Assembly: GCA_965208905.1 (NCBI GenBank)
Contig: OZ242365.1
Location: 224,001-288,000 of the forward strand
Length of the DNA: 64,000 nt
From: Nitrosopumilaceae archaeon
GTDB taxonomy: Archaea > Thermoproteota > Nitrososphaeria > Nitrososphaerales > Nitrosopumilaceae
Reading direction: 5' to 3'
Position numbers and translations under genes: made by a program. Position 1 is the first letter of the stretch; the number at the start of each line of letters is the position of its first letter. Under the pieces are notes generated by a model. That model made no database searches. It had not been told where the DNA came from and saw nothing but the letters and a program-made list of their open reading frames with translations. Of the stretch, positions 1 through 64,000 are shown one piece after another.

Positions 1-1030
1 TGGATGCATTAGTGGTTCAAAGAGTGATAGTATGACAGCCTCATCACAGGGCGCATCATATCTAATACACATTCACAAAAGCTGATTTGCGCAACATCTA
101 TTGCTCTGATTTATTGAGTAGGATACTCACGATACACCGTTGATTTATTATGTTTTGAGAATATTATAGGCTAGATATTTTTTGTCTGACAAATTACAGC
201 ATATGTATTACAGTTCGGATTTCATACTACAAGTGACATATCTAGTTATTCAGAGTACCAACTATATGTTAATCACGCATAAAATTTCTTATTAATAGAA
301 TAATTTCCAGTAGGGGTCATCTCAAAAACCATACAATGCATTAGATTTGAGGTACTCAAGTCTCGTCGTAGGAAACACAGTCATCAATGAATCCGGTCTA
401 AAGGGTGCGACATGTATCGTTATAATAATGATTGAACTCAAGAGTCGCTTGACAACAACCAAAGGGATTTTAGAAAAATTTGAAAATAGTGTCAATATCA
501 TATATCAAATTTTAAAAAAAACTTGAAATTAAAGACTGCAAAATAAGCTCCATACCATCTAGCAAATCATTCCTCCATCGTTCCTCACGGTATAATGGCC
601 AACTTTGCAAAATTAAGAGCGAAAATACAATACAGTCATACACAAGATCAAATGCGGGGAATATTTGAGCGACTTTTTATGACAGGTTTTTTACCCATTA
701 TGCACATCGCAAAGACCTGTAGATGCAACTGAAAAGATACTGGTAAAATCTTTGGAGGCCATACGTATAACATTCATCAATGATTTTTAGACAATAAATA
801 CGAAATAAATTCTACACCAAATTAAATTTCAGTACTTGGACAATAATTATATAATTTTATTGTAATTTTTGCCATAATTTAACCAGTGTTTTATATGGTA
901 TTAAAATTAGTATATTAAACCAAAATGTTGCGCAACAACATGCATTTGATCATACCAAAGACATAACATCAAAGATGTGTTATGGAATAGTCATTATGTT
1001 ATCTACTAGCTATTACAAGATTTGACATTC

Positions 1031-1912
1031 CTACAATAGTAGTTCAAGATGTGATAAAGACTCAATTGTATAGTCAGCTCCATTATATTGAAGAGCTCGC
1101 TCTCTTTGAGATGGGTCTATTGATGAGCCCCACACGCCCACAAACGTAACAGAGTCCACACGTTTGGCCATAATCAAGTCCTCCACAGAGTCACCGACAT
1201 ATATGCAGTTTTGTATCTTCATCTTTTGTATGGCCGACTTTAATGGTTCAGGATTAGGTTTTGCCAAAGCTCGGGGCTCATCCTCTAAAAACGAGGATGC
1301 CTGAACATCAAATATCTTCATGAATCCGCCTAATGTATATGATGCTGACTTGTAGCCACGGCCAGTCACCATACCTATTTTATCATGGAACCGCCGTACC
1401 AATACGTCAGATATTTTATCATCTATATAGAGCCGTTCTGTGTCAATCAATCCAGGTTCGCTAAATTTTGAAGGACGATTGAATATTGTTCTGTATAATG
1501 ATGGTCCATAAAATATCTGATCAAAGACCTCCTGAACCACACTATTACATCCAGGATATGCCAACTCATCTATCATATCATGTATGTTGTGTATCTCGTT
1601 GGCCCTCTGTTCTGTATCATGTATACCCTTGTTGTGCACGGATAACTTCATGGCAGTTTTGTATGGGTCAAGACCAGCTCGATGGCCAGCAACTATCGAT
1701 AATATTATAGAGTAAGTTAGGTCTATCTCGTTGTTGTATGCGCCCGTGTCCTTAAATGACTGTATTAGTGGTCCGATCTCAGGTTCAGATACAGGTATGC
1801 TAAAACTATACAAGATATTATGAGTCGTTAACGATATTGTCTTGTAGTATGAATTGGCCACATCAACCAATACACCATCGCAATCAAACACAATCCCATC
1901 AGCGGTTATCAT
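1031..1912 (-). CDS. HAD-superfamily hydrolase, probable histidinol-phosphatase by context
   Basis: DCDGVLVD motif I, KPNP and GDSVED motifs; overlaps the hisC stop in the his operon. Confidence 0.8.
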   Translation of the reverse strand: MITADGIVFDCDGVLVDVANSYYKTISLTTHNILYSFSIPVSEPEIGPLIQSFKDTGAYNNEIDLTYSIILSIVAGHRAGLDPYKTAMKLSVHNKGIHDTEQRANEIHNIHDMIDELAYPGCNSVVQEVFDQIFYGPSLYRTIFNRPSKFSEPGLIDTERLYIDDKISDVLVRRFHDKIGMVTGRGYKSASYTLGGFMKIFDVQASSFLEDEPRALAKPNPEPLKSAIQKMKIQNCIYVGDSVEDLIMAKRVDSVTFVGVWGSSIDPSQRERALQYNGADYTIESLSHLELLL

Positions 1913-2958
1913 TTCAACAAGTCTCTAACAGCCAGTAAAAATCGTGAGTTCATCTTGTGTGTTCCAACGCTCACTCGCAGGCAGCCGGCGGCATCTCCTA
2001 GTTGCCCGAGCACTCTAACATGTATTCCCTGCTCTGCCAAGGCTTTGTGTATACGACGATAAGAGCCACCAGCATCAAAGAGCACAAAGTTAGCATTAGA
2101 GTCGAATACCCTAAAGGCGCTAAACTCACGTAATGATTGCACAATACGGTCACGCTCTTCTCGGATCACATCCCAAGAGGCAGATATTTCATCACGTAGT
2201 TGTAGCGCCCGTATGGCACCGTCTATAGATACTATGGATAGTGGATAAGGATACTGTATCATGCGGCGGAACGCATCTGTAATATGTGTATCAGCGACCA
2301 TGTACCCCACCCGCAAACCTGCCAGACCAAACGATTTGGAGAGTGTGCGCACTACCATTAACTGAGGCATATCCAAGACCATCTTACTGGCTGAAAATAC
2401 TCCAAAGTCTGCATACGCCTCATCTAATATTATGGGCGTGTCACATGATTCAATCAATCTATGTAAATCGCCCGGAGGTATCTGATATCCAGTAGGATTG
2501 TTAGGCGAGTCCAGATATATCATGTCAACAGATGGAGCGTGCTGTATTATTGTATCCATGTCAAGGCTCATATCACTTCGACATTTTACACGTTTTAGTT
2601 GTATATTGTGTAGTTGGCACCGATCAACAAAGAAAGAGAATGTGGGGTCAGAGGCCAGTATTTTAGAGCCGGCCATCTTTGAGAGTATCATGTCTAGAAT
2701 TTGGTCCGAACCGTTGCCGACCGAGATATAATTCTCAGATATATTCAGATATTTAGATAGACTGGATATTAGCCTCTCGGTGCCATCCAACGGGTATATG
2801 CGTATGTCCGAGTTTATGTCGGCGGTTATCTTATCTTGTATATGTTGAGATATAGCAAGGTTCTCGTTGGAGTCCAACCGCAGACCACCATGTGTTGCTG
2901 GTTTTTCATATGATGATAGTTTAGAGAGTGCATCAAGTCGCTCACGGAATGTACTCAT
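1909..2958 (-). CDS. hisC: histidinol-phosphate aminotransferase
   Basis: LDSNEN, SPNNPTG, DEAY, RTLSKSFGLAGLRVGY PLP motifs. Confidence 0.95.
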   Translation of the reverse strand: MSTFRERLDALSKLSSYEKPATHGGLRLDSNENLAISQHIQDKITADINSDIRIYPLDGTERLISSLSKYLNISENYISVGNGSDQILDMILSKMAGSKILASDPTFSFFVDRCQLHNIQLKRVKCRSDMSLDMDTIIQHAPSVDMIYLDSPNNPTGYQIPPGDLHRLIESCDTPIILDEAYADFGVFSASKMVLDMPQLMVVRTLSKSFGLAGLRVGYMVADTHITDAFRRMIQYPYPLSIVSIDGAIRALQLRDEISASWDVIREERDRIVQSLREFSAFRVFDSNANFVLFDAGGSYRRIHKALAEQGIHVRVLGQLGDAAGCLRVSVGTHKMNSRFLLAVRDLLK

Positions 2959-4187
2959 TTTAAACGACCCCGCACTGCTTCATAGTGATTGTACAGTCCT
3001 TCAGAGTCTGTAATGTTTTGTATCTGCGGCGCAATCTTGCCAAGTCGTGTATTATCGGCTTGAGCTGTAACCTTCATCTTTACAAAGTCAAGTACGGACA
3101 ATGGTCCTCGAATCTGACCTTGCCTGTTGGTGGGGAGTATGTGGTTTGTTCCTAGCATGTAATCACTGGCCGCCGAGGGCGTGTCGGATCCCAATAGAAT
3201 TAAACCCGGAGACTGTATCTTGGAGGCATCTTGTTTAGGGTTTGTGGTCATTATCTGTAGATGTTCTGGGGAGAGCCTCTCTGCTAGTTGTGTAGCATCG
3301 TGTATTGTGTTGCACACGACGATAAAACCATTATTGTATAGGCTGTCCCGTACTATATCAGGACGCCGTATGGTTTGTAGTCGATACTCTATCTGTTCGG
3401 ATACGCGTTGAGCCATACTGTGCGAATCTGTCAATAAAAAGCAGAATGTATCCCGGCTGTGCTCTGCCTGAGATATCATATCAAGTGCTACAAAGTCCGG
3501 ACTTGCATTCGAGTCGGCAATTATACCCAGCTCGGTGGGGCCAGCATCCATATCAATCGATGTCACATCACAGACCAGTCGTTTTGCCTGAGACACTATA
3601 GAGCCGCCTGGTCCCACAATCTTGTGTACGGGCCGTATCGTCTCTGTGCCGTATGCCAGTGCAGCAATTGCTTGAGCCCCGCCGGTCTGGTATATCTTGT
3701 GCGCTCCACAGTAGTGAGCTGCCACTATGGTGGCCGCATCTATAGGAGGTGGGGAGACTGCAACTATATTTGGTACACCCGATACAGCGGCAGGCGTTAT
3801 TGACATTATGGCGGAGCTGGCATATCTAGCTTGGCCTCCGGGTATGTAGCAGCCCACACTTGGTATGGGACAGAACTGTCGTACCATATGGGATGCAGGT
3901 ATGCTGTTTAATGTGTCGTATAGTATACGTTCATTTTCACGCAATACATCAGCCATTGCTTGTATGGCTTCACGCGTAGCGTCAGGTATGGCATCATATG
4001 CAGCCTTTATCTCATCATCAGATACAAGTAGAGGTCCCGCATATCCGGTGAACTTTTTTTCGTATTCGTGTAATGCCTCATCACCGCGCTCTTTAATGTC
4101 GTGTATAATATTTTTTACTGTATCAGAGACTGTTATGGGGGGCCTGCCCAGCGCAGTAGTGTCGCTCAGCTCCAGTATACGAATCAA
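2955..4187 (-). CDS. hisD: histidinol dehydrogenase
   Basis: GCYIPGG, GGAQAIAALAYGT, AGPTE, SQAEH, PEHL, DYxxGTNHILPT. Confidence 0.95.
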   Translation of the reverse strand: MIRILELSDTTALGRPPITVSDTVKNIIHDIKERGDEALHEYEKKFTGYAGPLLVSDDEIKAAYDAIPDATREAIQAMADVLRENERILYDTLNSIPASHMVRQFCPIPSVGCYIPGGQARYASSAIMSITPAAVSGVPNIVAVSPPPIDAATIVAAHYCGAHKIYQTGGAQAIAALAYGTETIRPVHKIVGPGGSIVSQAKRLVCDVTSIDMDAGPTELGIIADSNASPDFVALDMISQAEHSRDTFCFLLTDSHSMAQRVSEQIEYRLQTIRRPDIVRDSLYNNGFIVVCNTIHDATQLAERLSPEHLQIMTTNPKQDASKIQSPGLILLGSDTPSAASDYMLGTNHILPTNRQGQIRGPLSVLDFVKMKVTAQADNTRLGKIAPQIQNITDSEGLYNHYEAVRGRLK

Positions 4188-5140
4188 TTTTCAATATCCA
4201 GTATCTGACGAGGTTCGTGGACTACCAATCCTTGTGCCAAACGAGAGAGCCGAGGTACTAGTTTGTGGTATTCGGCCTTGCGAATTATGGTATTTACGGC
4301 ATACCAGTTTGGATCGCTTAATGGACTTATGGTGGGCCGTTTGAGGGACGTAAGTTGTTCAAGAACCATACCCAGATTGCTCCTATGAACGTTAAAGTAG
4401 ATGTGTAAGTGCTTTCTGGCCTGAACGGCTCCCTGTAATAGCGATGTAATCTCGCGCATTATTTCACACTTTGCGGGATTGTTCAGTGTTTCTTTGTTGG
4501 ATATAAGGCGGGCGCTGGAATGCATTATGGTATCTACGATCTTTAGATTATTTTGGGTTAGTGTGGTACCTGTCTCAGTAACATCCACTATGGCATCCAC
4601 ATCTAGAGGCGGTTTTGCTTCGGTGGCACCAAATGAGAGATGAATCTGGACTGCTTTGTTGTCACCCCGACGGAGCCAAGGTGTTATAATCAACGGGTCC
4701 TGATCCCCAAAGGCATCCTTGTAGGCTCTTCGCTGTTTGATAAATGAGGAGGATGTGGTCAAGTATTCTGAGGATATACGAAGTGTGCGGTTGTTTGAGG
4801 CGTAATCTGCAATCAAGTCGTTTAATGAGTCAAATTTTAACGAGTTGTGAAATGCTGTTACCACCTTTATACGACCATACTCCAAGTCTGCAATCTCATC
4901 CACATTTGCAACTGTCTCTTGTATCCAGTCGCGACCAGTAATACCTACATCGTACAATCCTTCAGCCACTAAAGTTGGTATCTCTTGTGGACGCATCAAC
5001 TTTACTAAGATGTCTGGATCATCAAGATAAACATCATAACTGCGTTCTTTGCGCTTTACCTTTGCCCATGCCTCTCTTAGCAACTTGAATGTAGCCTCTT
5101 CAAGACTTCCTTTGGGTATTGCAAACCGAACCTGTGCCAT
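4184..5140 (-). CDS. hisG: ATP phosphoribosyltransferase (long form)
   Basis: AIPKGSL, RPQEIP, GATEAKP, DAIVDVTETGTTL. Confidence 0.95.
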   Translation of the reverse strand: MAQVRFAIPKGSLEEATFKLLREAWAKVKRKERSYDVYLDDPDILVKLMRPQEIPTLVAEGLYDVGITGRDWIQETVANVDEIADLEYGRIKVVTAFHNSLKFDSLNDLIADYASNNRTLRISSEYLTTSSSFIKQRRAYKDAFGDQDPLIITPWLRRGDNKAVQIHLSFGATEAKPPLDVDAIVDVTETGTTLTQNNLKIVDTIMHSSARLISNKETLNNPAKCEIMREITSLLQGAVQARKHLHIYFNVHRSNLGMVLEQLTSLKRPTISPLSDPNWYAVNTIIRKAEYHKLVPRLSRLAQGLVVHEPRQILDIEN

Positions 5141-5392
5141 TATCTATCTGTTTGAGTGTGGTTCTAATATATTATATTGGTTAGTTCTATGAGGTCAAAA
5201 CTTTTGGATGGTGTAAACTAGTAGTGTTTGGGTGTTGATATTATATCGTATAGTGTTAGTTTAGAAGTACATGGTGAGCAGGCACCACACAGTCTGAAAA
5301 TGAATTTGATGATACATCAAGATATACATCTGATAAATTTGAGAGATAGGACATGATAAAATATCTTTAAGGCGGTCAAGATAATACGTAAT

Positions 5393-5809
5393 ATGCCAGA
5401 TGAGAGGAATCGTGTAAAGGCGACAAAGGCAACTGCCAATGCACTCCTAAGTGACGTAAGGCAGTACATGGACGATAATGGATATCTTTCATGGTCAGAG
5501 AGGGATAAAAAGTACATACTATTAGGTACAAACTCGCCCAAAAGTGGATTGGTGGACTGTCCAGAGTGCACCATAGGGAGAATCATAATGATACGCTCCA
5601 AATCCACTGGTAAGCGATTTTTGGGGTGTACAAACTATGCTAATGGCTGTACTGCATCATCCCCTCTTCTGCAAAAGGCGCGGCTTCGGGTCACAAAGAC
5701 CCCCTGCGACATATGCAGGTGGCCCATTGTGATATTTCGATATTCTAGAAATCAAAAATGGTCCCGACAGTGCTCTAATATCAACTGCGAATCGCATAAA
5801 GTCACTTAG
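5393..5809 (+). CDS. topoisomerase-type C4 zinc-finger protein
   Basis: CPEC...FLGCTNY..C and CDIC...CSNINC zinc ribbons. Confidence 0.8.
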   Translation: MPDERNRVKATKATANALLSDVRQYMDDNGYLSWSERDKKYILLGTNSPKSGLVDCPECTIGRIIMIRSKSTGKRFLGCTNYANGCTASSPLLQKARLRVTKTPCDICRWPIVIFRYSRNQKWSRQCSNINCESHKVT

Positions 5810-6620
5810 GTATATCCTTCAATTCAGGGTATATGTCCAAACGCCTATTCTTAAGGAGTGGTAGTTTCTCTCTTGTACTATCCACAACAGATGTGTTGAT
5901 GTCTACATATGCAATATCCTCCTCATCGCCCAGCTCGAATATTATGTCTCCAAAGGGATCTATAGCCATACTATGTCCGCAGTAGATATTCTTCGTATGG
6001 GCCGGCGCTATAACATAGCAGCCGTTCTCTATGGCTCGGGCACGATTCATTATAAGCCAGTGATCTTTCTTGCGATATCCGCGTACCCATGCCGATGGTG
6101 CAATTAGAACCTGTGAGCCGGCATCAGTTAGGGCCCTGGACACCTCAGGAAAGCGCAAGTCGTAGCATATCAGTACTCCGACCATTCCAGCAGATGTCTG
6201 TATTGGTAATGATATGGCATCACCCTGTACAAGTTTGTCCGACTCTGTAAATCCCAAGGCATCATACAGGTGTGTCTTTCTGTATGTAGATGTGATCTCG
6301 CCAGAGTTGTTAATTATAAAGGCAGTGTCATAGACGCGTTCTGGTACAGGGCTGGTCTCGTAAAATGTTCCCACCACCTCAATTTGGTTATCTTTAGCAG
6401 CTTGACATATTGATGTGACAAACGGTCCTGTTATATCCTCAGAGTCATCGGCAAGCTGTGCCGGGGTCATGTCGGATGGAGTGTGAAACATCATAAATTC
6501 AGGAAAGGTGCACATATGAGCCCCTTCTTCAGCTGTTTGGCGAATATACTCTAGTATTCGGTCTTGATTTACATCCTTATCTATGGATGCCTTCATTTGG
6601 ACTACAGCTATTTTGGCCAT
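5802..6620 (-). CDS. carbon-nitrogen hydrolase (nitrilase/Nit family)
   Basis: FPE, YRKTHLYD, ICYDLRFPE triad motifs, RARAIEN. Confidence 0.9.
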   Translation of the reverse strand: MAKIAVVQMKASIDKDVNQDRILEYIRQTAEEGAHMCTFPEFMMFHTPSDMTPAQLADDSEDITGPFVTSICQAAKDNQIEVVGTFYETSPVPERVYDTAFIINNSGEITSTYRKTHLYDALGFTESDKLVQGDAISLPIQTSAGMVGVLICYDLRFPEVSRALTDAGSQVLIAPSAWVRGYRKKDHWLIMNRARAIENGCYVIAPAHTKNIYCGHSMAIDPFGDIIFELGDEEDIAYVDINTSVVDSTREKLPLLKNRRLDIYPELKDIPK

Positions 6621-6656
6621 CTTAAAACATACAGTATAAGTCAAAAATAAAAGAGT

Positions 6657-6833
6657 TTAAAGTGGTTTGCCGGCATGAAACCAGTTCTCTGAGGGATTCT
6701 CTTCAAACACGACTATTACATGGTTTGCTTTGGCTCCAAGAATCTCGGTGGCGGCCTTTGTTATTGTGCGGGCGAACTCACTCTTTTGTTCTGCACTCCT
6801 ACCTGGATACATTGATATCTTTATCAAGGGCAT
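6657..6833 (-). CDS. 4-oxalocrotonate tautomerase family protein
   Basis: N-terminal (M)PLI catalytic Pro, GRSAEQK, ~58 aa. Confidence 0.85.
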   Translation of the reverse strand: MPLIKISMYPGRSAEQKSEFARTITKAATEILGAKANHVIVVFEENPSENWFHAGKPL

Positions 6834-6865
6834 ACTTTTGCACCACACAATACACAATAAAATGA

Positions 6866-7675
6866 TTATCTATAGTCGTCAGGCCTGTACCCATAGCGGG
6901 TCCCGTATGTGGGCTCCCTATAGAACATCTTTTTGTAGAGATATCCAACAGCCAGCCCCACAACAAATCCTCCAATGTGGGCCAAATATGCTACACCACC
7001 ACCGGCCACACCAAATCCACTCACAAAGAACGGTAATAAATTCTGAAATACAAGCCAGAATGGCAAAAACCATCTTGCCTGTATGTGCATCATACGCCAA
7101 AAGAAGAAGAGCATCAGTACTGTCAGTATACGGGCGCGGGGAAACAGTACAAGATATGCACCCAGAATTCCAGATACTGCACCTGATGCGCCCACTGCTG
7201 GAATAACACTGGAGAAGTCGCCTGCTACATGTGCAAGTCCGGCCAACACGCCCCAAGCCAGATATATTCCCAGATACTTGAATCTACCAAATCTGTACTC
7301 TATATTATCGCCAAATATCCACAAAAATAGCATATTTCCACCCAAATGTAGTATGCCACCATGCAGAAATGTCGATGATACCAGTGTGAATAATGGATTG
7401 TTTGGACACTCTACGCTGAACGGCCCACTCCCAAAGTTCAATGTTAGAGTGTCGGCCCCCATTATACACTGTGGTACTGCCCCCCATTCGTAGAATAGTT
7501 GGAGGGCACGTCCATTGGTAAAGTCTATGAACTGCCCTGTCACAATAATCTCAAATATGAATGCCCCCACATTGACTGCAATGAGCATATATGTCATGTA
7601 TGGCTTCCATCTTCCCCGAGTCTGCCTCTCATGTTCGTCCAGATAGGAATTATCATCTTTTATTGGTAGTAGCAT
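6866..7675 (-). CDS. rhomboid intramembrane serine protease
   Basis: FLHGGILHLGGNM, GASGAVSG, AHIGGF. Confidence 0.93.
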   Translation of the reverse strand: MLLPIKDDNSYLDEHERQTRGRWKPYMTYMLIAVNVGAFIFEIIVTGQFIDFTNGRALQLFYEWGAVPQCIMGADTLTLNFGSGPFSVECPNNPLFTLVSSTFLHGGILHLGGNMLFLWIFGDNIEYRFGRFKYLGIYLAWGVLAGLAHVAGDFSSVIPAVGASGAVSGILGAYLVLFPRARILTVLMLFFFWRMMHIQARWFLPFWLVFQNLLPFFVSGFGVAGGGVAYLAHIGGFVVGLAVGYLYKKMFYREPTYGTRYGYRPDDYR

Positions 7676-7718
7676 GCATTGTAGTATATGCCGAAATTGT
7701 TTAAATATTACTGAAAGT

Positions 7719-8114
7719 TGTTCTTGTGCAAATTCGGGCGTTATCTGGATTATGCAGTTTCAGAGCCCGTGTCTTTGACCAGGATGGCCGGATTTTGTCC
7801 GGTTGGACGATCTTGAACAGTATCTGGCAGTGGTGGTTTTAGTCGTACCGCTGGTTCGCATGAAAGACGGACGATAGACGCTGTCGTCTCATCTCGCCCG
7901 GCATGTACGGCAACATGGTCACATCGTTGATGCTGCTCTGGACGATCTCTGACTCCAGTATGGTCCCCGGCCGCTCTTCTCTTGGCGCGGACACGGGTGC
8001 CCCCGCACCAAATTTGTCACGATGTAAATCATAAATGATGTCTTGTTGCTGTGTCTCAGGTGGTAGTATATCCAATAGTCCGGTCGTCTATTCATTGCCG
8101 AGTGTGGGGGATCA
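7719..8114. mobile_element. possible degenerate TIR-element relic
   Basis: GC-richer intergenic stretch beginning TGTTCTTGTGCAAATTCGGGCG, similar to the element-1 TIR GGTTCCTCCCGCAAAGTCGGG(T/C)G; only broken ORFs inside. Confidence 0.35.
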
Positions 8115-8131
8115 GCGATCAAAAGATACAT

Positions 8132-9349
8132 CTACTCGGGGATGACAACTATGATGCCCAACTCGATCATGTATGAGATGGACTTTAGAAATTCATCATC
8201 AGAGATTGTACCGTCCGCATACCATAGGGCCAGTGGGACCAACCAGCGGGGTAGGTAGGGCTCACCTTTGTATCCAGTAGAGATCATATCAAGATCAGAC
8301 AGTAGAAAGAGATCATCTAATATATCATCTTTAGACTCATCCAAAGCCCACTGCTCTGCATCATATCTTAGATATTCAGGTACAAGTGGTTCTAGTGTAG
8401 GGCCAGGAACGAACCCCCGTATAGTTATGACATCTTGAGATAGTTTTCGTATATCAAAAGCCAGATGCCACATCCCCAGCTCATCCACACTCTGTACAAA
8501 GTCTATCTCTGCTCCGTTTCTATACACCTGAAAAGTCTCCTGTCTAGTCACTGGAGGTATCTCAATGTTGGCAAATGTCTCAAACGTATAGCTGTTAGTA
8601 GTCTGTAATGTCAGTGTGGTGCCGTTCTCGGTAAATTCAGGCCTGTAAATCCATGCGCCAGACTCGTATCGAAGATTGTACGTCATATCGCCTCGCTGAG
8701 CCTTTATTGGGTATGTGGAGCGAGAGCTGGGAGCAAAGCAGCTATAATATGTTACATCATCAGATACAGCAGGGTCTGGATGCATTACAAATCTTCCCAT
8801 TTGGCCTGGGTCTAATGGTCCTATCTCATGTAGACTCTGAGAGACATCCAAGGCTCCATCCATACCATGAACAACAGCCCATATTGTAATGTCTTGTACT
8901 GTGTAATTACCATCATTGATTACAAATCCAGAGAGGGTCCCATTTGTGTGCAGTACAAGTGTCTCATCATATATGACTGATACCCGGGGTGCATAGCCAG
9001 TAGTGTTATAATATTCAACTTGTGGGTCCAACAGTACCAAATTATCATATGGTTGAGGTATCTGTGGCATCTTTACCTTGAATGGCAACTCGGAATTGGC
9101 AGGCAAAAAGTCATGGCGTATGGTGACTGTATATATGATATCACCATCAGTTGCTGAAATTGTAACGGTTGTGGATATGTCTACAGGTTCCGTATTCTTG
9201 ACATTTCCAATTATGGTGTACATGCCGTTGGTATCTACATACGAAAGATATTCGTTGTTCGGGACATAGACTTCGGCTGTGGCACTCAGTGTACCCACAA
9301 GTATTATCATACATGATAGTGGAACAGTTGTATATCTAGTCAAGATCAA
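8132..9349 (-). CDS. secreted thaumarchaeal surface protein with C-terminal W-rich domain
   Basis: N-terminal signal peptide; C-terminal WYADGTISDDEFLKSISYMI motif. Confidence 0.7.
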   Translation of the reverse strand: MILTRYTTVPLSCMIILVGTLSATAEVYVPNNEYLSYVDTNGMYTIIGNVKNTEPVDISTTVTISATDGDIIYTVTIRHDFLPANSELPFKVKMPQIPQPYDNLVLLDPQVEYYNTTGYAPRVSVIYDETLVLHTNGTLSGFVINDGNYTVQDITIWAVVHGMDGALDVSQSLHEIGPLDPGQMGRFVMHPDPAVSDDVTYYSCFAPSSRSTYPIKAQRGDMTYNLRYESGAWIYRPEFTENGTTLTLQTTNSYTFETFANIEIPPVTRQETFQVYRNGAEIDFVQSVDELGMWHLAFDIRKLSQDVITIRGFVPGPTLEPLVPEYLRYDAEQWALDESKDDILDDLFLLSDLDMISTGYKGEPYLPRWLVPLALWYADGTISDDEFLKSISYMIELGIIVVIPE

Positions 9350-10865
9350 CAGGTATCACGCCCTTCTCCACCAAAAACGCAACACTGGCCAAAAACTCGG
9401 CATCGCTGACCAGTCCATCTACCCACCATTGAGCCGTGCTTCGGACCCATGACTCTATATCACCGCCTGTATCAGATGAGACCGCATCAACCTGTATTAC
9501 ATCATTCTTAATTAAAAAGGCCATAGCCTGTACAAACGAATCATCATCTATATCACCTTCTGCCCACCACTGAACTGTATTACGGATCCAATCTGGTATC
9601 AAATCCATATTACCATTTGATGCGGTATTGAATACTATTGGTAGTGCTGCTGCCGCCAACTCGTTATCATCCACATTACTAAACTGTAAGAGGGCAGGTC
9701 CCTGTATATCCGAGGGCACATCAAATACAATACTTACAGGTTTATTCTCATCGGATACGCCACTCCCCGAGTACAGTATAACATCATCATCATATACTAC
9801 TTGTACATCGTATGGTACTGATACCACCAAGCTGCTGGGAAAGACGTGTGTTATGTTAAATGATGCTGTGTTTGATTGTCCCGATACAGGTCCGTCCGGT
9901 TCTAAATCGATTAGTATGCGGTACTGGCCATTGGTGGTCACCGAACTGTACACAGAGTCCAAAGACGGTTTGGCAGTGACTCTCATTACATCGATATCAT
10001 CGGTCTGCTCGTATAATCTAAACAGTTCACCCTGAGGTAGTACTAAATGCACTATCCTATAGTCCAAAAAGTAGTCATCTATAGTCACTATTCTAGGAGG
10101 CAAGTCAAGTCCGTTTATTTGAACATCAAAATCAGAGACCAAAAGTTCCCCAAAGGTTATGGGCACAGCAAACTCTACATGTACCACATCTATCTGATTT
10201 AATATATCCTCATCCCATTCAAAGGGCATCTCAAATGAGACGGTTCGCTGTGTGTCATCATATCTTATGTTATGTAATACATCATAGTACGTGACAAATC
10301 TCATGGTTTGTTCATTCCAGTATTGATCGTCTATCGTATGAAGAAACGTCATGGGTACAGTGACGGCGGAGTTAAACTGTAATGGTTCAGGTGGCGCATA
10401 TCCCTGAGATGACAGTATGGAGACATCCAGAGAATATAGGCCGCCATCAGCCAAAGCGGGCCCAGACATCATATACGTTACATCGCTTAAAATTCCAAAG
10501 AAGCCGCCAGAACTACGCTCATACAGTACGCCATCACCAGAGTCATCAGAGGTAAATTGTAGTTTTACGACACCATTATTTGCTTGAAACTCTTGCGCAA
10601 AGAGTTGGGTCTGTCCGCGTCGGGCATCGATGTATAATATAGTATCCCCTATAGGCTCTCTATTGTCATCGCGAATGAATGATACGGATACCAGAACTTC
10701 AGACTCTGTCTTTTCAGAGTCGACCATTACAGTGACTAGTTGATTGTTCATCAGTATGGGCGGTAACACCTCAGTACCAGTACCGTGTCCATGCGCCATA
10801 AAGTTTGGTGTCATAATGACGCATAATGCCATTATCATACATGGTATCCATATAGTCTTACACAT
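9336..10865 (-). CDS. secreted thaumarchaeal surface protein ('peptidase'-annotated type) with tandem IPxW..WW..G.I.D..F domains
   Basis: Signal peptide ending AHG; IPDWIRNTVQWWAEGDIDDDSF and a second repeat at the C-terminus. Confidence 0.75.
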   Translation of the reverse strand: MCKTIWIPCMIMALCVIMTPNFMAHGHGTGTEVLPPILMNNQLVTVMVDSEKTESEVLVSVSFIRDDNREPIGDTILYIDARRGQTQLFAQEFQANNGVVKLQFTSDDSGDGVLYERSSGGFFGILSDVTYMMSGPALADGGLYSLDVSILSSQGYAPPEPLQFNSAVTVPMTFLHTIDDQYWNEQTMRFVTYYDVLHNIRYDDTQRTVSFEMPFEWDEDILNQIDVVHVEFAVPITFGELLVSDFDVQINGLDLPPRIVTIDDYFLDYRIVHLVLPQGELFRLYEQTDDIDVMRVTAKPSLDSVYSSVTTNGQYRILIDLEPDGPVSGQSNTASFNITHVFPSSLVVSVPYDVQVVYDDDVILYSGSGVSDENKPVSIVFDVPSDIQGPALLQFSNVDDNELAAAALPIVFNTASNGNMDLIPDWIRNTVQWWAEGDIDDDSFVQAMAFLIKNDVIQVDAVSSDTGGDIESWVRSTAQWWVDGLVSDAEFLASVAFLVEKGVIPVDLD

Positions 10866-10902
10866 ACTGTATATTAACAAATCAAATGCTGATAAAAATC
10901 TC

Positions 10903-11067
10903 GCCATTCCCATGTCAAGGTCGTTGCGCAATGTATACGGTAAACTCCCAATTCATTGGGAAGCATCTCCCGTTGTAGGAGAGTCATACATAGAATTACT
11001 AGTAAATTTTGCCTATTTCAGGTATTAGTTCGTATTTGAGCAGGTTTGGCGCGCCCCGGGAGAACGC
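10903..11067. ncRNA. candidate structured RNA of unknown family
   Basis: Several nested hairpins in the intergenic region (CTCCCAAT/TGGGAAG, TCTCC/GGAGA, ATGTAT/ATACAT, GTTCG/TGAGC). Confidence 0.3.
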
Positions 11068-11086
11068 ATTAAAATAATCAATGGTT

Positions 11087-12079
11087 TCACAGCCAATGAG
11101 GCAGTCTTAGGTATTCATCTAGGTTCTCGCCCCGCAACACTCGAAGCAGACCCTGTGCTTGTGGGGTAGACAGGACAGGCATATCAAACTTGTTATCTAT
11201 AGAGATTCGGGGACACGCCACCTGTATGAAAGCATCCACATTGTGAATATTCACGAGTCGGTCGTTGGTTATATCAGTGAGAGCAAACATCTCCACCTCT
11301 TTGCCCAACGACTCTAGTTCTTTTTTAAATTTTAGACCAACAGTTTTAGAGAGCTGCCCCTCTTTTAATCCCACAACAATACCAAATCGCTTAGCCTCGG
11401 CCGCTTTGTATATAGACAGTGTGGCCTTCTTGCGCAACAACTCTGCAAACTCAGATATCTCCCGAACCTCATTAAAATATGGATCAAGCACATATGTGGG
11501 TTTACCAGTGGAGAGTGCAACGCCAGCGGCATGAAAGTTGCTCTGTCCCAGAAATAGATACGAATCCACATCATTACAAAGTGATGTGGCAGGATAAAAT
11601 TCACATCCAAATACTTGTCCATCATTTAATTGCCCCTTGCCAGCGCCGATAACTGTCTTTATGCCGTGTTTTTGGAGAATTTCTACAACCTTCTGTATTT
11701 GGTGCAAATGTTGACTGTCAGTCACCACTGCTACAGTACCTGATTTTAAGAGTTGGGCGCATTTCACTGCCACCGAGTCAAACGAGACATCATCAAAAGC
11801 ATCTACCATTACGGTATTCCCAATAGTATCCATGGATATGGTGTGTCCTATGTTAAAGTGAATACCAGTTCCCAAAGTGCGAGCACTACTCTCATTAATA
11901 TCACAGCTGCCCCAGGTGGTATCAGCTATGACAAATGCAGGTATTCCAAACTTTTTGGTTATGTTTATTGCAGTCTTTTGTACCTGCGCAAGAATACCTT
12001 CAGGTCCGTTCAACGATACCGATTGGGGTCTTTTAGTGGATATTTCACGAAATATGTGCTCCTCATCGATGACTATCAT
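11087..12079 (-). CDS. dph2: diphthamide biosynthesis enzyme Dph2
   Basis: TWGSCD, GQVFGC, VACPRI: the three Fe-S cysteines. Confidence 0.92.
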   Translation of the reverse strand: MIVIDEEHIFREISTKRPQSVSLNGPEGILAQVQKTAINITKKFGIPAFVIADTTWGSCDINESSARTLGTGIHFNIGHTISMDTIGNTVMVDAFDDVSFDSVAVKCAQLLKSGTVAVVTDSQHLHQIQKVVEILQKHGIKTVIGAGKGQLNDGQVFGCEFYPATSLCNDVDSYLFLGQSNFHAAGVALSTGKPTYVLDPYFNEVREISEFAELLRKKATLSIYKAAEAKRFGIVVGLKEGQLSKTVGLKFKKELESLGKEVEMFALTDITNDRLVNIHNVDAFIQVACPRISIDNKFDMPVLSTPQAQGLLRVLRGENLDEYLRLPHWL

Positions 12080-12179
12080 GTAGACACCAATGTTGATTTT
12101 TAATTTAAACTAAGGGTTGAGGACATTAGAATTATACACTAAAGTTCACAGAACTACTTGTCTAGTTGTTTGATCATTA

Positions 12180-12312
12180 GTGACCGCCATGTGTAGCTGA
12201 ACGTCTCGGTTAGAACTAAGCTGTTATAATGCCAAACTTCATCCTCAAAACTCCTATGAAACCGCTCCAACTTGCCATTGGTTTGTGAGTGGCGTGGTCT
12301 TGAGTTTATCAG
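12180..12312 (-). pseudogene. IS481/IS3-type DDE (rve) transposase C-terminal fragment
   Basis: Minus strand reads LINSRPRHSQTNGKLERFHRSFEDEVWHYNS, the P..PQTNGK.ERF..T signature around the catalytic Glu. Confidence 0.75.
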
Positions 12313-12469
12313 TCCCACCCAAGTGAACCAATAAACTATCAGTAGTGTAATGGGTTACTTCCAGTCTTATCAGGAGGCCAGATTAGCTCTGAATAGTCCA
12401 GGTATGCGTAAAATCACCATCAACCGCTTTCTAGAGAACCATATATTGCAATACTGTATAACGAATATC

Positions 12470-13786
12470 ATGCAAGAGATGCATGTGGGTCTTGATGACA
12501 CCGACTCAACAAAGGGTATGTGTACTACATTTTTGGCATATATAATAACAGAGAGACTCTTGAAAGACAGAGTCAAATTCTTGGAGTATCCAAAACTTGT
12601 ACGCCTAAATCCCAATGTACCCTGGAAGACAAGGGGGAATGGCGCCGTTGCACTACACTTTGCAACAGATGATGTAGAGCGCGTACGGCAACACATAACA
12701 GAGATGGTATTATTATATTCGGATTTACAGAATGGTGCAAATCCAGGTGTGGTATTTTTGGAGGGAGACAACATAACTTCACATATGAAAAGATTCAGTC
12801 AAGATGCATTACATAAAATTGTAAAGATATCTGATGCGCAGAGTATAATTAAGCAAGCTGGTGGCGATACACTCTCTTTGGGGACCGGGATGGGAATAAT
12901 CGGAGCTACTGCTGCCATTGCATATGACTTTAGAGACAGTACGGTAGAGATTATCACATATAGGAGAGATACCAACCTTGGGACGCAGCGTCACATAGAT
13001 CCCGACAGCGTACGAATGATGCAAGAGAAGACTTTTCCGTATACGTTCAATAGTTATGATGATGACTCTGGCCATGTATTGATAGCGCCTCGAGGGCCGG
13101 ATCCTGTCTTTTATGGAATAAGAGGAGAATATCCCAACATATTGCATAGGGCATCATCGATGATAATACATAAGGAAAGATTACGAGGACATATGATATT
13201 TCGTACGAATCAAGGTACCGGGGACCACCTGCAACATATCATAAAATCAGATGCAATGGAGCCGCATACATCTGGATGTGTACAAGGAGTGGTATCAAGT
13301 GAACCTCAAATCATACCAGGAGGTCACATGTGCTTTAACATACACAGTAAAGGTATATCCATACCTTGCTGGACATACAAGCCTACAAAACTTCCCCAAA
13401 AGTTATCAGGACTGATCTGTGGGGATCATCTCATTGTGGGCGGTGGCGTCAGGGCGGAATCAGTAGATCACTCCAGATCCATAAATATTGAAAATGTACA
13501 TGTGCAGAGGCTAGCTCCACATATCACATATAGAAATCCTCGTTGTGAAAGATGCAATAAAAGCATGAAATCAAAGGGACGCGGGCAACACTTCTGGTGT
13601 ATACGGTGCGGCGATAAGGCAGAGCACCGCCAACAGGTCTTTATTCCTAGAAAGATATCAGAGGGAGAGTACAGCGCCGTAATGACTGCGCATAGACACC
13701 TAACACGGCCACCTCAAAGACATAACAAGATAAACCGTATAACCTTTGAGCCAAATACAAACTGGGTCGCAGTTTATGAATACTGA
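12470..13786 (+). CDS. tiaS: tRNA(Ile2) 2-agmatinylcytidine synthetase
   Basis: GLDDTDS..GMCTT, LNPNVPWKTRGN, TNQGT, C-terminal Zn ribbon, HLTRP. Confidence 0.93.
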   Translation: MQEMHVGLDDTDSTKGMCTTFLAYIITERLLKDRVKFLEYPKLVRLNPNVPWKTRGNGAVALHFATDDVERVRQHITEMVLLYSDLQNGANPGVVFLEGDNITSHMKRFSQDALHKIVKISDAQSIIKQAGGDTLSLGTGMGIIGATAAIAYDFRDSTVEIITYRRDTNLGTQRHIDPDSVRMMQEKTFPYTFNSYDDDSGHVLIAPRGPDPVFYGIRGEYPNILHRASSMIIHKERLRGHMIFRTNQGTGDHLQHIIKSDAMEPHTSGCVQGVVSSEPQIIPGGHMCFNIHSKGISIPCWTYKPTKLPQKLSGLICGDHLIVGGGVRAESVDHSRSINIENVHVQRLAPHITYRNPRCERCNKSMKSKGRGQHFWCIRCGDKAEHRQQVFIPRKISEGEYSAVMTAHRHLTRPPQRHNKINRITFEPNTNWVAVYEY

Positions 13787-13876
13787 TAGCGGGGAGTAGA
13801 TTTGAACTACTGGTTTGCGGGTTATGAGCCCGCCGGGATGACCTAGTCCATAGTTGTCTGACTTCCCCACCCCGCT
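13787..13876 (-). tRNA. initiator tRNA-Met(CAT) with a ~15-nt insertion/intron in the D-loop
   Basis: AGCGGGG/CCCCGCT acceptor stem (A1-U72), GCGGG-CTCATAA-CCCGC anticodon arm, TTCAAAT T-loop; D-loop is 25 nt. Confidence 0.9.
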
Positions 13877-13904
13877 GATATTAGTGAGATGCACAGATAT
13901 ATCT

Positions 13905-14257
13905 ATTTTTGGAAAACGTCCCAGAGTTACACCATATGCAAAGGGGGATGAGTTCATTTGCGACTGCCGGTCATCCTTGTCTTGTGTCGTTAGTCTCAGA
14001 GTCACCAATGTACGTCTTGCCCGCCTAGATGAGAGTACTGGCTCTTGCGCAAACGCAGGTGTCCCCTGGCTTGCATTATTACACGTCACACCAAAGAACG
14101 ACTGTACATGGAGCATCCCGTTCTCCGGTCAGTGCTTGATGGTTCATGGGGGGCCAATGCAAGAACCATAAGACACAGTATACAATATAGTCGATACACG
14201 GGGGCAGAGTCGCACATATTAGAGATCGGTCCCACTACCACCCGTTTTCAAAATGCC
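13905..14257 (-). mobile_element. possible decayed tnpB/MITE relic
   Basis: Imperfect inverted ends TTTTGGAAAACG / CGTTTTCAAAAT; minus strand carries GGTGTAA near its end like the tnpB right ends, and a frameshifted GV..NNAS remnant. Confidence 0.3.
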
Positions 14258-14367
14258 TCTCCAACCACCAGATGTAACTTGCCAGATATGTTTTAGTGAA
14301 TTACCCAGTGTTTATCACCATCCTAAACATGAGTGGTATATACTTATTGAACACAGCCGCTAATCAT

Positions 14368-15453
14368 ATGGTGGATAAGAGAGTACGTATCGCAGGCATA
14401 ATAGGGGCACTGGCTTTCTCTGCATGGGTACTGACATCACCATCAGATCCCCTACCCATACCAGCACCGTCTGGTGAGGGACCTGAAGACTCTGTAGTCA
14501 TATTGGCAGAAGATTTAGAGAGGCCAAGGCACATAGCTGTAATAGATGATTATGTATTTGTTACAGAGCGGGAAGGGCGTATACGATTGGTGGATAATGG
14601 GACACTACTCGAAAGGCCAGTAGCAGTACTGCGGCCTGTTGAGGACTTTGATATAGGACTCAGTGGCGTTGCAGTGCATCCAAACTATAACGAAAATGGA
14701 TTGTTATACGCATACATATCCTACAGAGAAGATGGCACACTATACAATAAAGTCATGAAGATAACGCTGGTAGAGAATAGATTGGTGGATGCCATACCAA
14801 TTATAGAGCATATACCGGGATCCCGATTCTCCAACGGTGGTGTAGTAAAGTTTGGGCCTGACGGTATGCTATACATAGGAACCGGTACACCTTCAGACTC
14901 ATCCCATCTACCTCAGGATATAGACTCGTTGGCTGGAAAGATACTGCGCATACATGATGATGGAGCCATACCAACAGATAATCCGTATAAAGATTCGCCG
15001 GTATACTCACTTGGTCATCGTAACATCAGAGGCATGGACTGGGACAGTACAGGAAGATTATACATATCCGAAGAGGGTCCTGACAAAAACGATGAGATAA
15101 GCCTCATAACACCCGGTGAAAATTATGGTTGGCCAGAGAGTGAGTGTTATGGTTCAGGTTATGCCAATGCCACAATATGTTATGATCCTGCCATAGAGCC
15201 AGGGGGCATAGCATTCTCAAATGGTGTCGCGGCTACATCAGGTCATCTGTTGTTGGCATCATTACGGGGCGGTGGGCTCTTTGAGATAGACGTAAATGAA
15301 GGTCTATCATCACAAAAAATTCTCTTAAGTGGTGTTGGACGCATTCGGGATGTGGTCCAGAGTGAAGATGGCACAATATACGTGATAACCTCAAATACAG
15401 ATGGTAAAGGATTTCCCGCCGAGAGTGATGATAGACTGCTGATGCTACGATAG
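14368..15453 (+). CDS. PQQ-dependent glucose/sorbosone dehydrogenase family protein
   Basis: GG.VKFGPDG.LYIGTG, GKILRI, GHRN, NYGWP, GRIRDV; N-terminal anchor. Confidence 0.88.
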   Translation: MVDKRVRIAGIIGALAFSAWVLTSPSDPLPIPAPSGEGPEDSVVILAEDLERPRHIAVIDDYVFVTEREGRIRLVDNGTLLERPVAVLRPVEDFDIGLSGVAVHPNYNENGLLYAYISYREDGTLYNKVMKITLVENRLVDAIPIIEHIPGSRFSNGGVVKFGPDGMLYIGTGTPSDSSHLPQDIDSLAGKILRIHDDGAIPTDNPYKDSPVYSLGHRNIRGMDWDSTGRLYISEEGPDKNDEISLITPGENYGWPESECYGSGYANATICYDPAIEPGGIAFSNGVAATSGHLLLASLRGGGLFEIDVNEGLSSQKILLSGVGRIRDVVQSEDGTIYVITSNTDGKGFPAESDDRLLMLR

Positions 15454-15553
15454 CACAGGCCAGATGTGGTCTTGAATTATACTGGACAGTTGTAAAAGAC
15501 AACAGGTCAAGATGGCCTCCAATATCAAGGGGCGCCGGGCGCATACATTATCA

Positions 15554-15578
15554 GGTTCCTCCCGCAAAGTCGGGTGAT
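15554..15578 (+). repeat. left TIR of element 1, GGTTCCTCCCGCAAAGTCGGGTGAT
   Basis: Exact reverse complement of 17145-17169. Confidence 0.95.
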
Positions 15579-15601
15579 GGTTGATGTGTTGTTGGATAGT
15601 G

Positions 15602-15608
15602 TTAAATA
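15602..15608 (+). promoter_or_regulatory. putative TATA box of tnpB-1
   Basis: TTAAATA 19 nt upstream of ATG 15628; the same box precedes tnpB-2. Confidence 0.5.
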
Positions 15609-15627
15609 CGTTATTAAACCGTACTAT

Positions 15628-17145
15628 ATGATGGCTCTTGTAAAAAATAGTAGGGCAATAACACGTACATACACAAAAAATTTGGGTATGCAGTACGTGT
15701 TTGAGCATGTCAGGAAGGTGGCAGAAGTGGCGTACATTATAGCAGATAACACGGGGAAGAATACCTATGGTGTTAACGCATTGATGTATCGTACAATGCG
15801 CGGCCCTGACCCCAAAGTACATTCGTCCATAACGCAGACCGCCATACGGGACGGGGTTGCCGCCCATAACACGTACAATACAAAGACTGCGCAGGGCATG
15901 AAGGTATCTGAGCCCGTGTTTCGCAATCCGGTTGTAAAGTTGAAAAACCAAAATTGGAGGCTGAATCCGATAGCGGGTGGATATATGACTATTGCAAATG
16001 TTGGCTCATCAAAACACCCACATATGATAGCAATTCCCATCTCTTCAGATGTGGTACGCCGCATAGGACAAAATGAGTTGGGCGAGTTGTGGATCACGCC
16101 GACCACATACACCATAACGTATTACAACAAAGTGCCCGAGGTTGACAAGCCCCACCCATACGGCAAGTCAGAGATTATCGAGTTGCTTACGGATGTGGGG
16201 TATGTGGGCGGCACACCAAAGGATGTAATTGGCGTAGATATCAATGAGAAGAACATCACCGTAGGAGATAAAGATACAATGGTACAGTTTGATCTATCCG
16301 ATACGATACAGGCCATTGAAGACGCAAAGACTGAGGATGCAAACAATACGTATACACGTACACATGATAATGCTGTATATGCGGCACGTACCGGAAGGCG
16401 TGTTGTATACAAGAAAGAGGAGGAGCGCAGAGAAAAACAACAAGTTGTGTGTGGCGGTCCCAAGTTACACAGCAAACTCAAACGCAGATACAGAAAACTC
16501 AAGAGGGAGGGCAAACACAAGAGGGCCGCGGAGATAAAGAAGCAGATGAATAAATGCATATTAAACATACAGCATAACCACACAAAGTCAAAGAAGAATG
16601 CTAAAAAGCGCAAGGTGGCCAAAGCCGTGCGCCATCATGAACATGTGCTGAATGTGATGGCACTATGCATCGCACAGTGGGCCGCACAGTCTGGGTGTTT
16701 GGTGGTGTTGGAGGATTTAACCCGCATATCGTATAATTGGCAGAAGGGTGGAAGGTTTGGACGTATGATGCGTCGCAGGTTATATTCTGCCATGATGCGA
16801 AAGGCATCGGATTTAATTTATGAAAAGTCCCGGTTTTTGGGAGTGGAGGCATTACATATGCGTCCACACAACACATCCAAGCTATGTGCTGCGTGCAGAA
16901 CCATACTAACTGGAACTTATCATAGAAAAGACTGCACCCGCTGCCATATAGTTGGCGTAGATCGTGACGTCAACGCAGTGGAGAATATACGGCGAACAAG
17001 TGCCGTATCCCGATATGGTCGTCAGGTTTCGGCCAGTCTGGGCGAAGTCCGTCGTGGTGTGGATGTAATCCTCGATCCCACACCACTCATACAGGGTTGC
17101 TGGAGCAACTGGGCTGACAGACTATCCCGCATAGCGGGGGTGTAA
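15628..17145 (+). CDS. tnpB: TnpB/Cas12f-like RNA-guided nuclease, large form (ORF open from 15574)
   Basis: RuvC-I GVDINEKN, RuvC-II VVLEDL, Zn finger TSKLCAAC...CTRC, RuvC-III DRDVNAVENI. Confidence 0.88.
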   Translation: MMALVKNSRAITRTYTKNLGMQYVFEHVRKVAEVAYIIADNTGKNTYGVNALMYRTMRGPDPKVHSSITQTAIRDGVAAHNTYNTKTAQGMKVSEPVFRNPVVKLKNQNWRLNPIAGGYMTIANVGSSKHPHMIAIPISSDVVRRIGQNELGELWITPTTYTITYYNKVPEVDKPHPYGKSEIIELLTDVGYVGGTPKDVIGVDINEKNITVGDKDTMVQFDLSDTIQAIEDAKTEDANNTYTRTHDNAVYAARTGRRVVYKKEEERREKQQVVCGGPKLHSKLKRRYRKLKREGKHKRAAEIKKQMNKCILNIQHNHTKSKKNAKKRKVAKAVRHHEHVLNVMALCIAQWAAQSGCLVVLEDLTRISYNWQKGGRFGRMMRRRLYSAMMRKASDLIYEKSRFLGVEALHMRPHNTSKLCAACRTILTGTYHRKDCTRCHIVGVDRDVNAVENIRRTSAVSRYGRQVSASLGEVRRGVDVILDPTPLIQGCWSNWADRLSRIAGV

Positions 17146-17169
17146 TCACCCGACTTTGCGGGAGGAACC
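17145..17169 (-). repeat. right TIR of element 1
   Basis: ATCACCCGACTTTGCGGGAGGAACC; overlaps the last base of the tnpB stop codon. Confidence 0.95.
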
Positions 17170-17290
17170 CATTATCAAAGATGTTTGTAATGTATGAATG
17201 AAATTTACATATTTACAAGACCGCCATCGACCAGGCGTCAGCACACATAAAATAACAAATCTGTCATAGAGTTTTAATATAGACAAAAAA

Positions 17291-18457
17291 ATGATAAAAA
17301 GTGTGGAAAGCGTATGTGTTTTGGGTGCGGGAAGTACAAAGTATGGAAAGTTAGATGATAGCATAGTAGACATAACCGTACAGGCATCAGCAGATGCAAT
17401 AAACAGTGCAGGAATAGAGCCTGCCGACATAAAGGCCGGATACATATCCAATGTATTTGGCATAGCAGACAAACAAGTGCATCTAGGACCTGTAATTATG
17501 AGTAACCTTGGTATTTCAGACAGACCATCATTATCCATAGAGTCCGCATGTGGCAGTGGCTCTGTCTCGTTTAGGGAGGCATATGCCAATGTGGCGGCAG
17601 GATTCTACGACTGCCTATTGGTAGCAGGTACAGAGAAGGTCACCCACACCGGTACCGAATGGACTACCACGTACTTTGCATACTGCTCAGACTTCTTCCA
17701 TGAAGGGTCTGCAGGCGCATCGTTCCCAGGACTGTTTGCAGCCATGGCACGTGCCTACCTGACCGAATTTGGCGCCACCGAAGAGGACTTTGCGCAGGTT
17801 GCAGTAAAAAACCACAACAATGGAATACTCAATCCAAAGGCGCATTTGAGAAAGAAGATAACCATAGATGATGTTATGAAATCGGCCGTGGTAGCCAGTC
17901 CGCTCAAGCTGTACGACTGCTGTCCATTCTCAGACGGGGCCAGTGCCGTCATATTATGTACAGAAGAGTTTGCCAAGAAGACAGGCGGCGACTACATAAA
18001 AGTAACAGGATCCGGACGTGGAGGTTCGCCAGCAGCATTGCAGGGACGGGAGCACATTACAACAATTCCCAGTACAGTAATAGCATCAAGATCAGCCTAC
18101 AAGATGGCAGGTATAACTGCCAAAGATGTGGACTTTGCCGAAGTACATGACTGTTTTACAATAGCCGAAATAGTAGATACTGAAGATTTGGGATTCTTTG
18201 AGAAGGGTAAGGGTGTGGAAGCTGCTCGAGAAGGTAGAACCGCACTAAATTCAGACATATCAATAAACCCCTCTGGAGGTCTAAAGTCAAAGGGACATCC
18301 CATTGGTGCTACCGGTGTGGGGCAAGTAGTTGAGATGTATGATCAGTTAACAGGCCAAGCAGGTCCCCGGACCGTACATGATGCACATATAGGACTTACT
18401 CATAACTTTGGAGCCACCGGGGCCAGCTGCGCCGTCCATATCTTTGAAAGTGTTTAA
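17291..18457 (+). CDS. acetyl-CoA C-acetyltransferase (archaeal thiolase)
   Basis: ESACGSG, AEVHDCF, GHPIGATG. Confidence 0.92.
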   Translation: MIKSVESVCVLGAGSTKYGKLDDSIVDITVQASADAINSAGIEPADIKAGYISNVFGIADKQVHLGPVIMSNLGISDRPSLSIESACGSGSVSFREAYANVAAGFYDCLLVAGTEKVTHTGTEWTTTYFAYCSDFFHEGSAGASFPGLFAAMARAYLTEFGATEEDFAQVAVKNHNNGILNPKAHLRKKITIDDVMKSAVVASPLKLYDCCPFSDGASAVILCTEEFAKKTGGDYIKVTGSGRGGSPAALQGREHITTIPSTVIASRSAYKMAGITAKDVDFAEVHDCFTIAEIVDTEDLGFFEKGKGVEAAREGRTALNSDISINPSGGLKSKGHPIGATGVGQVVEMYDQLTGQAGPRTVHDAHIGLTHNFGATGASCAVHIFESV

Positions 18458-18458
18458 A

Positions 18459-18824
18459 ATGTCCACTCGTCAAAAATTTATTGATGCCGCCCAAAGTGGT
18501 AAAGTACTACTATTACAGTGCAAGAGATGTAATACAATGCATACATCTACGGTGTGTTTCTGCAAAAAGTGTGGCTTCTCAAAGTTTGAGGACAAGGTAG
18601 TTCAAGGGATTGGCAAGGTAGTCACATATACCATAATTACTGTTCCACCGGCGGGTTTTGAAGAGTATACACCCTATGCGTTTGTTGTTGTAAACCTTGA
18701 TGATGTAGACCAGCGAATATCTGGGTTCATGGGAGGGATCTCTACACCTGCAGATTTACCAGTGGGGTCTGCAGTCCGTGTATATGGATACGATGAGCGC
18801 GGTCTATTGATAAAGTTTCACTAA
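18459..18824 (+). CDS. DUF35 Zn-ribbon/OB-fold thiolase partner
   Basis: CKRC...CKKC followed by G.VVTYTII.VPP; adjacent to the thiolase. Confidence 0.88.
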   Translation: MSTRQKFIDAAQSGKVLLLQCKRCNTMHTSTVCFCKKCGFSKFEDKVVQGIGKVVTYTIITVPPAGFEEYTPYAFVVVNLDDVDQRISGFMGGISTPADLPVGSAVRVYGYDERGLLIKFH

Positions 18825-18855
18825 CTTTATAAAATGATAAAGGATCATTCCTTGT

Positions 18856-19041
18856 ATGGTAATCGATGTTTATTGTGGAAAGTGCAATACAAAAATAGGA
18901 TCAACAAATATACTAAAGCCCATCAAGCAGATATCTGGAGTCGAAGATGGAAAGTGTCCATCCTGCGGACATAAAGTATCACTGTCAAACTTCACATTGG
19001 ATGTAGTAAAGTCCACCTCCAAGTATGGCTCTCTAGAGTAA
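18856..19041 (+). CDS. small zinc-ribbon protein
   Basis: CGKC and CPSC pairs in 61 aa. Confidence 0.6.
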   Translation: MVIDVYCGKCNTKIGSTNILKPIKQISGVEDGKCPSCGHKVSLSNFTLDVVKSTSKYGSLE

Positions 19042-19191
19042 CATGTGATATAATGGGCCATACATCTCATACACCACACAAGATATCGGCTACATCTAAG
19101 GAATCATCATTTTCTAATGTTATAATAATCACCAATCTCTACAAAATGAGTAGAACCTAACTATTAATTACAACTTTGATGTAACCAGTCC

Positions 19192-21090
19192 ATGGATAAG
19201 TGGGTTGGCGATATGTTTGAAGAGCCAGAGAACGAGTCGGTCATGCCAACCCGGGTCAAAAAGATCTTTTCAGCCATGGACAGTCCCCAGAGATTGAGAA
19301 TTCTTAGGGCACTAAACTCAAAAGGTCCGCTCAGTTATTCAGAGCTTAAAAGACTTGCCGGCTTTCATCCCAAAAGTGAGAGTGGTAAGTTCGCATATCA
19401 TCTGCGCAGCTTGGACAATCCGGGTCTGGTATTGTTGGACAAAAATACCAAACGGTACGACATTACTAATCTAGGAAAGATGTCCATAAGTCTGGTAAAA
19501 CAGATAGAAGAAAAGTCCATTCATGAGTCCAGTCGAATGTACGTGAGAACATCTCATCAGGCCATAGAAGAGTTTAACGCAGATAAGATAATGCGATCCT
19601 TGGTACGTGAGGGGAGTATGCCCATGGATCTTGCGCAGCGCATCACCGAAGAGACGGAGAACCGCATATACAAGTATCAGACATCTCATCTTACAGGGCC
19701 TCTAATTCGAGAGTTGGTGAATGCCGTACTTTTGGAGGGCGGACATGAAGGCTATAGGAGCAAGATGGCCCGGTTGGGCATTCCCGTGCATGATCTACAA
19801 GAGATGCTGACAGATGTCGATAGCGTGATGGCCGGTTTAGAACACATAATGCTAACTGCAGGGCGGCGGGTATTTGTAGAGTATCTACTAACTAATACAT
19901 TGCAGCGAGATGTGGCAGACATGTATCTGTCAGGTGGCATTCACATATCAAATCTGGCTTTATGGCCACTGGCACCAGATACAATATTTCTGAATATCAA
20001 CGACATCATACCGCAGAGTGACATAAAGATATCAAGTCTAGTCAAGATGCTCAACCATGTATTGTGGGAGGCATCCAGTGAAGTTGTAATAGATGGCATA
20101 TCCAATATCGACTCAATATCGCAGTATATGGCAGACACTCTCATCATGATGCACGCACCCCACGGTGCGGCCCACCTGTCACTATATGTACCATTGAACT
20201 CAAAGTCCATACATGGCATATTAGAGGCGTACAAGACCTATGTCAAAAGTGTGGACACTCCCACAGCAGGGCTTGTCATAGATACAAAAGATACCAAGAT
20301 TGCAGAATTTTCAGACATATTATCAGATATTATAAAATGTAACGGAGTCATAACTATTACCAAACAAAAGTCTGGTAAAAGTGGTATCATAGACAGTAAC
20401 GATAAGGGGGCATCAGCAAAGATGCACTCGCTGGCCATAAATCTGCCTAGTTTGGCTTACGAGTCAGAGGGTGATGAGGCGTACTTTCGGGCAAAGTTAG
20501 CAATGAGTATGGAACCCATAATATCAGCATTGGAGTCAAGACGAAAGGATATTGCCGACATTACACGTTGGGGGCTTAATCCGATTCTTGCAGAGAACAT
20601 CATAAAGCAAGAGAAAAGGTCTGTAAATATCACTATCAATTTAGTGGGAATGCATGAGGCCATGACTCACATTTTAGGAGACGATTACCCGCCCAAAATG
20701 GTGCTCAAAGTATTAGAGACTGCCAACCATGTTGTATCAAAGATTAGTGGTAAGACAGGTCTCCCCATACTGATATCCATGATACATGCAGATGGCATCT
20801 CCCGTCTGGTGGAATTAGACGCAAAGAAGTACGGTAAAGACAAGGTGTATAATATGCAGGATGGTAGATATCAGCACGGTGTCAGTATAGATGTACGTCA
20901 GACCATAATACCAGGACAACTAGATCGCATAATATCAAATGCAAAGAAGGCTGCTGCTGTTTTGGGTGGAGGCCTGTACACCGAATTGTCATACCAAAAG
21001 AGTACGCCGCAGTCAGATATCATACGTGGAATAGAGTTGTTATCAGATCATCTCAACTTTACAGTAAAGCTCAAACACGACTCATCTTAA
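19192..21090 (+). CDS. ArsR-type HTH + ATP-cone + degenerate NrdD-like protein
   Basis: RLRILRAL..SYSELK..GKFAYHL wHTH; VRTS..EEFNADKI ATP cone; INL motifs of the class III RNR fold. Confidence 0.75.
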   Translation: MDKWVGDMFEEPENESVMPTRVKKIFSAMDSPQRLRILRALNSKGPLSYSELKRLAGFHPKSESGKFAYHLRSLDNPGLVLLDKNTKRYDITNLGKMSISLVKQIEEKSIHESSRMYVRTSHQAIEEFNADKIMRSLVREGSMPMDLAQRITEETENRIYKYQTSHLTGPLIRELVNAVLLEGGHEGYRSKMARLGIPVHDLQEMLTDVDSVMAGLEHIMLTAGRRVFVEYLLTNTLQRDVADMYLSGGIHISNLALWPLAPDTIFLNINDIIPQSDIKISSLVKMLNHVLWEASSEVVIDGISNIDSISQYMADTLIMMHAPHGAAHLSLYVPLNSKSIHGILEAYKTYVKSVDTPTAGLVIDTKDTKIAEFSDILSDIIKCNGVITITKQKSGKSGIIDSNDKGASAKMHSLAINLPSLAYESEGDEAYFRAKLAMSMEPIISALESRRKDIADITRWGLNPILAENIIKQEKRSVNITINLVGMHEAMTHILGDDYPPKMVLKVLETANHVVSKISGKTGLPILISMIHADGISRLVELDAKKYGKDKVYNMQDGRYQHGVSIDVRQTIIPGQLDRIISNAKKAAAVLGGGLYTELSYQKSTPQSDIIRGIELLSDHLNFTVKLKHDSS

Positions 21091-21340
21091 AGTCGCGGCG
21101 AGGCTGCTGAAGAGACAGTAGTATCTGTTTTAACTGCTCATCAGTGACAGGGGGACTCAGACGGCCCTGAGTCATCATGGAAAGTAGATAATTTTCGACC
21201 TGTGTGGCCAAATCTGGTCGGACCATGCGAACATTGCCCAATCGTAGACGTGACTCGGGATTAAGGATTCGACGTAATAGTGCATCTTTTTGTGCAGCAG
21301 CTTCATTGGCCTGTTCATCATTAAATTCAGGAGTGCTCAT
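21071..21340 (-). CDS. PDCD5-like DNA-binding protein
   Basis: ILNPESRLRLGNVRMVRPDLA..VE motif; follows rps19e. Confidence 0.88.
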   Translation of the reverse strand: MSTPEFNDEQANEAAAQKDALLRRILNPESRLRLGNVRMVRPDLATQVENYLLSMMTQGRLSPPVTDEQLKQILLSLQQPRRDFKMSRV

Positions 21341-21342
21341 AT

Positions 21343-21795
21343 CTACATGTATACCCGAAGTTTGGGATTCTCCTGTACCATCTCTTTGAGTATGTCAGTG
21401 GATAGATTGTCTAACTTTTTCATGCCTGCAGAGGTTACGACACGTCCCCTCTTATCTATCGCCTCTACCAAGCCCAACTTCTCCAAACCATGTACGGCAT
21501 TGCGAATTATGGCACCACCACCAGCGCGGTGATGTGCGGCTCCATATCCAGACGGCTTTCCGCCTCCGTACTCTTTGCGCAACCTGCTAATTCCAACAGG
21601 GCCCTCCAAGTATATCTTGCGCAGAATAGATGCGCAACGGGTGTACCACCAGTCTTTTTGATGGGGCGGTCTGTCAGCATGTACTCCAGTCTTTACAAAT
21701 ATCGTCCATTCGGGCTTCTCTATACCACTATCCTGCAGGTATTGTGCTGTACGTGTGATGAGCTCGTGTGGCGGTACATCATATACTTTTGCCAT
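21343..21795 (-). CDS. rps19e: 30S ribosomal protein S19e
   Basis: VKTG, WWYTRCASILRKIY, YGG. Confidence 0.95.
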   Translation of the reverse strand: MAKVYDVPPHELITRTAQYLQDSGIEKPEWTIFVKTGVHADRPPHQKDWWYTRCASILRKIYLEGPVGISRLRKEYGGGKPSGYGAAHHRAGGGAIIRNAVHGLEKLGLVEAIDKRGRVVTSAGMKKLDNLSTDILKEMVQENPKLRVYM

Positions 21796-22008
21796 ATTTT
21801 TTTATTTTCTTGTCTATTTATAAATCATAATTGAGCAGAAGAGCGTTTTATAATTTATCACCTTGGTCAACACCACCTAACTTTCAACGTATCAAAGTCA
21901 TACAAGTTGTGATGACGTAATAGATATCTCTTGATTATGCGCACTCCCCTAGGACACATCTTTGTATATGAAGACAGGTATATAATTCCCCCATACACCA
22001 CATGTACA

Positions 22009-22512
22009 GTGTATATTGTATCTGTGTTGTTGTGTATTTGTATTATATTGGTAGCAGGAGATGCATATGCGCACTCTCTATTCAACTCTGCTGAAGAGTT
22101 CTATGGTGGATATAGGGTACAAGTAGCAACAACTCCTGAATTTCCCCAGATAGACGAGATCTCGACAATTCTAATCCGTGTGACAGACGAAGACTTTGAG
22201 GAGGTTGATAGCTTCACCATGGGTCTGCGATTCTTTTATAATGATCTACAAGTAGATGCTGTGCCGCCCCAGAGCCACCAGGGAGGACACTGGGATATCG
22301 ACTACATCTGGAAGAAAGAGGGAAATCACATAGTGATGGTGGATATGTATAGTGTGAATGGAGATAGCACAGACATATTGACATATACGTTCAACATGGG
22401 AACTCAGAGTCCGTTTGGATATATCTTCATATCCGCCATAACCGTGGGCGCCCTTACATTTACAGGAATAATGACATACATCTATCTTCCAAAGATACTG
22501 CGGCGCCGTTGA
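22009..22512 (+). CDS. hypothetical secreted/membrane-anchored protein
   Basis: Signal peptide ending AYAH; C-terminal TM helix plus basic tail; start uncertain. Confidence 0.7.
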   Translation: MYIVSVLLCICIILVAGDAYAHSLFNSAEEFYGGYRVQVATTPEFPQIDEISTILIRVTDEDFEEVDSFTMGLRFFYNDLQVDAVPPQSHQGGHWDIDYIWKKEGNHIVMVDMYSVNGDSTDILTYTFNMGTQSPFGYIFISAITVGALTFTGIMTYIYLPKILRRR

Positions 22513-22673
22513 ATTTGGCATTTCTGTATAGACAGCCCAAGTATCATCTATAGTATAGAAGGAGTATACGTTAATGTCCAAAGGCATACACCATACAGAA
22601 TAGTTGGATGCCTGTGACGGTTGGCTGCTTACCACCCTACCTATATGATATCATAGTACAGTAGTTTCAAGAG

Positions 22674-23117
22674 TTATGTGTGCGCAGGCATCTCTATCTT
22701 TGATATGCGAAACGCAAAGAGGGTGGTTAATAGCACCATTGAAAACAACAGTATGCCTATACCCAGATGTATGGCGACTAGTACGGCGTGCAGATTCATA
22801 TCGATTACCAAGGCACCTAGTGTTATCTGAGTAACAACAAAGGCGGATGCCAAAGAGCTGGTCAGTTTTATCTTCAGGTCGGCACGCTTGTTCATGTATG
22901 ATGCGACCATTGTAGCAAGTACCAATGCACCCGTAGTGGCAGCTATCAGGCGATGCACCCATTCTATGAGATACTCTTCAGATGGCATCACGCCATTAGG
23001 ACACAGTGGCCACTCCGGGCAGGTCAAGCCCAAGCCAGCAGCAGAGATGTACCCGCCAATAAACATCAGCGAATAGAGTACTATCATTGTACATAATGCT
23101 AGATACTGTATAGCCAA
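22674..23117 (-). CDS. ctaA: heme A synthase (short COX15/CtaA family)
   Basis: GLTCPEWPLC, EWVHR, HLG; lies in the cox cluster. Confidence 0.88.
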   Translation of the reverse strand: MAIQYLALCTMIVLYSLMFIGGYISAAGLGLTCPEWPLCPNGVMPSEEYLIEWVHRLIAATTGALVLATMVASYMNKRADLKIKLTSSLASAFVVTQITLGALVIDMNLHAVLVAIHLGIGILLFSMVLLTTLFAFRISKIEMPAHT

Positions 23118-23121
23118 GATA

Positions 23122-24072
23122 CTATTCCACTATGAAGGTCCCTTGCATGCCTTGTAGTGCATGGCCAGGAACTGTACATATGTAATAGTAGGTTCCAGGC
23201 GTATCTGCCACAAAGTTTACCTGACCGCTCTGACCTCCAGTCAGGGGTATATTTGCGGAACCTATTGCAGAGTCCCACATTATGGAATTAAAGTTTGCGG
23301 GATCCCGTACTATCGCAAATGAATGGAACGATATTCCTTGGTTTGTAGAAGAGATATTCACCTCATCTCCAGCGGTTACACGAATTTCAGGGTTTGCTCC
23401 TTCTGTACCGGGAACAGCAGAGAATGCAAACGTCAAAAAGTCATCGGACTCGTAAAAGTCCAGTGTAAAGTCATGGACAGTTCCAGTGGGCTCTACGGCA
23501 GATTCCTCTTGGCCGGCCGCACCAACAATTATCTCACCTACCATTCCCTGTTCGCGGTGACCAGGAACAGTACAGAGATAGTAGTAAGTACCTTCGCTAG
23601 GTGGTATGAACTCGGATGTGCCTGACTGGCCGTTTGTTAGGGGGTTCATTGCAGTTCCTATCTCAGAGCCTGGAAATATTCCTTCAGTACCACTCTCTTC
23701 GGCAGTAACACCAAAGGAGTGAAATGATATACCCTCACTGACTACGTTGAACACAATCTTGTCGCCTACTTGAGCGTTGATCGTCGGATTTGCGCCAGGT
23801 TCACCTAGTACCTCATTAAATGAAAAGTCTCTAAAGTCTGCAGACTCTACAAATACCAGATCTACCGTAAGTAGACTGCCGGTGAAGGAGCCCAACTCTT
23901 GCTCAACGGCCTCGCTCATTATTGCCACTATGGGAGGAGCTTCAGATATCCAATAGTCCCATAGTCCAAAGAATATACCGCCACCAGATATGCAGATGCC
24001 CAGCATTATGGCCATCATCTTGGCGGTCCTAGCAGGACTCGTTCTCATTATTGGTGTGTCTTCATTTACCAT
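23122..24072 (-). CDS. membrane-anchored di-domain blue (type 1) copper protein
   Basis: Two HSF...YYxCTVPGH..GM sites and an N-terminal TM helix. Confidence 0.88.
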   Translation of the reverse strand: MVNEDTPIMRTSPARTAKMMAIMLGICISGGGIFFGLWDYWISEAPPIVAIMSEAVEQELGSFTGSLLTVDLVFVESADFRDFSFNEVLGEPGANPTINAQVGDKIVFNVVSEGISFHSFGVTAEESGTEGIFPGSEIGTAMNPLTNGQSGTSEFIPPSEGTYYYLCTVPGHREQGMVGEIIVGAAGQEESAVEPTGTVHDFTLDFYESDDFLTFAFSAVPGTEGANPEIRVTAGDEVNISSTNQGISFHSFAIVRDPANFNSIMWDSAIGSANIPLTGGQSGQVNFVADTPGTYYYICTVPGHALQGMQGTFIVE

Positions 24073-24082
24073 ATCTTATCAC

Positions 24083-25609
24083 CTAATGATGTGGGTTCTT
24101 TTGGGTATGCGGATAGTAGTAGCGGCCACCCAACCCAAATGGATCCTCCATATTTGCCTCTGGTCCTTTTGCAGAACTATATATCATATTACCCAACCAA
24201 ATGGCCATGCTGATTCCAATGAGCATGGCGCCAACTGTAGCTATCTGATTCATGGCAATCCACTCAGGTATAGGTGGATAGTCGTATATGCGTCTGGGCA
24301 TTCCGTATAGTCCTAGTACATGTTGTGTAAAGAATACCATTACAGTTCCTATCATGGCCAACACAAAGTGTATCTTGCCCAATACTTCGTGATACATACG
24401 GCCAGTCACGTATGGGAACATGTAGTATACATATCCTATTGTGCCAAATGCAATAGTTCCCATTACAAAGAGATGGAAGTGGCCCACCACCCAATAAGAG
24501 TCGTGCGTAACAAAGTCCAAGGGCATGGCGCTGTTTACCACACCACCAGCTCCAGCCGAGAAGAAGAGTGCAATTCCACCTACAGCCCACATCATGGGTG
24601 TGGAGAATCGTATACGACCACCCCACATGGTAGCGAGGAAGTTAAAGACATGCATTGCCGATGCTGGAACCGCCGCCAGTGTACCCACCATAAAGACAGT
24701 CTTCTCTGTGAATGACATGCCAGTGGCATACATGTGGTGCGCCCAAGACGAGAATCCCACTATGGCCAGTATTATAAAGGCGGCCAGTCCTGAGGCATGA
24801 CTAAAGATGGGTTTGCGGGAGAAGCGAGGGATTATCTCATACATCATGCCTATGGCAGGTATGACCAGTACATACACTTCAGGGTGGAATGTAAACCAAA
24901 AGAGGTGTGCGTATGCGATGGGGTCGCCACCCATGGCAGGATTAAAGAATCCCGAGACGCCCAACCTGTCTGTAAGCAACATAAGTAGTGCAGCAGCAAA
25001 TGTTGGGAGTGCCACTAGTATTATCAAGGATGATGAGAGAAATGACCATGCCAATAACGGAACCTGACCTAGCGACATGTCTGGGTGTTTGCACTTCATT
25101 ATAGTTACAACAAAGTTGATGGCTCCCAGTATGGAGGAGACTCCCAGTATCTTTAGGCCGAATATCCACATGTCTGCGGCAGGACCTGGTGCGCTGATTA
25201 TAGAGTAGGGTGGCGTGGCATACCAAGTAAAGTCGGCAAACCCTAGCCATATCAAGGCCCCTCCTGGAGGAATCATCCAAAAGGCTATGGCGTTTAGTTT
25301 TGGATACGCCATATCCTTGTAGCGTACCATTATTGGAACAAAGTAGTTTCCCACCGCCGATGCCGAAGGCAATATGAACAGAAATATCAATGTGGTGCCG
25401 TGTACTGTAAACATACGGTTGAACGTCATGGAGTCGGCGATAATCTGTGAGCCCGGAAAGAAGAGCTCCGCTCGGATGGCCAGCGCCAATGCGCCTCCCA
25501 AAAACAGAAATCCCAAAGACATTATCAGGTATAGAAGGCCCACATCTGTGTGGTGTGTTGAGAACATTATCTGCCAGATGGGTCGTGGTTTGTGCAGTTC
25601 CAGTACCAT
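24083..25609 (-). CDS. coxA: heme-copper oxidase subunit I
   Basis: TVHG, WFTFHPEVY, WAHH, HFH. Confidence 0.95.
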   Translation of the reverse strand: MVLELHKPRPIWQIMFSTHHTDVGLLYLIMSLGFLFLGGALALAIRAELFFPGSQIIADSMTFNRMFTVHGTTLIFLFILPSASAVGNYFVPIMVRYKDMAYPKLNAIAFWMIPPGGALIWLGFADFTWYATPPYSIISAPGPAADMWIFGLKILGVSSILGAINFVVTIMKCKHPDMSLGQVPLLAWSFLSSSLIILVALPTFAAALLMLLTDRLGVSGFFNPAMGGDPIAYAHLFWFTFHPEVYVLVIPAIGMMYEIIPRFSRKPIFSHASGLAAFIILAIVGFSSWAHHMYATGMSFTEKTVFMVGTLAAVPASAMHVFNFLATMWGGRIRFSTPMMWAVGGIALFFSAGAGGVVNSAMPLDFVTHDSYWVVGHFHLFVMGTIAFGTIGYVYYMFPYVTGRMYHEVLGKIHFVLAMIGTVMVFFTQHVLGLYGMPRRIYDYPPIPEWIAMNQIATVGAMLIGISMAIWLGNMIYSSAKGPEANMEDPFGLGGRYYYPHTQKNPHH

Positions 25610-25645
25610 GTTATGTAATCCCTCCATGCACGGTTAAAATTCTTT

Positions 25646-26077
25646 TCAAGATGGGTCCTCCACGTATAGTTTTCCTCGCATGTTATAGTGAATTAGACCG
25701 CAGTATTCACGGCACTGAATATCGTACTCCCCAGCTTCGGTGGGAGAGAACCATACAGTGTTAATACGACCAGGCACGGCATCCAACAACACCACATAAT
25801 CATGTATGTTAAATGAGTGATTTACATCAGTCGATGTTATCTCAAATTTGTACGCCTTGCCGGTCTCCAGATGTAGTTCGCCCACCTCCTTTGTACCATC
25901 TTCATGCTCAAATGTCCAGAACCACTGCTGGCCGACCACTTTAATTATCTCAGCGTCTTCGGGTACATGCTCCACCAATCGCTCCACATTCCAGGCTTCA
26001 GCTCCCACCCAACAGAGTAGAGCTACCACGACTCCTATGTACACCCACTCAGGCCAGCTAGAATGTTCATCAGACAT
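25646..26077 (-). CDS. coxB: heme-copper oxidase subunit II, CuA domain
   Basis: GQQWFW, DVNHSF, CREYCGLIHYNM. Confidence 0.92.
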   Translation of the reverse strand: MSDEHSSWPEWVYIGVVVALLCWVGAEAWNVERLVEHVPEDAEIIKVVGQQWFWTFEHEDGTKEVGELHLETGKAYKFEITSTDVNHSFNIHDYVVLLDAVPGRINTVWFSPTEAGEYDIQCREYCGLIHYNMRGKLYVEDPS

Positions 26078-26078
26078 A

Positions 26079-26330
26079 CTACCAATCAGTCCCCTCATAT
26101 TTGGTTGGTTTTGCATTTGGGTGAGACTCTCTGAATCTCCATATCAGCCATATTATTGTACCAGATACAACAGCCCCTATTGTAATTGCAACCACCATCA
26201 TTCTAAAGAATAGATTCCATATCTCAACACGACGATCAAGATACTCGCCGGGTTCGGCGGTGGCAGCAAACGCCACATTAACTGTAAACATAACCGCCAT
26301 CATAACTAAAGCTCCAATAATGTATCGCAT
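26079..26330 (-). CDS. small membrane protein resembling the N-terminal TM part of oxidase subunit II
   Basis: IWNLF..TM..WRFRESHP; directly upstream of coxB. Confidence 0.7.
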   Translation of the reverse strand: MRYIIGALVMMAVMFTVNVAFAATAEPGEYLDRRVEIWNLFFRMMVVAITIGAVVSGTIIWLIWRFRESHPNAKPTKYEGTDW

Positions 26331-26374
26331 TCCCTATTCACGATTCTATTAGGAATTCTATTTAATGGTTTACA

Positions 26375-26549
26375 GGGGTATGTCCTACTAGTATAAAGCT
26401 CCCGGAGTTTCCCCCGGCGACCTTATATCAGTAGCATAATTGGATACATCCAGGCGGTCGTCCAGAGATGGTGACTCATCACCCACATAAAGCAAGCTCC
26501 TCGCCTCCCCTTTAGGCCGCCGCCCTTCACCGTCGCATGGAAACCACAA
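26375..26549 (-). repeat. ~175-bp dispersed repeat, copy A
   Basis: Reverse complement aligns with 61949-62122 (shared GACGGTGAAGGGCGGC, GATGAGTCA.CATCTCTGGA, TTTATACTAGT). Confidence 0.85.
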
Positions 26550-26694
26550 GACGATACAGTCCAACAATTGTTGAACGCACTGCTCCCAATCCCAGTCTTA
26601 GTCATGGGCTGTGACGTTATCTGCGCGTGTCCCAAGACAGCGCGTTTGACAACCCGTCGTATAGTTGAGTAGACAAATCTCCTGAATACACCGC

Positions 26695-26701
26695 TTAAAT
26701 A
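26695..26701 (+). promoter_or_regulatory. putative TATA box of tnpB-2
   Basis: TTAAATA 21 nt upstream of ATG 26723. Confidence 0.5.
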
Positions 26702-26722
26702 CCACCGAACTCATTGTATAAT

Positions 26723-28021
26723 ATGAAGTACAAAGACGAAAAGTACGTCATAAAGACTCTACAGTACCGTCTTAAGATATCCACCAGACTCACTCGATAC
26801 TTTAACTCAATGTATTCGGAATCCCACATATGGCTCAATGCAGGAATAAGGGCGCGTAAGGCTGGACTGACGGTGTTTGACACCAATAAGATAGCCACTA
26901 TATGCCAGACCATCCCCCAGGCCTGGGTTCGCGGCGCCATACGTGAAGGCCACAAGATAGAAGGCTGTACGCATGTAAGATATGGTAGGAAGGTTTACCC
27001 CCTGTTTAGTAACGTGCCACTCGGTAAAAAATCCAAAGGTACAACGGTGTATTTCCCAAGATGTAATATACCATTCAAACTACAGAAAGGGCATCTACCC
27101 AATACATCCCAATCATATAAGATAGTGGATGTCACGAACACTACAGACAAGGAGAGGCAGTTCGAACTACATGTAACTATACGTGAGCATGTCCCGGACC
27201 GCGTAGCGACGGGTGTACATGCTGGTATTGATATGGGTGGTAAGCACACGCTTGTTGTTGGAAAGTCCGATGGTAGTATTGCCATGCTGACATTACGTGA
27301 GAAGGATACTATACGGAACATAGCGCGTATGCAAAAGAAGATGAGTAGGTGCAAACTTCACTCCCGCAAGTGGCGCAACCTGCATGATACATTAAACAGC
27401 ATATACCGTAAGTTGGGAAATAGACAGAAAGACAAGCTGCGCAAGTTCTCAAAGAAACTAATGCGGCAGTGTGATAGAATAATCATGGAGGGGATGAACC
27501 TCCGTACAATGACGACCAAGGGTCCCGGGCAGACGCCCAAAAATCGTACGATGCGACAAAGTCATTGTGGTGAGGCGCGGGAGCACATTTCACAACAATA
27601 CCTACGATATAATGTAGAATATACGGAGATAAACCCAAAGAATACCTCAAAGCAGTGCTGTATGTGCGGTAGTTTGAATACGTGGCGCAAGAGCAGTAAG
27701 TTTAGGTGTCATAACTGCGGTATAGTGTGTCATGCGGACATCAATGCGGCATTCAACATACTTTTCGCTTTTCGTATTATACAGTGGAGTAAGCGCGCTC
27801 AGGGCGTTTATTCCCTACAAAACAAGGCTGGAATGGTCTTGAGAGGAAAGATACATCTCGCGACACTTACTATACCCAGTGTCGTTGGTGATGTGATGGC
27901 CGGTACAGGCTGTCACCAGGCTAGGCGTCAAAACCCGGCTGACAATGAACGTCTCTTGGAAACTCCTCTGGATGGTAATTTGCCAACATTTGTTGTACTG
28001 GGCGCAGGCCCAACTGTATAG
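26723..28021 (+). CDS. tnpB: TnpB RNA-guided nuclease
   Basis: RuvC-I AGIDMG, RuvC-II IIMEGMN, TSKQCCMCG...FRCHNCG Zn finger, RuvC-III HADINAAFNI. Confidence 0.9.
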   Translation: MKYKDEKYVIKTLQYRLKISTRLTRYFNSMYSESHIWLNAGIRARKAGLTVFDTNKIATICQTIPQAWVRGAIREGHKIEGCTHVRYGRKVYPLFSNVPLGKKSKGTTVYFPRCNIPFKLQKGHLPNTSQSYKIVDVTNTTDKERQFELHVTIREHVPDRVATGVHAGIDMGGKHTLVVGKSDGSIAMLTLREKDTIRNIARMQKKMSRCKLHSRKWRNLHDTLNSIYRKLGNRQKDKLRKFSKKLMRQCDRIIMEGMNLRTMTTKGPGQTPKNRTMRQSHCGEAREHISQQYLRYNVEYTEINPKNTSKQCCMCGSLNTWRKSSKFRCHNCGIVCHADINAAFNILFAFRIIQWSKRAQGVYSLQNKAGMVLRGKIHLATLTIPSVVGDVMAGTGCHQARRQNPADNERLLETPLDGNLPTFVVLGAGPTV

Positions 28022-28290
28022 CAGCTGTATTGAGTACGCGCATGTATGGACACGCGCAGATAACGTCACAGCCCACTTGGTCATATGACATGAGTCTATA
28101 AGATGCCTTGTGGCTTTGCAGTACTTTGGTGAAGTGTTATTAACTATTTTGCTTCATTGGTTGTCAAAGATGAGGTGTGCAGCCAAATGCTCTATACGTA
28201 ACAGTACAACAGACAAAATAACAGATAGTTTAGAGGATACCTTTGTACAACAAAGAGACTACATCTACAATACCAACGAGTTGCCCTAGA

Positions 28291-29130
28291 ATGATAAACC
28301 TACTGGATGTGGTAAGATGGACATTCAGGCGTAGTCCATCAGATATAATACGACTCTACAACTCCCTCTCAGGAGTCATGGTCACAGCCACTGGAGGGGC
28401 CAGCCTCAACTTTGGACTGTGGTCGGACGACTGTGTTGAACCACTCTTGGCGCAGGACAATATGGCGCGACACTTTGGCAGGATGGCAGACTTGGATACG
28501 GCCAGTGTCGGGGCGGATGTTGGTTGTGGGCGGGGCGGACCTGCTAAAATATGGCAACAGTTGTATCCTGACTTTGATATAATAGGAGTAGACGTAAACC
28601 GTAGAGGTCTAGTAGAGGCCAAGCGTCTGGACCTTGCAGTCAATGCACTCTCTACTAGTCTACCTCTAGCCAATAACTCGATGGATCGTGTGCTTGCACT
28701 AGAGTCTGCGCAACATTTTCGTCCACTGTCAGTATTCACCAATGAAGCTGCCCGCGTATTGAAGCCTGGCGGCATACTATGTATGGCCATACCAGTCGTC
28801 GGACGACAGTACCACATAAGCCGATTGGGAATGCTTTGGTTGACATGGACATCTGAGCATTACAATGTATCGACCATACATGAGGCAATCAAAGCATCTG
28901 GGCTCCATATACAATATGAAGAGATGGTTGGTCCCATGGTGTATCTGCCGATGGCCAACTACTATATGAATAACAGAGACAGATTACAGGAGAGAATCAC
29001 AGCCACATATCCTAGATATGTAGAGTCAATACTGTATCGCTCCATACTAGACATGAGGCGGGCTTCCACACAGGATGTTATTGAGTATATGATTATAAAA
29101 TGTATAAAGCCATCACATGAGCGTATATGA
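28291..29130 (+). CDS. class I SAM-dependent methyltransferase (sterol/tocopherol MT-like)
   Basis: LNFGLW, DVGCGRGG, LESAQHF, RVLKPGG. Confidence 0.85.
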   Translation: MINLLDVVRWTFRRSPSDIIRLYNSLSGVMVTATGGASLNFGLWSDDCVEPLLAQDNMARHFGRMADLDTASVGADVGCGRGGPAKIWQQLYPDFDIIGVDVNRRGLVEAKRLDLAVNALSTSLPLANNSMDRVLALESAQHFRPLSVFTNEAARVLKPGGILCMAIPVVGRQYHISRLGMLWLTWTSEHYNVSTIHEAIKASGLHIQYEEMVGPMVYLPMANYYMNNRDRLQERITATYPRYVESILYRSILDMRRASTQDVIEYMIIKCIKPSHERI

Positions 29131-29158
29131 GACTATCCGCATAACGGGGAACCACACA

Positions 29159-29794
29159 TCACCATAGTTTTATCAGGCGTGAAGGCTCCATGACGTTTAT
29201 GCCGCCCACGGAGAATATACCCTCGCTATTCAAAAATATATTCAATGATGCGTTGGCTATGATCAGGTGATATAGATTTTGAGGCGTCATGTTCAGTATG
29301 GTAGACAGCATGGCCTTGATGGGATCCATATGTGTGACTAATAGTACATTCTCGCCGGCATGTTTCTGTTGTATATAAGATACAATGTCAAGTATTCTGT
29401 TACGGACGCTTGCAAATGTTTCGACGCCCATATTTGTAAAATCATCAGATCCCTGATAGAAGTGTAGAAATATGTTCCCGTATCGTTCCATCAAATCGTC
29501 ATACGTCTTACCGGTAAGTCCACCCATGTCTATCTCTGTAAGTCTATCGTCCGGAATAACCTCCAATGAGTTGTGTTTGGCGACAATTTGCGCAGTCTCC
29601 ATGGTCCTCTGTATGGGACTAGAGTATATGCGGCTAACCTGCATGTCCGCGACACATGCAGCAGCATACGCTGCTTGAGCCTTGCCCTCAGCAGTGAGGG
29701 GTACATTCGGCAGGCGTCCCACAAGCCGTCGTTCAACATTGTTCTGAGCCTGGCCATGACGTAGGAATATCAACGAGGCCAACAGTATAGCCAT
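29159..29794 (-). CDS. histidine phosphatase (phosphoglycerate mutase family)
   Basis: RHGQ, SSP..RT.ETA, VTH. Confidence 0.9.
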   Translation of the reverse strand: MAILLASLIFLRHGQAQNNVERRLVGRLPNVPLTAEGKAQAAYAAACVADMQVSRIYSSPIQRTMETAQIVAKHNSLEVIPDDRLTEIDMGGLTGKTYDDLMERYGNIFLHFYQGSDDFTNMGVETFASVRNRILDIVSYIQQKHAGENVLLVTHMDPIKAMLSTILNMTPQNLYHLIIANASLNIFLNSEGIFSVGGINVMEPSRLIKLW

Positions 29795-29834
29795 ACTATA
29801 AAGATAATAAGAACATTCACTATGACATTACATA

Positions 29835-30506
29835 TTGAAGGTGGGAATAGTTGGTGGGACCGGAGGTATGGGTAAAGGGTTTGCCATGAGATGGTGTAAG
29901 AGTCATGACGTTTTAGTGGGATCGCGAAATGCCCAGAGGGCATCAGAGAGTGCTGCCACCTATGAGAGTGATGCCATAGAGGTATACGGCAGCATACAAG
30001 GAACCATAACTGGTAGCGACAACCTATCAATAGCATCAGATAGCGATGTATTACTACTATCCATTGGGTATGAAAATATTGACTCTACCTGCCCAGATGT
30101 CTTGAATAATATCAAAGATGACTGCATAGTGGTATCGCCCATAGTACCCATGGAGAAGACAGATGTGGGGTTTGAGTTTATTCCATTTCGTGACAACAAA
30201 CAGTTTGCCCATCAGATGGTACAGAGTCACATGAAGGACCCCTCTAGATTGGTGTCGGCGTTTCATGTCATATCAGAGAAGAAACTGGCCAACCTCAAAA
30301 GAGAGTTAGACTATGACATATTCGTATGTGGTGATGACAAAGGGGCCGTGGATGTTGTAAATGGTCTGATAAATGAGATTGATGGACTTCGTCCACTATA
30401 CATAGGGGGTAGCGGATTGTCATATATGGTAGAGATATCCACGCCCATACTACTAAACATAATGATTCAGAACAGAATTAAAAATCCAGGGATTAAAATA
30501 GTCTAG
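29835..30506 (+). CDS. npdG: F420-dependent NADP oxidoreductase
   Basis: GGTGGMGKG, GSR, VSAFH, CGDD. Confidence 0.85.
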   Translation: MKVGIVGGTGGMGKGFAMRWCKSHDVLVGSRNAQRASESAATYESDAIEVYGSIQGTITGSDNLSIASDSDVLLLSIGYENIDSTCPDVLNNIKDDCIVVSPIVPMEKTDVGFEFIPFRDNKQFAHQMVQSHMKDPSRLVSAFHVISEKKLANLKRELDYDIFVCGDDKGAVDVVNGLINEIDGLRPLYIGGSGLSYMVEISTPILLNIMIQNRIKNPGIKIV

Positions 30507-30740
30507 ATGAGTCCTGAATATTATAGGCGCGGACGTAACTGGTATACAGCGTTAGGTGTACTGTTTATAGTATCAGCCATCATAGTTATAGTACGGCAGA
30601 TAGCGCTATGGGGGTTTGAGTTTGTGGGGGACTTTATGTTGAATAGTGAATTTACCAATGAAAAGATATCTCTAGGTATGATAGGTTTTGGATGTCTCAT
30701 GATAATCTTGGGGTTGCGGCGTAATGTCCCGGCGCGTTGA
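30507..30740 (+). CDS. hypothetical 2-TM membrane protein
   Basis: Abuts neighbours in the operon; two hydrophobic helices. Confidence 0.65.
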   Translation: MSPEYYRRGRNWYTALGVLFIVSAIIVIVRQIALWGFEFVGDFMLNSEFTNEKISLGMIGFGCLMIILGLRRNVPAR

Positions 30741-31119
30741 CTTTCTCCAGCACCAAAAGATCATGAGGCTGGCTACCACAAATGAGCATGGTGAGCCGCA
30801 CGTAGTACCTGTGTGGTATATGTACGATGATAATACCATATACATAGGAACCAATACACGAACTGTAAAAGCAAGAAATGTAAAACATACAAAGACTGCT
30901 GCCTTCTGTGTAGATGAAGGGGTACGGGCACCCATATATGGCATAATGGGAAGAGGGTCTGCACGATTAATCTTAGACCCCACACAGGTGGGTAATTTGG
31001 CAGAACAGATACTGATGCGATACTATACAGATATACACCAAGAGGCAGCTCAGGCTCTATACAAGGATACAGACTGTATTATTGCCATACGTGTGGACTC
31101 TATCACCGAATGGTCATAA
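30724..31119 (+). CDS. pyridoxamine 5'-phosphate oxidase-like (FMN/F420-binding) protein
   Basis: LAT...G.PHVVPVWY, K.RN. Confidence 0.85.
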   Translation: MSRRVDFLQHQKIMRLATTNEHGEPHVVPVWYMYDDNTIYIGTNTRTVKARNVKHTKTAAFCVDEGVRAPIYGIMGRGSARLILDPTQVGNLAEQILMRYYTDIHQEAAQALYKDTDCIIAIRVDSITEWS

Positions 31120-32281
31120 AATCTTCAATCTTGTCTAGTGCGGAATTTAGTGTCGATATAGGGGGCAGAAATACCAGCCGGAAATGTTCCCTGCCAAATG
31201 CCTCTCCAAATCCAGACCCATGCACGGTTAGTACACCTTTTTGACGGAGCAGCTCCAACACAAACTCTTTGTCTGAACTATACGGGTTGTCATCTATGTG
31301 TGGAAATACATAGAATGCGCCCTTAACAGGAGGACAGGTCAAATTCGGGATGGAGTTCAGACGTTTCACCATCAGGTCTCGGCGGCGACTCATCTCAGCT
31401 ACAAACTTGTCGATATAATCCTGAGGGCCCCGCAGTGATTCAAGGGCCGCATATTGAGCGGGCATGTTGGCGGCTATGCGCACCCTAGTCAGCTGAGGCA
31501 GATATTTCTTTATATTGTGTAGTTGTGGCGAGTCGGCAAACGCAATATAGCCTAGGCGCCACCCGGTCATCAAGTTTACCTTTGAGAAGCCGTTCAGTAG
31601 AATCACTGGTGAGTCTTTGGCTACTCTACCAATGCTGGTGAACTCATCATCGTACGTTATACGATCATATATTTCATCACATATCACGTATAGATTATGC
31701 TCGTTGGCCACATCTATTATATCTTGTAGTGATTTACGATCATACACCATACCGGTGGGATTGTTCGGGTTTATCAGACAGACTGCTACTGTCTTAGGTG
31801 TTATCTTTGAGCGCATATCCTCAATGTCGGGCCTACCAGCAGCAAGATCGACACCAAACTCTACAGGCGTACCGCCGTGTAGCTTAACATATGAAGAGTA
31901 TGGTGGATAGTATGGGCCAGGCAACAGAACCTCATCGCCGGACTCCACTATGGAGGCGGTCACCATATCCAGTGCTTCGGATATGCCGTTTGTCACGATT
32001 ATACCATCTGATGATGTTTGCAGGCCTTTGGATCTCTCTTTTTCAGCTATGGCATCACGTAGTGGTTTAAGGCCTTCGGAGGGTGCATAAAAGTTGTTGC
32101 CGTTTCTGATGGCATCAATATGCGCATTTATCACATTTTCAGGCGGCTGAAATCCGTATTGGGGCGGATCTCCGACATTAAGATATTGTACTTGGATGCC
32201 ACGCTTCTCGACCTCTCTGGCGCTAAGCACTATATCCCGTATGGCATACTCCACACCCTTGACCTTGCTTGAGACTTTCAT
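31103..32281 (-). CDS. class I/II aminotransferase (alanine aminotransferase-like)
   Basis: YAIR, LNVGDP, INPNNPTG, DEIYD, SK...TGWRLG. Confidence 0.9.
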   Translation of the reverse strand: MKVSSKVKGVEYAIRDIVLSAREVEKRGIQVQYLNVGDPPQYGFQPPENVINAHIDAIRNGNNFYAPSEGLKPLRDAIAEKERSKGLQTSSDGIIVTNGISEALDMVTASIVESGDEVLLPGPYYPPYSSYVKLHGGTPVEFGVDLAAGRPDIEDMRSKITPKTVAVCLINPNNPTGMVYDRKSLQDIIDVANEHNLYVICDEIYDRITYDDEFTSIGRVAKDSPVILLNGFSKVNLMTGWRLGYIAFADSPQLHNIKKYLPQLTRVRIAANMPAQYAALESLRGPQDYIDKFVAEMSRRRDLMVKRLNSIPNLTCPPVKGAFYVFPHIDDNPYSSDKEFVLELLRQKGVLTVHGSGFGEAFGREHFRLVFLPPISTLNSALDKIEDFMTIR

Positions 32282-32324
32282 TGTAACAGGACAAATATTT
32301 AGCGGGGTTAATTAATTAACTGTT

Positions 32325-32399
32325 GGACCCGTAGCACAGTCTGGATAGTGCGGGCGGCTTCGGACCGCCAGGTCGGGGGATCGAAGCCCTCCGGGCCCT
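32325..32399 (+). tRNA. tRNA-Arg(TCG)
   Basis: GGCGG-CTTCGGA-CCGCC anticodon arm, GCAC/GTGC D-stem; one A.C mismatch in the acceptor stem. Confidence 0.88.
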
Positions 32400-32526
32400 C
32401 TGTGCATTTAACATTGCCGAATTGACGTAGATCCAAGTCATGTAAACGGCTCTACTGTGAAAATGCAGTCATTTTGAATTGTGAGTGCGAAGAATGGTCA
32501 GCCTATCAAGAATAGTTATGTTATCT

Positions 32527-34698
32527 TCATTTATTTTGCTCTTTTTTTGTTCTCAGTTTGGCGCAGTCCCGAACCACCATGGCTAACAGTAATGCCCTAT
32601 CTATAAGAGAGTCTCGTAGTATGTATTCGTCTGGACTTTTAAATCCGGCACCCAGAGGACCTAGTCCCTCCAATGATGGAATGGTGGTGGGCACATGACT
32701 GATATCTGATGATACAAAACGCCTTGTTGGTTTTATTGGAATGTTTACCTTCTTAGCAGCCTCTTCCACCATAGAGTATAGTTCATGTGTAACGTCTGTT
32801 TCAAGTACAGGATCCCTCCTCCGCCACCGCGAGACATCAACTCTGGCCCCGTTACCATCACGTTTCAGTACGCGACGAATCTTCTTCTCTATATCATCAC
32901 CCATCTCAAAGCTGTCATAGCTGGTAACAACGGTTATCGATGCTTTATCAGGTGAGTTGCCGTACGAGGTGTTTGCTTGTAGTGTGGGAACCATAACCCG
33001 GCATCCTTCTGTGGATAGTTTATCCAACGATACTACCTTTTTGCAGGCGTACGGAATTAAACCCGAGATTGTTGGTCTGGTGTCATCTTTTACATCACGT
33101 ATCTCTATGTGATAGTCGTCCCGGCCATGACCAGATACTGCCACTCCACCATCAACATCGCCCCACTTCATGCTCAAAATGTAACGTGAACGAGAAGCAT
33201 AGTCACGTATCAGATTTGCCGAGTGTTTTCCGTCCAGTGAGTCATCTGTGGTGAGCAGTATGCCGCACCGTATACGGCGAAGCCTCTTGGTAAAGCGTAG
33301 TGCCTGTAGTGCCGAGAGCATCACTGCCAGACCGCCCTTGCTCTCAGTTATACCTGTACCGTATATCTTTGTCTTGGTCTCATGAAATGGTGTGTGATCA
33401 TGAGATGTGTATGGTGTATCTAGATGGCTTAGAATCAGCACATCATTGTCAGGATGTATGTGATTTGCAAAGTAGCGTACATCACCTATATCTAAAAAGT
33501 GGTGTATATGTTCGGCAAATCCCAGATGCTCTAGCCGTTTTGACATCATCTTACCTAAGCGATTTACAGTCTCCACATCCCTAACATCGGTGTTCATATC
33601 CAGCATGTGGCGGAGGAGTTGTGTCGTGGTTTCGAGGTGGGTGCGCAAGTAGCTACGTGCCACTGTATGTAGTGGCTGGCCCGACGATGCAATGAGGGGG
33701 CGGGCGGCGGACTCGCCAAAGTTTCGTATGGCGGCCACATCCAGCATCTTGTTTATCAGTGACTCATAAGAGTATCCCGCTGCAACTGCACCGGCCACAA
33801 ACGAGCCGGTCTTTCCCAAGCTGGCCATGGAGTTCAGCTCCAATATGTACATGTTACCGTCTTGGTCCATACGTATGTCCACGCGGGTATAGTCGTGCAG
33901 TCCCAGTTTTTTAAAGGCCTCTTGGCACAGTTCTTTCATCTCCTGTGTGGTGTCATCATCAAGGGGTGCCGGACACAGCTTGCGTCTTGGTGCAGACATC
34001 TTGTCGGATTTGGTCTGTATATCATCAGGACCATTCATCGCAAACTCTACTATGGGAAATGTCTCTAAGTGGTGTCCATTTCCCACCATACCCACGGCAA
34101 ATTCCCTTCCGGATACGAACTGTTCTACTAGAGCATCCTGTTGGTATTTGTCAATCTCTTCTCGTACTGCATCTCTGAGATCATCGTGGTTGTCGACAAC
34201 TCTCGTACCCATGGATGTAGACTCCATCTTTGGTTTCACTATGACAGGAAACTTCAGATCATCAAATGTGTCATCAGGGGTTGAAAATACCCAATAGTCG
34301 GCGGTGGGCAGATTGTTCTTTTGTAGGACGATTTTAGTCATTACTTTGTCTTGCACTATTGCGTGCGCCTCAGGCCCCGAACCTGTATAGGGAACGCCCA
34401 GCATCTCAAGCATGGCAGGCAGGTGCGTATATCTGTCATGTCCCTGTACACCATACGCCATATTAAAGACAATTCCTGGCGGCTCCCCAGCTGCAGGTTT
34501 TGCCATGAATTGATGCAACTCCTCCATTGAACTCATGGTTCCTTCTATTATCTTGACTGTGTGACCCCCACGCTCAAGTGCGGTAGCCACCTGCTCTATG
34601 GTCTTGGGGTTGTAGTGCTCTTTGGTGGTCATGCCGTATATGTTGATCACATCGGTGGGATCGATATTCTTTTTGTTGTATATTACGGCTACCTTCAC
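32527..34698 (-). CDS. D-Ala-D-Ala ligase-like ATP-grasp domain fused to an M20 peptidase-like domain
   Basis: LEMLGVPYTGSG, DK..TK, FPVIVKP, GREF, RVDIR, LELN; C-terminal SHLDT, G...SKGG, GLGPLG. Confidence 0.85.
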   Translation of the reverse strand: MKVAVIYNKKNIDPTDVINIYGMTTKEHYNPKTIEQVATALERGGHTVKIIEGTMSSMEELHQFMAKPAAGEPPGIVFNMAYGVQGHDRYTHLPAMLEMLGVPYTGSGPEAHAIVQDKVMTKIVLQKNNLPTADYWVFSTPDDTFDDLKFPVIVKPKMESTSMGTRVVDNHDDLRDAVREEIDKYQQDALVEQFVSGREFAVGMVGNGHHLETFPIVEFAMNGPDDIQTKSDKMSAPRRKLCPAPLDDDTTQEMKELCQEAFKKLGLHDYTRVDIRMDQDGNMYILELNSMASLGKTGSFVAGAVAAGYSYESLINKMLDVAAIRNFGESAARPLIASSGQPLHTVARSYLRTHLETTTQLLRHMLDMNTDVRDVETVNRLGKMMSKRLEHLGFAEHIHHFLDIGDVRYFANHIHPDNDVLILSHLDTPYTSHDHTPFHETKTKIYGTGITESKGGLAVMLSALQALRFTKRLRRIRCGILLTTDDSLDGKHSANLIRDYASRSRYILSMKWGDVDGGVAVSGHGRDDYHIEIRDVKDDTRPTISGLIPYACKKVVSLDKLSTEGCRVMVPTLQANTSYGNSPDKASITVVTSYDSFEMGDDIEKKIRRVLKRDGNGARVDVSRWRRRDPVLETDVTHELYSMVEEAAKKVNIPIKPTRRFVSSDISHVPTTIPSLEGLGPLGAGFKSPDEYILRDSLIDRALLLAMVVRDCAKLRTKKEQNK

Positions 34699-34739
34699 AA
34701 TATGTAATAGCAAAAAATGTTTTTAATATTATAATAGAT

Positions 34740-34771
34740 GGTTCCTCCCGCAAAGTCGGGCGATTACACCC
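34740..34771 (+). repeat. third copy of the element-1 right end (TIR plus inner TACACCC)
   Basis: GGTTCCTCCCGCAAAGTCGGGCGATTACACCC versus rc(17138-17169) GGTTCCTCCCGCAAAGTCGGGTGATTACACCC: one mismatch. Confidence 0.92.
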
Positions 34772-34976
34772 AGATAATGTGATGTCGCGCCGCAGCTTCA
34801 GTTGGCCGCTACACGCCTTGGGGCCGAGCTTTTCCAAACTGGCTACCCCTATGTTAGCCCCAGCATTACAGTCAGCGTGATCCGAGTGGCCGCACCGCTG
34901 CACCAGAGCTCCCTACCGTCCCGGTTGTCCTTGTGGATGCACCCACACGGACATCAACGCTGGCTGGTGTAAGCTA
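34764..34976 (-). pseudogene. tnpB: tnpB 3' remnant
   Basis: Minus strand reads AYTSQR*CPCGCIHKDNRDGRELWC, frameshift, QRCGHSDHADCNAGANI (Zn finger plus RuvC-III). Confidence 0.8.
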
Positions 34977-35117
34977 CCATGACCCAAATGATACCACCGA
35001 TACGCTGGTAAGATAGCAGAAGAGCCAGTAACCCCAGCATTGCTCGGGTATCTACTTGTTGAGTCCGGATTTTCGACTCAAGATTATAATAACATCACAC
35101 AATACAAGAGATTAGTA

Positions 35118-35369
35118 ATGCCTGGTATAGGATTAATGAAACGGCGATTAGAGAAAGAGAGTGATGCCATAGCTTTGGCCGTATCGGGTGTCGTAAAAAA
35201 ATACAACATAGAGCCCACTCAGCCAAAGACGCTAGAGACCAAGTATCATACAGATGCTGGAGATTGGTATGTAGCTTTAGGTTGGGACAAGATGCGAGTG
35301 GTAATAAAGATGGACTCTGTATTGGCGCAGATCACCGAAATCAAAGAGATTCCATGGAGCGATGTATAA
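35118..35369 (+). CDS. conserved hypothetical protein
   Basis: Clean ORF MPGIGLMKRRLEKE...; stop overlaps the next ATG. Confidence 0.7.
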   Translation: MPGIGLMKRRLEKESDAIALAVSGVVKKYNIEPTQPKTLETKYHTDAGDWYVALGWDKMRVVIKMDSVLAQITEIKEIPWSDV

Positions 35370-36013
35370 TGAAGGCCATAGTTATGGGCGGTACTAGAGG
35401 GATTGGTAACGCCATAGCAAACTCACTACAACGGTATGGCCACCAGGTCATATCAGTGGGGCATCACGATGTAGACACTTCAGATATAGGCTCTGTAAGG
35501 CAATTCATACATAATAATCCAGATACAGATATTCTGGTATTAAACACAGGAGGACCGCCGCCCAAAAAGTATAACGATGTAACAGAGCAAGAGTGGCAAA
35601 AGTATCACAACCAGTTGTTTTTGAGTTTTGTACTGATACTACAGAGCATAAAAGTAAACAAGGGCGGCTATATCTTTCTGATAAGCTCATCTGTCGTAAA
35701 GGAACCCAATCCGAATCTGGCCATATCAAGTGCTTATAGGGCAGCATTTGTAGAGATATTCAAGCTGGCCAGTCGGGAACTAGCTACACAAAACATCAGC
35801 TGCATCAATATAGCTCCGGGTCTGATATCTACGGATCGCACACTAGAGATAATGAAAGATATGGAGGCAGACATATCATCCCTTCCCATGGGACGTATGG
35901 GTAGACCTTCAGAGATTGGCGACTTTGTGGGAGCCATAGTAGAGAAGCAGATAAAGTATCTGTCAGGTGTGACTGTTACATTTGATGGGGCTAGTTCAGC
36001 CCACATATTCTAG
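35369..36013 (+). CDS. short-chain dehydrogenase/reductase
   Basis: GGTRGIG, LNTGGP, IAPG...TDR. Confidence 0.88.
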   Translation: MKAIVMGGTRGIGNAIANSLQRYGHQVISVGHHDVDTSDIGSVRQFIHNNPDTDILVLNTGGPPPKKYNDVTEQEWQKYHNQLFLSFVLILQSIKVNKGGYIFLISSSVVKEPNPNLAISSAYRAAFVEIFKLASRELATQNISCINIAPGLISTDRTLEIMKDMEADISSLPMGRMGRPSEIGDFVGAIVEKQIKYLSGVTVTFDGASSAHIF

Positions 36014-36642
36014 TTCTTGAAGGCCACATTGGGAACTTCGGGTTTATTGGGTATAATAATTAGTTCGCCTTCGTGTAGTTGTTTTATAAGCTGAGCGACC
36101 TCTTTTTCGACATTGGCACGTTGTAGGCCAGTATGTTTGGCAAATACATCCACCAACTCAGTCATCTTCCTCTCCCCATTACAACACTTCCAAAAGTCTA
36201 CAATGGCCTGGTTTACCATAAATCCCTGATCTTTGTCGTTTAACAACATCATGGAACCATCCTCCTGTGTGGCAAGCTTGCCGACGCCCTGAGGCATGGC
36301 ACTATCATAATCAAATGGCGTCAAAGAGCCAGACCCGGAAGCCATACTCTTTATCTTCTCTCGCGCACCAGAGGTCATCTTATCCATGGACCAAGGTGGA
36401 TCCCACACTATCTTGACATTGACATTATCCACGCCAGGTACCTTTTTGGCATAACGCGTAACATCCTGTACTATAGTAGCATGCAGGGGGCATCCTTGTG
36501 TAGTCATGGTCATTGTAATATCAACATCACCTCCATTGACATCTATACCATACACAAGACCCATCTCAACTATATTCAGTGGAACTTCAGGATCCATGCA
36601 TTGTTTAAGTGAGTTCTCCACATCCAGCGTACTTACAGTCAT
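36010..36642 (-). CDS. DUF59/SufT (MIP18) Fe-S assembly protein with a C-terminal PqqD-like domain
   Basis: DPE..NIVEMGLVY, TTQGCP, WDPPW; C-terminal N.....FW..CNG. Confidence 0.82.
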   Translation of the reverse strand: MTVSTLDVENSLKQCMDPEVPLNIVEMGLVYGIDVNGGDVDITMTMTTQGCPLHATIVQDVTRYAKKVPGVDNVNVKIVWDPPWSMDKMTSGAREKIKSMASGSGSLTPFDYDSAMPQGVGKLATQEDGSMMLLNDKDQGFMVNQAIVDFWKCCNGERKMTELVDVFAKHTGLQRANVEKEVAQLIKQLHEGELIIIPNKPEVPNVAFKN

Positions 36643-36676
36643 GTTTGGTTCTGCATGTAGAAAGCATAAAAACGTT

Positions 36677-37711
36677 TTAGAAATTAGCTTTGAATAATTT
36701 TTTGATGGATTCCACATATGGAGCCGTCGCCACACCTGCCTCTGTAATGATACCAGATATCAGCTCAGGCGGGGTCATATCAAATGCAGGATTCAATACA
36801 TTAACACCTTCAGGTGCGGTCCTATTCTCAGGCGGTCCTGAAACCTCTGCGGAGCGTCTCATCTCTATAACAACGTCTTGTGGTTCGCTATCCATATCAA
36901 ATGTAGAGAGGGGTGCAGCAACATAGAAGGGTATATTGTGCTGCCTGGCCATTGTGGCTACCTGATAGGTACCTATCTTGTTGTAGACATGACCAGTGGA
37001 GAGTATACGGTCGGCTCCCACCACCACTTTATCTATCAGTCCATTTGCCATTGAATATCCTACGGCGGTATCTGAAATCAAACTGACATCAATACCATCA
37101 TGCATCAACTCAAAGGCAGTAAGCCTTGAACCCTGCTGTATTGGTCTTGTCTCAGTGGCTATCACCTGTACTGATTTTCCATTCTCGGCAGCTGCGCGAA
37201 TAACCCCCAATGCCGTTCCATACCCCACAGTAGCCAGTGCTCCGGCGTTACAATGGGTCATGATGGTATCACCATCACCAAAGAGAACTGAGCCATTGCG
37301 GCCCATCGTCTTATTTGTGATGATGTCATTCTCTGCCATAGAGATAGCCTCCTTGAATATTACATCCCGGGCAGTCTGTGCATCAGTGGACATCTTGGCA
37401 GTATCATATATTTTGTTGAGGGCCCACACTAAATTGACGGCAGTCGGACGGGTTGCTCTAAGATAGGTACGGGCAGCATCCAGATCACGTAGTAAGTCTT
37501 TTAGTGTTGTAGCTGAACTCTGGCGGGATGCCAGTACCATACCAAATGCGGCAGCAACACCAATGGCAGGTGCGCCCCGTATGACCAATCTTTTGATGGC
37601 GTCAGCCACACCTTTGTAGTCGTCATACTCAACATACTCTAGTGTGCCTGGCAGTTTGGTTTGATCAATCATGGCGACCTTGTCATTCTTCCATAGAATG
37701 GTACGAAGCAT
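36677..37711 (-). CDS. mtnA: methylthioribose-1-phosphate isomerase
   Basis: DQTKLP, IRGAPAIG, RPTAVNL, THCNAGALAT, ETRP. Confidence 0.93.
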   Translation of the reverse strand: MLRTILWKNDKVAMIDQTKLPGTLEYVEYDDYKGVADAIKRLVIRGAPAIGVAAAFGMVLASRQSSATTLKDLLRDLDAARTYLRATRPTAVNLVWALNKIYDTAKMSTDAQTARDVIFKEAISMAENDIITNKTMGRNGSVLFGDGDTIMTHCNAGALATVGYGTALGVIRAAAENGKSVQVIATETRPIQQGSRLTAFELMHDGIDVSLISDTAVGYSMANGLIDKVVVGADRILSTGHVYNKIGTYQVATMARQHNIPFYVAAPLSTFDMDSEPQDVVIEMRRSAEVSGPPENRTAPEGVNVLNPAFDMTPPELISGIITEAGVATAPYVESIKKLFKANF

Positions 37712-37765
37712 ATACCTAGACAATATCAATCCATATTTAAACAGGATTATAGCTCGTTAACAGAG

Positions 37766-38788
37766 ATGGTAGTAATATCGAAATCTCTGTTGGCCAAGTA
37801 TGACACACAGGACATGTGTTCTGTATACGATATGTGGCCTGAGATTGCGCAAGAGGCATACAATGCAGGACAAGATACCAAGATTGTAGATACAACAGGT
37901 ATAAACCATATAGTCTTTGCAGGCATGGGTGGGAGCGGAGCCCTGGGGGACTATTATGCTGCATTACTCTCAAATCACAACACCCATGTAACTGTCGTAA
38001 AAGGCTATAGGCTGCCAAAGACTGTGGATAACAATACACTAGTAGTGTGCAATAGCGTCTCTGGCAACACCTCAGAGACTCTAACTATATTAAAAAAGTC
38101 ATTAAGACAACCTTGCAGGCGCATAGCACTCTCGGCGGGTGGCAAAATGAGAGAGTTCTGCACACAGAATGATATTCCACATTACACTGTTGATATGTTT
38201 CACACTCCACGTGCATCATTTGTGGCTTATGTATATGCCCTCCTAGGCATACTAAAGATAGGCACAACAGCACATGATATAGACGAATCCATAAGTATAA
38301 TGCAAGAAAAGAGATCACAAATACAATCTACAAATTTAACCACAGAAAATCCGGCGCTAAATTTAGCAACAAAATTAACTAAAATTCCTTTGATTTATTA
38401 TCCGTGGGGACTTCAGGCCGCTGCCGTACGATTTAAAAATTCATTACACGAGAATGCTAAGATGCATGCAATGATCGAGGATGTGATAGAAGCAGGACAC
38501 AATGGAATAATGTCTTGGGAGATGCCAGCAAATGTGCAGCCTGTATTTATACAAGGTGCCGATGACAATCGTAAAACCAAGGAACGCTGGAAGATATTTG
38601 AGGATTATTTTAGTGAAAAAAAGATACCGTGCATAGTAATTAATTCATCGGGGAGACACATAATGACAAAATTGGTAAATCTCATTTATCTGCTGGATTA
38701 CTCAACCATATATCTTGCTGCCATACGGGGGGTCAATCCCACCTCAACAAATTCAATAAAGTATATAAAAGAGAGATCAAAATTATGA
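37766..38788 (+). CDS. bifunctional phosphoglucose/phosphomannose isomerase (SIS)
   Basis: GMGGSG, SVSGNTSET, ENAK, EAGHN. Confidence 0.88.
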   Translation: MVVISKSLLAKYDTQDMCSVYDMWPEIAQEAYNAGQDTKIVDTTGINHIVFAGMGGSGALGDYYAALLSNHNTHVTVVKGYRLPKTVDNNTLVVCNSVSGNTSETLTILKKSLRQPCRRIALSAGGKMREFCTQNDIPHYTVDMFHTPRASFVAYVYALLGILKIGTTAHDIDESISIMQEKRSQIQSTNLTTENPALNLATKLTKIPLIYYPWGLQAAAVRFKNSLHENAKMHAMIEDVIEAGHNGIMSWEMPANVQPVFIQGADDNRKTKERWKIFEDYFSEKKIPCIVINSSGRHIMTKLVNLIYLLDYSTIYLAAIRGVNPTSTNSIKYIKERSKL

Positions 38789-40128
38789 AAAAAATTCCTC
38801 GCTTAATAATAACAGGCACCAACAGTAACGTGGGAAAGACTGTAATTAGCTGCGCCATCATACATGGTCTACAAAAGAGAGGATATTCGGTTCAACCCTT
38901 CAAAGCAGGGCCTGACTATATAGACGCAGGATACCTATCTGCTATATCAGGTAGACAAGCCTGCAACTTGGATGTGTGGCTCATGGGAAAAAATAATACA
39001 CTAGACAGTCTAGCAAAAAACTCCACATCGGATATCTCCATAATAGAGGGAGTCATGGGATTTTATGATGGTATTGATGGCTCAAAGAATCTGGCCAGCA
39101 CATACCAGCTACATCGCATAACAAAATCACCGGTAATATTGGTGGTGGATGTTAGTGGTACGGGACGCTCTGTTGCAGCCACGGTTTTGGGATTTATGCG
39201 GTTTAATAAAAAGACACAGATTGCCGGCATAATATTAAATCGTGTTGGGAGCGAACGTCATAAAAGAATATGTATTGATGCAATAAAATCTCTAAATATT
39301 CAAGTATTAGGAGCTATACCAAAAAATGTCATACAGTTAAAAAGTCGCCATTTAGGACTCATTCCTGTTATGGAGGGCAATAAAAATAAGGACATTGAAA
39401 AGATCTCTGAGACTATACATGACCACATCGATATGGATAAAATAATAAAAATATCAAAATCCGCGCCCCCGATTCATCTACAAAAGAGTAGTAAAAAGAG
39501 GGATTTACACACAACCATCGGTATAGCATTGGATGGTTCATTTAATTTCTACTACAAAGATAATCTGGAAAAATTAAAGAATAATGGAGCTAAATTGGAG
39601 TTCTTTAGTCCCGAGATATCAAAGCACATGCCAGACATAAATGGATTATACATTGGCGGTGGATTTCCCGAGGTACGGGGAGCCATTCTAGAAAAAAACT
39701 ACACCTTAATTAATGAAATAAAAAAGGCCATATTAAATGAAATGCCAACATATGCAGAGTGTGGTGGGCTGATATATTTAGGAAAGACTCTTCAATACGA
39801 TAACAAACAGTACGATATGGTGGGCGCCGTGGATGGTCACACATACATGACAAAGAGGCCAACATTGAACTACACCAAAGGTGTCATGTATGATAACATA
39901 TTAAATAAAAAAACTATAAAATTTCATGGACATGAATTTCACTACTCAAAGATGGATGTTAGTGAGGACTCTAGATTTACGCAAAAACTGTATCGTGGAG
40001 AGGGTATTTTAGATAACAAAGATGGCATACTTGTACATAATACAATGGCATCATATGGGCATCTATACTTTTCAGAGAAGATGGCCAAAAATGTAGTAGA
40101 GTGCTGCGCAAAATTTTCAAGGAGATGA
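38785..40128 (+). CDS. cbiA: cobyrinate a,c-diamide synthase
   Basis: GKT, FKAGPDYID, EGVMG, GGGFPE, AECGG, GHEFHYS. Confidence 0.93.
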   Translation: MKKIPRLIITGTNSNVGKTVISCAIIHGLQKRGYSVQPFKAGPDYIDAGYLSAISGRQACNLDVWLMGKNNTLDSLAKNSTSDISIIEGVMGFYDGIDGSKNLASTYQLHRITKSPVILVVDVSGTGRSVAATVLGFMRFNKKTQIAGIILNRVGSERHKRICIDAIKSLNIQVLGAIPKNVIQLKSRHLGLIPVMEGNKNKDIEKISETIHDHIDMDKIIKISKSAPPIHLQKSSKKRDLHTTIGIALDGSFNFYYKDNLEKLKNNGAKLEFFSPEISKHMPDINGLYIGGGFPEVRGAILEKNYTLINEIKKAILNEMPTYAECGGLIYLGKTLQYDNKQYDMVGAVDGHTYMTKRPTLNYTKGVMYDNILNKKTIKFHGHEFHYSKMDVSEDSRFTQKLYRGEGILDNKDGILVHNTMASYGHLYFSEKMAKNVVECCAKFSRR

Positions 40129-40749
40129 TCGTAAAAGTTTAAACAATGCATTTATGATAGCCGCAGCCACAGGACTCCCACCCTTACGACCTCTGTTGGT
40201 TATGTAGGGTACCTGAATCTTTTCTAGTTCTGCCTTGGACTCGGCAGCTTGTATAAAACCTACCGGTACACCCACCACTAGAGATGGACGAGCCTCATTC
40301 TGATGAATCATCGATATAACCTCTAAAAGGGCCGTAGGAGCGTTGCCTATAACTACAACACCATTCTCCATCTCAGCAGCAGATTGCTGCATCGATACCC
40401 GAGCTCTTGTTGAATTGGCTTTTTTAGCTAAATTGGCTATTTTATCATCTGATATTTTGCATATTGTGTTATTGCCAAAATCTGCTAGGTTTCGTTTGTT
40501 CAATAAACCTGGTATGCCGTTGACATCTGTGATAATATTACACCCATTATTTAGTGATTTTATGCCGCTTTGAATGGCATCATCATGAAATATTACACGA
40601 TTATCTCGGGCAAAATCAAAGTCTGCAGTAGAGTGAATAATTCTGCGCACAATTGGCCACTCCCACGTATCATAATCATGTGATACTATCTCATCTTCAA
40701 TAATACTCATACTGGCATCCTCAATGGATTGACCCTGCCTAGTCTGCAT
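40117..40749 (-). CDS. cbiC: precorrin-8X methylmutase
   Basis: R.IHSTADF, IGNAPTAL, PVGF, GRKGGS. Confidence 0.93.
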   Translation of the reverse strand: MQTRQGQSIEDASMSIIEDEIVSHDYDTWEWPIVRRIIHSTADFDFARDNRVIFHDDAIQSGIKSLNNGCNIITDVNGIPGLLNKRNLADFGNNTICKISDDKIANLAKKANSTRARVSMQQSAAEMENGVVVIGNAPTALLEVISMIHQNEARPSLVVGVPVGFIQAAESKAELEKIQVPYITNRGRKGGSPVAAAIINALFKLLRSSP

Positions 40750-41491
40750 GCTCCACCTCGGATGCCCGCTCTAAGATTAAATCAATCATGGCATCATCGA
40801 CCCCTATATGGCGCGTTATACATGCATTTTTAAGGTTAAATTTTTCAAGGGCCGGTTGTAAAAACGCATTTACGTCTCGTTTTACATGGGCACCTTCATG
40901 CAAAAAATAAAAGACTACAACTAAAATTGATGGATTGTTGGCCGCGCTGATCTCTACTCCTGCCGGAATATCTGGTTGCTCTATCTCTAAATAGCATCTG
41001 TTTACGTTTCGGTACGAGTCTTTTAACTGTTCTACAACATAATTTATAGATCGTTGAGCGTTAATATCCGAGCTGCCATGTGCTACTATGAGTACGTCAG
41101 TTTTATCGCGATCTATATCATAATTATTTCTCTTTAGAGCATCAACTATCCTGTTGTCAACTAGCTTCACCATGGTGGGATGCATGCTCATCTGCTTTGT
41201 AACTAGAAATTTTGTCTTGGTATACTTTTGGTATTTCATGACATTAGTTACTGTCACTTTTATCTTTCTTCCAGGATATAGAAAGTATGGTACTATCGTT
41301 AGTGTATCCAAATCATTTAGGGGGCATTTTTTCATAGCGTCACTGATGAACGGGGGTAGCACCTCAAGAAAGCAAAAGTCAGCATAGTCATATCCGCCTT
41401 TAATGCGCACCTTCTCTGTTATTATTTTCAGTTCTCTGGGGGCCCCGGTCTCCCTGCTTCCCCTATTTATAATCAATATGCCCCTCTTCAT
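40739..41491 (-). CDS. cbiX: sirohydrochlorin cobaltochelatase (two-domain CbiX)
   Basis: FLE..P, PYFL..G, AHGSS, YFLHEGAH. Confidence 0.85.
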   Translation of the reverse strand: MKRGILIINRGSRETGAPRELKIITEKVRIKGGYDYADFCFLEVLPPFISDAMKKCPLNDLDTLTIVPYFLYPGRKIKVTVTNVMKYQKYTKTKFLVTKQMSMHPTMVKLVDNRIVDALKRNNYDIDRDKTDVLIVAHGSSDINAQRSINYVVEQLKDSYRNVNRCYLEIEQPDIPAGVEISAANNPSILVVVFYFLHEGAHVKRDVNAFLQPALEKFNLKNACITRHIGVDDAMIDLILERASEVEHAD

Positions 41492-42552
41492 GGTATTTTA
41501 GCCACCGCCACCGTCAAATCTGGAGGAAATTTTTGTTTCTCTATAACTAAATTACCATTAGAGACCAATATGGCTGCTGCCTCAGATACACTGGGGGTAC
41601 CCTCAAACTTTTTAACTACACCAGATGGGTTTGGTATAGATACCTGAGCCAACTCACCTCTCTCTACTAGATGCAATGATACATTTAACATATTGGCTGC
41701 ATCTTGAATTCCCGGTATTGTATATGACTTCTTTATGGATGCGATCTTTGCAACACATTTCAGACTAAAATTATATTTTTTTAATGACTGAATTATGCCT
41801 CTTTGTATAGTCTCGGATGTCGTATTATGATGTAACCCCACCCCTATAACAAGGGAGGGGGGCCTATAAAGAACAGCTTTATCTGCAACATCACTAGACA
41901 CTATACTGTCAGTAAGTATACGGTCAGTAATTATCAGATAGCCCTTGCTGTTGGATTGTACTAGTCCGTCTAGTGTATCATATATGGTCACATTGGATGG
42001 TAATGGGTGGTGCCACCAATTCTTATCTCCAGCATCCTGAAATATGCCTATGGGCTCTTCATTTACCATATATGCACTGATACGGGTCACATTGGTATCA
42101 TCATCAATCGCCCATCCCAAATCTCTGCCCACCAAATCTACAGAGATTGTTTTATTAACATCAGCCGCAGTGGTTATGACTGGTGTTGCTCCAGTCTCTT
42201 TTGCAATCTTGTTGGCCAATTTATTTGCGCCTCCCAAATGTCCAGATAGTACGCTTATTACAAAGTTGAGTTTGTCATCTATGACTATAACGGCGGGATC
42301 ACTCTTTTTATCTTTAAGGTGAGGCGATATCAGCCGTATTACCGCACCCAATGAAAAGATATACACTACACCATCATATTTGGAGAACAGTTCTCCGGCC
42401 ATCTGTGTTGTAGAGTTATCATACCATATTATGCCAGATTCAGAGTCTTGCAATTTTTTGGGAGAGTATAATGTCATGTCAGTAAATATCTCTGTTAATC
42501 GTCGTCCAATTTTTTTACCGTTCTTTGTTATTGCCAAAATTGCCACCTTCAT
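41488..42552 (-). CDS. cbiG: cobalt-precorrin-5A hydrolase
   Basis: G.VIR.I.P...DK..DPAV, LSGHLGGAN, VITTA, SVSEAAA. Confidence 0.9.
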   Translation of the reverse strand: MKVAILAITKNGKKIGRRLTEIFTDMTLYSPKKLQDSESGIIWYDNSTTQMAGELFSKYDGVVYIFSLGAVIRLISPHLKDKKSDPAVIVIDDKLNFVISVLSGHLGGANKLANKIAKETGATPVITTAADVNKTISVDLVGRDLGWAIDDDTNVTRISAYMVNEEPIGIFQDAGDKNWWHHPLPSNVTIYDTLDGLVQSNSKGYLIITDRILTDSIVSSDVADKAVLYRPPSLVIGVGLHHNTTSETIQRGIIQSLKKYNFSLKCVAKIASIKKSYTIPGIQDAANMLNVSLHLVERGELAQVSIPNPSGVVKKFEGTPSVSEAAAILVSNGNLVIEKQKFPPDLTVAVAKIP

Positions 42553-42695
42553 AATATTGAATGGTACAATATGTTGCATAAAATACCTTTTGTTCTACAG
42601 ATATTAGTGATGCAAGCATCTTGCAGATGTTTTGTGTGTAGTGGGTTTGACTGTTTGTATGGTAAGGATTGTATCATTGTTATGGCCTCTTGTAA

Positions 42696-43394
42696 TTATG
42701 CAAGATTTTTTGAGGTATTTTTACGCAATCTTCTTTGGATTATTATAAAAGCTACACCTGCAGGAGTTGCCAGAACGGAAAAGAGTATCCCCATTGAAAG
42801 ATAGTCGTTCACAAATAGTTTTGTCTCAAACCATGCCATTGGTAGTGTCAAAAGAAAGTTCTCACCAGAAAAATCCTCAATTGTACCAATGGATAGAGCG
42901 TATCTTCCACCCACTCCTTCATCTGCAACCACGACATAGTATTGCCCATCAATAGGAATGTTGGTTGTGACCTCTTGTCTCTCCCAGTAGGTCACTTGGC
43001 CAAATGGCTCATAGAATTCGTTCCCGGGAAAGTCGCCATTGTATGGAAACTCCTCAACGTTTGGCCCAATCTCAAGTAGAGCAATACTATTCTCAACCCC
43101 TGCCGGGCTCACCAAAAATAGTGATGGCGAGTACTCTTCTAATCCATTTATTTTGGGAATTAATATGCTTGCATAAAATGGGTCACCGTGTTTGGCCTCA
43201 AACGTGTAAAACTTTACTCCGTTCGCATCCAGATTATCGTAGATGGCCCAAGAGATGCGGTGATTGGGTATGTAAAGGGCGGAGTCAAAATCTGTATGTG
43301 TCCCATCGTGGGTTATTAGTTTGTGGGCATGTGCTGGACCTGTTGTGATTATAATTATTGTGAAAATCAAAAGGAGCGGTATAATCTTTGACAT
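42696..43394 (-). CDS. hypothetical secreted/membrane-anchored protein
   Basis: Signal peptide AHAH, FYEPF motif, C-terminal TM helix. Confidence 0.7.
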   Translation of the reverse strand: MSKIIPLLLIFTIIIITTGPAHAHKLITHDGTHTDFDSALYIPNHRISWAIYDNLDANGVKFYTFEAKHGDPFYASILIPKINGLEEYSPSLFLVSPAGVENSIALLEIGPNVEEFPYNGDFPGNEFYEPFGQVTYWERQEVTTNIPIDGQYYVVVADEGVGGRYALSIGTIEDFSGENFLLTLPMAWFETKLFVNDYLSMGILFSVLATPAGVAFIIIQRRLRKNTSKNLA

Positions 43395-43939
43395 AATTTT
43401 ATCTGTTAAAAATTATATTTTAGTTGTAGGGTAAATCTAAATCAGAATGGCACTAGATCTTGGGCAAACTAAACCGTTGTGGCATATATACCTCAAATTT
43501 GGGGCCAAATATTATGGTCATATTGGTTGTGGCGCCTCATAATGTTGCAAAACTCTCAAGTCTATTTTGGTAAACTCATGTAGTGCACTTGGACTATACA
43601 GATGGCCTTTCCTGTACTGTGATTGGCCCGTTTTAATATCAAATTTTATATTATAATTAACTTCTGGAGAATATCGATGAGAGTCTCTCCCCCACTGAAT
43701 TATGTTCTGTTGAATTGTGGTTGTAAAAGTTGAGTGTTCGGTATTTGCAATCAGGTGTATTTAATACAATACGAATTTATTTTAAAATACATAAAGTAAT
43801 AATAAACAATATTTTACATTTATTATCTTACAATTTATACTAGAATAATTATCATCTATAATTTGACCGTCCAAGACAGACGAGTAGTTTTTTGCATGAT
43901 GATACAACACTGAAACTATAACAGATTTGTAATATATGA

Positions 43940-45013
43940 TTAGGCATGTTTGGATGTGTTGCCTATAACCAACCCCTCAAAGTCAAACATTATTACATCA
44001 ACATGTGTATCATTAGCGCGACTCTGCATATGTTTGCGCACGCGCTGACATATCTTATCAAAAAAGTTTGGGATATTATTCTGTTGTATCATCTCCATAA
44101 CGTGTCGTGCCGTATTTGCCTTTTGTATATCACGTATGATATAGTCTGGTGCTCCACACTCTTTGGCTATATCGGATAGTAATTTCATATCCACCTTGGA
44201 GCCTTTTACATGCGTCTGAGACACACCTGCAGCCATCTTTGCTAACTTTCCTACAAATCCCACCACATATGCTTTTTGTAGTCCTTTTTTGCCACACTGC
44301 TGTATTGCATAGCCAGAAAAGTCGCCTATCTGGACATAACAGTGATCCGGTAACTTTACGAGTTTCTTGGCATACTCTTCACTACGGCTACCAGTTGTCA
44401 GTACGACTGTATCACTTTTCATGGCTACGGCCACATCAAGATTTTGTCGTATTGAAGCAGCAAATGATGCCGTCGAAAACGGCACTACTATGCCACTAGT
44501 ACCTAGTATTGATATTCCGCCCATAATTCCCAACCGAGGATTGTCTGTCTTTGGGGCTAGATTTGCACCGTCGGGGACAGATATTGTTACTTTGAGTCCG
44601 GTCTTTTGTATCATTGCTGTGTTCACCTCCCGAAGATTCTCCTGAATCATGCGTCGAGGTACGGGATTTATCGCTGGCCCCCCTATATCCAATCCCAGAC
44701 CGGGTTTGGTAACTATACCCACACCCACCCCACCGTGTATGGTAATCACGTCGGGATCATCACCAGATACAACATCAGTTACAATCTGAGTGCCGTGGGT
44801 AACATCTGGATCATCACCACCATCCTTGATAATAGTACATCGCGCACCGGTCTCTGTTACATTGCATGATTCTATGGGTATGTCAATATAGTCGCCTCGG
44901 GGTAGCCGCACGGCAACTGTGGATACCTGTACATTATTCAGTAGCATTAGTGCTGCTTTTGCACCAGCGGCGGCGCATGTGCCGGTGGTATAACCAGTAC
45001 GCAATTTTGCCAT
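43940..45013 (-). CDS. cbiD: cobalt-precorrin-5B C1-methyltransferase
   Basis: GYTTGTCAAA, KDGGDDPDVTHG, AINPVPR, GGISILGTSG. Confidence 0.95.
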   Translation of the reverse strand: MAKLRTGYTTGTCAAAGAKAALMLLNNVQVSTVAVRLPRGDYIDIPIESCNVTETGARCTIIKDGGDDPDVTHGTQIVTDVVSGDDPDVITIHGGVGVGIVTKPGLGLDIGGPAINPVPRRMIQENLREVNTAMIQKTGLKVTISVPDGANLAPKTDNPRLGIMGGISILGTSGIVVPFSTASFAASIRQNLDVAVAMKSDTVVLTTGSRSEEYAKKLVKLPDHCYVQIGDFSGYAIQQCGKKGLQKAYVVGFVGKLAKMAAGVSQTHVKGSKVDMKLLSDIAKECGAPDYIIRDIQKANTARHVMEMIQQNNIPNFFDKICQRVRKHMQSRANDTHVDVIMFDFEGLVIGNTSKHA

Positions 45014-45069
45014 TATACACTTGTTAAATCAGTATCTTTTAATTTTTTAATTATAATACAACATCAAAC

Positions 45070-45918
45070 ATGAAGATATTCGTAACTGGGGCTAGTGGCT
45101 TTGTAGCCAAAAATATACGATGTGCACTCTCAAAAGCAGGCCATCAAATCGTTTCGACGTCTCGTAAAAGAGTAACACCTGTATTACATAACGAAGAGAA
45201 TCTACAGACCGACTACTCTGATGATCACAGCATAATACCACATATGAAATCTGCTCATGCAGCAATACATCTGGTCGGAAGTGGCATACAGACTACCAGT
45301 ATTCAGTATCATATGATAAATCAACGCCTGACTGAGCGTGTAATAAGGTGGTGCAAGGATGCAGATATACCCCGAATCATATACTTTAGCGGTCTTGGAG
45401 TCTCTGCAGATACCACACAGGGCTACTTCATATCAAAGTATCTGGCCGAAGAAGCAATAAGGCAGTCTGGACTAGACTATGTAATATTTCGACCCTCATA
45501 TATAATAGGCAAAGATGACTATCTAAGTTGTAATTTACAGAGACAGATCAAAGATGGTAACGTAGTAATTCCCGGTTCGGGCAAATATGTAATGCAGCCC
45601 ATATCCATACACGATGTTATCCGCATTGTGATAAAGTCAATACATGATGATGCATTCTGTAATAGTACACTAGATATGGTTGGGCCTCGCATAATATCAT
45701 ACAAGAGTTATGTCAAAATGTTTGTTAAAAATAGTGCAAGGGTAACTCATATGGATGCAGAAGAGGCATACAGGCAGGCCATCTGTGGAGAGACGACATA
45801 CTATTCGATAGATGATCTAAATATCATGATGGGGAGTTTTGTGGGAAATCATGATAAACTAGCAAGTATATCGGATATGAAATTTCATGACTTTTTAGAG
45901 GCCGGCAGCACGTCGTAG
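45070..45918 (+). CDS. NAD-dependent epimerase/dehydratase family protein
   Basis: [16 protein letters not shown]. Confidence 0.85.
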
Positions 45919-47073
45919 TATGTCTGCCTTGTCGGTTCGCTCCCAAATAAATTCGGGATCTTCACGACCAAAGTGACCATACGTGGATGACTTTTGATAT
46001 ATAGGTCTCTTTAGATCCAATTGTGTTATTATACTTGAAGGAGTCAAATCAAAGTTTTTACGCACTATATCTTCTATATCTTTGTCGGGTATACGGCCTG
46101 TGCCAAATGTTACAACGTATAATGAGACCGGCTCGCTCATTCCTATGGCGTATGCCACCTGAACCTCACACCTGTCGGCTAGGCCGGCGGCTACTATGTT
46201 CTTTGCTATATATCGGCACATGTAGCTGGCGGATCTATCTACCTTTGAAGGATCTTTGCCCGAGAACGCGCCACCGCCATGTCGTGACATACCACCATAT
46301 GTATCTACGATTATCTTGCGGCCAGTAACTCCAGCATCACCATGAGGGCCACCAATCACAAAACGGCCGGTGGGATTGATGTGTACATTTATGGAGTCAT
46401 TCCATAAATCACCCAAGACTGGTTTTATCACCTTTTCAATTATGGTGTCATGTATAATTCGATTGGGCACACCCGGATCGTGCTGTGTAGAGACGACCAC
46501 CGTCTCTATGGCAATGGGTTTTCCGTCCTCGTACCGAACAGATACCTGAGATTTGCCATCGGGTCTTAACCAGGTTACTGCATTGGTGCGACGCATATGT
46601 GATAGTTGTCGTGTCAGTTTGTGTGCCAATAGTATGGGCATGGGCATCAGTTCGGGAGTCTCGTTGGTAGCATATCCAAACATCAATCCCTGATCTCCCG
46701 CTCCTTGATCTTTATCTAGTGTGGCATCCACACCCTGGCCTATATCGGGACTTTGGGGGTGTAGACGTAGTATCACCTCACACGAGTCTGTATCAAACTT
46801 CAAATCCGGACTGTCATATCCAATATCTCGAATTATCTGTCTAACAATTCTTTCTTGTTGTGTGGCATCAAGTTCTGTCTTGGATGTAACTTCGCCGGCC
46901 ACAGATACAAAACCCGTAGTCACCATGGCTTCAACGGCCACTCGAGAATCAGGATCGGCGCGCAGATAGGCATCTACGAATGCATCTGATATTTGATCAC
47001 AAACCTTGTCCGGATGTCCTTCAGTTACCGATTCGGACGTAAACAGGTAGGATGGGCTAGAGCTCATTTTCAA
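45895..47073 (-). CDS. metK: S-adenosylmethionine synthetase (bacterial/eukaryotic type)
   Basis: [28 protein letters not shown]. Confidence 0.96.
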
Positions 47074-47299
47074 GTTTGATGAACAGTACGTTGTTGCCTC
47101 TTACAATAATTCGACCATATTTTCCTACAACCTTACTTGATTGTATCTCTTCGGCATTGGTCATAATTAAATTCATGTAAGAGTCCACATTGTCCATCTT
47201 TCCTTTGTATTCTACCTCGTTTTTAAGCCGTACAGTAACCTTCTTTTTTGTATTCTTTTGCAGGGTTGTCAATGGTCGTTGCACATTTGTCTGGGACAT
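47057..47299 (-). CDS. Sm/Lsm (SmAP) protein
   Basis: V.LKN...Y.G....D.YMN, RGNNV. Confidence 0.9.
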
Positions 47300-47452
47300 T
47301 ACACTTCCTTTTTTTAATTTATTTCATGAATAAAAGCCTTCCTTTTTGATTTTTTGATGCTCATGATCTCTGATTAAAATAGGTTCAGATGACGTTCAAG
47401 ATGATAATACAAATAGTTAGATGAGGGAGTTTATTGAATAAGTCTCACAATC

Positions 47453-47893
47453 ATGGAACTAAAAGATATTGTTAGCGTGTATCTGGAGGCGTTTCCGGCG
47501 CATCGAAGAAGACCTACCGAAGACTTGCGCAGAATGATAAACGATGGTACGTATAAAACATATACAAATAGTGATGCTTTTGGCCTAGTGCTGGAGTTGG
47601 AGGGATTCTCACTGCTGAATTATTTTGCAGTACGTAGTGGGATGCGAAAAACAGGGGTTGGTTCAGAATTATACAGAACGATAGTAAAGAATCATGATCC
47701 CATACTAATGGAGGTCAGAAGAGGACTACAATTCTACTTTAAACATGGGGCGCGTTTGATACGGTGGTACCATAAGCCACCACACTACACAGACACAGCA
47801 CCATACTCCATGATGCTTGTATATCATGGTTCAAAACCACTTCCATCTAACTATATTGAAGCTATACGTAGAGTCTACTCGGGTCTTGTATGA
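47453..47893 (+). CDS. GNAT-family acetyltransferase
   Basis: Y.EAFP, YFAV....R..G.GS, FY..HG. Confidence 0.7.
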   Translation: MELKDIVSVYLEAFPAHRRRPTEDLRRMINDGTYKTYTNSDAFGLVLELEGFSLLNYFAVRSGMRKTGVGSELYRTIVKNHDPILMEVRRGLQFYFKHGARLIRWYHKPPHYTDTAPYSMMLVYHGSKPLPSNYIEAIRRVYSGLV

Positions 47894-47977
47894 GTTATTC
47901 ATAACACGATATACTCTCTGGTACGACAATGACCTTACAGATGCCCCTTTTTATCATTGAGATTCACATGATAACAC

Positions 47978-48607
47978 ATGGTGTATACAGGTATTAGAGA
48001 GGTGGATAGGTTTTTGGGTGGGGGTTTGTTGCCTGGAACCATACTGGACATTTATGGGCCTGGAGGTGCAGGTAAGACGCAGGCATTACTACAGATATCA
48101 TCGATGGCAGTTCAAGCAGGATATAAAGTGGGATACATAGATTCCACGGGCGACTTTAGGCCTGAAAGAGTGTACGACATATGTCAGAATGACTTGGTTT
48201 TAGACTTGATACAGGTATCCCGAGTCACCAATGTGGCAGAGCAGATAAGGTCAATCCATCAATTTGATGATGTATCCATGATAATACTAGATAATGTGAC
48301 AGACTTGTTTACATATGAGTACTACAAAGAGGGCCGACAACACATCAGAAACCAAAGATTTGCCAGACATATGCAAGATATGTCACGTTTGGCGTTAAGA
48401 CATGAAATACCCATCATAATATCAAATATGATGAGATATTCAGGTGTTGAGCACGTTGAGAGTTTGGATTACATAGTTAATTTGTACACTCATGTTAAGT
48501 TGCATCTTGGTGGCTCACCCGAATATATGGCGCATCTGGTTTTGGCCCACAAGGAGACAGAGTTTCAATATGCAATAACACATACAGGCATACAGTCGGT
48601 GAACTAG
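47978..48607 (+). CDS. RadA/RadB paralogue (RecA-family ATPase)
   Basis: GPGGAGKTQ, YIDS.G.FRPER. Confidence 0.82.
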   Translation: MVYTGIREVDRFLGGGLLPGTILDIYGPGGAGKTQALLQISSMAVQAGYKVGYIDSTGDFRPERVYDICQNDLVLDLIQVSRVTNVAEQIRSIHQFDDVSMIILDNVTDLFTYEYYKEGRQHIRNQRFARHMQDMSRLALRHEIPIIISNMMRYSGVEHVESLDYIVNLYTHVKLHLGGSPEYMAHLVLAHKETEFQYAITHTGIQSVN

Positions 48608-48819
48608 GCATCCCATGGAAGTGGTTCGCTGGGAACCATATTACCCAATGCAAAGTATATTCCCATGGAGATCAGTGATGAGAGGGCTCCCACTAACAGA
48701 CAGTTCTTTGCCATGACATTGTCTGACTTGCGTAGTATAAACCATGTAATAAAACCCCCTATTACGCCAAAGAGTATGGGAATTGCATACCACAGCTTGT
48801 TACTCTGCTCTCTATACAT
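48604..48819 (-). CDS. small membrane protein
   Basis: WY..PI..G.IGG two-TM pattern; start uncertain. Confidence 0.6.
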   Translation of the reverse strand: MYREQSNKLWYAIPILFGVIGGFITWFILRKSDNVMAKNCLLVGALSSLISMGIYFALGNMVPSEPLPWDA

Positions 48820-49207
48820 ACCACATATACATGAAAAAATATCAATTTGTATGTTGGCTAGCGGCGCCATGGCCATCCGGAAAATAAAGAATGATAGGGC
48901 CGCCGGCTGAGGCATCCAACATATATTGATACAATAGGCCGCATTAGTACTAGATTTCATTCATCATGCATGATTGAGCCCAAAACATACTCAAAGTTAT
49001 ACAGTATAATCTGGATTTTGTCAACGACACATCTTAAGGTGGACCCACCGGCCATCAATGGTACAATTTATAGTATCATTCAAATTTGTATGGGGGCGAC
49101 CATAGCAAATAATTTATTTCCGTAGATACACAGGATTGTCGTGTACGATGCAATACCAATTATAGTGCCAATACTCTTTGTAATAGGTACTGTAGGTGCA
49201 CTGGTGT

Positions 49208-51889
49208 ATGACCGAGCAAATAAAGAGAGATAGTCTGCAAGCACTGTTTGCCGACATGGGTTTTAGTTCACTGACCAATATACAACAGAGGGCATCTCCT
49301 GCAATACTACAGAAACACGACTGTCTGGTTATAGCTCCGACCGGCTCAGGCAAGACCGAGTGTGCCGTCATTCCTGCATTTCATATAATGGGAAGGGGGA
49401 AAGGGGAAGGGATACGTTGCCTATACATAACCCCATTAAGGGCGCTAAATCGTGATGTCTTTCGTCGTATTGAACACTACGCAAAAAGAAACGGCCTGAC
49501 CGTTCAGGTACGACATGGAGACACCACGGCCACCATGAGAAGACGCATAGCCGACTCTCCTCCAGACATACTGATCTCAACACCTGAGACAGCGGTGGTA
49601 TTATTATCCCAAGAGAAGATGTTAAAGGCCCTATCCCATCTACAGTGGGTTATAGTAGATGAGGTTCACGAGGTACTATCCAATGAGAGAGGCTCACAAC
49701 TCAGTATTACAATGGAGAGGCTGCAGATGAATTCAACGTATACACTAACAAGAGTAGGCCTCTCGGCAACGGTGGGAAACCCACAGTTGGCAGCAAAGTT
49801 TCTGGTTGGAACAAAACGGAGATGCCGCATTAAACATGACAGGACATTAAGAAGATATGATGTGGATGTGCGTTTAGAGAGGGGGGGCATCTCAGGGGTT
49901 GCAGATGTCATAGCGACATATGTAAAAGAGCACAAGACAGACTCACCCACACTACTATTCACCAATACTCGAAGTGAAGCAGAGATGCTAGCATCCATAC
50001 TAAAGAGTAAAGTGGCCATACCAGTGGAGATGCATCATGGTTCGCTCTCAAAGCAAGTAAGAGAAGAGACCGAACAAATATTGCGTGAGGATCAAAAAGG
50101 ATTGGTGGTATGTACCTCGTCTCTGGAGCTGGGTATAGATGTGGGAACTGTTGATACGGTCATACATTATGGCTCACCCCATCAAGTGTCAAAGTTACTG
50201 CAACGTATAGGCAGAAGTCGCCACAAAAGCGGCAGATCAGCCTCAGGTTTGATAGTTACAAGTCGTCATGACGACTACATCGAGGTGGCAGCCATACTAG
50301 ATAGAGTCAAACGACGCAGTATAGAGCAGTACATACACAACTCTCCTTTAGATGTATTGGCACACCATATGGTGGGATTGCTATACCAGTGTGGTACTGT
50401 AAGTGTACAGGATGTCTTGTTGATGGCAAGTGCGGCATTTCCATTCCGCTCAGTGAGTATATCAGATATACATAATACACTACTATTATTGGAAGAGAAC
50501 CGTGTAGTGAAGTTTGATCAGGAAAGTGTGACATACTCGGCGGGTAGTCGCACATTCTGGTATCACTTAGAGAATCTATCCACAATTCCAGACATACTTA
50601 AATTTCAAGTATTTGATAGTGTGGGTAAAAAAATAATCGGCAGTCTGGACCAACGATTTGTGGGGGATAATGAGGTTGGTGATCTCTTTGTGCTAAAAGG
50701 TTCTCAATGGAAGATCTTGGCTGTGGATGAAAAGTCATTCCGGGTCAATGTAGAACCACATAGAAGAGGTACCACCATACCGCGTTGGGAGGGTGAGAGC
50801 ATACCTGTAGAGAGGGAGACTGCGCAGACTGTTGGCATGTTGCGCCAGAGTGACTCAGGAGACATGAAAGAATCGATACCATACCACAAAACCATACTAG
50901 TCGAGTCGAACAGGCATAAGGGCACGCTGGTACTTCACGCGTGCTTGGGGACTAGAATAAACCTGACATTAGCCTCCATACTATCTGCAATACTCTCATC
51001 ATCTATAACAGGTACAGTTCAGGTTCGTTCGGATGCATACAGGATAATGTTGACCTCTGCTCATCATATAACCGAACATCAAGTAATGGACATACTGCAG
51101 TCCGAGTATGACATACTTGATACTGTTACTGCATCGGTGGTCGGCAAGCACAATATCAACTGGCGCATATGGAATACCGCCAGAAAGTTTGGCGTTATAC
51201 GAAAAGGTATTGTGTATGATCAACGGCGAGCGCGCTACCTATACAAAAGATATCGTAACACGCCCTTGGTAACAGAAGCCTTGCGGGAGCTCTTTCATGA
51301 AAAATACGATATTTCAGGAACAAAACAGATAATGAGACAGATACGGGATGGCACCATAGCGATAATCTGGGAAGATGTTGAAGAGTTCACGGATCTGGCC
51401 ATGCCAATACTGGATTATTCAGCATTGCACTACTCGGATGCGGCCAAGATAGACCCTGAACTATTAGATATAGTCAAAAGTAGACTATACAAGACTAAAC
51501 ATAGGCTGATATGTGCTCGGTGCGGTACATGGGAACGTGTAATGGAGACATCACAGATAACCAAGATGCCTCATTGTCCGTACTGCAGAGGCAGGCAGAT
51601 AACCACCACATTCTACTCTGACTATGAACTAACCAAGATAATATCAAAGAAATACAGTGGTAAAAGACTCACAAAAGAGGAAGCACACAGATACAAAAGG
51701 GCGTGGAAGGTAGCATCTCTAGTGGAGACCTTTGGGGTTACTGCCATTATAGTACTATCAGGGTATGGTGTGGGCGCGGACACTGGTGCGCGCATACTGC
51801 GCAACATGGTGGATGAAGAGCACATGTTTCGACAGATATACGATGCCGAGCGGCAGTATACAATGACTAGAGGGTTTTGGGATCAGTAG
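49208..51889 (+). CDS. lhr: Lhr-like DEAD/H helicase
   Basis: APTGSGKTE, PLRALNRD, DEVH, LSAT, SSLELGID, QRIGRS, C-terminal Zn finger. Confidence 0.92.
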   Translation: MTEQIKRDSLQALFADMGFSSLTNIQQRASPAILQKHDCLVIAPTGSGKTECAVIPAFHIMGRGKGEGIRCLYITPLRALNRDVFRRIEHYAKRNGLTVQVRHGDTTATMRRRIADSPPDILISTPETAVVLLSQEKMLKALSHLQWVIVDEVHEVLSNERGSQLSITMERLQMNSTYTLTRVGLSATVGNPQLAAKFLVGTKRRCRIKHDRTLRRYDVDVRLERGGISGVADVIATYVKEHKTDSPTLLFTNTRSEAEMLASILKSKVAIPVEMHHGSLSKQVREETEQILREDQKGLVVCTSSLELGIDVGTVDTVIHYGSPHQVSKLLQRIGRSRHKSGRSASGLIVTSRHDDYIEVAAILDRVKRRSIEQYIHNSPLDVLAHHMVGLLYQCGTVSVQDVLLMASAAFPFRSVSISDIHNTLLLLEENRVVKFDQESVTYSAGSRTFWYHLENLSTIPDILKFQVFDSVGKKIIGSLDQRFVGDNEVGDLFVLKGSQWKILAVDEKSFRVNVEPHRRGTTIPRWEGESIPVERETAQTVGMLRQSDSGDMKESIPYHKTILVESNRHKGTLVLHACLGTRINLTLASILSAILSSSITGTVQVRSDAYRIMLTSAHHITEHQVMDILQSEYDILDTVTASVVGKHNINWRIWNTARKFGVIRKGIVYDQRRARYLYKRYRNTPLVTEALRELFHEKYDISGTKQIMRQIRDGTIAIIWEDVEEFTDLAMPILDYSALHYSDAAKIDPELLDIVKSRLYKTKHRLICARCGTWERVMETSQITKMPHCPYCRGRQITTTFYSDYELTKIISKKYSGKRLTKEEAHRYKRAWKVASLVETFGVTAIIVLSGYGVGADTGARILRNMVDEEHMFRQIYDAERQYTMTRGFWDQ

Positions 51890-53276
51890 CCGCGGTTATT
51901 ACAGAGAATGCGGTAAGTACTAAATCTACGCGACCATCCATACCATGTCTGGCGTTTATGCCGGTTATAGACAGTCTATCGCCCTGCTTAAAATCTGCAG
52001 CCAAGAGGGCCTGATTGCGCCATCCTTTGACCCACATCTCTTTGGAGTCATCGCCCACATACATCTCCAAGAGTTGTATAGACTCGCCGCTACGGGTCTG
52101 CACATCACGCACCACCGGGTTTTGTAGTACTATAACCTCTATGCAATAGTCTTCACCAGGCTCGGCATCACCAATCCGGGTTCGTATGGCCTCTTTTGTT
52201 GGTATACTAAAGTCATCCTCCATGTTACGAATGTATGCATCCTCTTCCAGAGTGATGGATTTACCATATGCTTTTGTGGGCTGACATTCTATGACATCAT
52301 TCTCGCGGCATTTTATGGAGTGATTTGCCTGATCCATCAAAAAGTAGAGTATCTTGGCAGAGTCTACACATAACAAAAGATTGTTGCTTCGTTCGTTGGC
52401 AGATATTGAAATTATACGTAATGTTAGTGGGTCTTTAAGATCTCCATCTATCAATATCTGAGTTGAGTCGTTTCCATGTATCTCTAAATCCTGTTGTCCT
52501 TGTTTTCCCCGTACCCCTAAAAGTTTCACTTTGGCTTTAGGTTTTATCATCTTCGGCATTGCAGAATCATCCAAGCCCCAAAGGACCACCCTGTAGCTTG
52601 TGCCATTCTCTCCACGAATCCGCATTCTTAGTGCCGTGCTAGGCATACCCCGACTATTGGTAAAGTTCATGGTACTCACCATGCCGTCCAACTCCCCAGC
52701 TACTATGGCATCACGATCCGCCTCGGTTATATCAATCGGATCTACAGCCATGTCGTCTATGCCGGGTATATCAGGTAGATCATCTACAGTCTCAATCTGG
52801 CCGCCATCTCCCAAGTTTATATTCAATCCGCCATTATTATCACTCCTTACATAGCCACCAGATATGCGAATGGCATCTCCAGGTTTGAGACCATCTAGTA
52901 CAGCCAAGGACGCCACAGCATCCCACATCTTAACTGGACATCTTGTGTTCTCATCATAGACGGTCATGGTACGCAAGGCCAATGGTGAGTTATCCTTGCG
53001 TGTGAGATTTTTTGTTTTGGATACGCCCATTACACGGACCTCCACCTGTATATCCTTGGCTCCCGAATAGATATCCTTAAGTTTCATCTGTGAATCCAAT
53101 GGTTCAGAGAGTTGTACGCCAGCATCGGACGCCACCAGAAACAAGGCGCCCTGATCAGTAAGATAGCCAGCACCAATGTGTCGTTTTTTTATCTCTATCT
53201 GGTGAAGTATATCATCACGAGTAAGATTTGAATTTGATTCCAAAAGCTTGCTCATCAAGACTTCAAAGTCATCCAT
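51867..53276 (-). CDS. rpa: replication protein A (multi-OB ssDNA-binding protein)
   Basis: GYLTDQGALFL N-terminus followed by repeated OB folds. Confidence 0.8.
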   Translation of the reverse strand: MDDFEVLMSKLLESNSNLTRDDILHQIEIKKRHIGAGYLTDQGALFLVASDAGVQLSEPLDSQMKLKDIYSGAKDIQVEVRVMGVSKTKNLTRKDNSPLALRTMTVYDENTRCPVKMWDAVASLAVLDGLKPGDAIRISGGYVRSDNNGGLNINLGDGGQIETVDDLPDIPGIDDMAVDPIDITEADRDAIVAGELDGMVSTMNFTNSRGMPSTALRMRIRGENGTSYRVVLWGLDDSAMPKMIKPKAKVKLLGVRGKQGQQDLEIHGNDSTQILIDGDLKDPLTLRIISISANERSNNLLLCVDSAKILYFLMDQANHSIKCRENDVIECQPTKAYGKSITLEEDAYIRNMEDDFSIPTKEAIRTRIGDAEPGEDYCIEVIVLQNPVVRDVQTRSGESIQLLEMYVGDDSKEMWVKGWRNQALLAADFKQGDRLSITGINARHGMDGRVDLVLTAFSVITAATDPKTL

Positions 53277-53557
53277 ATGAGATTTGATATTTTTAGTATA
53301 ATTAAGACTTGCTAAAATTATGTCCTCCAGAAACACCTGTGTGTCTATATAATGATATATGATTGAAAAAGTCTGCGATTATGTCTCCGGTATGGGAGTG
53401 ACATCATGTATTTTAGCTGCATCTATGGCATCTATGTTATGTAGAGATTTTGATTATACTTTAAAGATCGTATGTTGACAATCCCATATACACTAGTAAA
53501 CATTCTGTACAACATAGTGATTAGTTAAATTGGTGAAATATTTTGTATATAGATATA

Positions 53558-54502
53558 ATGAAGAGTATCTCTGCAACCAACCTCTCAAAATCATATGGGG
53601 ATTTGGTTGCAGTAAATGGTATAGACATTCAAGTAGAAGCAGGGCACGCCTTTGGTTTTTTGGGATCTAATGGTGCTGGAAAATCTACAACCATAAAGAT
53701 GCTCACCACACTAATTCAGCCCACCCGAGGCAAATTGGATATTCTAGGAATAGATGCTCTTCGAAATCCTCTAAAGGTTAGAGACAGAATAGGAGTCGTA
53801 CTGCAGCAGCCCAGCTATGAGCCCACTTTAAGTGTAGAAAAGTCACTAACAAAGTATGGTATGATGTGGAATATGTCTTCGGATGAACGGCAAAGACGGG
53901 CAGAGCAACTGTTGCACGACTTTGAACTGACCAATTTAAAAAAGAGAAGAAATGAGGATTTGTCCATAGGGCAACGACGACGTGTGCAAGTTGCTCGTGA
54001 ATTTATGCACGATATGGACCTGCTGTTTTTGGATGAGCCAACCGTGGGATTGGATCCCGCAGCCAGAAAAAGTCTGCTGGACTACCTTAAAGAGAAGGTG
54101 AGGGGTGGCCTGACCATATTTTACACCACACATGTACTCAGTGAGGCCGACTATCTATGTGATGAGATCGCCATTATAAAAGAGGGAGAGATATTGGTGT
54201 CAGATACTCCCTCATCCATCAAAAAAAAGATGAGGCGTAAAAAAATCATAACTCTGCGCACCAACGTCAACGATACGACGGCCAGGGAGGTTCTGACAGG
54301 AATAAACGACTGCACAGTGGAGAGTGGTATGGGAGCACATGTTGTAATTGAGTCCACTGAACCAGAAGAGACACTGCTGAGGGTGTTGAGCCGCTTGCAT
54401 CAAAATAATATAAAAATGCGCGAGATATCTGCTGAGGCAGCGACACTTGAAGATATATTTTTGGAGACTGTAGGTAATGCACCCCATAATTCGACTGATT
54501 AA
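53558..54502 (+). CDS. ABC transporter ATP-binding protein (DrrA-like)
   Basis: GSNGAGKST, LSIGQ, LFLDEPTVGLD. Confidence 0.92.
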   Translation: MKSISATNLSKSYGDLVAVNGIDIQVEAGHAFGFLGSNGAGKSTTIKMLTTLIQPTRGKLDILGIDALRNPLKVRDRIGVVLQQPSYEPTLSVEKSLTKYGMMWNMSSDERQRRAEQLLHDFELTNLKKRRNEDLSIGQRRRVQVAREFMHDMDLLFLDEPTVGLDPAARKSLLDYLKEKVRGGLTIFYTTHVLSEADYLCDEIAIIKEGEILVSDTPSSIKKKMRRKKIITLRTNVNDTTAREVLTGINDCTVESGMGAHVVIESTEPEETLLRVLSRLHQNNIKMREISAEAATLEDIFLETVGNAPHNSTD

Positions 54503-55238
54503 TAGAAATCTGACTGTATCTTTGAATCCTGGATTTCTGCTTTGGCAGGTCATCTTTCCATTGATCTATATATTTATAGCTGGTTTTGCCTACACAACCC
54601 TCATACCTAGTGTGCCGTACGGTGTGGCCACCGTAGGGTATCCAGCATACCTGGCCACAGGCATGATCGGTTTTAACATAATGAATAGTACGCTGGTATC
54701 AGGTCTTTTAATCTGGAATGACCGTCGGCATGGAATGTTTGAGCAGATAATGTCTGGACCCTTTACACGAATGCAGTATGTCATTGCCAACATATGTACA
54801 ATTGGCATAATCGGTATAGTTAGCGCGGTATTAATTATACTGGTGGGATTTCCTGTATTTCAGGAGTCTGTGGAATTTTCCGTATATACAGTGCCAATTT
54901 TAGTTATAGCGTCCATATCAGGATCAGTACTGTTTGGGTCTCTAGCCTCAATTATATCCACAAGAATAAGATCCAGTGAGAGTTTTAATGTCATACTAAA
55001 TACGACGTTTCTTTTTTTGGCTTTTGCCAGTACGGCCTTTTATCCTGCGCAAGGGGCTCCTCCAGAATTGAGTGCAATCTTTTACGCTAGTCCCCTAACA
55101 TATCTAGTGGATAGCATAAGAGCGGGAATATTTGGTGGCATAACGGAGATTATATTAATTGAGATGTCAATTTTGGTGGTTTTAGCGGCAGTATTGTTTA
55201 CGGTAGCAACCAAAATGATGACAAAGTTGAACTTTTAG
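54477..55238 (+). CDS. ABC-2 type permease
   Basis: Six TM helices, PLTY..D..R. Confidence 0.88.
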   Translation: MHPIIRLINRNLTVSLNPGFLLWQVIFPLIYIFIAGFAYTTLIPSVPYGVATVGYPAYLATGMIGFNIMNSTLVSGLLIWNDRRHGMFEQIMSGPFTRMQYVIANICTIGIIGIVSAVLIILVGFPVFQESVEFSVYTVPILVIASISGSVLFGSLASIISTRIRSSESFNVILNTTFLFLAFASTAFYPAQGAPPELSAIFYASPLTYLVDSIRAGIFGGITEIILIEMSILVVLAAVLFTVATKMMTKLNF

Positions 55239-55568
55239 TTGAACCATATGTTTAAAGGTGCACTACAAAGTTTAAATGTATAATTTTTTTATTGTTTTTG
55301 AATATTCAGTATAAATTTGGCCATATTACAGATACAAACTTCAAAAATAGTCTAATATTCGTGTAGAATAGCCACACTATACAATACTTGGGTTTGGCAT
55401 TATGTATGTTAATATTTGACTCTACTGTACACGATATATAATAAAAATACCAGTTGTATATTGCCTAAATGTAGAATTTGATTTGGTTGATTACCAATTT
55501 TATATTTAGTATCTAAAATTATTAATAAATACTACATAATAGAATATTTGCCATACCATACGGTAAAT

Positions 55569-56615
55569 CTAGTCCAGGATGGTGCGTATGTTATCCATCA
55601 ATATGTCGTATGGATCTTGCATTACACATAATATTTGGTGAGCCTTCTTTTGTATAATATGTCTGTCACTTAACATAGCGTGTTTAATTGATTTTATTAT
55701 ATTGTCAGTATGCATTAAAATGCCTAATTCCATCAGGTATCTCTCATTTATGGTTGGTGTTGTATCATGTAATATTGTAGGTATACCCCGCAGGGCTGCC
55801 TCTGCGATCATGGCACCGTTATAGCCAACCATAACGTCACAACGTGAGAAGAGTTTTTGGCTGTCAAATGCTTGATTTAATATTATTACATTATCAAAAG
55901 ATTGTAGTGATTTTATTTGGTTGGCATCCTGCGTTAACACAACTATATTGTATTGAGGGAACTCATTTATGATATCAATTATTGAATTATTATGTATATT
56001 AAGTACTATGGTCTTTTTGTTGGGTTGAAGATTTAGTGATTTAGCACTCCAAAGTGGTGTGGGTCTGTTGTGTACGATTAAATATTCATCAAGGGCAGAA
56101 TATTGCACTATATTATCGGCGGTTATTCCGTATCTGGTAAACTCTGTTACTTGTATATAGCTTGGTGTAAATAATTTTGTAATTAGTGGGATGGATCGTC
56201 GGCATATACTCTCATTATATGGTGTGTTGCTAAATCCCATATGTGGTATGCCCAAACCAAATGACACTCTGGACGCCTCAATGGAGCAGGAGCTGATGAC
56301 GACATCTGGCTTAAACTTCTGTGCTAAACTTGACAGTGCCGCTGCGCGGTCCACCTGTATGGTTAATCTCTGTGACCTGTCTGTGCCGCCAAACTCCCCT
56401 ACCTGTGTGGGGCATAGATTACGAATACTACATAACTCTGCCACCATCGGACTGCTCCCGGTTGTAAACAGTACATCATGATTGATACTAATCCGTTCCA
56501 TTATAGACTCAAAAAAGAGCAACTCTTTTGGTGTTGTGACATCAAACCATATCTTTAATCTGTAACTCTCTGGGGCGGTATTTGGTATCATCTGTCTTAC
56601 GGTGAATTTCTCCAT
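55569..56615 (-). CDS. DUF354 / GT-B-fold protein
   Basis: KIWFD..TPK, SFGLGIP, EAAL.G.PTI; start uncertain. Confidence 0.75.
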   Translation of the reverse strand: MEKFTVRQMIPNTAPESYRLKIWFDVTTPKELLFFESIMERISINHDVLFTTGSSPMVAELCSIRNLCPTQVGEFGGTDRSQRLTIQVDRAAALSSLAQKFKPDVVISSCSIEASRVSFGLGIPHMGFSNTPYNESICRRSIPLITKLFTPSYIQVTEFTRYGITADNIVQYSALDEYLIVHNRPTPLWSAKSLNLQPNKKTIVLNIHNNSIIDIINEFPQYNIVVLTQDANQIKSLQSFDNVIILNQAFDSQKLFSRCDVMVGYNGAMIAEAALRGIPTILHDTTPTINERYLMELGILMHTDNIIKSIKHAMLSDRHIIQKKAHQILCVMQDPYDILMDNIRTILD

Positions 56616-56648
56616 ATATGCTTGTTTTTTATATATAATGAAATTATA

Positions 56649-56721
56649 TAGCCCGGCCCAGATTCGAACTGGGGCCAAGGGCTCCAAAGGCCCCTATGCT
56701 TGACCTCTACACTACCGGGCT
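56649..56721 (-). tRNA. tRNA-Gln(TTG)
   Basis: AGCCCGG/CCGGGCT acceptor stem, CTTTGGA anticodon loop, TTCGAAT T-loop. Confidence 0.92.
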
Positions 56722-57225
56722 GCCACACTGTGGTTCATCCACCATTGGACTCGCCACATTAGCAGTATCTGCAATATGATATTTGGTGTTATTTGTGTTT
56801 GTTTATCTGGTTATCTATTCAACAAGCATCTTGCATATTCTGTTGCGCATATGATTGAAGATTACCAAGTTACACACCATAATATTATCACAAATCTACG
56901 TAGATTAGTTTCTTGCTCAAAGTGGATGATGCTCATAATTATACCATATGAATGATATCATGGGAGCCCACCGCAAGATCCTATAATACTTGTCTTGTTC
57001 ACTCTTGCCCTGCTCACTTTTGGATGTTATACTCACCAGATGTTTGGCGGCCTTTGTATATGTCCTCATAAATTTCTGTGCCGCTCTGTCTTTTAGAGGC
57101 GTGTAATACACTGATTATCATAGTCGGGACTACAGTTTATCAACCCAACTCTGCTGACCACCGTCCAACTTTGCATGTAAAATCCAATACCATAAGTTTT
57201 TTTGGTCATACAACAATTCAAAGAC

Positions 57226-58323
57226 ATGGATAGTGTGGTTGTATATGGATTCAGCACCGAGGGATACAATCTTGCATCAAAGTTGGTGGAGCGAGGGATA
57301 AAGGTACAGCTTATAGATGAGACTTTAAGCTCGGCGGTCATGCTCAGACCAGAGATAGCAAAGATGTATCCTGATATGGCCACACTAAATGCGGATGAAC
57401 CCTTGATGGATGCGGTACCTGTCAAAACTGCAGTCTCAGAGGCAAAGTGCCTCTTCTTTGCGCCTCGCATTCGTAGAACAGGCAGTGACTGTAAGATGGA
57501 GGTATACTCAAAGTTCAAGGATGCGATAACATATCTGAGTAAGGGTAGCTCATTTGTGTGTAGTATACCAGTTGGTTTGGGAGGAAACATGCAGAACATG
57601 TCCGTACTGAAGCATATAACGGGTATCGAAGCGGGAAAGGGTATATCGTACTATTACTATCCGCTAAACGCCCATCAGCACACAAGTATAGTTGGAACCA
57701 TCCGGGGAAATGAAAATACTGAATTAGTGAATATATTAGATGAAGATTTGCTATTTATTCCCATGTCAATGGCAGAAAGAGAGCATGCGATTAATATACT
57801 CTCAAAATTTGGCAATACCATTAGTAAGATAGAGATGTATAGATATGGGGCTCACACGTCGGATATTCTGCCATATACCAGTGAGACATTCTTGGATGAT
57901 ATGGTGGATGGTCTTCTGGACTTGCAGTTAATCAAGGACTCTAAAGATAATGTAACACACGTATCATATCTTATAAAGGGAGGAATTCGGGCCATAGAGA
58001 CATATATAAAAAAAATGATTGAGAGTATCAAAAATATAGCCCGGGAGAGAGGACTTCGAATGAGTCGTACCGACGTTATAATATCCTGGCAGATAGACAG
58101 ATACGGTATCCGGGGAGACCGACTAGAAGTGCTACAAACCCTCATGACAAAACTTCAAGACTACACCAGCAGGGTAGAACAGTGCAATACATTAGAGAAC
58201 TTTTATGTCAATCGAACAACACTGGTGATAGCCTGCTCAAAATCCAACTACGAGGAAGCAAAAGCGCGCCAGGATGATATGGAGTCAATAATAATAAAGG
58301 CAACACCCACAGTCTCGGTTTGA
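57226..58323 (+). CDS. divergent nucleotide-sugar dehydrogenase-like protein
   Basis: Rossmann-like VVVYG..EGY start; long clean ORF; catalytic motifs not recognisable. Confidence 0.55.
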   Translation: MDSVVVYGFSTEGYNLASKLVERGIKVQLIDETLSSAVMLRPEIAKMYPDMATLNADEPLMDAVPVKTAVSEAKCLFFAPRIRRTGSDCKMEVYSKFKDAITYLSKGSSFVCSIPVGLGGNMQNMSVLKHITGIEAGKGISYYYYPLNAHQHTSIVGTIRGNENTELVNILDEDLLFIPMSMAEREHAINILSKFGNTISKIEMYRYGAHTSDILPYTSETFLDDMVDGLLDLQLIKDSKDNVTHVSYLIKGGIRAIETYIKKMIESIKNIARERGLRMSRTDVIISWQIDRYGIRGDRLEVLQTLMTKLQDYTSRVEQCNTLENFYVNRTTLVIACSKSNYEEAKARQDDMESIIIKATPTVSV

Positions 58324-58357
58324 GATCTATAAATTAGCATTTAATTACAATACAGCA

Positions 58358-58861
58358 ATGTCTCAAGAAGTAGATGGTGTTCCCGATGAGACAACAACTA
58401 ATAGCGAGCCTCCAGAATCTGAAACAGAAGAGTCCAAATGCGCAGAGTTTGAGGAAAAGTACAAACGGGCGCTCGCAGATTATATAAATCTGGAGAGAAG
58501 AACCGAGGCAACCATTCGTGATGGTATAAACCAAAAGGTAGATGCAATTATGAGAGATTTTTTGAGTATATACGATGACTTTGAACGTGCCCGGGATGCC
58601 TACAAAGCGCAGAATATAGATACAGAAGGTCTGGACTCTGTACTCAAGAACGCCACTACAATGTTGACAAAGAACAACGTTACTCCTATGAATGCGGTGG
58701 GGGCGATACTAGATACAAATTTGCATGAGCCCATGCGCATGGTAGAGAATTCGGATTATGAGGAGAATACAGTGATAAACGAGTTAAGAAAAGGATATAT
58801 TATCAATGATAGAGTTTTAAGAACAGCTTTGGTAGAGGTATCAACGAAAGGTGAGCAGTAA
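58358..58861 (+). CDS. grpE: nucleotide exchange factor GrpE
   Basis: RALADY.N, D.NLHE, KGY....VLR.A.V.V. Confidence 0.92.
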   Translation: MSQEVDGVPDETTTNSEPPESETEESKCAEFEEKYKRALADYINLERRTEATIRDGINQKVDAIMRDFLSIYDDFERARDAYKAQNIDTEGLDSVLKNATTMLTKNNVTPMNAVGAILDTNLHEPMRMVENSDYEENTVINELRKGYIINDRVLRTALVEVSTKGEQ

Positions 58862-60700
58862 TTGGTAAAAGTGATAGGAATAGATTTAGGAACAAGTAAT
58901 TCAGCGGCAGCAGTTATGACTGCTGGCAAGCCAACCATAATACCTGCGGCCGAGGGGGCCTCGGTGGGAGGCAAGGCATTTCCCTCGATAGTTGCATTCT
59001 CCAATGATGGTCAACTATTAGTCGGGGAACCTGCCAGGAGACAGGCAGTGACTAATCCAAATAATACCATCACGGCTGCCAAACGAAAGATGGGTACAGA
59101 GCATAAATTCATAATACAAGGCAAGGACTACAAGCCTCAACAGATATCCTCATTCATACTCCAAAAGATAAAGAGGGATGCAGAAGCGTTCACCGGAGAC
59201 ACTGTAGAGAAGGCAGTCATCACAGTTCCCGCATACTTTAATGACAACCAGAGGCAGGCTACCAAAGATGCCGGGACGATAGCTGGGCTTGATGTGGTAC
59301 GCATAATAAATGAGCCAACTGCAGCATCCTTGGCATTCGGGTTAGACAAAGCCGCTCAGGATTTGAAGATATTGGTATTTGACTTTGGTGGCGGTACGCT
59401 GGACGTCACGATAATGGAGATGGGTGGCGGCGTCTTTGAGGTCATGAGCACATCAGGAGATACACATCTTGGTGGCACTGACATGGATAAAGCCATAGAA
59501 GAGTATGTGTTAGATGAATTCCGCAGAAAAGAGGGGATAGATTTGTCAGAGGATGCTACAGCAATGACCCGTGTTCGGGAGGCAGTAGAGAAAGCAAAGA
59601 TAGAGTTGTCAAATATCATGGAGACAAACATCAACCTGCCGTTTATAGCCATGCATGAAAACAGTGCAAAGAATCTAGACGTACGTCTCACACGAGCCAA
59701 ACTAGAAGAGTTGGTCCGCCCCATAGTCGAGAGGTGTAAGACATCATTGGACAATGCAATAAGCGATGCAGATATCACTTTTGGTGACATAGGGCGCGTC
59801 GTTCTTGTGGGCGGCCCTACTCGCATGCCTGTGGTAAAAGAGTTTGTAGAGAGGGTTGTGGGAAGAGCACCTGAGGCGGGCGTAGATCCCATGGAGGCAG
59901 TTGCCATGGGTGCTGCCATACAGGCAGGTATAATCGCCGGTGATGTTCAAACTGATATAGTACTGTTAGATGTCACGCCGCTGACTCTGGGAATTGAGAC
60001 TTTGGGCGGAGTTCGCGAACCACTCATAGAAAGAAACACTACAATTCCCACATCCAAATCCAAGGTATTCACCACAGCGGCAGATAATCAAACCTCGGTT
60101 ACTATACATGTGGTTCAAGGGGAGAGGCCGATGGCAGCAGATAATGTATCGCTGGGCAGTTTCAGCCTGTCAGAGTTACCTCCGGCACCCCGAGGCGTGC
60201 CCCAAATTGAGGTAAAATTCGACATAGACACCAACGGAATAATAAATGTCACCGCCAAAGATTTGGGCACACAGAAGGAGGCAAAGATCACAATAGAGTC
60301 CAGTTCAAAGATGAACAAGGATGAGATAGAAAAATTGCGGGAGGATGCGGAACAGCACGCCAAAGACGACGAGGAGAAGTTAGAGAAGATAACACTGCGC
60401 AATGAGGCTGAAAGTTACATCTATACGGCTGAAAAGCTGATCACCCAAGATCTCAAAGACAAGATAAGTCAGGAGGATGGCATAAAGATAACTGATGCCA
60501 TCAAAGAGACTCGTGAGGTGTTAGACAAAGATGCAGAAGAACTAAAGGCAAAGTTGGATGCTCTAAAGGCTTTAGTAAATGAAGTTAGTACTCAAGCATA
60601 CCAAAAGGCCCAGCAAGCTAACGAAGCGCAGACTGGCCCGCAAGAGCCCTCTGACGAGCAGGCGCAGACCAATACTGATGAGAATGCTAAAACAAATTAA
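58862..60700 (+). CDS. dnaK: chaperone DnaK
   Basis: [23 protein letters not shown]; TTG start. Confidence 0.97.
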
Positions 60701-60723
60701 CGCGTCTGTGGGAACGAGTTGTA

Positions 60724-61773
60724 TTGAGCGCAAAACGCGACTATTATGAGGTGTTAGGTGTTGGCCGGGATGCTGAGGCTGATGAGATAAAGTCACAATA
60801 CAGAAAACTCGCCCTCAAATTTCACCCAGACAGAAACAAGTCTGCCGATGCTCCTGAGCACTTCAAAGAGATAGCAGAGGCGTATGCCGTACTCTCTGAT
60901 CCTGAGAAGAGACAGTTGTATGATCAGCGGGGCCACAAAGGTGTAGATGATCAGTACACCCGTGAGGACATATTTGGTGGTGGCGGGTTTGATGATATAT
61001 TTCAAAACATATTTGGGGGTGGATTTGGCCGAGGATTTGGCGGTGCTGAACAACAAGCAGAGGCGCTATTCAAAGAGGTCGAGGTGACGTTAGAGGAGGT
61101 GGCGCAAGGCAAGCGCATCAATCTTGACGTAGACAAAGATGTGCTGTGTGATAGTTGTTCTGGTAGTGGTTGCGCGCCTGGTACTAAAAAGGAGAGATGC
61201 GAGGTCTGTGGTGGAAGCGGTCAGACACAGACTACTAGAAATGTTGGATTTACGTCTTTTAGAACAGTTACACCATGTCGTAGGTGTCAGGGTTCGGGCT
61301 ATTACATAATGCATCCATGCAAAAAATGTAGGGGTGCGGGGCGACATCGTGGCAGAAAGGTGGTCACCTTTGACGTACCCCCCGGAGCAGAACAGGCAGA
61401 CTACCTACTGAGAGGGTCCGGACATGAGATGCCCAATGGTAGAAACGGTGACTTGATTGTACGTCTCCATATGAAGCCCCACAAATATTTTCGCAGAGAT
61501 GGATTTGACATATATTTTGATCATCATATCGATATTGTTGATGCCATTCTAGGTGGTAAGTTCAAGGTACCCACACTAAAGGGGGGTACGACATCGCTAA
61601 ATATTGATGCGGGAAGCCAGCCAAATACAATAATCAAGCTGCGAGGCAAGGGACTGCCCAAATCTAACGCATGGGGGAGTGGCGATATGTATGCTCGCGT
61701 AGTTGTAGACATACCAAGGAAGATAAACAAGCGTCAAAAAGACTTGTTATTTCAGTTCAAAGATGCGGTATAA
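60724..61773 (+). CDS. dnaJ: chaperone DnaJ
   Basis: J-domain HPD, four CxxCxGxG repeats. Confidence 0.96.
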   Translation: MSAKRDYYEVLGVGRDAEADEIKSQYRKLALKFHPDRNKSADAPEHFKEIAEAYAVLSDPEKRQLYDQRGHKGVDDQYTREDIFGGGGFDDIFQNIFGGGFGRGFGGAEQQAEALFKEVEVTLEEVAQGKRINLDVDKDVLCDSCSGSGCAPGTKKERCEVCGGSGQTQTTRNVGFTSFRTVTPCRRCQGSGYYIMHPCKKCRGAGRHRGRKVVTFDVPPGAEQADYLLRGSGHEMPNGRNGDLIVRLHMKPHKYFRRDGFDIYFDHHIDIVDAILGGKFKVPTLKGGTTSLNIDAGSQPNTIIKLRGKGLPKSNAWGSGDMYARVVVDIPRKINKRQKDLLFQFKDAV

Positions 61774-61811
61774 CAGAAAGGTATTATTTCCGAATATATG
61801 ATAAAATCAAT

Positions 61812-61896
61812 GCGGGAGTCGCCCAGCCTGGCCAAAGGCGTAAGGTTCAGGTCCTTATCTCTTAGGAGTTCGTGGGTTCAAATCCCATCTCCCGCA
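61812..61896 (+). tRNA. tRNA-Leu(CAG)
   Basis: GCGGGAG acceptor stem, TAAGG-TTCAGGT-CCTTA anticodon arm, long variable arm. Confidence 0.92.
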
Positions 61897-61948
61897 TTAT
61901 ACACATCTTGCGCAGTACGTATTGTGTGGTAAACTTACATGAATAAGT

Positions 61949-62122
61949 TTGTGGTTTCCGCATGACGGTGAAGGGCGGCAGCTTAAGGGAGGCGAGAGAG
62001 TTTGCTATGTGTAGGCGATGAGTCATCATCTCTGGATGATCGCCTGGGTGTATCATATTGTGCTGCTGGTGCAGGGCGGCCGGATGAGATTCTGGGGGTT
62101 TTATACTAGTGGAACACACCCT
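61949..62122 (+). repeat. ~175-bp dispersed repeat, copy B
   Basis: Aligns with the reverse complement of 26375-26549; differences are mostly transitions. Confidence 0.85.
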
Positions 62123-62169
62123 CCAAATATGATCAAGCAGCAGAGTCTCTGGTTCAAAGGGAGGCAGTA

Positions 62170-62898
62170 TTGGCCATCATATATAATGAACTTGCAGATA
62201 ATACATCACACTTGTCTGTGAATGAGATAGCAGAGTCATTGGATTTGTTGGAAGAAGAGTGGGAGATAGATGCCACATTAAGGAAGTTCATACTAGGGGA
62301 GGTCAAAAGTAGTGATTACACGCATACCATAGGCGATGTCACGTTTCACATACCGTATTTGATTGATCATAACAAGTACGTGTTATGGAAGTGTTACTGG
62401 CCGGACTGCCACAACTGTTGTGAGCGCCAGGGTAGACTACCTTTGACATCTGATGATCTAATCAGTATAAAGTCAACTCTAAACTATTCTAAACTCTCAG
62501 AGTTCATAGAAAAAGAGACGGTAGTAGCTACATGGCAAGAGCCAACAGCCATCATGTCAGGAATAAATTTGAAGCGCAAAGATGATGAGACTGACAAAGA
62601 TGATGGGACTAGAATTCCATGCAGGTTTTTGGATGATAAAGGCTCATGCAAGATACATCCATCAAGACCCGGAGTGTGTTACTTGTATCCATTCAGTACA
62701 TGGTTGGAGAGTCATGGTGGTCAGGCTCGCATACAGGCGACATACCAGTTTACTGGAGACTGCCCAGGATTTTATCTGGGCGATACCATTACAGAGATGA
62801 AAGATATACTAGATGAGTATTCAGGTGTAATAGCAAGATATAGTGTACAGTATGCTCGAACCTCACGAGAAGGTTATGGTGCTGCCAGTATATTATAG
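62170..62898 (+). CDS. YkgJ-family zinc/iron-chelating protein
   Basis: C...C.NCC, C.FL....C.I...RP.VC..YPF, CPG. Confidence 0.85.
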   Translation: MAIIYNELADNTSHLSVNEIAESLDLLEEEWEIDATLRKFILGEVKSSDYTHTIGDVTFHIPYLIDHNKYVLWKCYWPDCHNCCERQGRLPLTSDDLISIKSTLNYSKLSEFIEKETVVATWQEPTAIMSGINLKRKDDETDKDDGTRIPCRFLDDKGSCKIHPSRPGVCYLYPFSTWLESHGGQARIQATYQFTGDCPGFYLGDTITEMKDILDEYSGVIARYSVQYARTSREGYGAASIL

Positions 62899-63066
62899 GC
62901 CAGGCCTATCGGGTATGTAGTCAGCTGCCATGTTGATGGCAGCATCCTTCATTATCTCAAGATAACTATCATAGTCAGCCTCAAACCCACAGTGCGTACA
63001 TTTTACATGTGTCACATCATCATCGAGTATGGCTACTCTGTTACACTCAGGACAGCGTGCATCCAT
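62893..63066 (-). CDS. small zinc-ribbon protein (57 aa, absent from the ORF track)
   Basis: Manual translation MDARCPECNRVAILDDDVTHVKCTHCGFEADYDSYLEIMKDAAINMAADYIPDRPGL*. Confidence 0.75.
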   Translation of the reverse strand: MDARCPECNRVAILDDDVTHVKCTHCGFEADYDSYLEIMKDAAINMAADYIPDRPGL

Positions 63067-63122
63067 TATACATTAAGTATGTGAATTAACCTATTTAATT
63101 GCGTCTGCATATGGTTTCTTGG

Positions 63123-63196
63123 GCGGTGCTGGTCTAGCCAGGTAGGACGCCAGCTTCCCAAGCTGGTTATCGCGGGTTCAAATCCCGCGCACCGCA
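63123..63196 (+). tRNA. tRNA-Gly(CCC)
   Basis: GCGGTGC/GCACCGC acceptor stem, CCAGC-TTCCCAA-GCTGG anticodon arm. Confidence 0.92.
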
Positions 63197-63197
63197 C

Positions 63198-63977
63198 CTA
63201 CATCTTTCGCAGTTCCAGTATTGCCCTCTGCATGGCCCCCCGGTCCGGAGCATGGGGCGATAGTTTTACGTACTGTTCCAGATCATCGGCGGCGAGTCCA
63301 AATGCTTCTCGTTTGTTTCGTAGATATGCTCGATTCTTGTAGATGCTGCCGCTTCGCTTTGGGTCTAGCTGTATGGCGCGGTCATAGTTATCTTCTGACT
63401 TTTCTATGTTGTCTCTTTTGAGGTAGTAATTTCCCAGCCCGCTGTACGCCAGAAAGTACCGTCGATTGAGTTTTATGCATTCAGCATAGCTGTTTATGCA
63501 ATCATCATCACCATGTTTGTTTTGTAGATCGGCAAAGAAGAGCCAAGCAGTTGCATTAGTTCTGTCTATAGATAAAGCCTGCTCTAAGAACGAGCGAGTC
63601 TTATCATCATTATTTGATAGCATGGCCCTCTCGGCCTCAAGACAGAGTCTTAATGACTCTGAATTTTTCTGTGTTATAACATCAGAAGGTCCAATAAGTA
63701 TGGCTATACGGTCTTCCTGACTCCATTTATCTTCAAATATGTCATGCGGTATAGCACCCTCATATATCCCCTCTTCGGTACCTTCGGGGATATAATGAAG
63801 TATCGTAGTTTCATCATAGCCGGAGAGTACCGATATGTGTTGTGTCACAGCACCAAGTCCTGGGAGTACTACTATGGGAGGTATGCCAGAGTCGATGGCA
63901 GAGAAGAGGCCGGACATATCGGTCTTTAGTACAGATACAGTTAGATTGTGGGCTTCTGCCAGCTCTATCCCCTCCAT
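63198..63977 (-). CDS. C39-peptidase-like + TPR protein, probably extending past the window end
   Basis: G.PPIV, H..V..GYD fold motif followed by TPR repeats. Confidence 0.7.
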   Translation of the reverse strand: MEGIELAEAHNLTVSVLKTDMSGLFSAIDSGIPPIVVLPGLGAVTQHISVLSGYDETTILHYIPEGTEEGIYEGAIPHDIFEDKWSQEDRIAILIGPSDVITQKNSESLRLCLEAERAMLSNNDDKTRSFLEQALSIDRTNATAWLFFADLQNKHGDDDCINSYAECIKLNRRYFLAYSGLGNYYLKRDNIEKSEDNYDRAIQLDPKRSGSIYKNRAYLRNKREAFGLAADDLEQYVKLSPHAPDRGAMQRAILELRKM

Positions 63978-64000
63978 AATGACACTACCTGCATCAGGTG

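Follow-up and report, generated by a model that had tools for sequence, protein, structure and literature searches.

Organization of the element

The window (i.e., the whole stretch of 64,000 nucleotides that was analyzed) comes from a sponge-associated archaeon of the ammonia-oxidizing type and contains a 1.6-kb element whose sole gene is tnpB. This element (element 1; window positions 15554 to 17169, 1616 bp) has no transposase. Its left terminal inverted repeat (TIR; 15554 to 15578, plus strand, GGTTCCTCCCGCAAAGTCGGGTGAT) is 25 bp long and of the IS6-like type, and its right TIR (17145 to 17169, minus strand) is the exact reverse complement of the left one (25/25). Three matches to the TIR at ≤3 mismatches were found in the window, versus none in 100 dinucleotide shuffles. 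Direct reading of the flanks gave an 8-bp target site duplication (TSD), CATTATCA, with copies at 15546 to 15553 on the left and 17170 to 17177 on the right. The perfect TIRs, exact TSD, and single TnpB open reading frame (ORF) described in the original prediction are thus all present at these coordinates.

The tnpB ORF (15574 to 17145, plus strand; 523 aa as the longest ORF) is predicted to encode a divergent TnpB/Cas12f-like nuclease. It opens at a GTG within the left TIR, and the last base of its stop codon is also base 1 of the right TIR. The start is more likely an ATG at 15628 or 15631, because homologues begin aligning there. The sequence TTAAATA occurs inside the element at 15602 to 15608, about 26 nt upstream of these ATGs.

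Copies in the host genome and a conserved TnpB

Other TIR-tnpB-TIR copies with differing TSDs, expected from the original prediction, are present in the host genome. The TIR occurs 35 times genome-wide at ≤3 mismatches (none for a reversed-pattern control), and 12 full-length copies, designated family A and including element 1, were identified (86.7 to 92.1% identity to element 1). The ORF abuts both TIRs in the same register in all 12. Eight copies have perfect 8-bp TSDs, no two of which are alike, and the other four lack matching TSDs. There appears to be no sign of very recent transposition in this genome, as no family-A pair exceeds ~92% identity. Shorter forms also occur, including a 585-bp internal-deletion derivative that has its own perfect 8-bp TSD and retains the RNA region described below, and two short TIR-TIR derivatives without tnpB (genome positions 646148 to 646632 and 1496677 to 1496822), the first of which, 485 bp long, contains remnants of an IS6 transposase and none of tnpB. 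The genome encodes ~80 tnpB-like ORFs in total, with at least eight families having TSDs; the ends of other tnpB families (GGGAATTATA...) are also found on an IS1595-family element of this genome.

Ten of the 12 family-A copies retain an open frame of ≥500 aa, and dN/dS among the 10 intact paralogues is 0.22; family-A TnpB is under purifying selection. The RuvC D/E/D residues and zinc finger noted originally proved invariant or nearly so across 18 homologues (37 to 96% identity). The triad of the split RuvC domain (D222, E380, and D465) is invariant, as are C438 and C441 of the C4 zinc finger between RuvC-II and RuvC-III, and C454 and C457 are kept in at least 90% of the homologues. Together, the intact frames, low dN/dS, and conserved triad and zinc finger give TnpB a functional-looking appearance. 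The protein is divergent: its sole Pfam match was Cas12f1-like_TNB (E value, 2e-6; 28.3 bits against a cutoff of 26.3), and among NCBIfam models it did not reach guided_TnpB and matched Cas12f2 weakly. A profile search of PDB sequences led to Cas12f (2.6e-9), aligned over RuvC-II, the zinc finger, and RuvC-III. With an AlphaFold2 model (mean pLDDT, 70), the top Foldseek matches were Cas12f, TnpB, and Fanzor2, with E values down to 1.7e-13 and TM scores of only 0.24 to 0.37. Full-length matches fell into ~6 representative clusters among 1.84 billion proteins. L118, a TnpB of 35% identity, has IS6-like TIRs but no matching TSD.

Empty sites and population contigs

The original prediction called for an empty site with a single CATTATCA in a related genome, and one was found in the congener G005, where the 8-mer is single, no TIR is present, and the flanks are 96 to 97% identical. 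The insertion of element 1 therefore duplicated 8 bp of its target, and the sister genome retains the empty target. G005 also has empty sites for the copies at 329442 (one 8-mer, 6/8 identical) and 894636 (a single TGTATTTA); all three sites are without TIRs and carry one target copy each. No empty allele keeping the TIRs or both target copies, which would indicate that tnpB had entered a preexisting element, was found among these three sites. At the G005 site matching the copy at 2201020, one copy of the 8-mer is accompanied by ~130 bp of extra sequence, and the site matching the copy at 872692 is rearranged.

Contigs from four sets, three of DNA type and one of RNA, were mapped to the window, and none of the sets showed the joint of an empty allele (15553 to 17170). 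Contigs from X1 and X3, which may include the source sample of the window, run from the left flank into the first 29 bp of the element with zero to one differences. Contigs from X1 and X3 also bridge 1057 and 1143 internal bases, indicating deletion derivatives. RNA-library contigs from X18 lie on 15933 to 16108, 16403 to 16549, and 16768 to 17145, as well as on the neighboring thiolase gene; they were not counted as expression because contigs show neither ends nor strand and DNA carry-over is possible.

An IS6-like partner in a congener

The autonomous DDE partner anticipated by the original prediction was found in a second congener, G009. This genome contains eight elements of 1442 to 1464 bp with GGTTCCTCCCGCAAAGACGGGTGGT-type TIRs (23/25 identical to the TIR of element 1) and perfect 8-bp TSDs in seven of the eight; tnpB is absent from them. 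The four transposases that were translated are 386 to 388 aa long; an IS6-like transposase gene of G009 lies at positions 2930 to 4093 of L047 (minus strand). One of the two scanned passed Pfam DDE_Tnp_IS240 (31.8 bits against a cutoff of 27) and the second did not reach it, and the best NCBIfam family for the one searched was IS6 (E value, 1.4e-21), but at 77 bits, below the cutoff of 125. Relatives were also present in additional records with Nitrosopumilaceae MAG titles. The 25-bp TIRs of element 1 are thus the ends of an IS6-like insertion sequence, and the further copies, the autonomous partner, and the empty site support the proposal of a nonautonomous IS6-type DDE element with tnpB.

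No intact cognate transposase was found in the host genome itself; the only copy with the same TIRs (926302 to 927837) is a pseudogene with stops and frameshifts throughout. The genome has 12 to 13 IS6-like (+SWIM) genes, ~30% identical to the G009 transposase, and these were considered as partners and rejected, there being no flanking TIR pair apart from a weak 12-mer. Beside the 16 unpaired or short-pair TIR matches examined, no ORF of the labeled DDE families was detected. The 99.6%-complete host genome yielded no match to the Y1 transposase domain (PF01797) or to the resolvase/serine recombinase domain (PF00239), and the same searches were positive in 6 and 12 of 14 control genomes, respectively. 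The ~80 tnpB genes of this genome are thus maintained with neither a Y1 nor a serine recombinase present.

A structured RNA across the 3' end of tnpB

A covarying RNA structure fills the last ~230 nt of the element, with its conserved core at 16943 to 17135 (plus strand). RNAalifold placed 50 pairs, of which 18 have compensatory changes, mostly reflecting one deep split between family A and the G005 family. Of the alignment cells, 98% were paired, versus 34 to 42% in slid controls. The structure includes a 9-bp stem (17054 to 17062 with 17078 to 17086). Synonymous change is ~2.4-fold lower in the RNA region than upstream (dS, 0.115 versus 0.278). No Rfam family was detected over 15400 to 17400 at E values up to 1. 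These features suggest an omega-RNA-like guide scaffold that overlaps the 3' end of tnpB and runs to the right transposon end, both scaffold ends being predicted. The right TIR would form the 3' end of the scaffold and, by analogy with TnpB systems, the right TSD copy presumably supplies guide nucleotides 1 to 8. The TIR contains a hairpin of its own, CCCG-N6-CGGG, which varies (CCCA..TGGG and CCTG..TGGG), was not picked by RNAalifold, and supports no conclusion.

A one-sided motif at the left flank

The trinucleotide immediately preceding the left TSD copy of element 1 is ATA (15543 to 15545, plus strand), and this position carries an orientation-specific WTA motif in 11 of the 12 full-length family-A copies. 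TA occupies it in 11/12 copies (local TA frequency, 0.10; binomial P = 1.4e-10), versus 1/12 at the mirror position 3' of the right TSD. In the G005 family, which encodes a 540-aa protein, all four copies having both ends carry TTA. Other motifs occupy the same offset in family B (TT in 7/7 and G in 5/7) and family C (G in 10/12). Among the transposase-bearing IS6 copies of G009, TTA was found on 1 of 16 flank sides, although this control differs in genome and composition. The motif was preexisting at three of the four homologous G005 sites, and the site of element 1 itself reads ATG there, not ATA. We infer that WTA is a candidate TAM, lying where one would be expected if the guide starts at the right TSD.

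A probable mechanism and its alternatives

TnpB has been proposed to cleave alleles that lack the transposon, whereupon the element is copied back into them, a role worked out for scarless Y1 transposons, in which the target site of the transposase is also the TAM. A 2026 OMEGA review raises the question of whether and how this scheme works in target-duplicating DDE transposons. Element 1 is probably one of 12 full-length nonautonomous IS6-type transposons whose interior consists of tnpB and an overlapping guide-RNA scaffold and which are moved in trans and retained by RNA guidance. An IS6-like DDE transposase made elsewhere would bind the TIRs and move the element, on the assumption that the replicative, cointegrate-type pathway described for the IS6 family (PMC7986276) applies. 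Transcription through the right TIR would then produce an omega-RNA whose guide starts with the right TSD copy and continues into the flank. TnpB and this RNA would cut empty alleles, recognizing them by a WTA (mostly TTA) TAM with the unoccupied target after it, and the element would then be copied in by repair from an occupied chromosome or the empty alleles would be lost. The DDE transposase itself would not choose TAM-adjacent sites. The one-sided flank motif would arise because an insertion could be driven only if a TAM happened to lie exactly 8 bp upstream of its left end.

The same IS6-type element could instead owe its flank motif to a preference of the transposase for certain targets or to selection for a flanking promoter of tnpB (a TATA-like box). 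This alternative appears unlikely, although the left flanks are AT rich, the family-A motif (TTA/ATA) is TATA-like, and the case for a TAM consists of flank statistics. IS6 elements are also described as often forming hybrid promoters with flanking DNA (PMC7986276). Against it, the TIRs are identical at both ends of family A and yet the motif is on one side (11/12 versus 1/12), and the transposase-bearing copies of G009 are without the motif. The motif is fixed in position to the base, unlike a TATA box, and what families B (TTG) and C (..G) show at this offset does not resemble TATA. The element moreover has its own TTAAATA ahead of the ATGs, a candidate promoter box by the spacing rule for archaeal promoters.

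We also considered two explanations that dispense with movement by a DDE partner. In the first, the RNase-H-like RuvC domain of TnpB would make this protein the transposase acting at the TIRs and generating the 8-bp TSD, which could explain ~80 tnpB-like ORFs in at least eight families with TSDs in a genome with no intact cognate transposase, Y1, or serine recombinase. It is nonetheless very improbable: in G009, the elements bounded by TIRs of the same type and 8-bp TSDs encode an IS6-like DDE transposase but not TnpB, and the tnpB families whose ends are unrelated (GGGAATTATA...) have termini in common with an IS1595-family element of the host genome, so the ends track the DDE family and not the TnpB clade. 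TnpB was also dispensable for transposition in published experiments discussed by Bao and Jurka (2013; PMC3627910). We give slightly less credence still to a Y1 transposase having placed tnpB in a preexisting IS6-type MITE, with tnpB and the TIRs never moving together. No support for this was found, even though short TIR-TIR derivatives without tnpB exist, and the 485-bp derivative holds remnants of IS6 transposase, not tnpB. The three TIR-free empty sites in G005 already contradict it, and the uniform ORF register in 12/12 copies, the absence of a Y1 gene, and the same architecture in TnpBs 33 to 46% identical also speak against it.

Relationship to known systems and wider implications

The view in the original prediction that prokaryotic tnpB normally travels in IS200/IS605 or IS607 elements has been superseded. 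Altae-Tran et al. (2023, PNAS; PMC10691335) described six DDE-associated TnpB groups (DDE-1 to DDE-6) with inverted terminal repeats, including solo TnpBs that have the same ends as transposase-bearing elements and therefore imply mobilization in trans; a 2026 review (PMC13565253) adds ISL2 and IS1031 as DDE partners. Inverted-repeat elements of the DDE type containing TnpB have thus been on record since 2023, and the present locus is a variant with an IS6-like partner. As in DDE-1 to DDE-6, TnpB lies within an inverted-repeat element and the 3' end of tnpB is near the transposon end. Unlike in those groups, the partner is IS6-like with 8-bp TSDs (IS1595-like for other families of the same genome), and in the host genome tnpB replaces the transposase and does not stand beside it. 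The main text of PMC10691335 names IS630 only, and its supplements may list IS6- or IS1595-linked TnpBs. The new features here are the structured RNA, the depressed synonymous change, the one-sided WTA motif, and the IS1595-type ends of other tnpB families. The association of tnpB with a DDE element, which had been pictured as a capture, is supported, but a one-off event is not: in G005 and another thaumarchaeal MAG, TnpBs 33 to 46% identical lie between GGTTC...-type TIRs, and this shared setting indicates that the association is old.

Like members of the IS6 family (IS26, IS257, and IS6100; Varani et al. 2021, PMC7986276), element 1 has short TIRs starting with GG and 8-bp duplications, and the G009 transposase has an N-terminal zinc-binding region, as in the long "clade h" members. 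Typical members, however, are 700 to 890 bp long with their own transposase, whereas element 1 is 1616 bp long with none and a predicted RNA-guided nuclease. A passenger gene is noted for one member in that review, which also lists two MITEs; no mention of TnpB was found in it. Our literature search returned nothing relevant by title or abstract that pairs TnpB with the IS6 family, and no mention of TnpB was found in the papers retrieved on sponge Nitrosopumilaceae. Similarities to the IS1341 group (tnpB-only IS200/IS605 elements) include the single tnpB ORF, the RNA scaffold over its 3' end, many copies per genome, and derivatives keeping just the RNA-bearing end. IS200/IS605 elements themselves have subterminal hairpins, no TIRs, and no TSDs and depend on Y1 (PMC3627910 and PMC13565253), unlike element 1 with its TIRs (25/25), 8-bp TSDs, single-copy empty sites, and host genome without Y1. 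The lack of PF00239 matches in the host genome likewise sets it apart from IS607.

A wider reading, which we offer tentatively and which, taken jointly, is doubtful, is that in this genus of sponge-associated thaumarchaea the guide-RNA nuclease module left Y1 and serine-recombinase transposons entirely for DDE shells, which would be IS6-like in families A and B and IS1595-like in family C and L037. The geometry would have been solved anew for transposons that duplicate their target: with the TAM placed upstream of the left end by exactly the length of the duplication (8 bp), the guide would begin with the duplicated target, and the empty allele would still be recognized by the nuclease. Homing by TnpB would then decide which random DDE insertions persist, and the dozen TIR-less IS6-like transposase genes may be stationary drivers. 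The locus would illustrate how RNA-guided nucleases can switch transposon vehicles. It also offers a natural test case, combining a defined nonautonomous element, a partner transposase, empty sites, a covarying RNA, and family-specific motifs at an 8-bp offset, and this clade of TnpBs, small and very divergent, is a candidate editor for which a TAM and a scaffold are predicted.

The arrangement parallels that of Fanzor1 in eukaryotic TIR/TSD transposons, in which a TnpB-type nuclease is likewise a passenger of a DDE-type element, the guide RNA extends over the right inverted repeat, and the TAM sometimes agrees with the insertion site (PMC10530073). Unlike Fanzor1, the present protein is archaeal, and its E380 occupies the canonical TnpB position, ~50 residues before the zinc finger (C438), and not the Fanzor position.

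A divergent tnpB between transposon ends

Element 1, the tnpB transposon at window positions 15554-17169, has the organization first described for it, namely, perfect 25-bp terminal inverted repeats (TIRs; 15554-15578 and 17145-17169), an exact 8-bp repeat, CATTATCA, flanking both TIRs (15546-15553 and 17170-17177), and a single open reading frame (ORF), tnpB (15574-17145), that occupies the whole interior. The TIR has three matches in the window at ≤3 mismatches versus none in 100 shuffles. The RuvC D/E/D residues and zinc finger, which had been called intact, are conserved among 18 homologs (37 to 96% identity): D222, E380, D465, C438, and C441 never vary, and C454 and C457 hardly do. The only Pfam match of the protein is a Cas12f1-like TNB domain, and the threshold of the NCBIfam TnpB model was not attained. 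The homolog profile aligns with Cas12f over RuvC-II, the zinc finger, and RuvC-III, and the top matches of the predicted structure (moderate confidence; pLDDT 70) are all Cas12f, TnpB, and Fanzor2, with low TM scores. When 1.84 billion representatives were searched exhaustively with a profile, 22 hits had an E value of 1e-30 or better (about six full-length); a word-based search yielded 31 relatives, the named ones being labeled Cenarchaeum sp. transposases. Judging from its sequence, the protein is a divergent TnpB.

Within the TIR lies a hairpin, CCCG-N6-CGGG (TIR positions 8-11/18-21; window 15561-15564/15571-15574). Its variants in the genus are CCCA..TGGG, in which both sides differ, and CCTG..TGGG, a wobble-type change, with the loop free to vary; such a pattern is unusual in a protein-binding repeat. 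Elsewhere in the window, 34740-35081 is a second, truncated element, in which a solo TIR (24/25) is followed by minus-strand fragments of the 3' end of a family-B-like tnpB (50 to 70% identical; residues 320 to 417).

Genomic copies and empty sites

The genome holding the window (a single contig of 2.21 Mb; 45.6% G+C; 99.6% completeness) contains 35 TIRs at ≤3 mismatches, compared with 0 for a reversed-pattern control. BLASTN identified 12 full-length TIR-tnpB-TIR copies, element 1 included (family A; 86.7 to 92.1% identity), plus one 5'-truncated copy and fragments. Perfect 8-bp direct repeats, all different in sequence, flank 8 of the 12 copies. A perfect repeat also flanks a 585-bp internal-deletion derivative in which 175 bp remain from the left end and 432 bp from the right. 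Matching repeats are absent at four copies, one of which matches at 8/9 positions after a one-base shift. A frame of at least 500 amino acids (aa) is still open in 10 copies (mean dN/dS, 0.22). Element 1 is a multicopy mobile element.

The element 1 locus was searched by BLASTN against nine other genomes of the genus. In one of these (G005), two flank matches (96 to 97% identical) overlap by exactly 8 bp, and the alignment reads ...GCGCATG CATTATCA AAGATGT..., with a single target copy and no TIR. Two further family-A sites are empty in G005, with the 8-mer present once at each; a fourth also has a single copy, but the locus is rearranged, and the locus of a fifth is rearranged as well. These empty sites rule out the entry of tnpB into a preexisting MITE. 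Although family-A copies differ by 8 to 13%, most of their target-site duplications (TSDs) have been preserved, and the sites examined are unoccupied in G005 (flanks 96 to 98% identical); thus, much of the divergence probably predates insertion. Adjoining one empty family-A site is a different 3.3-kb insertion (G005:C1:1093300-1096750), with the TIR GGGTGTGTCCCAC, the 8-bp TSD AAACAGCA, and a weak IS630-like match.

Candidate partner transposases

Neither a Y1 transposase nor a serine recombinase was found in the genome holding the window. Clustering of its ORFs of 150 aa or more placed about 80 tnpB-like ORFs into eight or more families and also revealed IS630-, IS3/IS481-, IS110-, IS1595-, and IS6-like transposases. 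Element 1-type TIRs do not surround any of its IS6-like genes. Of the nine congeneric genomes, eight contain the TIR pattern, which was not found in any of 31 genomes searched outside the genus. In the congeneric genome G009, eight elements of 1442 to 1464 bp are bounded by TIRs of this type (e.g., GGTTCCTCCCGCAAAGACGGGTGGT at each end of L047:2731-4172, 23/25 identical to that of element 1), seven of them with perfect 8-bp TSDs. The four elements that were translated encode a protein of 386 to 388 aa and lack tnpB. One of two proteins tested passed Pfam DDE_Tnp_IS240, and IS6 was the best NCBIfam family (E value of 1.4e-21, under the curated cutoff). Relatives of this transposase are found in further records titled Nitrosopumilaceae MAGs. 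These autonomous elements support the original prediction that element 1 is a nonautonomous DDE-type element mobilized in trans. The sole cognate IS6-like copy in the genome of element 1 (genome positions 926302-927837) is full of stops and frameshifts.

A spacer of 8 bp separates this decayed copy from a family-B tnpB element in inverted orientation (genome positions 924780-927837), and TTAAACTC occurs on either outer side of the pair, as if the two had once transposed as a single composite of tnpB and a DDE transposase gene. The same genome has 12 to 13 intact IS6-like genes (e.g., genome positions 18770-20032, 1257326-1258822, and 1337783-1339027; 373 to 498 aa; DDE_Tnp_IS240 plus a SWIM zinc finger in the one scanned), which share only 64 to 80% DNA identity and have no detectable surrounding TIRs. 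Possibly, these genes encode transposases that have been domesticated or are stationary.

Ends of other tnpB families

A 540-aa TnpB family in G005 (33 to 46% identical) has the TIRs GGTTCTCTCGAAAATACGGTTGATG and 8-bp TSDs (three perfect and one matching at 7/8), and a TnpB from another thaumarchaeal MAG (35% identical) has the TIRs GGTTCGCTTGCAAAGTCGG..., for which a TSD was not found. In the genome of element 1, family B, a canonical TnpB by NCBIfam, has a related TIR and 8-bp TSDs. Families C and L037 likewise have 8-bp TSDs, with very different TIRs (GGGAATTATATAC...). Their terminal GGGAATTATA is common to a 2146-bp element that occurs twice (genome positions 675262-677407 and 1211847-1213990) and carries an IS1595-family transposase, assigned through a Pfam hit on a 77%-identical paralog. 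This element has the TIR GGGAATTATAGTGATGGGTAGGAT and its own 8-bp TSD, and its first 10 nt are those of families C and L037. Transposon ends therefore follow the DDE family rather than the TnpB clade, and the association of TnpB with such TIRs is old and general. About 1.1 kb of the IS1595-family element is without any ORF of 150 aa or more. A third tnpB family (L034) is represented at window 26607-28056 (genome positions 250607-252056) by a copy 73% identical to the family reference; the TIR of its best-preserved members, GGGAACTGTCCCA..., is a different one, and the family has no clear TSD.

The observation made on element 1 is confirmed, and TnpB in DDE-type elements is, as a general phenomenon, already published. 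Bao and Jurka (2013, PMC3627910) describe tnpB-only elements without TIRs and TSDs. Six groups of DDE-associated TnpBs, with inverted terminal repeats, were reported by Altae-Tran et al. (2023, PMC10691335), along with solo TnpBs sharing ends with transposase-bearing elements; IS630 is the sole DDE partner named in the main text. A 2026 review (PMC13565253) adds ISL2 and IS1031 and terms such associations rare. TnpB is not mentioned in the IS6 review (PMC7986276), and literature searches found nothing relevant on TnpB with the IS6 family or with Nitrosopumilaceae and sponges. Relative to this literature, what is new is that the partners are IS6-like and IS1595-like and that Y1 and serine recombinases are absent altogether.

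Overlapping RNA structure and a one-sided flank motif

Also new are a covarying RNA and an offset motif resembling a TAM, the motif expected beside a TnpB target. The last ~230 nt align well among 14 family-A copies and four copies of the G005 540-aa family. RNAalifold predicted a structure of 50 pairs from ~16943 to 17135, with the right TIR next; compensatory double changes are seen at 18 of the pairs. Paired cells amount to 98%, versus 34 to 42% (and zero to five compensatory pairs) after partners were slid by one to three columns. In the clearest helix (17054-17062 with 17078-17086; nine pairs around a conserved 15-nt loop), seven pairs differ between the two families, all still pairing. 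Most compensatory changes derive from one deep split and thus count as few events; even so, so many changes with no break in pairing are hard to explain other than by conserved structure. dS is 0.115 in the RNA region versus 0.278 upstream. The predicted structure followed by the right TIR corresponds to the layout of TnpB omega-RNAs.

When flanks are read in the tnpB orientation, TA lies directly 5' of the left TSD in 11 of 12 family-A copies (local TA frequency, 0.10; P = 1.4e-10), compared with 1 of 12 at the mirror position past the right TSD. One base further 5' is T (eight copies) or A (four), and the TSD itself begins with C (nine) or T (three). TTA is present in all four copies of the G005 540-aa family having both ends and on 1 of 16 flank sides of the transposase-bearing IS6-like copies in G009. 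At the same offset, family B has A-T-n-T-T-G (TT in 7/7 and G in 5/7; seven of nine listed copies, omitting one truncated and one in a composite), and family C has A-T-n-G (G in 10/12; 12 of 15 listed copies, omitting three with unclear left ends).

We read this motif as a putative TAM. In known TnpB systems, the guide begins at the right end; were this so here, the empty allele would read TAM, 8-bp target, and right flank, and the motif would occupy exactly the position that a TAM must have for the RNA to match that allele. TnpB would drive only insertions with a TAM at this position, so that the motif would be retained. The main alternative, a promoter or target-preference effect, fits less well: the TIRs are symmetrical whereas the motif is one-sided, its position is fixed to the base, the motifs of families B and C are non-TATA, and element 1 carries its own TATA-like box ~26 nt ahead of the likely start codons, judged by the archaeal promoter spacing rule. 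The candidate TAM was already there at three of four homologous G005 sites. The empty site of element 1 (L096 in G005) has ATG, versus ATA in the window (the differing base is 15545), which may be due to chance, the flanks having diverged by 3 to 4%.

What the first reader, a model, noticed from the sequence alone, without database searches (positions are those of the whole stretch)
26597..28083. Second, unrelated TIR family also carrying an intact tnpB (element 2)
Seen: perfect 28-bp TIRs (TGGGCTGTGACGTTATCTGCGCGTGTCC) with an imperfect inner extension (ACA.GCGCGT), flanks CTTAGTCA/CTTGGTCA (7/8, consistent with an aged 8-bp TSD), a putative TATA box, and a tnpB with intact catalytic motifs. 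Both the TIR and the protein differ clearly from element 1. Inference: tnpB was paired with TIR-type ends at least twice in this lineage. The GGGCTGTGACG end loosely recalls IS1595-family ends (8-bp TSD), but that assignment is uncertain.
Basis: partly seen in the sequence, partly recalled or inferred. Interest (0 to 1): 0.85.

Follow-up and report, generated by a model that had tools for sequence, protein, structure and literature searches.

The report
TnpB gene riding an inverted-repeat transposon
This is a recently inserted small transposon of an ammonia-oxidising archaeon that carries only an RNA-guided nuclease gene (tnpB) inside ends of the kind used by classical cut-or-copy transposases, so it is a natural case for asking what such nucleases do outside their usual transposon families.

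Summary
Window 26605-28075 is a 1,471-bp element with perfect 28-bp terminal inverted repeats. A same-genus genome (G005; flanks 98-99% identical) has the empty site with a single CTTGGTCA, so insertion was exactly repeat-to-repeat with an 8-bp duplication.

Its only gene is an intact TnpB with the D-E-D triad and zinc finger. A conserved, structured, omega-RNA-like 3' block runs into the right repeat.

The complete genome has no Y1 or serine TnpA. None of 41 genomes searched (G000 and 40 relatives) has a Y1 hit over the cut-off. G000 nevertheless has 75 TnpB-domain hits. Of 58 long tnpB ORFs, 20 show inverted repeats plus 8-bp duplications by script, and more by eye.

The ends best match an IS6-related transposon in the same genome (13 of 16 terminal bases), not the resident IS1595 elements (7-8 of 16). 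IS1595-type ends bracket other TnpB lineages here.

My reading is a non-autonomous TnpB/omega-RNA cargo element moved in trans by an IS6-related DDE transposase.

TnpB association with DDE transposases is published in general. I found no paper on IS6 or IS1595 shells, so I class this as a new variant of a known kind. The scan had noted this same stretch once before, from another window.

The parts
26597..26604 (.). Left copy of the 8-bp target-site duplication (CTTAGTCA, one substitution)
   Evidence: The empty site in G005 has a single CTTGGTCA.
26605..26632 (+). Left terminal inverted repeat, 28 bp (TGGGCTGTGACGTTATCTGCGCGTGTCC)
   Evidence: The same repeat bounds three other units in the genome.
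26623..26645 (+). Imperfect palindrome spanning the inner end of the left repeat (GCGCGTGTC-CCAA-GACAGCGCG)
   Evidence: Read from the sequence. A similar palindrome lies at the right end.
26695..26701 (+). TTAAATA box about 22 nt before the ATG, a putative archaeal promoter for a leaderless tnpB mRNA
   Evidence: The CCGCTTAAATA motif is conserved at the same place in the paralogues. Its function is inferred.
26723..28021 (+). tnpB gene, 432 aa from the ATG (435 aa from TTG at 26714); intact RuvC D-E-D triad and zinc finger
   Evidence: Full-length relatives at 76-78% identity cover 97-100% of it.
27823..28075 (+). Omega-RNA-like block: a strongly conserved, structured region that overlaps the 3' end of tnpB and runs to the element tip
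   Evidence: The 10-copy alignment has long invariant runs. The consensus fold has 44 pairs, 7 with compensatory changes. The minimum free energy is -89.4 kcal/mol, z = -2.54. A terminal hairpin is predicted in 9 of 9 right ends. No RNA data are available.
28048..28075 (-). Right terminal inverted repeat, 28 bp
28076..28083 (.). Right copy of the 8-bp target-site duplication (CTTGGTCA, identical to the empty site)

Best explanation
Element 2 is a non-autonomous DNA transposon: a shell of 28-bp inverted repeats whose only cargo is an intact tnpB gene with its presumed omega-RNA.

Shown: it inserted precisely, repeat to repeat, with an 8-bp staggered target cut. This happened after the split from a sister genome whose flanks are 98-99% identical.

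Inferred: a DDE transposase supplied in trans moved it. The best candidate class is the IS6-related transposases (SWIM plus DDE_Tnp_IS240, 420-500 aa), which in this genome sit in 3.4-6.4-kb transposons carrying restriction-modification genes. The closest end is that of the transposon at genome 1130912-1134320 (GGGGCTGTTAAGTTAACG...).

Inferred by analogy with characterised TnpB systems: tnpB is transcribed from the conserved TTAAATA promoter. The omega-RNA is made from about 27823 through the right repeat into the flank, so its guide would be the duplicated octamer plus the right flank. The ribonucleoprotein would then cut element-free copies of the locus, and recombinational repair would restore or spread the element.
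For: Structure and boundaries.

Family behaviour: in the TnpB clade that includes this element (68-95% aa identity), 6 of the 9 copies whose ends tabulated (A, B, C, F, G, H) have 8-bp duplications matching at 7-8 of 8. Copies D, E and I do not.

Genome-wide: an automated scan found inverted repeats plus an 8-bp duplication matching at 7 of 8 or better in 20 of 58 tnpB-like ORFs of 400 aa or more. The scan undercounts. It missed element 1, whose repeats are perfect.

No cognate TnpA: Y1_Tnp and Resolvase gave 0 hits in the 99.57%-complete single-contig genome. Y1_Tnp was over the cut-off in 0 of 41 genomes searched (G000 and 40 relatives). TnpB-domain hits number 75 here and 8-51 in 8 of 9 congeners.

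IS6 link:
- The tip matches the 1130912 transposon end at 13 of 16 bases, a value reached by 0 of 5000 shuffles.
- That transposon encodes an intact 425-aa transposase. It scores Pfam DDE_Tnp_IS240 at 51 bits against a cut-off of 27 and NCBIfam transpos_IS6 at E = 2e-29 over model positions 1-198 of 202.
- Two of these transposons show perfect 8-bp duplications.
- Sister repeat types iv, v and vi match other IS6-related ends at 12 of 16.
- Solo TnpB right-end fragments carry an 18-nt block identical to the end of the 6.4-kb IS6-related transposon.
- The IS6 review gives an 8-bp duplication, GG tips and cTGTt and caaa motifs as family features (PMC7986276, passages). This element's tip reads TGGGCTGTG.

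Precedent for trans-mobilised solo TnpBs with DDE-type inverted ends: PMC10691335, section 9. The tnpB stop codon lies 54 bp from the element end, within the 250 bp reported there.
Against: No transposase gene bounded by exactly this repeat was found in the genome, in 40 relatives or in the metagenome scan. The candidate transposon's end diverges from this repeat beyond about position 17, so cross-recognition is unproven.

The element tip is TGGG rather than the GG tip of IS6.

The candidate transposases score below NCBIfam's IS6 cut-off (102.6 against 125 bits).

The element has no close paralogue in this genome. The best are 83% (different ends) and 78% (same ends) at nucleotide level. It may therefore have arrived by transfer and been moved by a transposase that is not resident.

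IS6 elements are described as replicative. That leaves no excised donor site for a TnpB homing role.

No conserved TAM-like motif is evident 5' of the duplication in the 6 clade members with duplications.

The omega-RNA is predicted only. For this copy alone, the terminal hairpin folds no better than shuffles (z = 0.31).
Confidence: 0.62

Rival explanations
1. An IS1595-family transposase mobilises element 2, as the first reader tentatively proposed.
For: IS1595-family transposases are present and intact in the genome (NCBIfam transpos_IS1595 at 176 bits). Their GGGAATTATA... ends are shared at 13-14 of 16 bases with the most abundant TnpB elements here, which also make 8-bp duplications. From my recollection of ISfinder, not tested here, one IS1595 subgroup has GGGgctg tips.
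Against: The resident IS1595 ends match this element's tip at only 7-8 of 16 (T1, T2) and 4 of 16 (T6). Values of 7-8 are the mode of the shuffled controls. No IS1595 gene lies within or beside any unit bounded by this repeat.
Confidence: 0.12
2. The element is stranded. It arrived by horizontal transfer or was moved by a transposase since lost, and nothing resident can move it now. The resemblance to IS6-related ends reflects only distant common ancestry of the ends.
For: There is no exact-repeat transposase anywhere searched. The element is single-copy at 84% nucleotide identity or above in this genome. A 95%-identical TnpB fragment exists on a 1,548-bp contig from another sample (P0003). 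The repeat is absent from all 9 congeners searched.
Against: The insertion is young. The repeats are perfect, the duplication has one change, and the site is absent from a genome whose flanks are 98-99% identical. Three other units with the same repeat exist in the genome, including one with different cargo and a 135-bp miniature form, which implies repeated mobilisation in this lineage.
Confidence: 0.18
3. It is an ordinary IS200/IS605-type (IS1341-group) or IS607-type tnpB element moved by a TnpA, and the inverted repeats are incidental.
For: The protein belongs to the TnpB family that is usually found in those elements. Imperfect palindromes exist near both ends.
Against: Those families have neither terminal inverted repeats nor target duplications (PMC13565253 and PMC4810608, passages). 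Here both are shown by an empty site. No Y1 or serine recombinase is present in the genome. The IS200_TnpB and IS607_TnpB NCBIfam models score far below their cut-offs (65 against 425 and 72 against 350 bits).
Confidence: 0.01
4. TnpB itself takes part in mobility. Its guide would be fixed and would correspond to the terminal repeat, so that it cuts at the element's own ends.
For: The conserved omega-RNA-like core ends 30-90 nt before the tip and is followed directly by the repeat in every repeat type. No dedicated transposase is linked to the element.
Against: An 8-bp duplication requires a staggered strand transfer, which no TnpB is known to perform. The tip nucleotides are predicted to be paired inside a hairpin rather than free as a guide in 9 of 9 right ends. 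The same shells exist around non-TnpB cargo.
Confidence: 0.03

Closest known systems
DDE-transposase-associated TnpB branches (Altae-Tran et al. 2023, PNAS, PMC10691335; section 9 read)
   Same: TnpB lies inside a transposon with inverted terminal repeats. The tnpB 3' end is within 250 bp of the end. Solo TnpBs carry the ends of transposase-bearing elements, which implies mobilisation in trans.
   Different: The main text names IS630 for one branch. A 2026 review (PMC13565253, passages) lists ISL2, IS630 and IS1031. Neither IS6 nor IS1595 appears in the main text of the PNAS paper, and the supplements could not be seen. Here no element holds both genes. The genome lacks TnpA altogether. One genome holds six or more end types around several TnpB lineages.
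Fanzor (eukaryotic TnpB homologues) in TIR transposons
   Same: An RNA-guided nuclease rides as cargo in cut-and-paste-type elements that have inverted repeats and target duplications, often without a transposase gene (PMC13565253, passages).
   Different: This element is prokaryotic (archaeal) and compact at 1.47 kb. The protein is of ordinary TnpB size with no eukaryotic extensions.
IS1341-group tnpB-only insertion sequences of IS200/IS605
   Same: Size of about 1.4 kb, with tnpB as the only gene and a structured RNA region at the 3' end.
   Different: Those elements have no inverted repeats and no duplication, and they need a Y1 TnpA. This one has both features and no Y1 is available.
IS6 family insertion sequences (Varani et al. 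2021, PMC7986276; passages read)
   Same: An 8-bp duplication, and a G-rich tip followed by a CTGT motif in the repeat. Related repeat types in sister copies also carry the caaa motif (GGCACTGTCAAATC).
   Different: No transposase is encoded in the element. The repeat is 28 bp rather than 15-20 bp. The tip is TGGG rather than GG. The candidate partner transposases are about twice the usual IS6 size and fall below the curated IS6 cut-off. Passenger genes are reported for only one IS6 member.

Membership tests
TnpB RNA-guided endonuclease | Profile match above the curated cut-off | tested here: met
   NCBIfam guided_TnpB scores 114.4 bits against a cut-off of 100. Pfam OrfB_IS605 and Cas12f1-like_TNB are both above their cut-offs.
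TnpB RNA-guided endonuclease | RuvC D-E-D catalytic triad and CxxC...CxxC zinc finger | tested here: met
   D173, E259 and D342 align with the D, E and D of solved TnpB-type chains, and CCMCG...CHNCG is present.
TnpB RNA-guided endonuclease | Omega-RNA encoded at the 3' end of the gene and reaching the transposon end | tested here: inconclusive
   A conserved structured block was found. Rfam gave no match, and no RNA run was listed.
IS200/IS605 (including the IS1341 group) | No terminal inverted repeats and no target-site duplication; insertion 3' of a fixed 4-5-nt site | tested here: not met
   The element has 28-bp repeats and an 8-bp duplication, shown by the empty site. The duplicated octamers differ between copies.
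IS200/IS605 (including the IS1341 group) | A Y1 (HUH) TnpA available in the genome | tested here: not met
   PF01797 gave 0 hits in the own genome and was over the cut-off in 0 of 41 genomes searched (G000 and 40 relatives).
IS607 | Serine-recombinase TnpA; no inverted repeats and no duplication | tested here: not met
   PF00239 gave 0 hits in the own genome. Repeats and a duplication are present.
IS6 family | 8-bp direct target repeat | tested here: met
   The family feature is taken from PMC7986276.
IS6 family | Short terminal repeats with GG tips and cTGTt and caaa motifs | tested here: inconclusive
   The tip reads TGGGCTGTGACG, so GG and CTGT are present but offset by one base, and there is no caaa. 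Sister type vi reads GGCACTGTCAAATC.
IS6 family | Encodes an IS6-type DDE transposase | tested here: not met
   The only ORF with a family match is tnpB. The element would be a non-autonomous derivative at most.
IS6 family | Transposition through cointegrates | not testable with these tools
   This needs a transposition assay.
IS1595 family | Ends related to those of an IS1595 transposase-bearing element | tested here: not met
   Matches to the three resident IS1595 end types are 7, 8 and 4 of 16, at or below the shuffle mode. An ISfinder comparison was not possible.
DDE-associated TnpB branches DDE-1 to DDE-6 | Phylogenetic placement in one of the published branches | not tested
Non-autonomous TIR element (MITE-like, with cargo) | Inverted repeats plus a duplication, no transposase, and related miniature forms | tested here: met
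   A 135-bp miniature form and a 1,054-bp form with other cargo share the repeat.

The most novel reading that the evidence does not exclude
In this archaeal genus TnpB/omega-RNA modules have left the TnpA transposons entirely. They live as interchangeable cargo in shells mobilised by at least two DDE families, one IS6-related and one IS1595. The right-end repeat would serve at once as the transposase binding site and as the 3'-terminal stem of the guide RNA. If the IS6-type partner is replicative, no empty donor site is created. TnpB must then serve a purpose other than post-excision homing, for example converting element-free chromosome copies, or triggering the recombination that resolves cointegrates.
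Probability: 0.2. Interest if true: 0.8.

Novelty: new variant of a known kind. Interest (0 to 1): 0.6.

Why it matters
Current models tie the benefit of TnpB to the scarless excision made by Y1 or serine TnpA. A 2026 review uses that link to explain why TnpB is rarely found with DDE transposases (PMC13565253).

Here a complete genome has 75 TnpB-domain hits and no TnpA. Its congeners show the same pattern. The elements show the hallmarks of DDE transposition, and an empty site proves recent activity.

This gives a compact natural system, with defined ends, candidate transposases and several TnpB lineages, for two tests. The first is whether TnpB promotes retention of DDE transposons. The second is whether one sequence can act as both a transposase site and a guide-RNA scaffold. 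It also adds small archaeal TnpB and omega-RNA pairs with clearly marked transposon ends to the pool of candidate genome editors.

Tried and rejected
- RNA evidence: the run search listed 4 runs of one study and sample, none on record as RNA. There are therefore no data on expression.
- Laying the contigs of those runs gave only short assembly pieces. The one joint (26629 to 28050) has loose ends that match the flanks of the other same-repeat unit at 1880028-1881081. I read it as a repeat-collapsed piece, not an excision product.
- Rfam at E up to 1 over 26300-28400: 0 matches.
- Exact-repeat search in the metagenome collection: 0 stretches. Search in 40 relatives with up to 3 mismatches: 0 genomes.
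- A tblastn search for tnpB inside the four IS1595 transposase elements examined found nothing below E = 0.3. No composite element was seen.
- The ends of the two rve-type families and the IS630 family were compared and do not resemble this repeat.
- In relatives, 4 of 5 tnpB loci examined (four in G005 and locus L044, which lies on the same 2,127,936-bp contig as G005:C1) showed no bracketing inverted repeat. One G005 locus showed the GGGAATTAT type with an 8-bp duplication. I therefore do not claim that all TnpBs of the genus are in such shells.
- A TAM-like motif 5' of the duplication was sought. Across 20 elements, position -3 is T in 13 and position -1 is G in 11. In the 6 clade members there is no clear 4-5-nt motif.
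- The 416-aa ORF beside a degenerate repeat copy at 1599470 has no Pfam match.
- The 121-aa ORF in the 1,054-bp sister unit has no Pfam match.
- Literature searches: TnpB + IS1595 gave 9 papers, none judged relevant from the listing (titles and starts of abstracts). Cenarchaeum + TnpB gave 0. TnpB + IS6 family + RNA-guided gave 1, an MRSA genome paper judged irrelevant from its listing. Supplements of PMC10691335 were closed and might name further DDE families.
Full report
**1. The observation**

The arms at 26605-26632 and 28048-28075 are 28 nt long and fully complementary. The pattern occurs only at these two places in the window, against none expected from 100 shuffles. The octamers outside the arms are CTTAGTCA and CTTGGTCA. 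An imperfect palindrome extends inward from each arm.

The one long ORF (26714/26723-28021, plus strand) matches Pfam OrfB_IS605 and Cas12f1-like_TNB. It also matches NCBIfam guided_TnpB above its cut-off. In its alignment to solved TnpB-type chains, D173, E259 and D342 fall on the RuvC D, E and D, and both CxxC pairs are present. Relatives of 430-441 aa at 76-78% identity cover 97-100% of it, so the gene is full length.

**2. The boundaries are proven by an empty site**

I searched the window segment 25000-29800 against the nine other genomes of the genus. Genome G005 matched both flanks at 99% and 98% identity, and the two matches overlap by 9 bp. Read directly, the G005 locus is ...CCCAATCCCCGGT-CTTGGTCA-TATGACACGAG... 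It has one octamer and no element.

The element therefore inserted precisely from repeat tip to repeat tip and duplicated 8 bp. The left copy has since acquired one substitution. The ninth overlapping base is a T shared by the element tip and the right flank. Copies B and H, where the next flank base is G, show that the T belongs to the element and that the duplication is 8 bp.

**3. The repeat is not unique to this site**

The whole genome is one contig of 2.21 Mb, 99.57% complete. The 28-mer with up to 3 mismatches occurs seven times:
- the two arms here;
- a second tnpB element at 2209813-2211265, 78% identical, with a perfect GTTCAGAG duplication;
- a 1,054-bp unit at 1880028-1881081, which keeps about 50 nt of the left end and about 115 nt of the right end but carries unrelated DNA, with a 121-aa ORF that has no Pfam match;
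- one end of a 135-bp miniature element at 1905800, whose other end is a different repeat type.

Two degenerate solo copies lie near 1599470 and 1601047. The repeat was not found in any of 40 relatives, including 9 congeners. It was also not found in the metagenome collection.

**4. The genomic setting**

About 18% of the genome (406 kb in 293 regions) is repeated at 300 bp or more. Clustering ORFs from these regions gave three TnpB-like clusters (54, 15 and 9 ORF pieces). It also gave two rve-type families, an IS630 family, an IS110 family, an IS1595 family, and a family with SWIM plus DDE_Tnp_IS240 domains.

Pfam Y1_Tnp and Resolvase gave no hit in six-frame searches of the genome. Y1_Tnp was over the cut-off in 0 of 41 genomes searched (G000 and 40 relatives), with one sub-threshold hit. 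The TnpB TNB domain gave 75 hits here and 8-51 hits in 8 of 9 congeners. TnpB has therefore multiplied in this genus without its usual partner.

**5. TnpB elements here have inverted repeats and 8-bp duplications as a rule**

A script examined the 58 tnpB-like ORFs of 400 aa or more. It found a bracketing inverted repeat plus an octamer matching at 7 of 8 or better in 20 of them, and 16 of those are perfect 8 of 8. The script undercounts. It missed element 1, whose 23-bp repeats are perfect. It also missed copies H and F, whose TAGACTAA and TGATCACG duplications are visible by eye.

The repeats fall into types:
- (i) GGGAATTATATAC...
- (ii) GGTTCCTCCCGCAA... (this is element 1)
- (iii) TGGGCTGTGACG... 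(this element)
- (iv) TGAGCTGGTAAC...
- (v) GGAACTGTCCC...
- (vi) GG(C/T)ACTGTCAAATC...

Types iii-vi all surround one TnpB clade of 68-95% aa identity. Type i surrounds at least three TnpB lineages that are only 24-35% identical to one another. Type ii surrounds two lineages with no BLASTP match to each other. This element's core is closer to a type-iv copy (83%) than to the other type-iii copy (76-78%).

Shells and cargo are thus recombined freely.

**6. Which transposase?**

Type i ends equal the ends of the resident IS1595 transposase elements at 13-14 of 16 bases.

For this element the three resident IS1595 end types match at only 7, 8 and 4 of 16 bases. Values of 7-8 are the mode of the shuffled controls.

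A note from an earlier follow-up on the same genome (e1-2588701) described an IS6-related cargo transposon, and it led me to compare those ends. The SWIM-DDE_Tnp_IS240 transposases sit in 3.4-6.4-kb transposons with 40-50-nt repeats. The two I annotated also carry a DNA methyltransferase, and one of them carries a HaeIII-type endonuclease as well. Two of these transposons have perfect 8-bp duplications, GAATTTTT and GTCAATAC.

The end of the transposon at 1130912-1134320, GGGGCTGTTAAGTTAACG, matches this element's tip at 13 of 16 bases. No one of 5000 shuffles reached 13 against any of the 11 transposase ends. Types iv, v and vi each match an IS6-related end at 12 of 16.

Short solo TnpB right-end fragments at 1662026 and 1711168 carry GGTAAGTTAACGT(G/A)AGAT. 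The 1711168 copy is identical over 18 nt to the end of the 6.4-kb transposon, and the 1662026 copy differs at one base.

The IS6 review states that the family makes 8-bp repeats and has GG tips with cTGTt and caaa motifs (PMC7986276, passages). That consensus fits types iii-vi.

The 425-aa transposase of the 1130912 transposon is intact. It matches NCBIfam transpos_IS6 over the whole model at E = 2e-29, but at 102.6 bits it is below the cut-off of 125. I therefore call it IS6-related, not IS6.

No unit holds both this transposase and tnpB, so mobilisation would be in trans. This step is inferred, not shown.

**7. The RNA part**

I aligned the last 260 nt of ten clade copies. Long invariant runs begin about 250 nt before the tip (for example GGAATGGTCT.GAGAGG.AAGATACATCT and CTCCTCTG.ATGG). 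These lie in copies that are otherwise only 73-83% identical.

The consensus fold has 44 pairs, 7 of them with compensatory changes. It includes a long-range stem, AGAGGA with UCCUCU. By eye, a further hairpin differs as a whole between two groups of copies: CGACACT...AGTGTCG against GCACTTG...CAAGTG(C/T). The 256-nt RNA of this copy folds at -89.4 kcal/mol, z = -2.54.

In 9 of 9 right ends, across four repeat types, the minimum-energy fold pairs the outermost repeat bases (...ACAG) with an inner CUGU-type partner. This leaves 0-4 nt (2-4 in eight of the nine) unpaired at the tip. For this copy alone that hairpin is no better than shuffles (z = 0.31).

The pattern suggests a guide RNA whose last stem is built from the transposase site, with the guide starting in the duplicated octamer. 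Rfam has no match, and no RNA run was listed, so the RNA remains a prediction.

**8. Mechanism and its weak points**

Shown:
- precise insertion with an 8-bp duplication;
- an intact nuclease gene;
- no TnpA in the genome;
- shared end motifs with DDE transposons.

Inferred:
- trans-mobilisation by an IS6-related enzyme;
- a promoter at TTAAATA;
- an omega-RNA reading through the right repeat;
- cleavage of element-free alleles.

Weak points:
- No transposase with the exact repeat has been found.
- IS6 elements are described as replicative, which removes the excised donor site that TnpB is thought to attack.
- No clear TAM-like motif lies beside the duplications.
- There is no close paralogue in the genome, so transfer from another strain is possible. 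A 95%-identical protein fragment exists in another sample.

**9. Comparison with what is known**

IS200/IS605, the IS1341 group and IS607 are excluded by tested features: repeats, duplication and no TnpA. Those families are described as lacking both repeats and duplications.

The closest described class is the DDE-associated TnpBs of Altae-Tran et al. 2023. [quoted passage not shown] The general idea is therefore published.

What I did not find in print is a link to IS6-related or IS1595 shells, or a lineage in which TnpB lives only in such shells (searches; main text of PMC10691335). The supplements were closed and may list further families.

The organism is a Nitrosopumilaceae archaeon. The nearest named TnpB hits are from Cenarchaeum MAGs.

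**10. Verdict**

The feature is real and its boundaries are proven. I rate it a new variant of a known kind, of moderate to good interest as a test bed for TnpB function in DDE transposons.

Noticed in passing
window 26377-26593: The roughly 220 bp directly left of the element is itself a repeat, homologous to the 3' end of a third TnpB-like family (cluster 7; copies at genome 877419-877640 and 1020305-1020516, among others). It is already present at the orthologous G005 locus. About 230-bp copies occur many times in congeners, for example at least 14 listed in G006. It may be a solo right end or a miniature element derived from an omega-RNA region.
   Followed up: partly
window 15554-17169 (element 1) and genome copies at 60k, 329k and 872k: Element 1 has perfect 23-bp repeats (GGTTCCTCCCGCAAAGTCGGGTG). 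In the 3 of 3 family copies where the script found perfect 8-bp duplications, the four bases 5' of the duplication are CTTA. This could be a TAM or a target preference. A further copy of the repeat lies at window 34740.
   Followed up: partly
genome 376972-378456 (copy H); also 1455264 and 2049469: Some TnpB elements have very long inverted repeats (114 nt, or 84 nt). In these the left end carries an inverted duplicate of the last part of the omega-RNA-like region. Such elements could in principle make guide RNAs reading outward into both flanks.
   Followed up: no
genome 1880028-1881081 and 1905800-1905935: The same repeat as element 2 bounds a 1,054-bp unit with unrelated cargo, including a 121-aa ORF with no Pfam match. 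It also forms one end of a 135-bp miniature element whose other end is repeat type iv, so this is a hybrid of two end types.
   Followed up: partly
genome 1337692-1341644 and 1851328-1854929: Two copies of an IS6-related transposon carry swapped flanking octamers: GTCCGTTG/AAAATAAC at one and AAAATAAC/GTCCGTTG at the other. This is the pattern expected from an inversion between inverted copies or from intramolecular replicative transposition.
   Followed up: no
genome 1130912-1134320 and 18695-22054: IS6-related transposons carry restriction-modification genes: a D12-class methyltransferase plus a HaeIII-type endonuclease in one, and an N6/N4 methyltransferase in the other.
   Followed up: partly
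whole genome G000 and its genus: About 18% of the genome is repeated DNA (293 regions, 406 kb). It has 75 TnpB-domain hits and no Y1 or serine TnpA. Congeners show 8-51 TnpB hits and likewise no Y1 hit over the cut-off.
   Followed up: yes

Follow-up and report, generated by a model that had tools for sequence, protein, structure and literature searches.

A tnpB fossil probably joined late to a stray repeat end in a Nitrosopumilaceae archaeon, and tnpB genes associated with IS6-like transposon ends

In the genome of a Nitrosopumilaceae archaeon (assembly GCA_965208905.1), tnpB genes appear to ride in IS6-like transposon shells, and a locus where the tip of one such shell abuts a different, decayed tnpB is best read as two dead pieces joined late; as a whole, we hold this explanation to be probable. 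The locus lies at 34740-34976 of the window, which is the entire 64,000-nt stretch analysed (contig OZ242365.1, positions 224,001 to 288,000). A first-pass annotation had interpreted it as cargo swapping, the right end of its element 1 being attached to another tnpB. That interpretation fails at this place: the orthologous locus of genome G005 holds the same fossil without an inverted repeat, and the junction is secondary. Neither piece is functional now, the locus being devoid of an intact nuclease, a guide-RNA scaffold and a second repeat. It is a scar, minor in itself; a shared repeat beside a different gene can be a late accident, and a sister genome can expose such a junction. Hereafter, G000 is the genome of the window and G001, G002, G005, G006, G008 and G009 are other genomes of the genus. 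The features of the window concerned are the following:

15554 to 17169, plus strand: element 1, the family-1 reference, with perfect 25-bp inverted repeats at 15554-15578 and 17145-17169
32527 to 34713, minus strand: host gene, an ORF of 728 aa with its start region next to the stray repeat
34740 to 34770, minus strand: family-1 right-end tip, terminal 31 nt, made of the 25-nt inverted repeat and 6 inner bases including GTGTAA
34771 to 35085, minus strand: family-3 tnpB fossil, 3' third, about 97 codons with the zinc ribbon and the RuvC-III motif HADCN
35059 to 35081, no strand: hairpin with a 7-bp stem and a 9-nt loop, at the 5' breakpoint of the fossil
35119 to 35369, plus strand: small host ORF with an AT-rich region upstream that borders the fossil at its 5' breakpoint

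Positions 34740-34771 (plus strand) are identical to the right end of element 1 (17138-17169, minus strand) at 31 of 32 positions, with one mismatch; 100 dinucleotide-preserving shuffles gave no such match (chance expectation 0). The same 31/32 agreement is found at five other family-1 right ends of G000. The G at 34771 is common to tip and fossil, hence the match length of 32 nt, and directly outside the tip, at 34739, starts the host flank ATCTATTATAAT shared with G005. As first described, the stray repeat is joined to TnpB-like coding sequence on the minus strand in the relative orientation seen in element 1, and no left inverted repeat is present at the locus. The peptides YTSQR*CPCG and RCGHSDHADCNAGANI were both confirmed at the remnant, in two different frames. 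Its sequence is indeed unlike the tnpB of element 1, whose protein gives no tblastn match here at E<=1e-3.

TnpB homology extends further than initially stated, from about 35081-35085 down to 34789 (about 97 codons). In tblastx comparisons the remnant matches the family-2 copies of G000 with a summed E of 3e-34 and 56-71% amino acid identity. The search for an intact homologue, which had been proposed as a check, found the nearest ones in G001 and G006 (76% nucleotide identity over 287 nt), here named family 3. Homology of the remnant to genuine tnpB genes is clear from tblastx and from this nucleotide match; in the HMM search the longest stop-free piece reaches 13 bits on PF07282, under the cut-off of 26.3. 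An intact family-2 copy serving as its relative scores 52.1 bits on PF07282 and 37.8 bits on PF01385. The fossil is 5'-truncated and an intact reading frame was not found in it: the C-terminal codons left are interrupted by an in-frame TGA (34954-34956) and by two frameshifts, single-base deletions near 35035 and 34899. It is collinear with intact family 3 up to ...GCTGCGGCGCGACATCACAT, after which come the last bases of a family-1 end, and the block of about 170 nt that is conserved in families 2 and 3 as a putative guide-RNA scaffold is absent. The hairpin TTGAGTC-n9-GACTCAA pointed out by the first-pass annotation is present at 35059-35081 and is nothing special: the window has 68 hairpins with 3-12-nt loops, six of them equal to it in stem and loop length (7 bp and 9 nt). 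One of its arms belongs to TnpB coding sequence that intact relatives also conserve, and its stem has one mismatch in the G005 orthologue. We judge it a chance feature.

The comparison with G005 dates the junction. Its orthologous locus is 95.8% identical to G000 over the fossil and 97.9% over the flank (140 nt), with the same 5' breakpoint, no indel within the fossil, and an identical stop and identical frameshifts; the small host ORF at 35119-35369 adjoins the fossil there too. The two genomes agree up to ...CATTATCTG. Beyond this point G005 continues with CCTTGCCGGC..., in register with intact family 3, and about 100 more nt separate this from the flank ATCTATTATAAT, whereas G000 has only GGTGTAATCGCCCGACTTTGCGGGAGGAACC between CATTATCTG and ATCTATTATAAT. 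The stretch in register is short, with a local score of 27 (shuffles averaged 18 and reached 29), so that its weight lies in the register and not in the score. The tip has no counterpart in G005 (bases 541-571 of the query, window positions 34200-35700, are unmatched), repeat-like sequence was not found at the G005 orthologous locus, and the 114-nt segment of G005 was not found in the G000 genome. Family 1 itself, at more than 77% amino acid identity, was not found in G005, where the best matches reach 33-46% identity; at that threshold it occurs in two of ten genomes of the genus, G000 and, in decayed form, G008.

Since G005 has the fossil without the repeat and family 1 was not found there, we privilege a late origin of the junction by insertion and deletion. 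By the time of the last ancestor that G000 and G005 share, the fossil was already cut at both ends and had acquired its stop and its two frameshifts. After the split from G005, a family-1 element would have inserted just downstream of it in the same orientation, and a single deletion of about 1.7 kb would then have removed the rest of this element together with about 114 nt of intervening DNA, fusing the tip to the fossil. This is the simplest history and we consider it highly probable. An allele with an intact family-1 element at this place was not seen in the genomes compared. If the stray end marks an insertion with the duplication ATCTATTA, the preceding two bases in G005 are CA and not the TA discussed below. 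Another truncated family-1-like tnpB piece, covering the zinc-ribbon region, is fused directly to a repeat at genome positions 347579-347715, and internal deletions close to the repeat, as at that site and at the flagged locus, may be recurrent. The family-1 copies of G000 differ mutually by about 10% in DNA, while the family was not found in G005, where the flanks are 91-98% identical; they may have entered on more than one occasion after diversifying elsewhere.

The remnant could instead be a genuine third type of element that natively ends in an element-1-type repeat (GGGTGTAATC[A/G]CCCGACTTTGCGGGAGGAACC) and carries a different tnpB as cargo. Such a reading accounts for the relative orientation of tnpB 3' end and repeat, and repeat cores have been swapped between families elsewhere, the left core of three family-1 copies being of family-2 type (AAGGACGGG) and the family-2 copy at genome position 808440 having a core of family-1 type, AAAGTCGGG. 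Families 2 and 3 also end in ...TCTGG..GTGTAA ahead of the repeat, which resembles TCTGGGTGTAA of the remnant. However, past the G000 junction the fossil of G005 has more of family 3's own 3' sequence in place of the repeat, family 1 is not found in that genome, and the family-1 terminal sequence occurs at none of the 23 correctly placed right ends of family-2/3-type elements (27 loci were examined, three others being misplaced and one without the motif). The remnant also has no scaffold block, and a native repeat would imply two events in G005, a deletion that ends precisely at the repeat tip and the replacement of 100 nt, on top of one deletion in G000. We find this quite improbable. Even less credible, to the point of being negligible, is that the 32-nt match reflects chance or a host regulatory palindrome and does not derive from a transposon. 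The repeat does contain a small palindrome, CCCG-n6-CGGG, but the shuffles returned no match, the 48 related repeat copies of G000 pair at 1.6-kb spacing around tnpB genes, and the sequence is absent from the orthologous G005 site.

The notion that one family of terminal repeats bounds several divergent tnpB genes does not apply to the flagged locus but holds genome-wide, with two such families in G000 and more in sister species. Element 1 has the inverted repeats GGTTCCTCCCGCAAAGTCGGGTGAT and a single gene, a 523-aa tnpB at 15574-17145 whose stop codon lies within GTGTAA and whose product scores 28.3 bits on PF07282 (cut-off 26.3). It is flanked by the 8-bp target duplication CATTATCA (15546-15553 and 17170-17177), preceded by TA at 15544-15545, and the corresponding empty site of G005 holds CATTATCA once. 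Family 1 counts 10 full-length copies and about 8 broken or partial relatives in the 2.2-Mb genome of G000, at 84-92% amino acid identity; among its 14 two-ended elements the duplication is a perfect 8-mer in 10, a 9-mer with one mismatch in one, and missing in three. Family 2 has about 10 copies in G000, bounded by the left repeat GGTTCCTCCCGCAAGGACGGG and the right repeat, reverse-complemented, GGTTCCTACTGCAAGCACGGG; four of 10 elements have perfect 8-bp duplications, three have one mismatch and three have none. Intact family-3 elements of G001 and G006 have the repeats GGTTCTTGTGCAAACGCGGGTGTT and duplications of 8-9 bp. The consensus of the G000 repeats that bound the two divergent tnpB families is GGTTCCTCCCGCAA[A/G]G[T/A]CGGG. 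All these elements are 1.5-1.6 kb long with terminal inverted repeats of 21-25 bp, and tnpB is their only gene; they encode no transposase. The family-1 stop codon lies 24 nt from the element end and the family-2 frames end 8-50 nt from it. In every case, in the G000 families as in sister species, the tnpB 3' end faces the end with the GTGTAA motif, and related repeats bound further families in sister species, which bears out the earlier view of a long-standing and diversified association between repeat and tnpB. Within the genus, 8 of 9 other genomes contain the repeat; it is missing from all 31 genomes searched outside the genus, and a reversed-pattern control gave no match.

One of these elements, at genome positions 805876-808440, is a family-2 element split by an integrase-core (rve-type) insertion sequence; the interruption gives rise to an open frame of 388 aa beginning with the TnpB amino terminus, and the left repeat core is of family-1 type. 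A third tnpB element, unrelated to the others, lies in the window at 26606-28075. It has a 435-aa ORF (26714-28021) with 52.3 bits on PF07282, a different inverted repeat of 27-28 bp, GGGCTGTGACGTTATCTGCGCGTGTCC, and a 7/8 flanking repeat. Since this element has a repeat of its own, several repeat families carry tnpB in G000.

A partner with a transposase gene was identified in G009, whose 1.44-kb elements have the same repeats, GGTTCCTCCCGCAAAGACGGG, 8-bp duplications and a gene for a 396-aa transposase. The repeats of G000 match those of this autonomous IS at 20 of 21 core positions. One transposase copy (L014) scores 31.8 bits on PF13610 DDE_Tnp_IS240 (cut-off 27) and a second one (L019) 19.6 bits, under the cut-off; the best plasmid hits of the protein, at 29% identity, 69% coverage and E 9e-22, carry the annotation IS6 family transposase. 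An IS240-type DDE transposase was found for the autonomous partner only. The sole cognate transposase copy of G000, at genome positions 926302-927837, is decayed with five internal stops. A perfect 8-bp duplication flanks 10 of the 12 autonomous copies. Duplications of 9 bp occur at seven elements: one of family 1, three of family 3 and three of G009/G002. Four insertions of G000, two of family 1 and two of family 2, have a clean unoccupied counterpart in G005 that contains a single copy of the 8-mer, direct evidence that 8 bp are duplicated on insertion. Of the seven empty-site look-ups, three gave no clean site: other repeats stand between the flanks at 872692 and 2201020, and at the site for 92955 a different sequence of about 3.4 kb is found in G005. 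For 1677879, G005 lacks the flanks.

Terminal repeats combined with 8-9-bp duplications are those of an IS6-family-like DDE transposon and, on these grounds, the tnpB elements would be non-autonomous and moved by a transposase acting in trans. An intact transposase gene and a tnpB within one pair of ends were not seen in the genomes analysed. The nearest to a joint element are a decayed fused fragment at genome positions 1047821-1048609 and an adjacent pair that shares one outer duplication. In this pair (genome positions 924780-927837; L001 and L045) a family-2 element and a decayed IS6-like transposase element stand tip to tip, 8 bp apart, and are flanked as a whole by the direct repeat TTAAACTC, as if they had moved as one unit.

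With the elements oriented by tnpB, the bases immediately 5' of the duplication, on the side where tnpB starts, form a motif that differs between families. In family 1 it is TA at all 16 left ends (14 two-ended and two solo elements), against a genome TA frequency of 0.070. In family 2 it is TTG in six of 10 cases, TTA in two and TTT in one, the tenth element abutting the decayed IS; the TTG frequency is 0.020. TTG also precedes three of four family-3 elements, TTA three of three elements of a G005 subfamily, and TCA all three G009/G002 elements with 9-bp duplications, while a fourth G009 element with different repeats (L044) has TGT. No conserved base was found past the duplication on the other flank. 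Copies without tnpB served as control: 11 of the 12 transposase-only copies, 10 with perfect 8-bp and one with a perfect 9-bp duplication, were counted, and TA is found in 0/11 of them, or in 1/11 in the other orientation (Fisher test against family 1, p=8e-10); these control copies come from other species and have slightly different repeats. A further set with the same repeats, miniature 163-bp elements at 24 loci, is uninformative as control, an intact duplication being present in two only.

We read the motif as a candidate target-adjacent motif (TAM) of TnpB, putatively TA for family 1 and TTG for family 2, because transposase-only copies have none, genomic contexts are mixed and flanks can be GC-rich right up to the TA. 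Where no element has inserted, the motif would stand immediately ahead of a target consisting of the 8-mer and the right flank. A guide RNA whose transcription passes through the right repeat would match this target, with the duplicated 8 bases first and flank sequence after them. This geometry of motif and duplication would be what an RNA-guided nuclease needs to cut the unoccupied allele.

The motif might be unrelated to the nuclease and reflect instead the insertion machinery or a host core promoter (TATA/BRE) needed for tnpB expression, which we consider unlikely. In favour of such an origin, all 25 insertions examined lie outside called ORFs (>=120 aa), i.e. in AT-rich intergenic DNA. For family 1 the upstream neighbour is divergent in 10 of 16 cases, and its promoter may lie in the flank; the family-2 motif extends to a TATA-like AATATTG, and the conserved TA stands about 30 nt ahead of the tnpB start. 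About 30 nt is the right distance for an archaeal TATA box. However, no more than two or three bases are invariant, several family-1 flanks are GC-rich just upstream (gccgggcgcaTA, gttgggatcaTA, tttttgcgcTA), and the upstream neighbour is co-directional in the other 6/16 cases. The motif is also strictly one-sided, it changes from TA to TTG between tnpB families with nearly the same repeats, and the 11 transposase-only copies of the same repeat family show it in neither orientation.

Unoccupied alleles of G005 (L128, L134, L163, L164) differ from G000 in the motif or the 8-mer at 4/4 sites. Differences between the two genomes affect 7 of 44 positions of motif plus duplication versus 17 of 260 of the flanks, which is not significant (p=0.06). 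One empty allele of G005 has the canonical TTG where the occupied G000 allele has TTA. These allele differences give a weak hint of target-site escape or of change after insertion.

A conserved, structured RNA is predicted to overlap the tnpB 3' end and to extend across the right repeat. In 19 family-2/3-type elements from six genomes, conservation over the 150 nt ahead of the right repeat exceeds that of the preceding coding sequence, across lineages whose proteins are about 60% identical, and the trailing reading frame varies among copies. In a five-helix structure of this block 93.2% of cells pair, versus 40-50% when the partners are slid, and five pairs are altered in both partners. For family 1, conservation peaks in the last 150 nt (mean column identity 0.94-0.96), where the codon-position pattern fades. 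Element 1, one family-2 copy and one family-3 copy had no Rfam match at the E-value threshold. Contigs from RNA libraries (four runs of one study) were compared with positions 15450-35400 of the window; among those listed, metatranscriptome contigs cover 16768-17158 (X3) and 16786-16994 (X2), which indicates presence only and not ends or strand. The remnant is covered by none of the listed pieces, although absence cannot be read from contigs. This coverage is consistent with transcription of the guide-RNA region, without being proof of it. Contigs cover the 3' 400 nt of family-1 elements, variant copies included.

TnpB in IS6-type shells with a one-sided motif is a variant of the already known DDE-associated TnpB elements. 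Six such branches, DDE-1 to DDE-6, with inverted terminal repeats are described in Altae-Tran et al. 2023 (PMC10691335), including solo tnpB genes whose flanking ends are almost the same as those of relatives with a transposase; the main text of that paper names IS630 as partner and has no whole-word occurrence of IS6, IS26 or IS240. There as here, tnpB lies between inverted terminal repeats with its 3' end within 250 bp of the element end, and tnpB elements and transposase-bearing relatives have ends in common. The elements of G000 and its relatives differ from the account given there in their variable 8-9-mer duplication, which places the TAM-like motif outside the duplication. In the available part of a 2026 review (PMC13565253), ISL2, IS630 and IS1031 are given as TnpB partners and DDE transposons are said to gain little from TnpB. 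Our literature searches found no paper linking TnpB with IS6.

For the IS6 family, 8-bp repeats and GG at the tips are characteristic, together with the motifs cTGTt and caaa (Varani et al. 2021, PMC7986276). According to the sections of that article at hand, typical members are about 800 bp long with the transposase only; one member with a passenger gene, ISDsp3, is mentioned there, and TnpB is not. The elements analysed here share with IS6/IS26 the 8-bp target repeats, GG tips, the caaa motif and, in the autonomous partner, the DDE_Tnp_IS240-type transposase. GG tips and GCAAA are present in all variants, and cTGTt in the G009/G002 repeat GGTTCTGTTGCAAAC, with CTCCC in its place in G000. Unlike the IS6 members of that description, they carry tnpB in place of the transposase and some have 9-bp duplications. 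IS6 ends were compared by means of this published description, no clear repeat termini being found for ISCpe7 of a Clostridium perfringens plasmid.

The IS1341 group of IS200/IS605 was also considered. Its elements have in common with those of G000 that tnpB is the only gene, that a guide-RNA-like region lies over its 3' end and that the 5' flank has a T-rich motif. IS200/IS605 elements have neither terminal inverted repeats nor target duplications, as stated in the consulted part of the review (PMC13565253), whereas perfect 25-bp inverted repeats and 8-bp duplications are present here; these rule out membership. Fanzor offers another parallel, as a TnpB-type nuclease that is a passenger in a DDE-type shell with inverted repeats and target duplications. 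The same part of the review reads the fixed duplication of Fanzor hosts (TA, TTAA) as itself belonging to the TAM; in contrast, the elements studied here are archaeal and their variable duplication would belong to the guide-matched target.

About 25 copies or fragments of tnpB-only elements with IS6-type ends and variable 8-bp duplications are found in a genome of 2.2 Mb. TnpB is usually explained as a homing device of IS200/IS605 and IS607, elements that excise without leaving a scar. We put forward tentatively, at somewhat less than even confidence, that TnpB nucleases have colonised IS6-type DDE shells across this archaeal genus, that every copy with tnpB has a family-specific TAM located exactly one duplication away from the left end, that the transposase-only parent has no such bias, and that the nuclease shapes where copies are found. 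If this is true, TnpB either decides which insertions persist, by homing into empty alleles in which the target begins with the duplicated 8-mer, or takes part in the choice of insertion site. It would also link an OMEGA nuclease to a transposon family that is described as replicative and non-excising, in which restorative homing is not expected to help. The tnpB elements with IS6-type ends provide a testable system for how an RNA-guided nuclease aids or steers a classical DDE transposon and a prokaryotic parallel to Fanzor, with a TAM (TA; TTG) and a guide start that can be predicted directly from sequence.

G000 has an unusually heavy TnpB load, with 75 PF07282 matches in 2.2 Mb, most of them in open frames of 400-570 aa. 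It also has 13 transposases that combine SWIM and IS240 domains; they were considered as candidate mobilisers, and the one element of this kind with mapped ends has different repeats, GGAACTGGTGCATC.... This 3.6-kb element, at genome positions 1337697-1341297 with a copy from 1851333, is bounded by inverted repeats of about 50 bp and carries, next to the SWIM-plus-IS240 transposase gene, apparent DNA methyltransferase and nuclease genes. One copy has the 8-mer GTCCGTTG in its left flank and the other has it in its right flank, a pattern that recombination between the two would be expected to leave.
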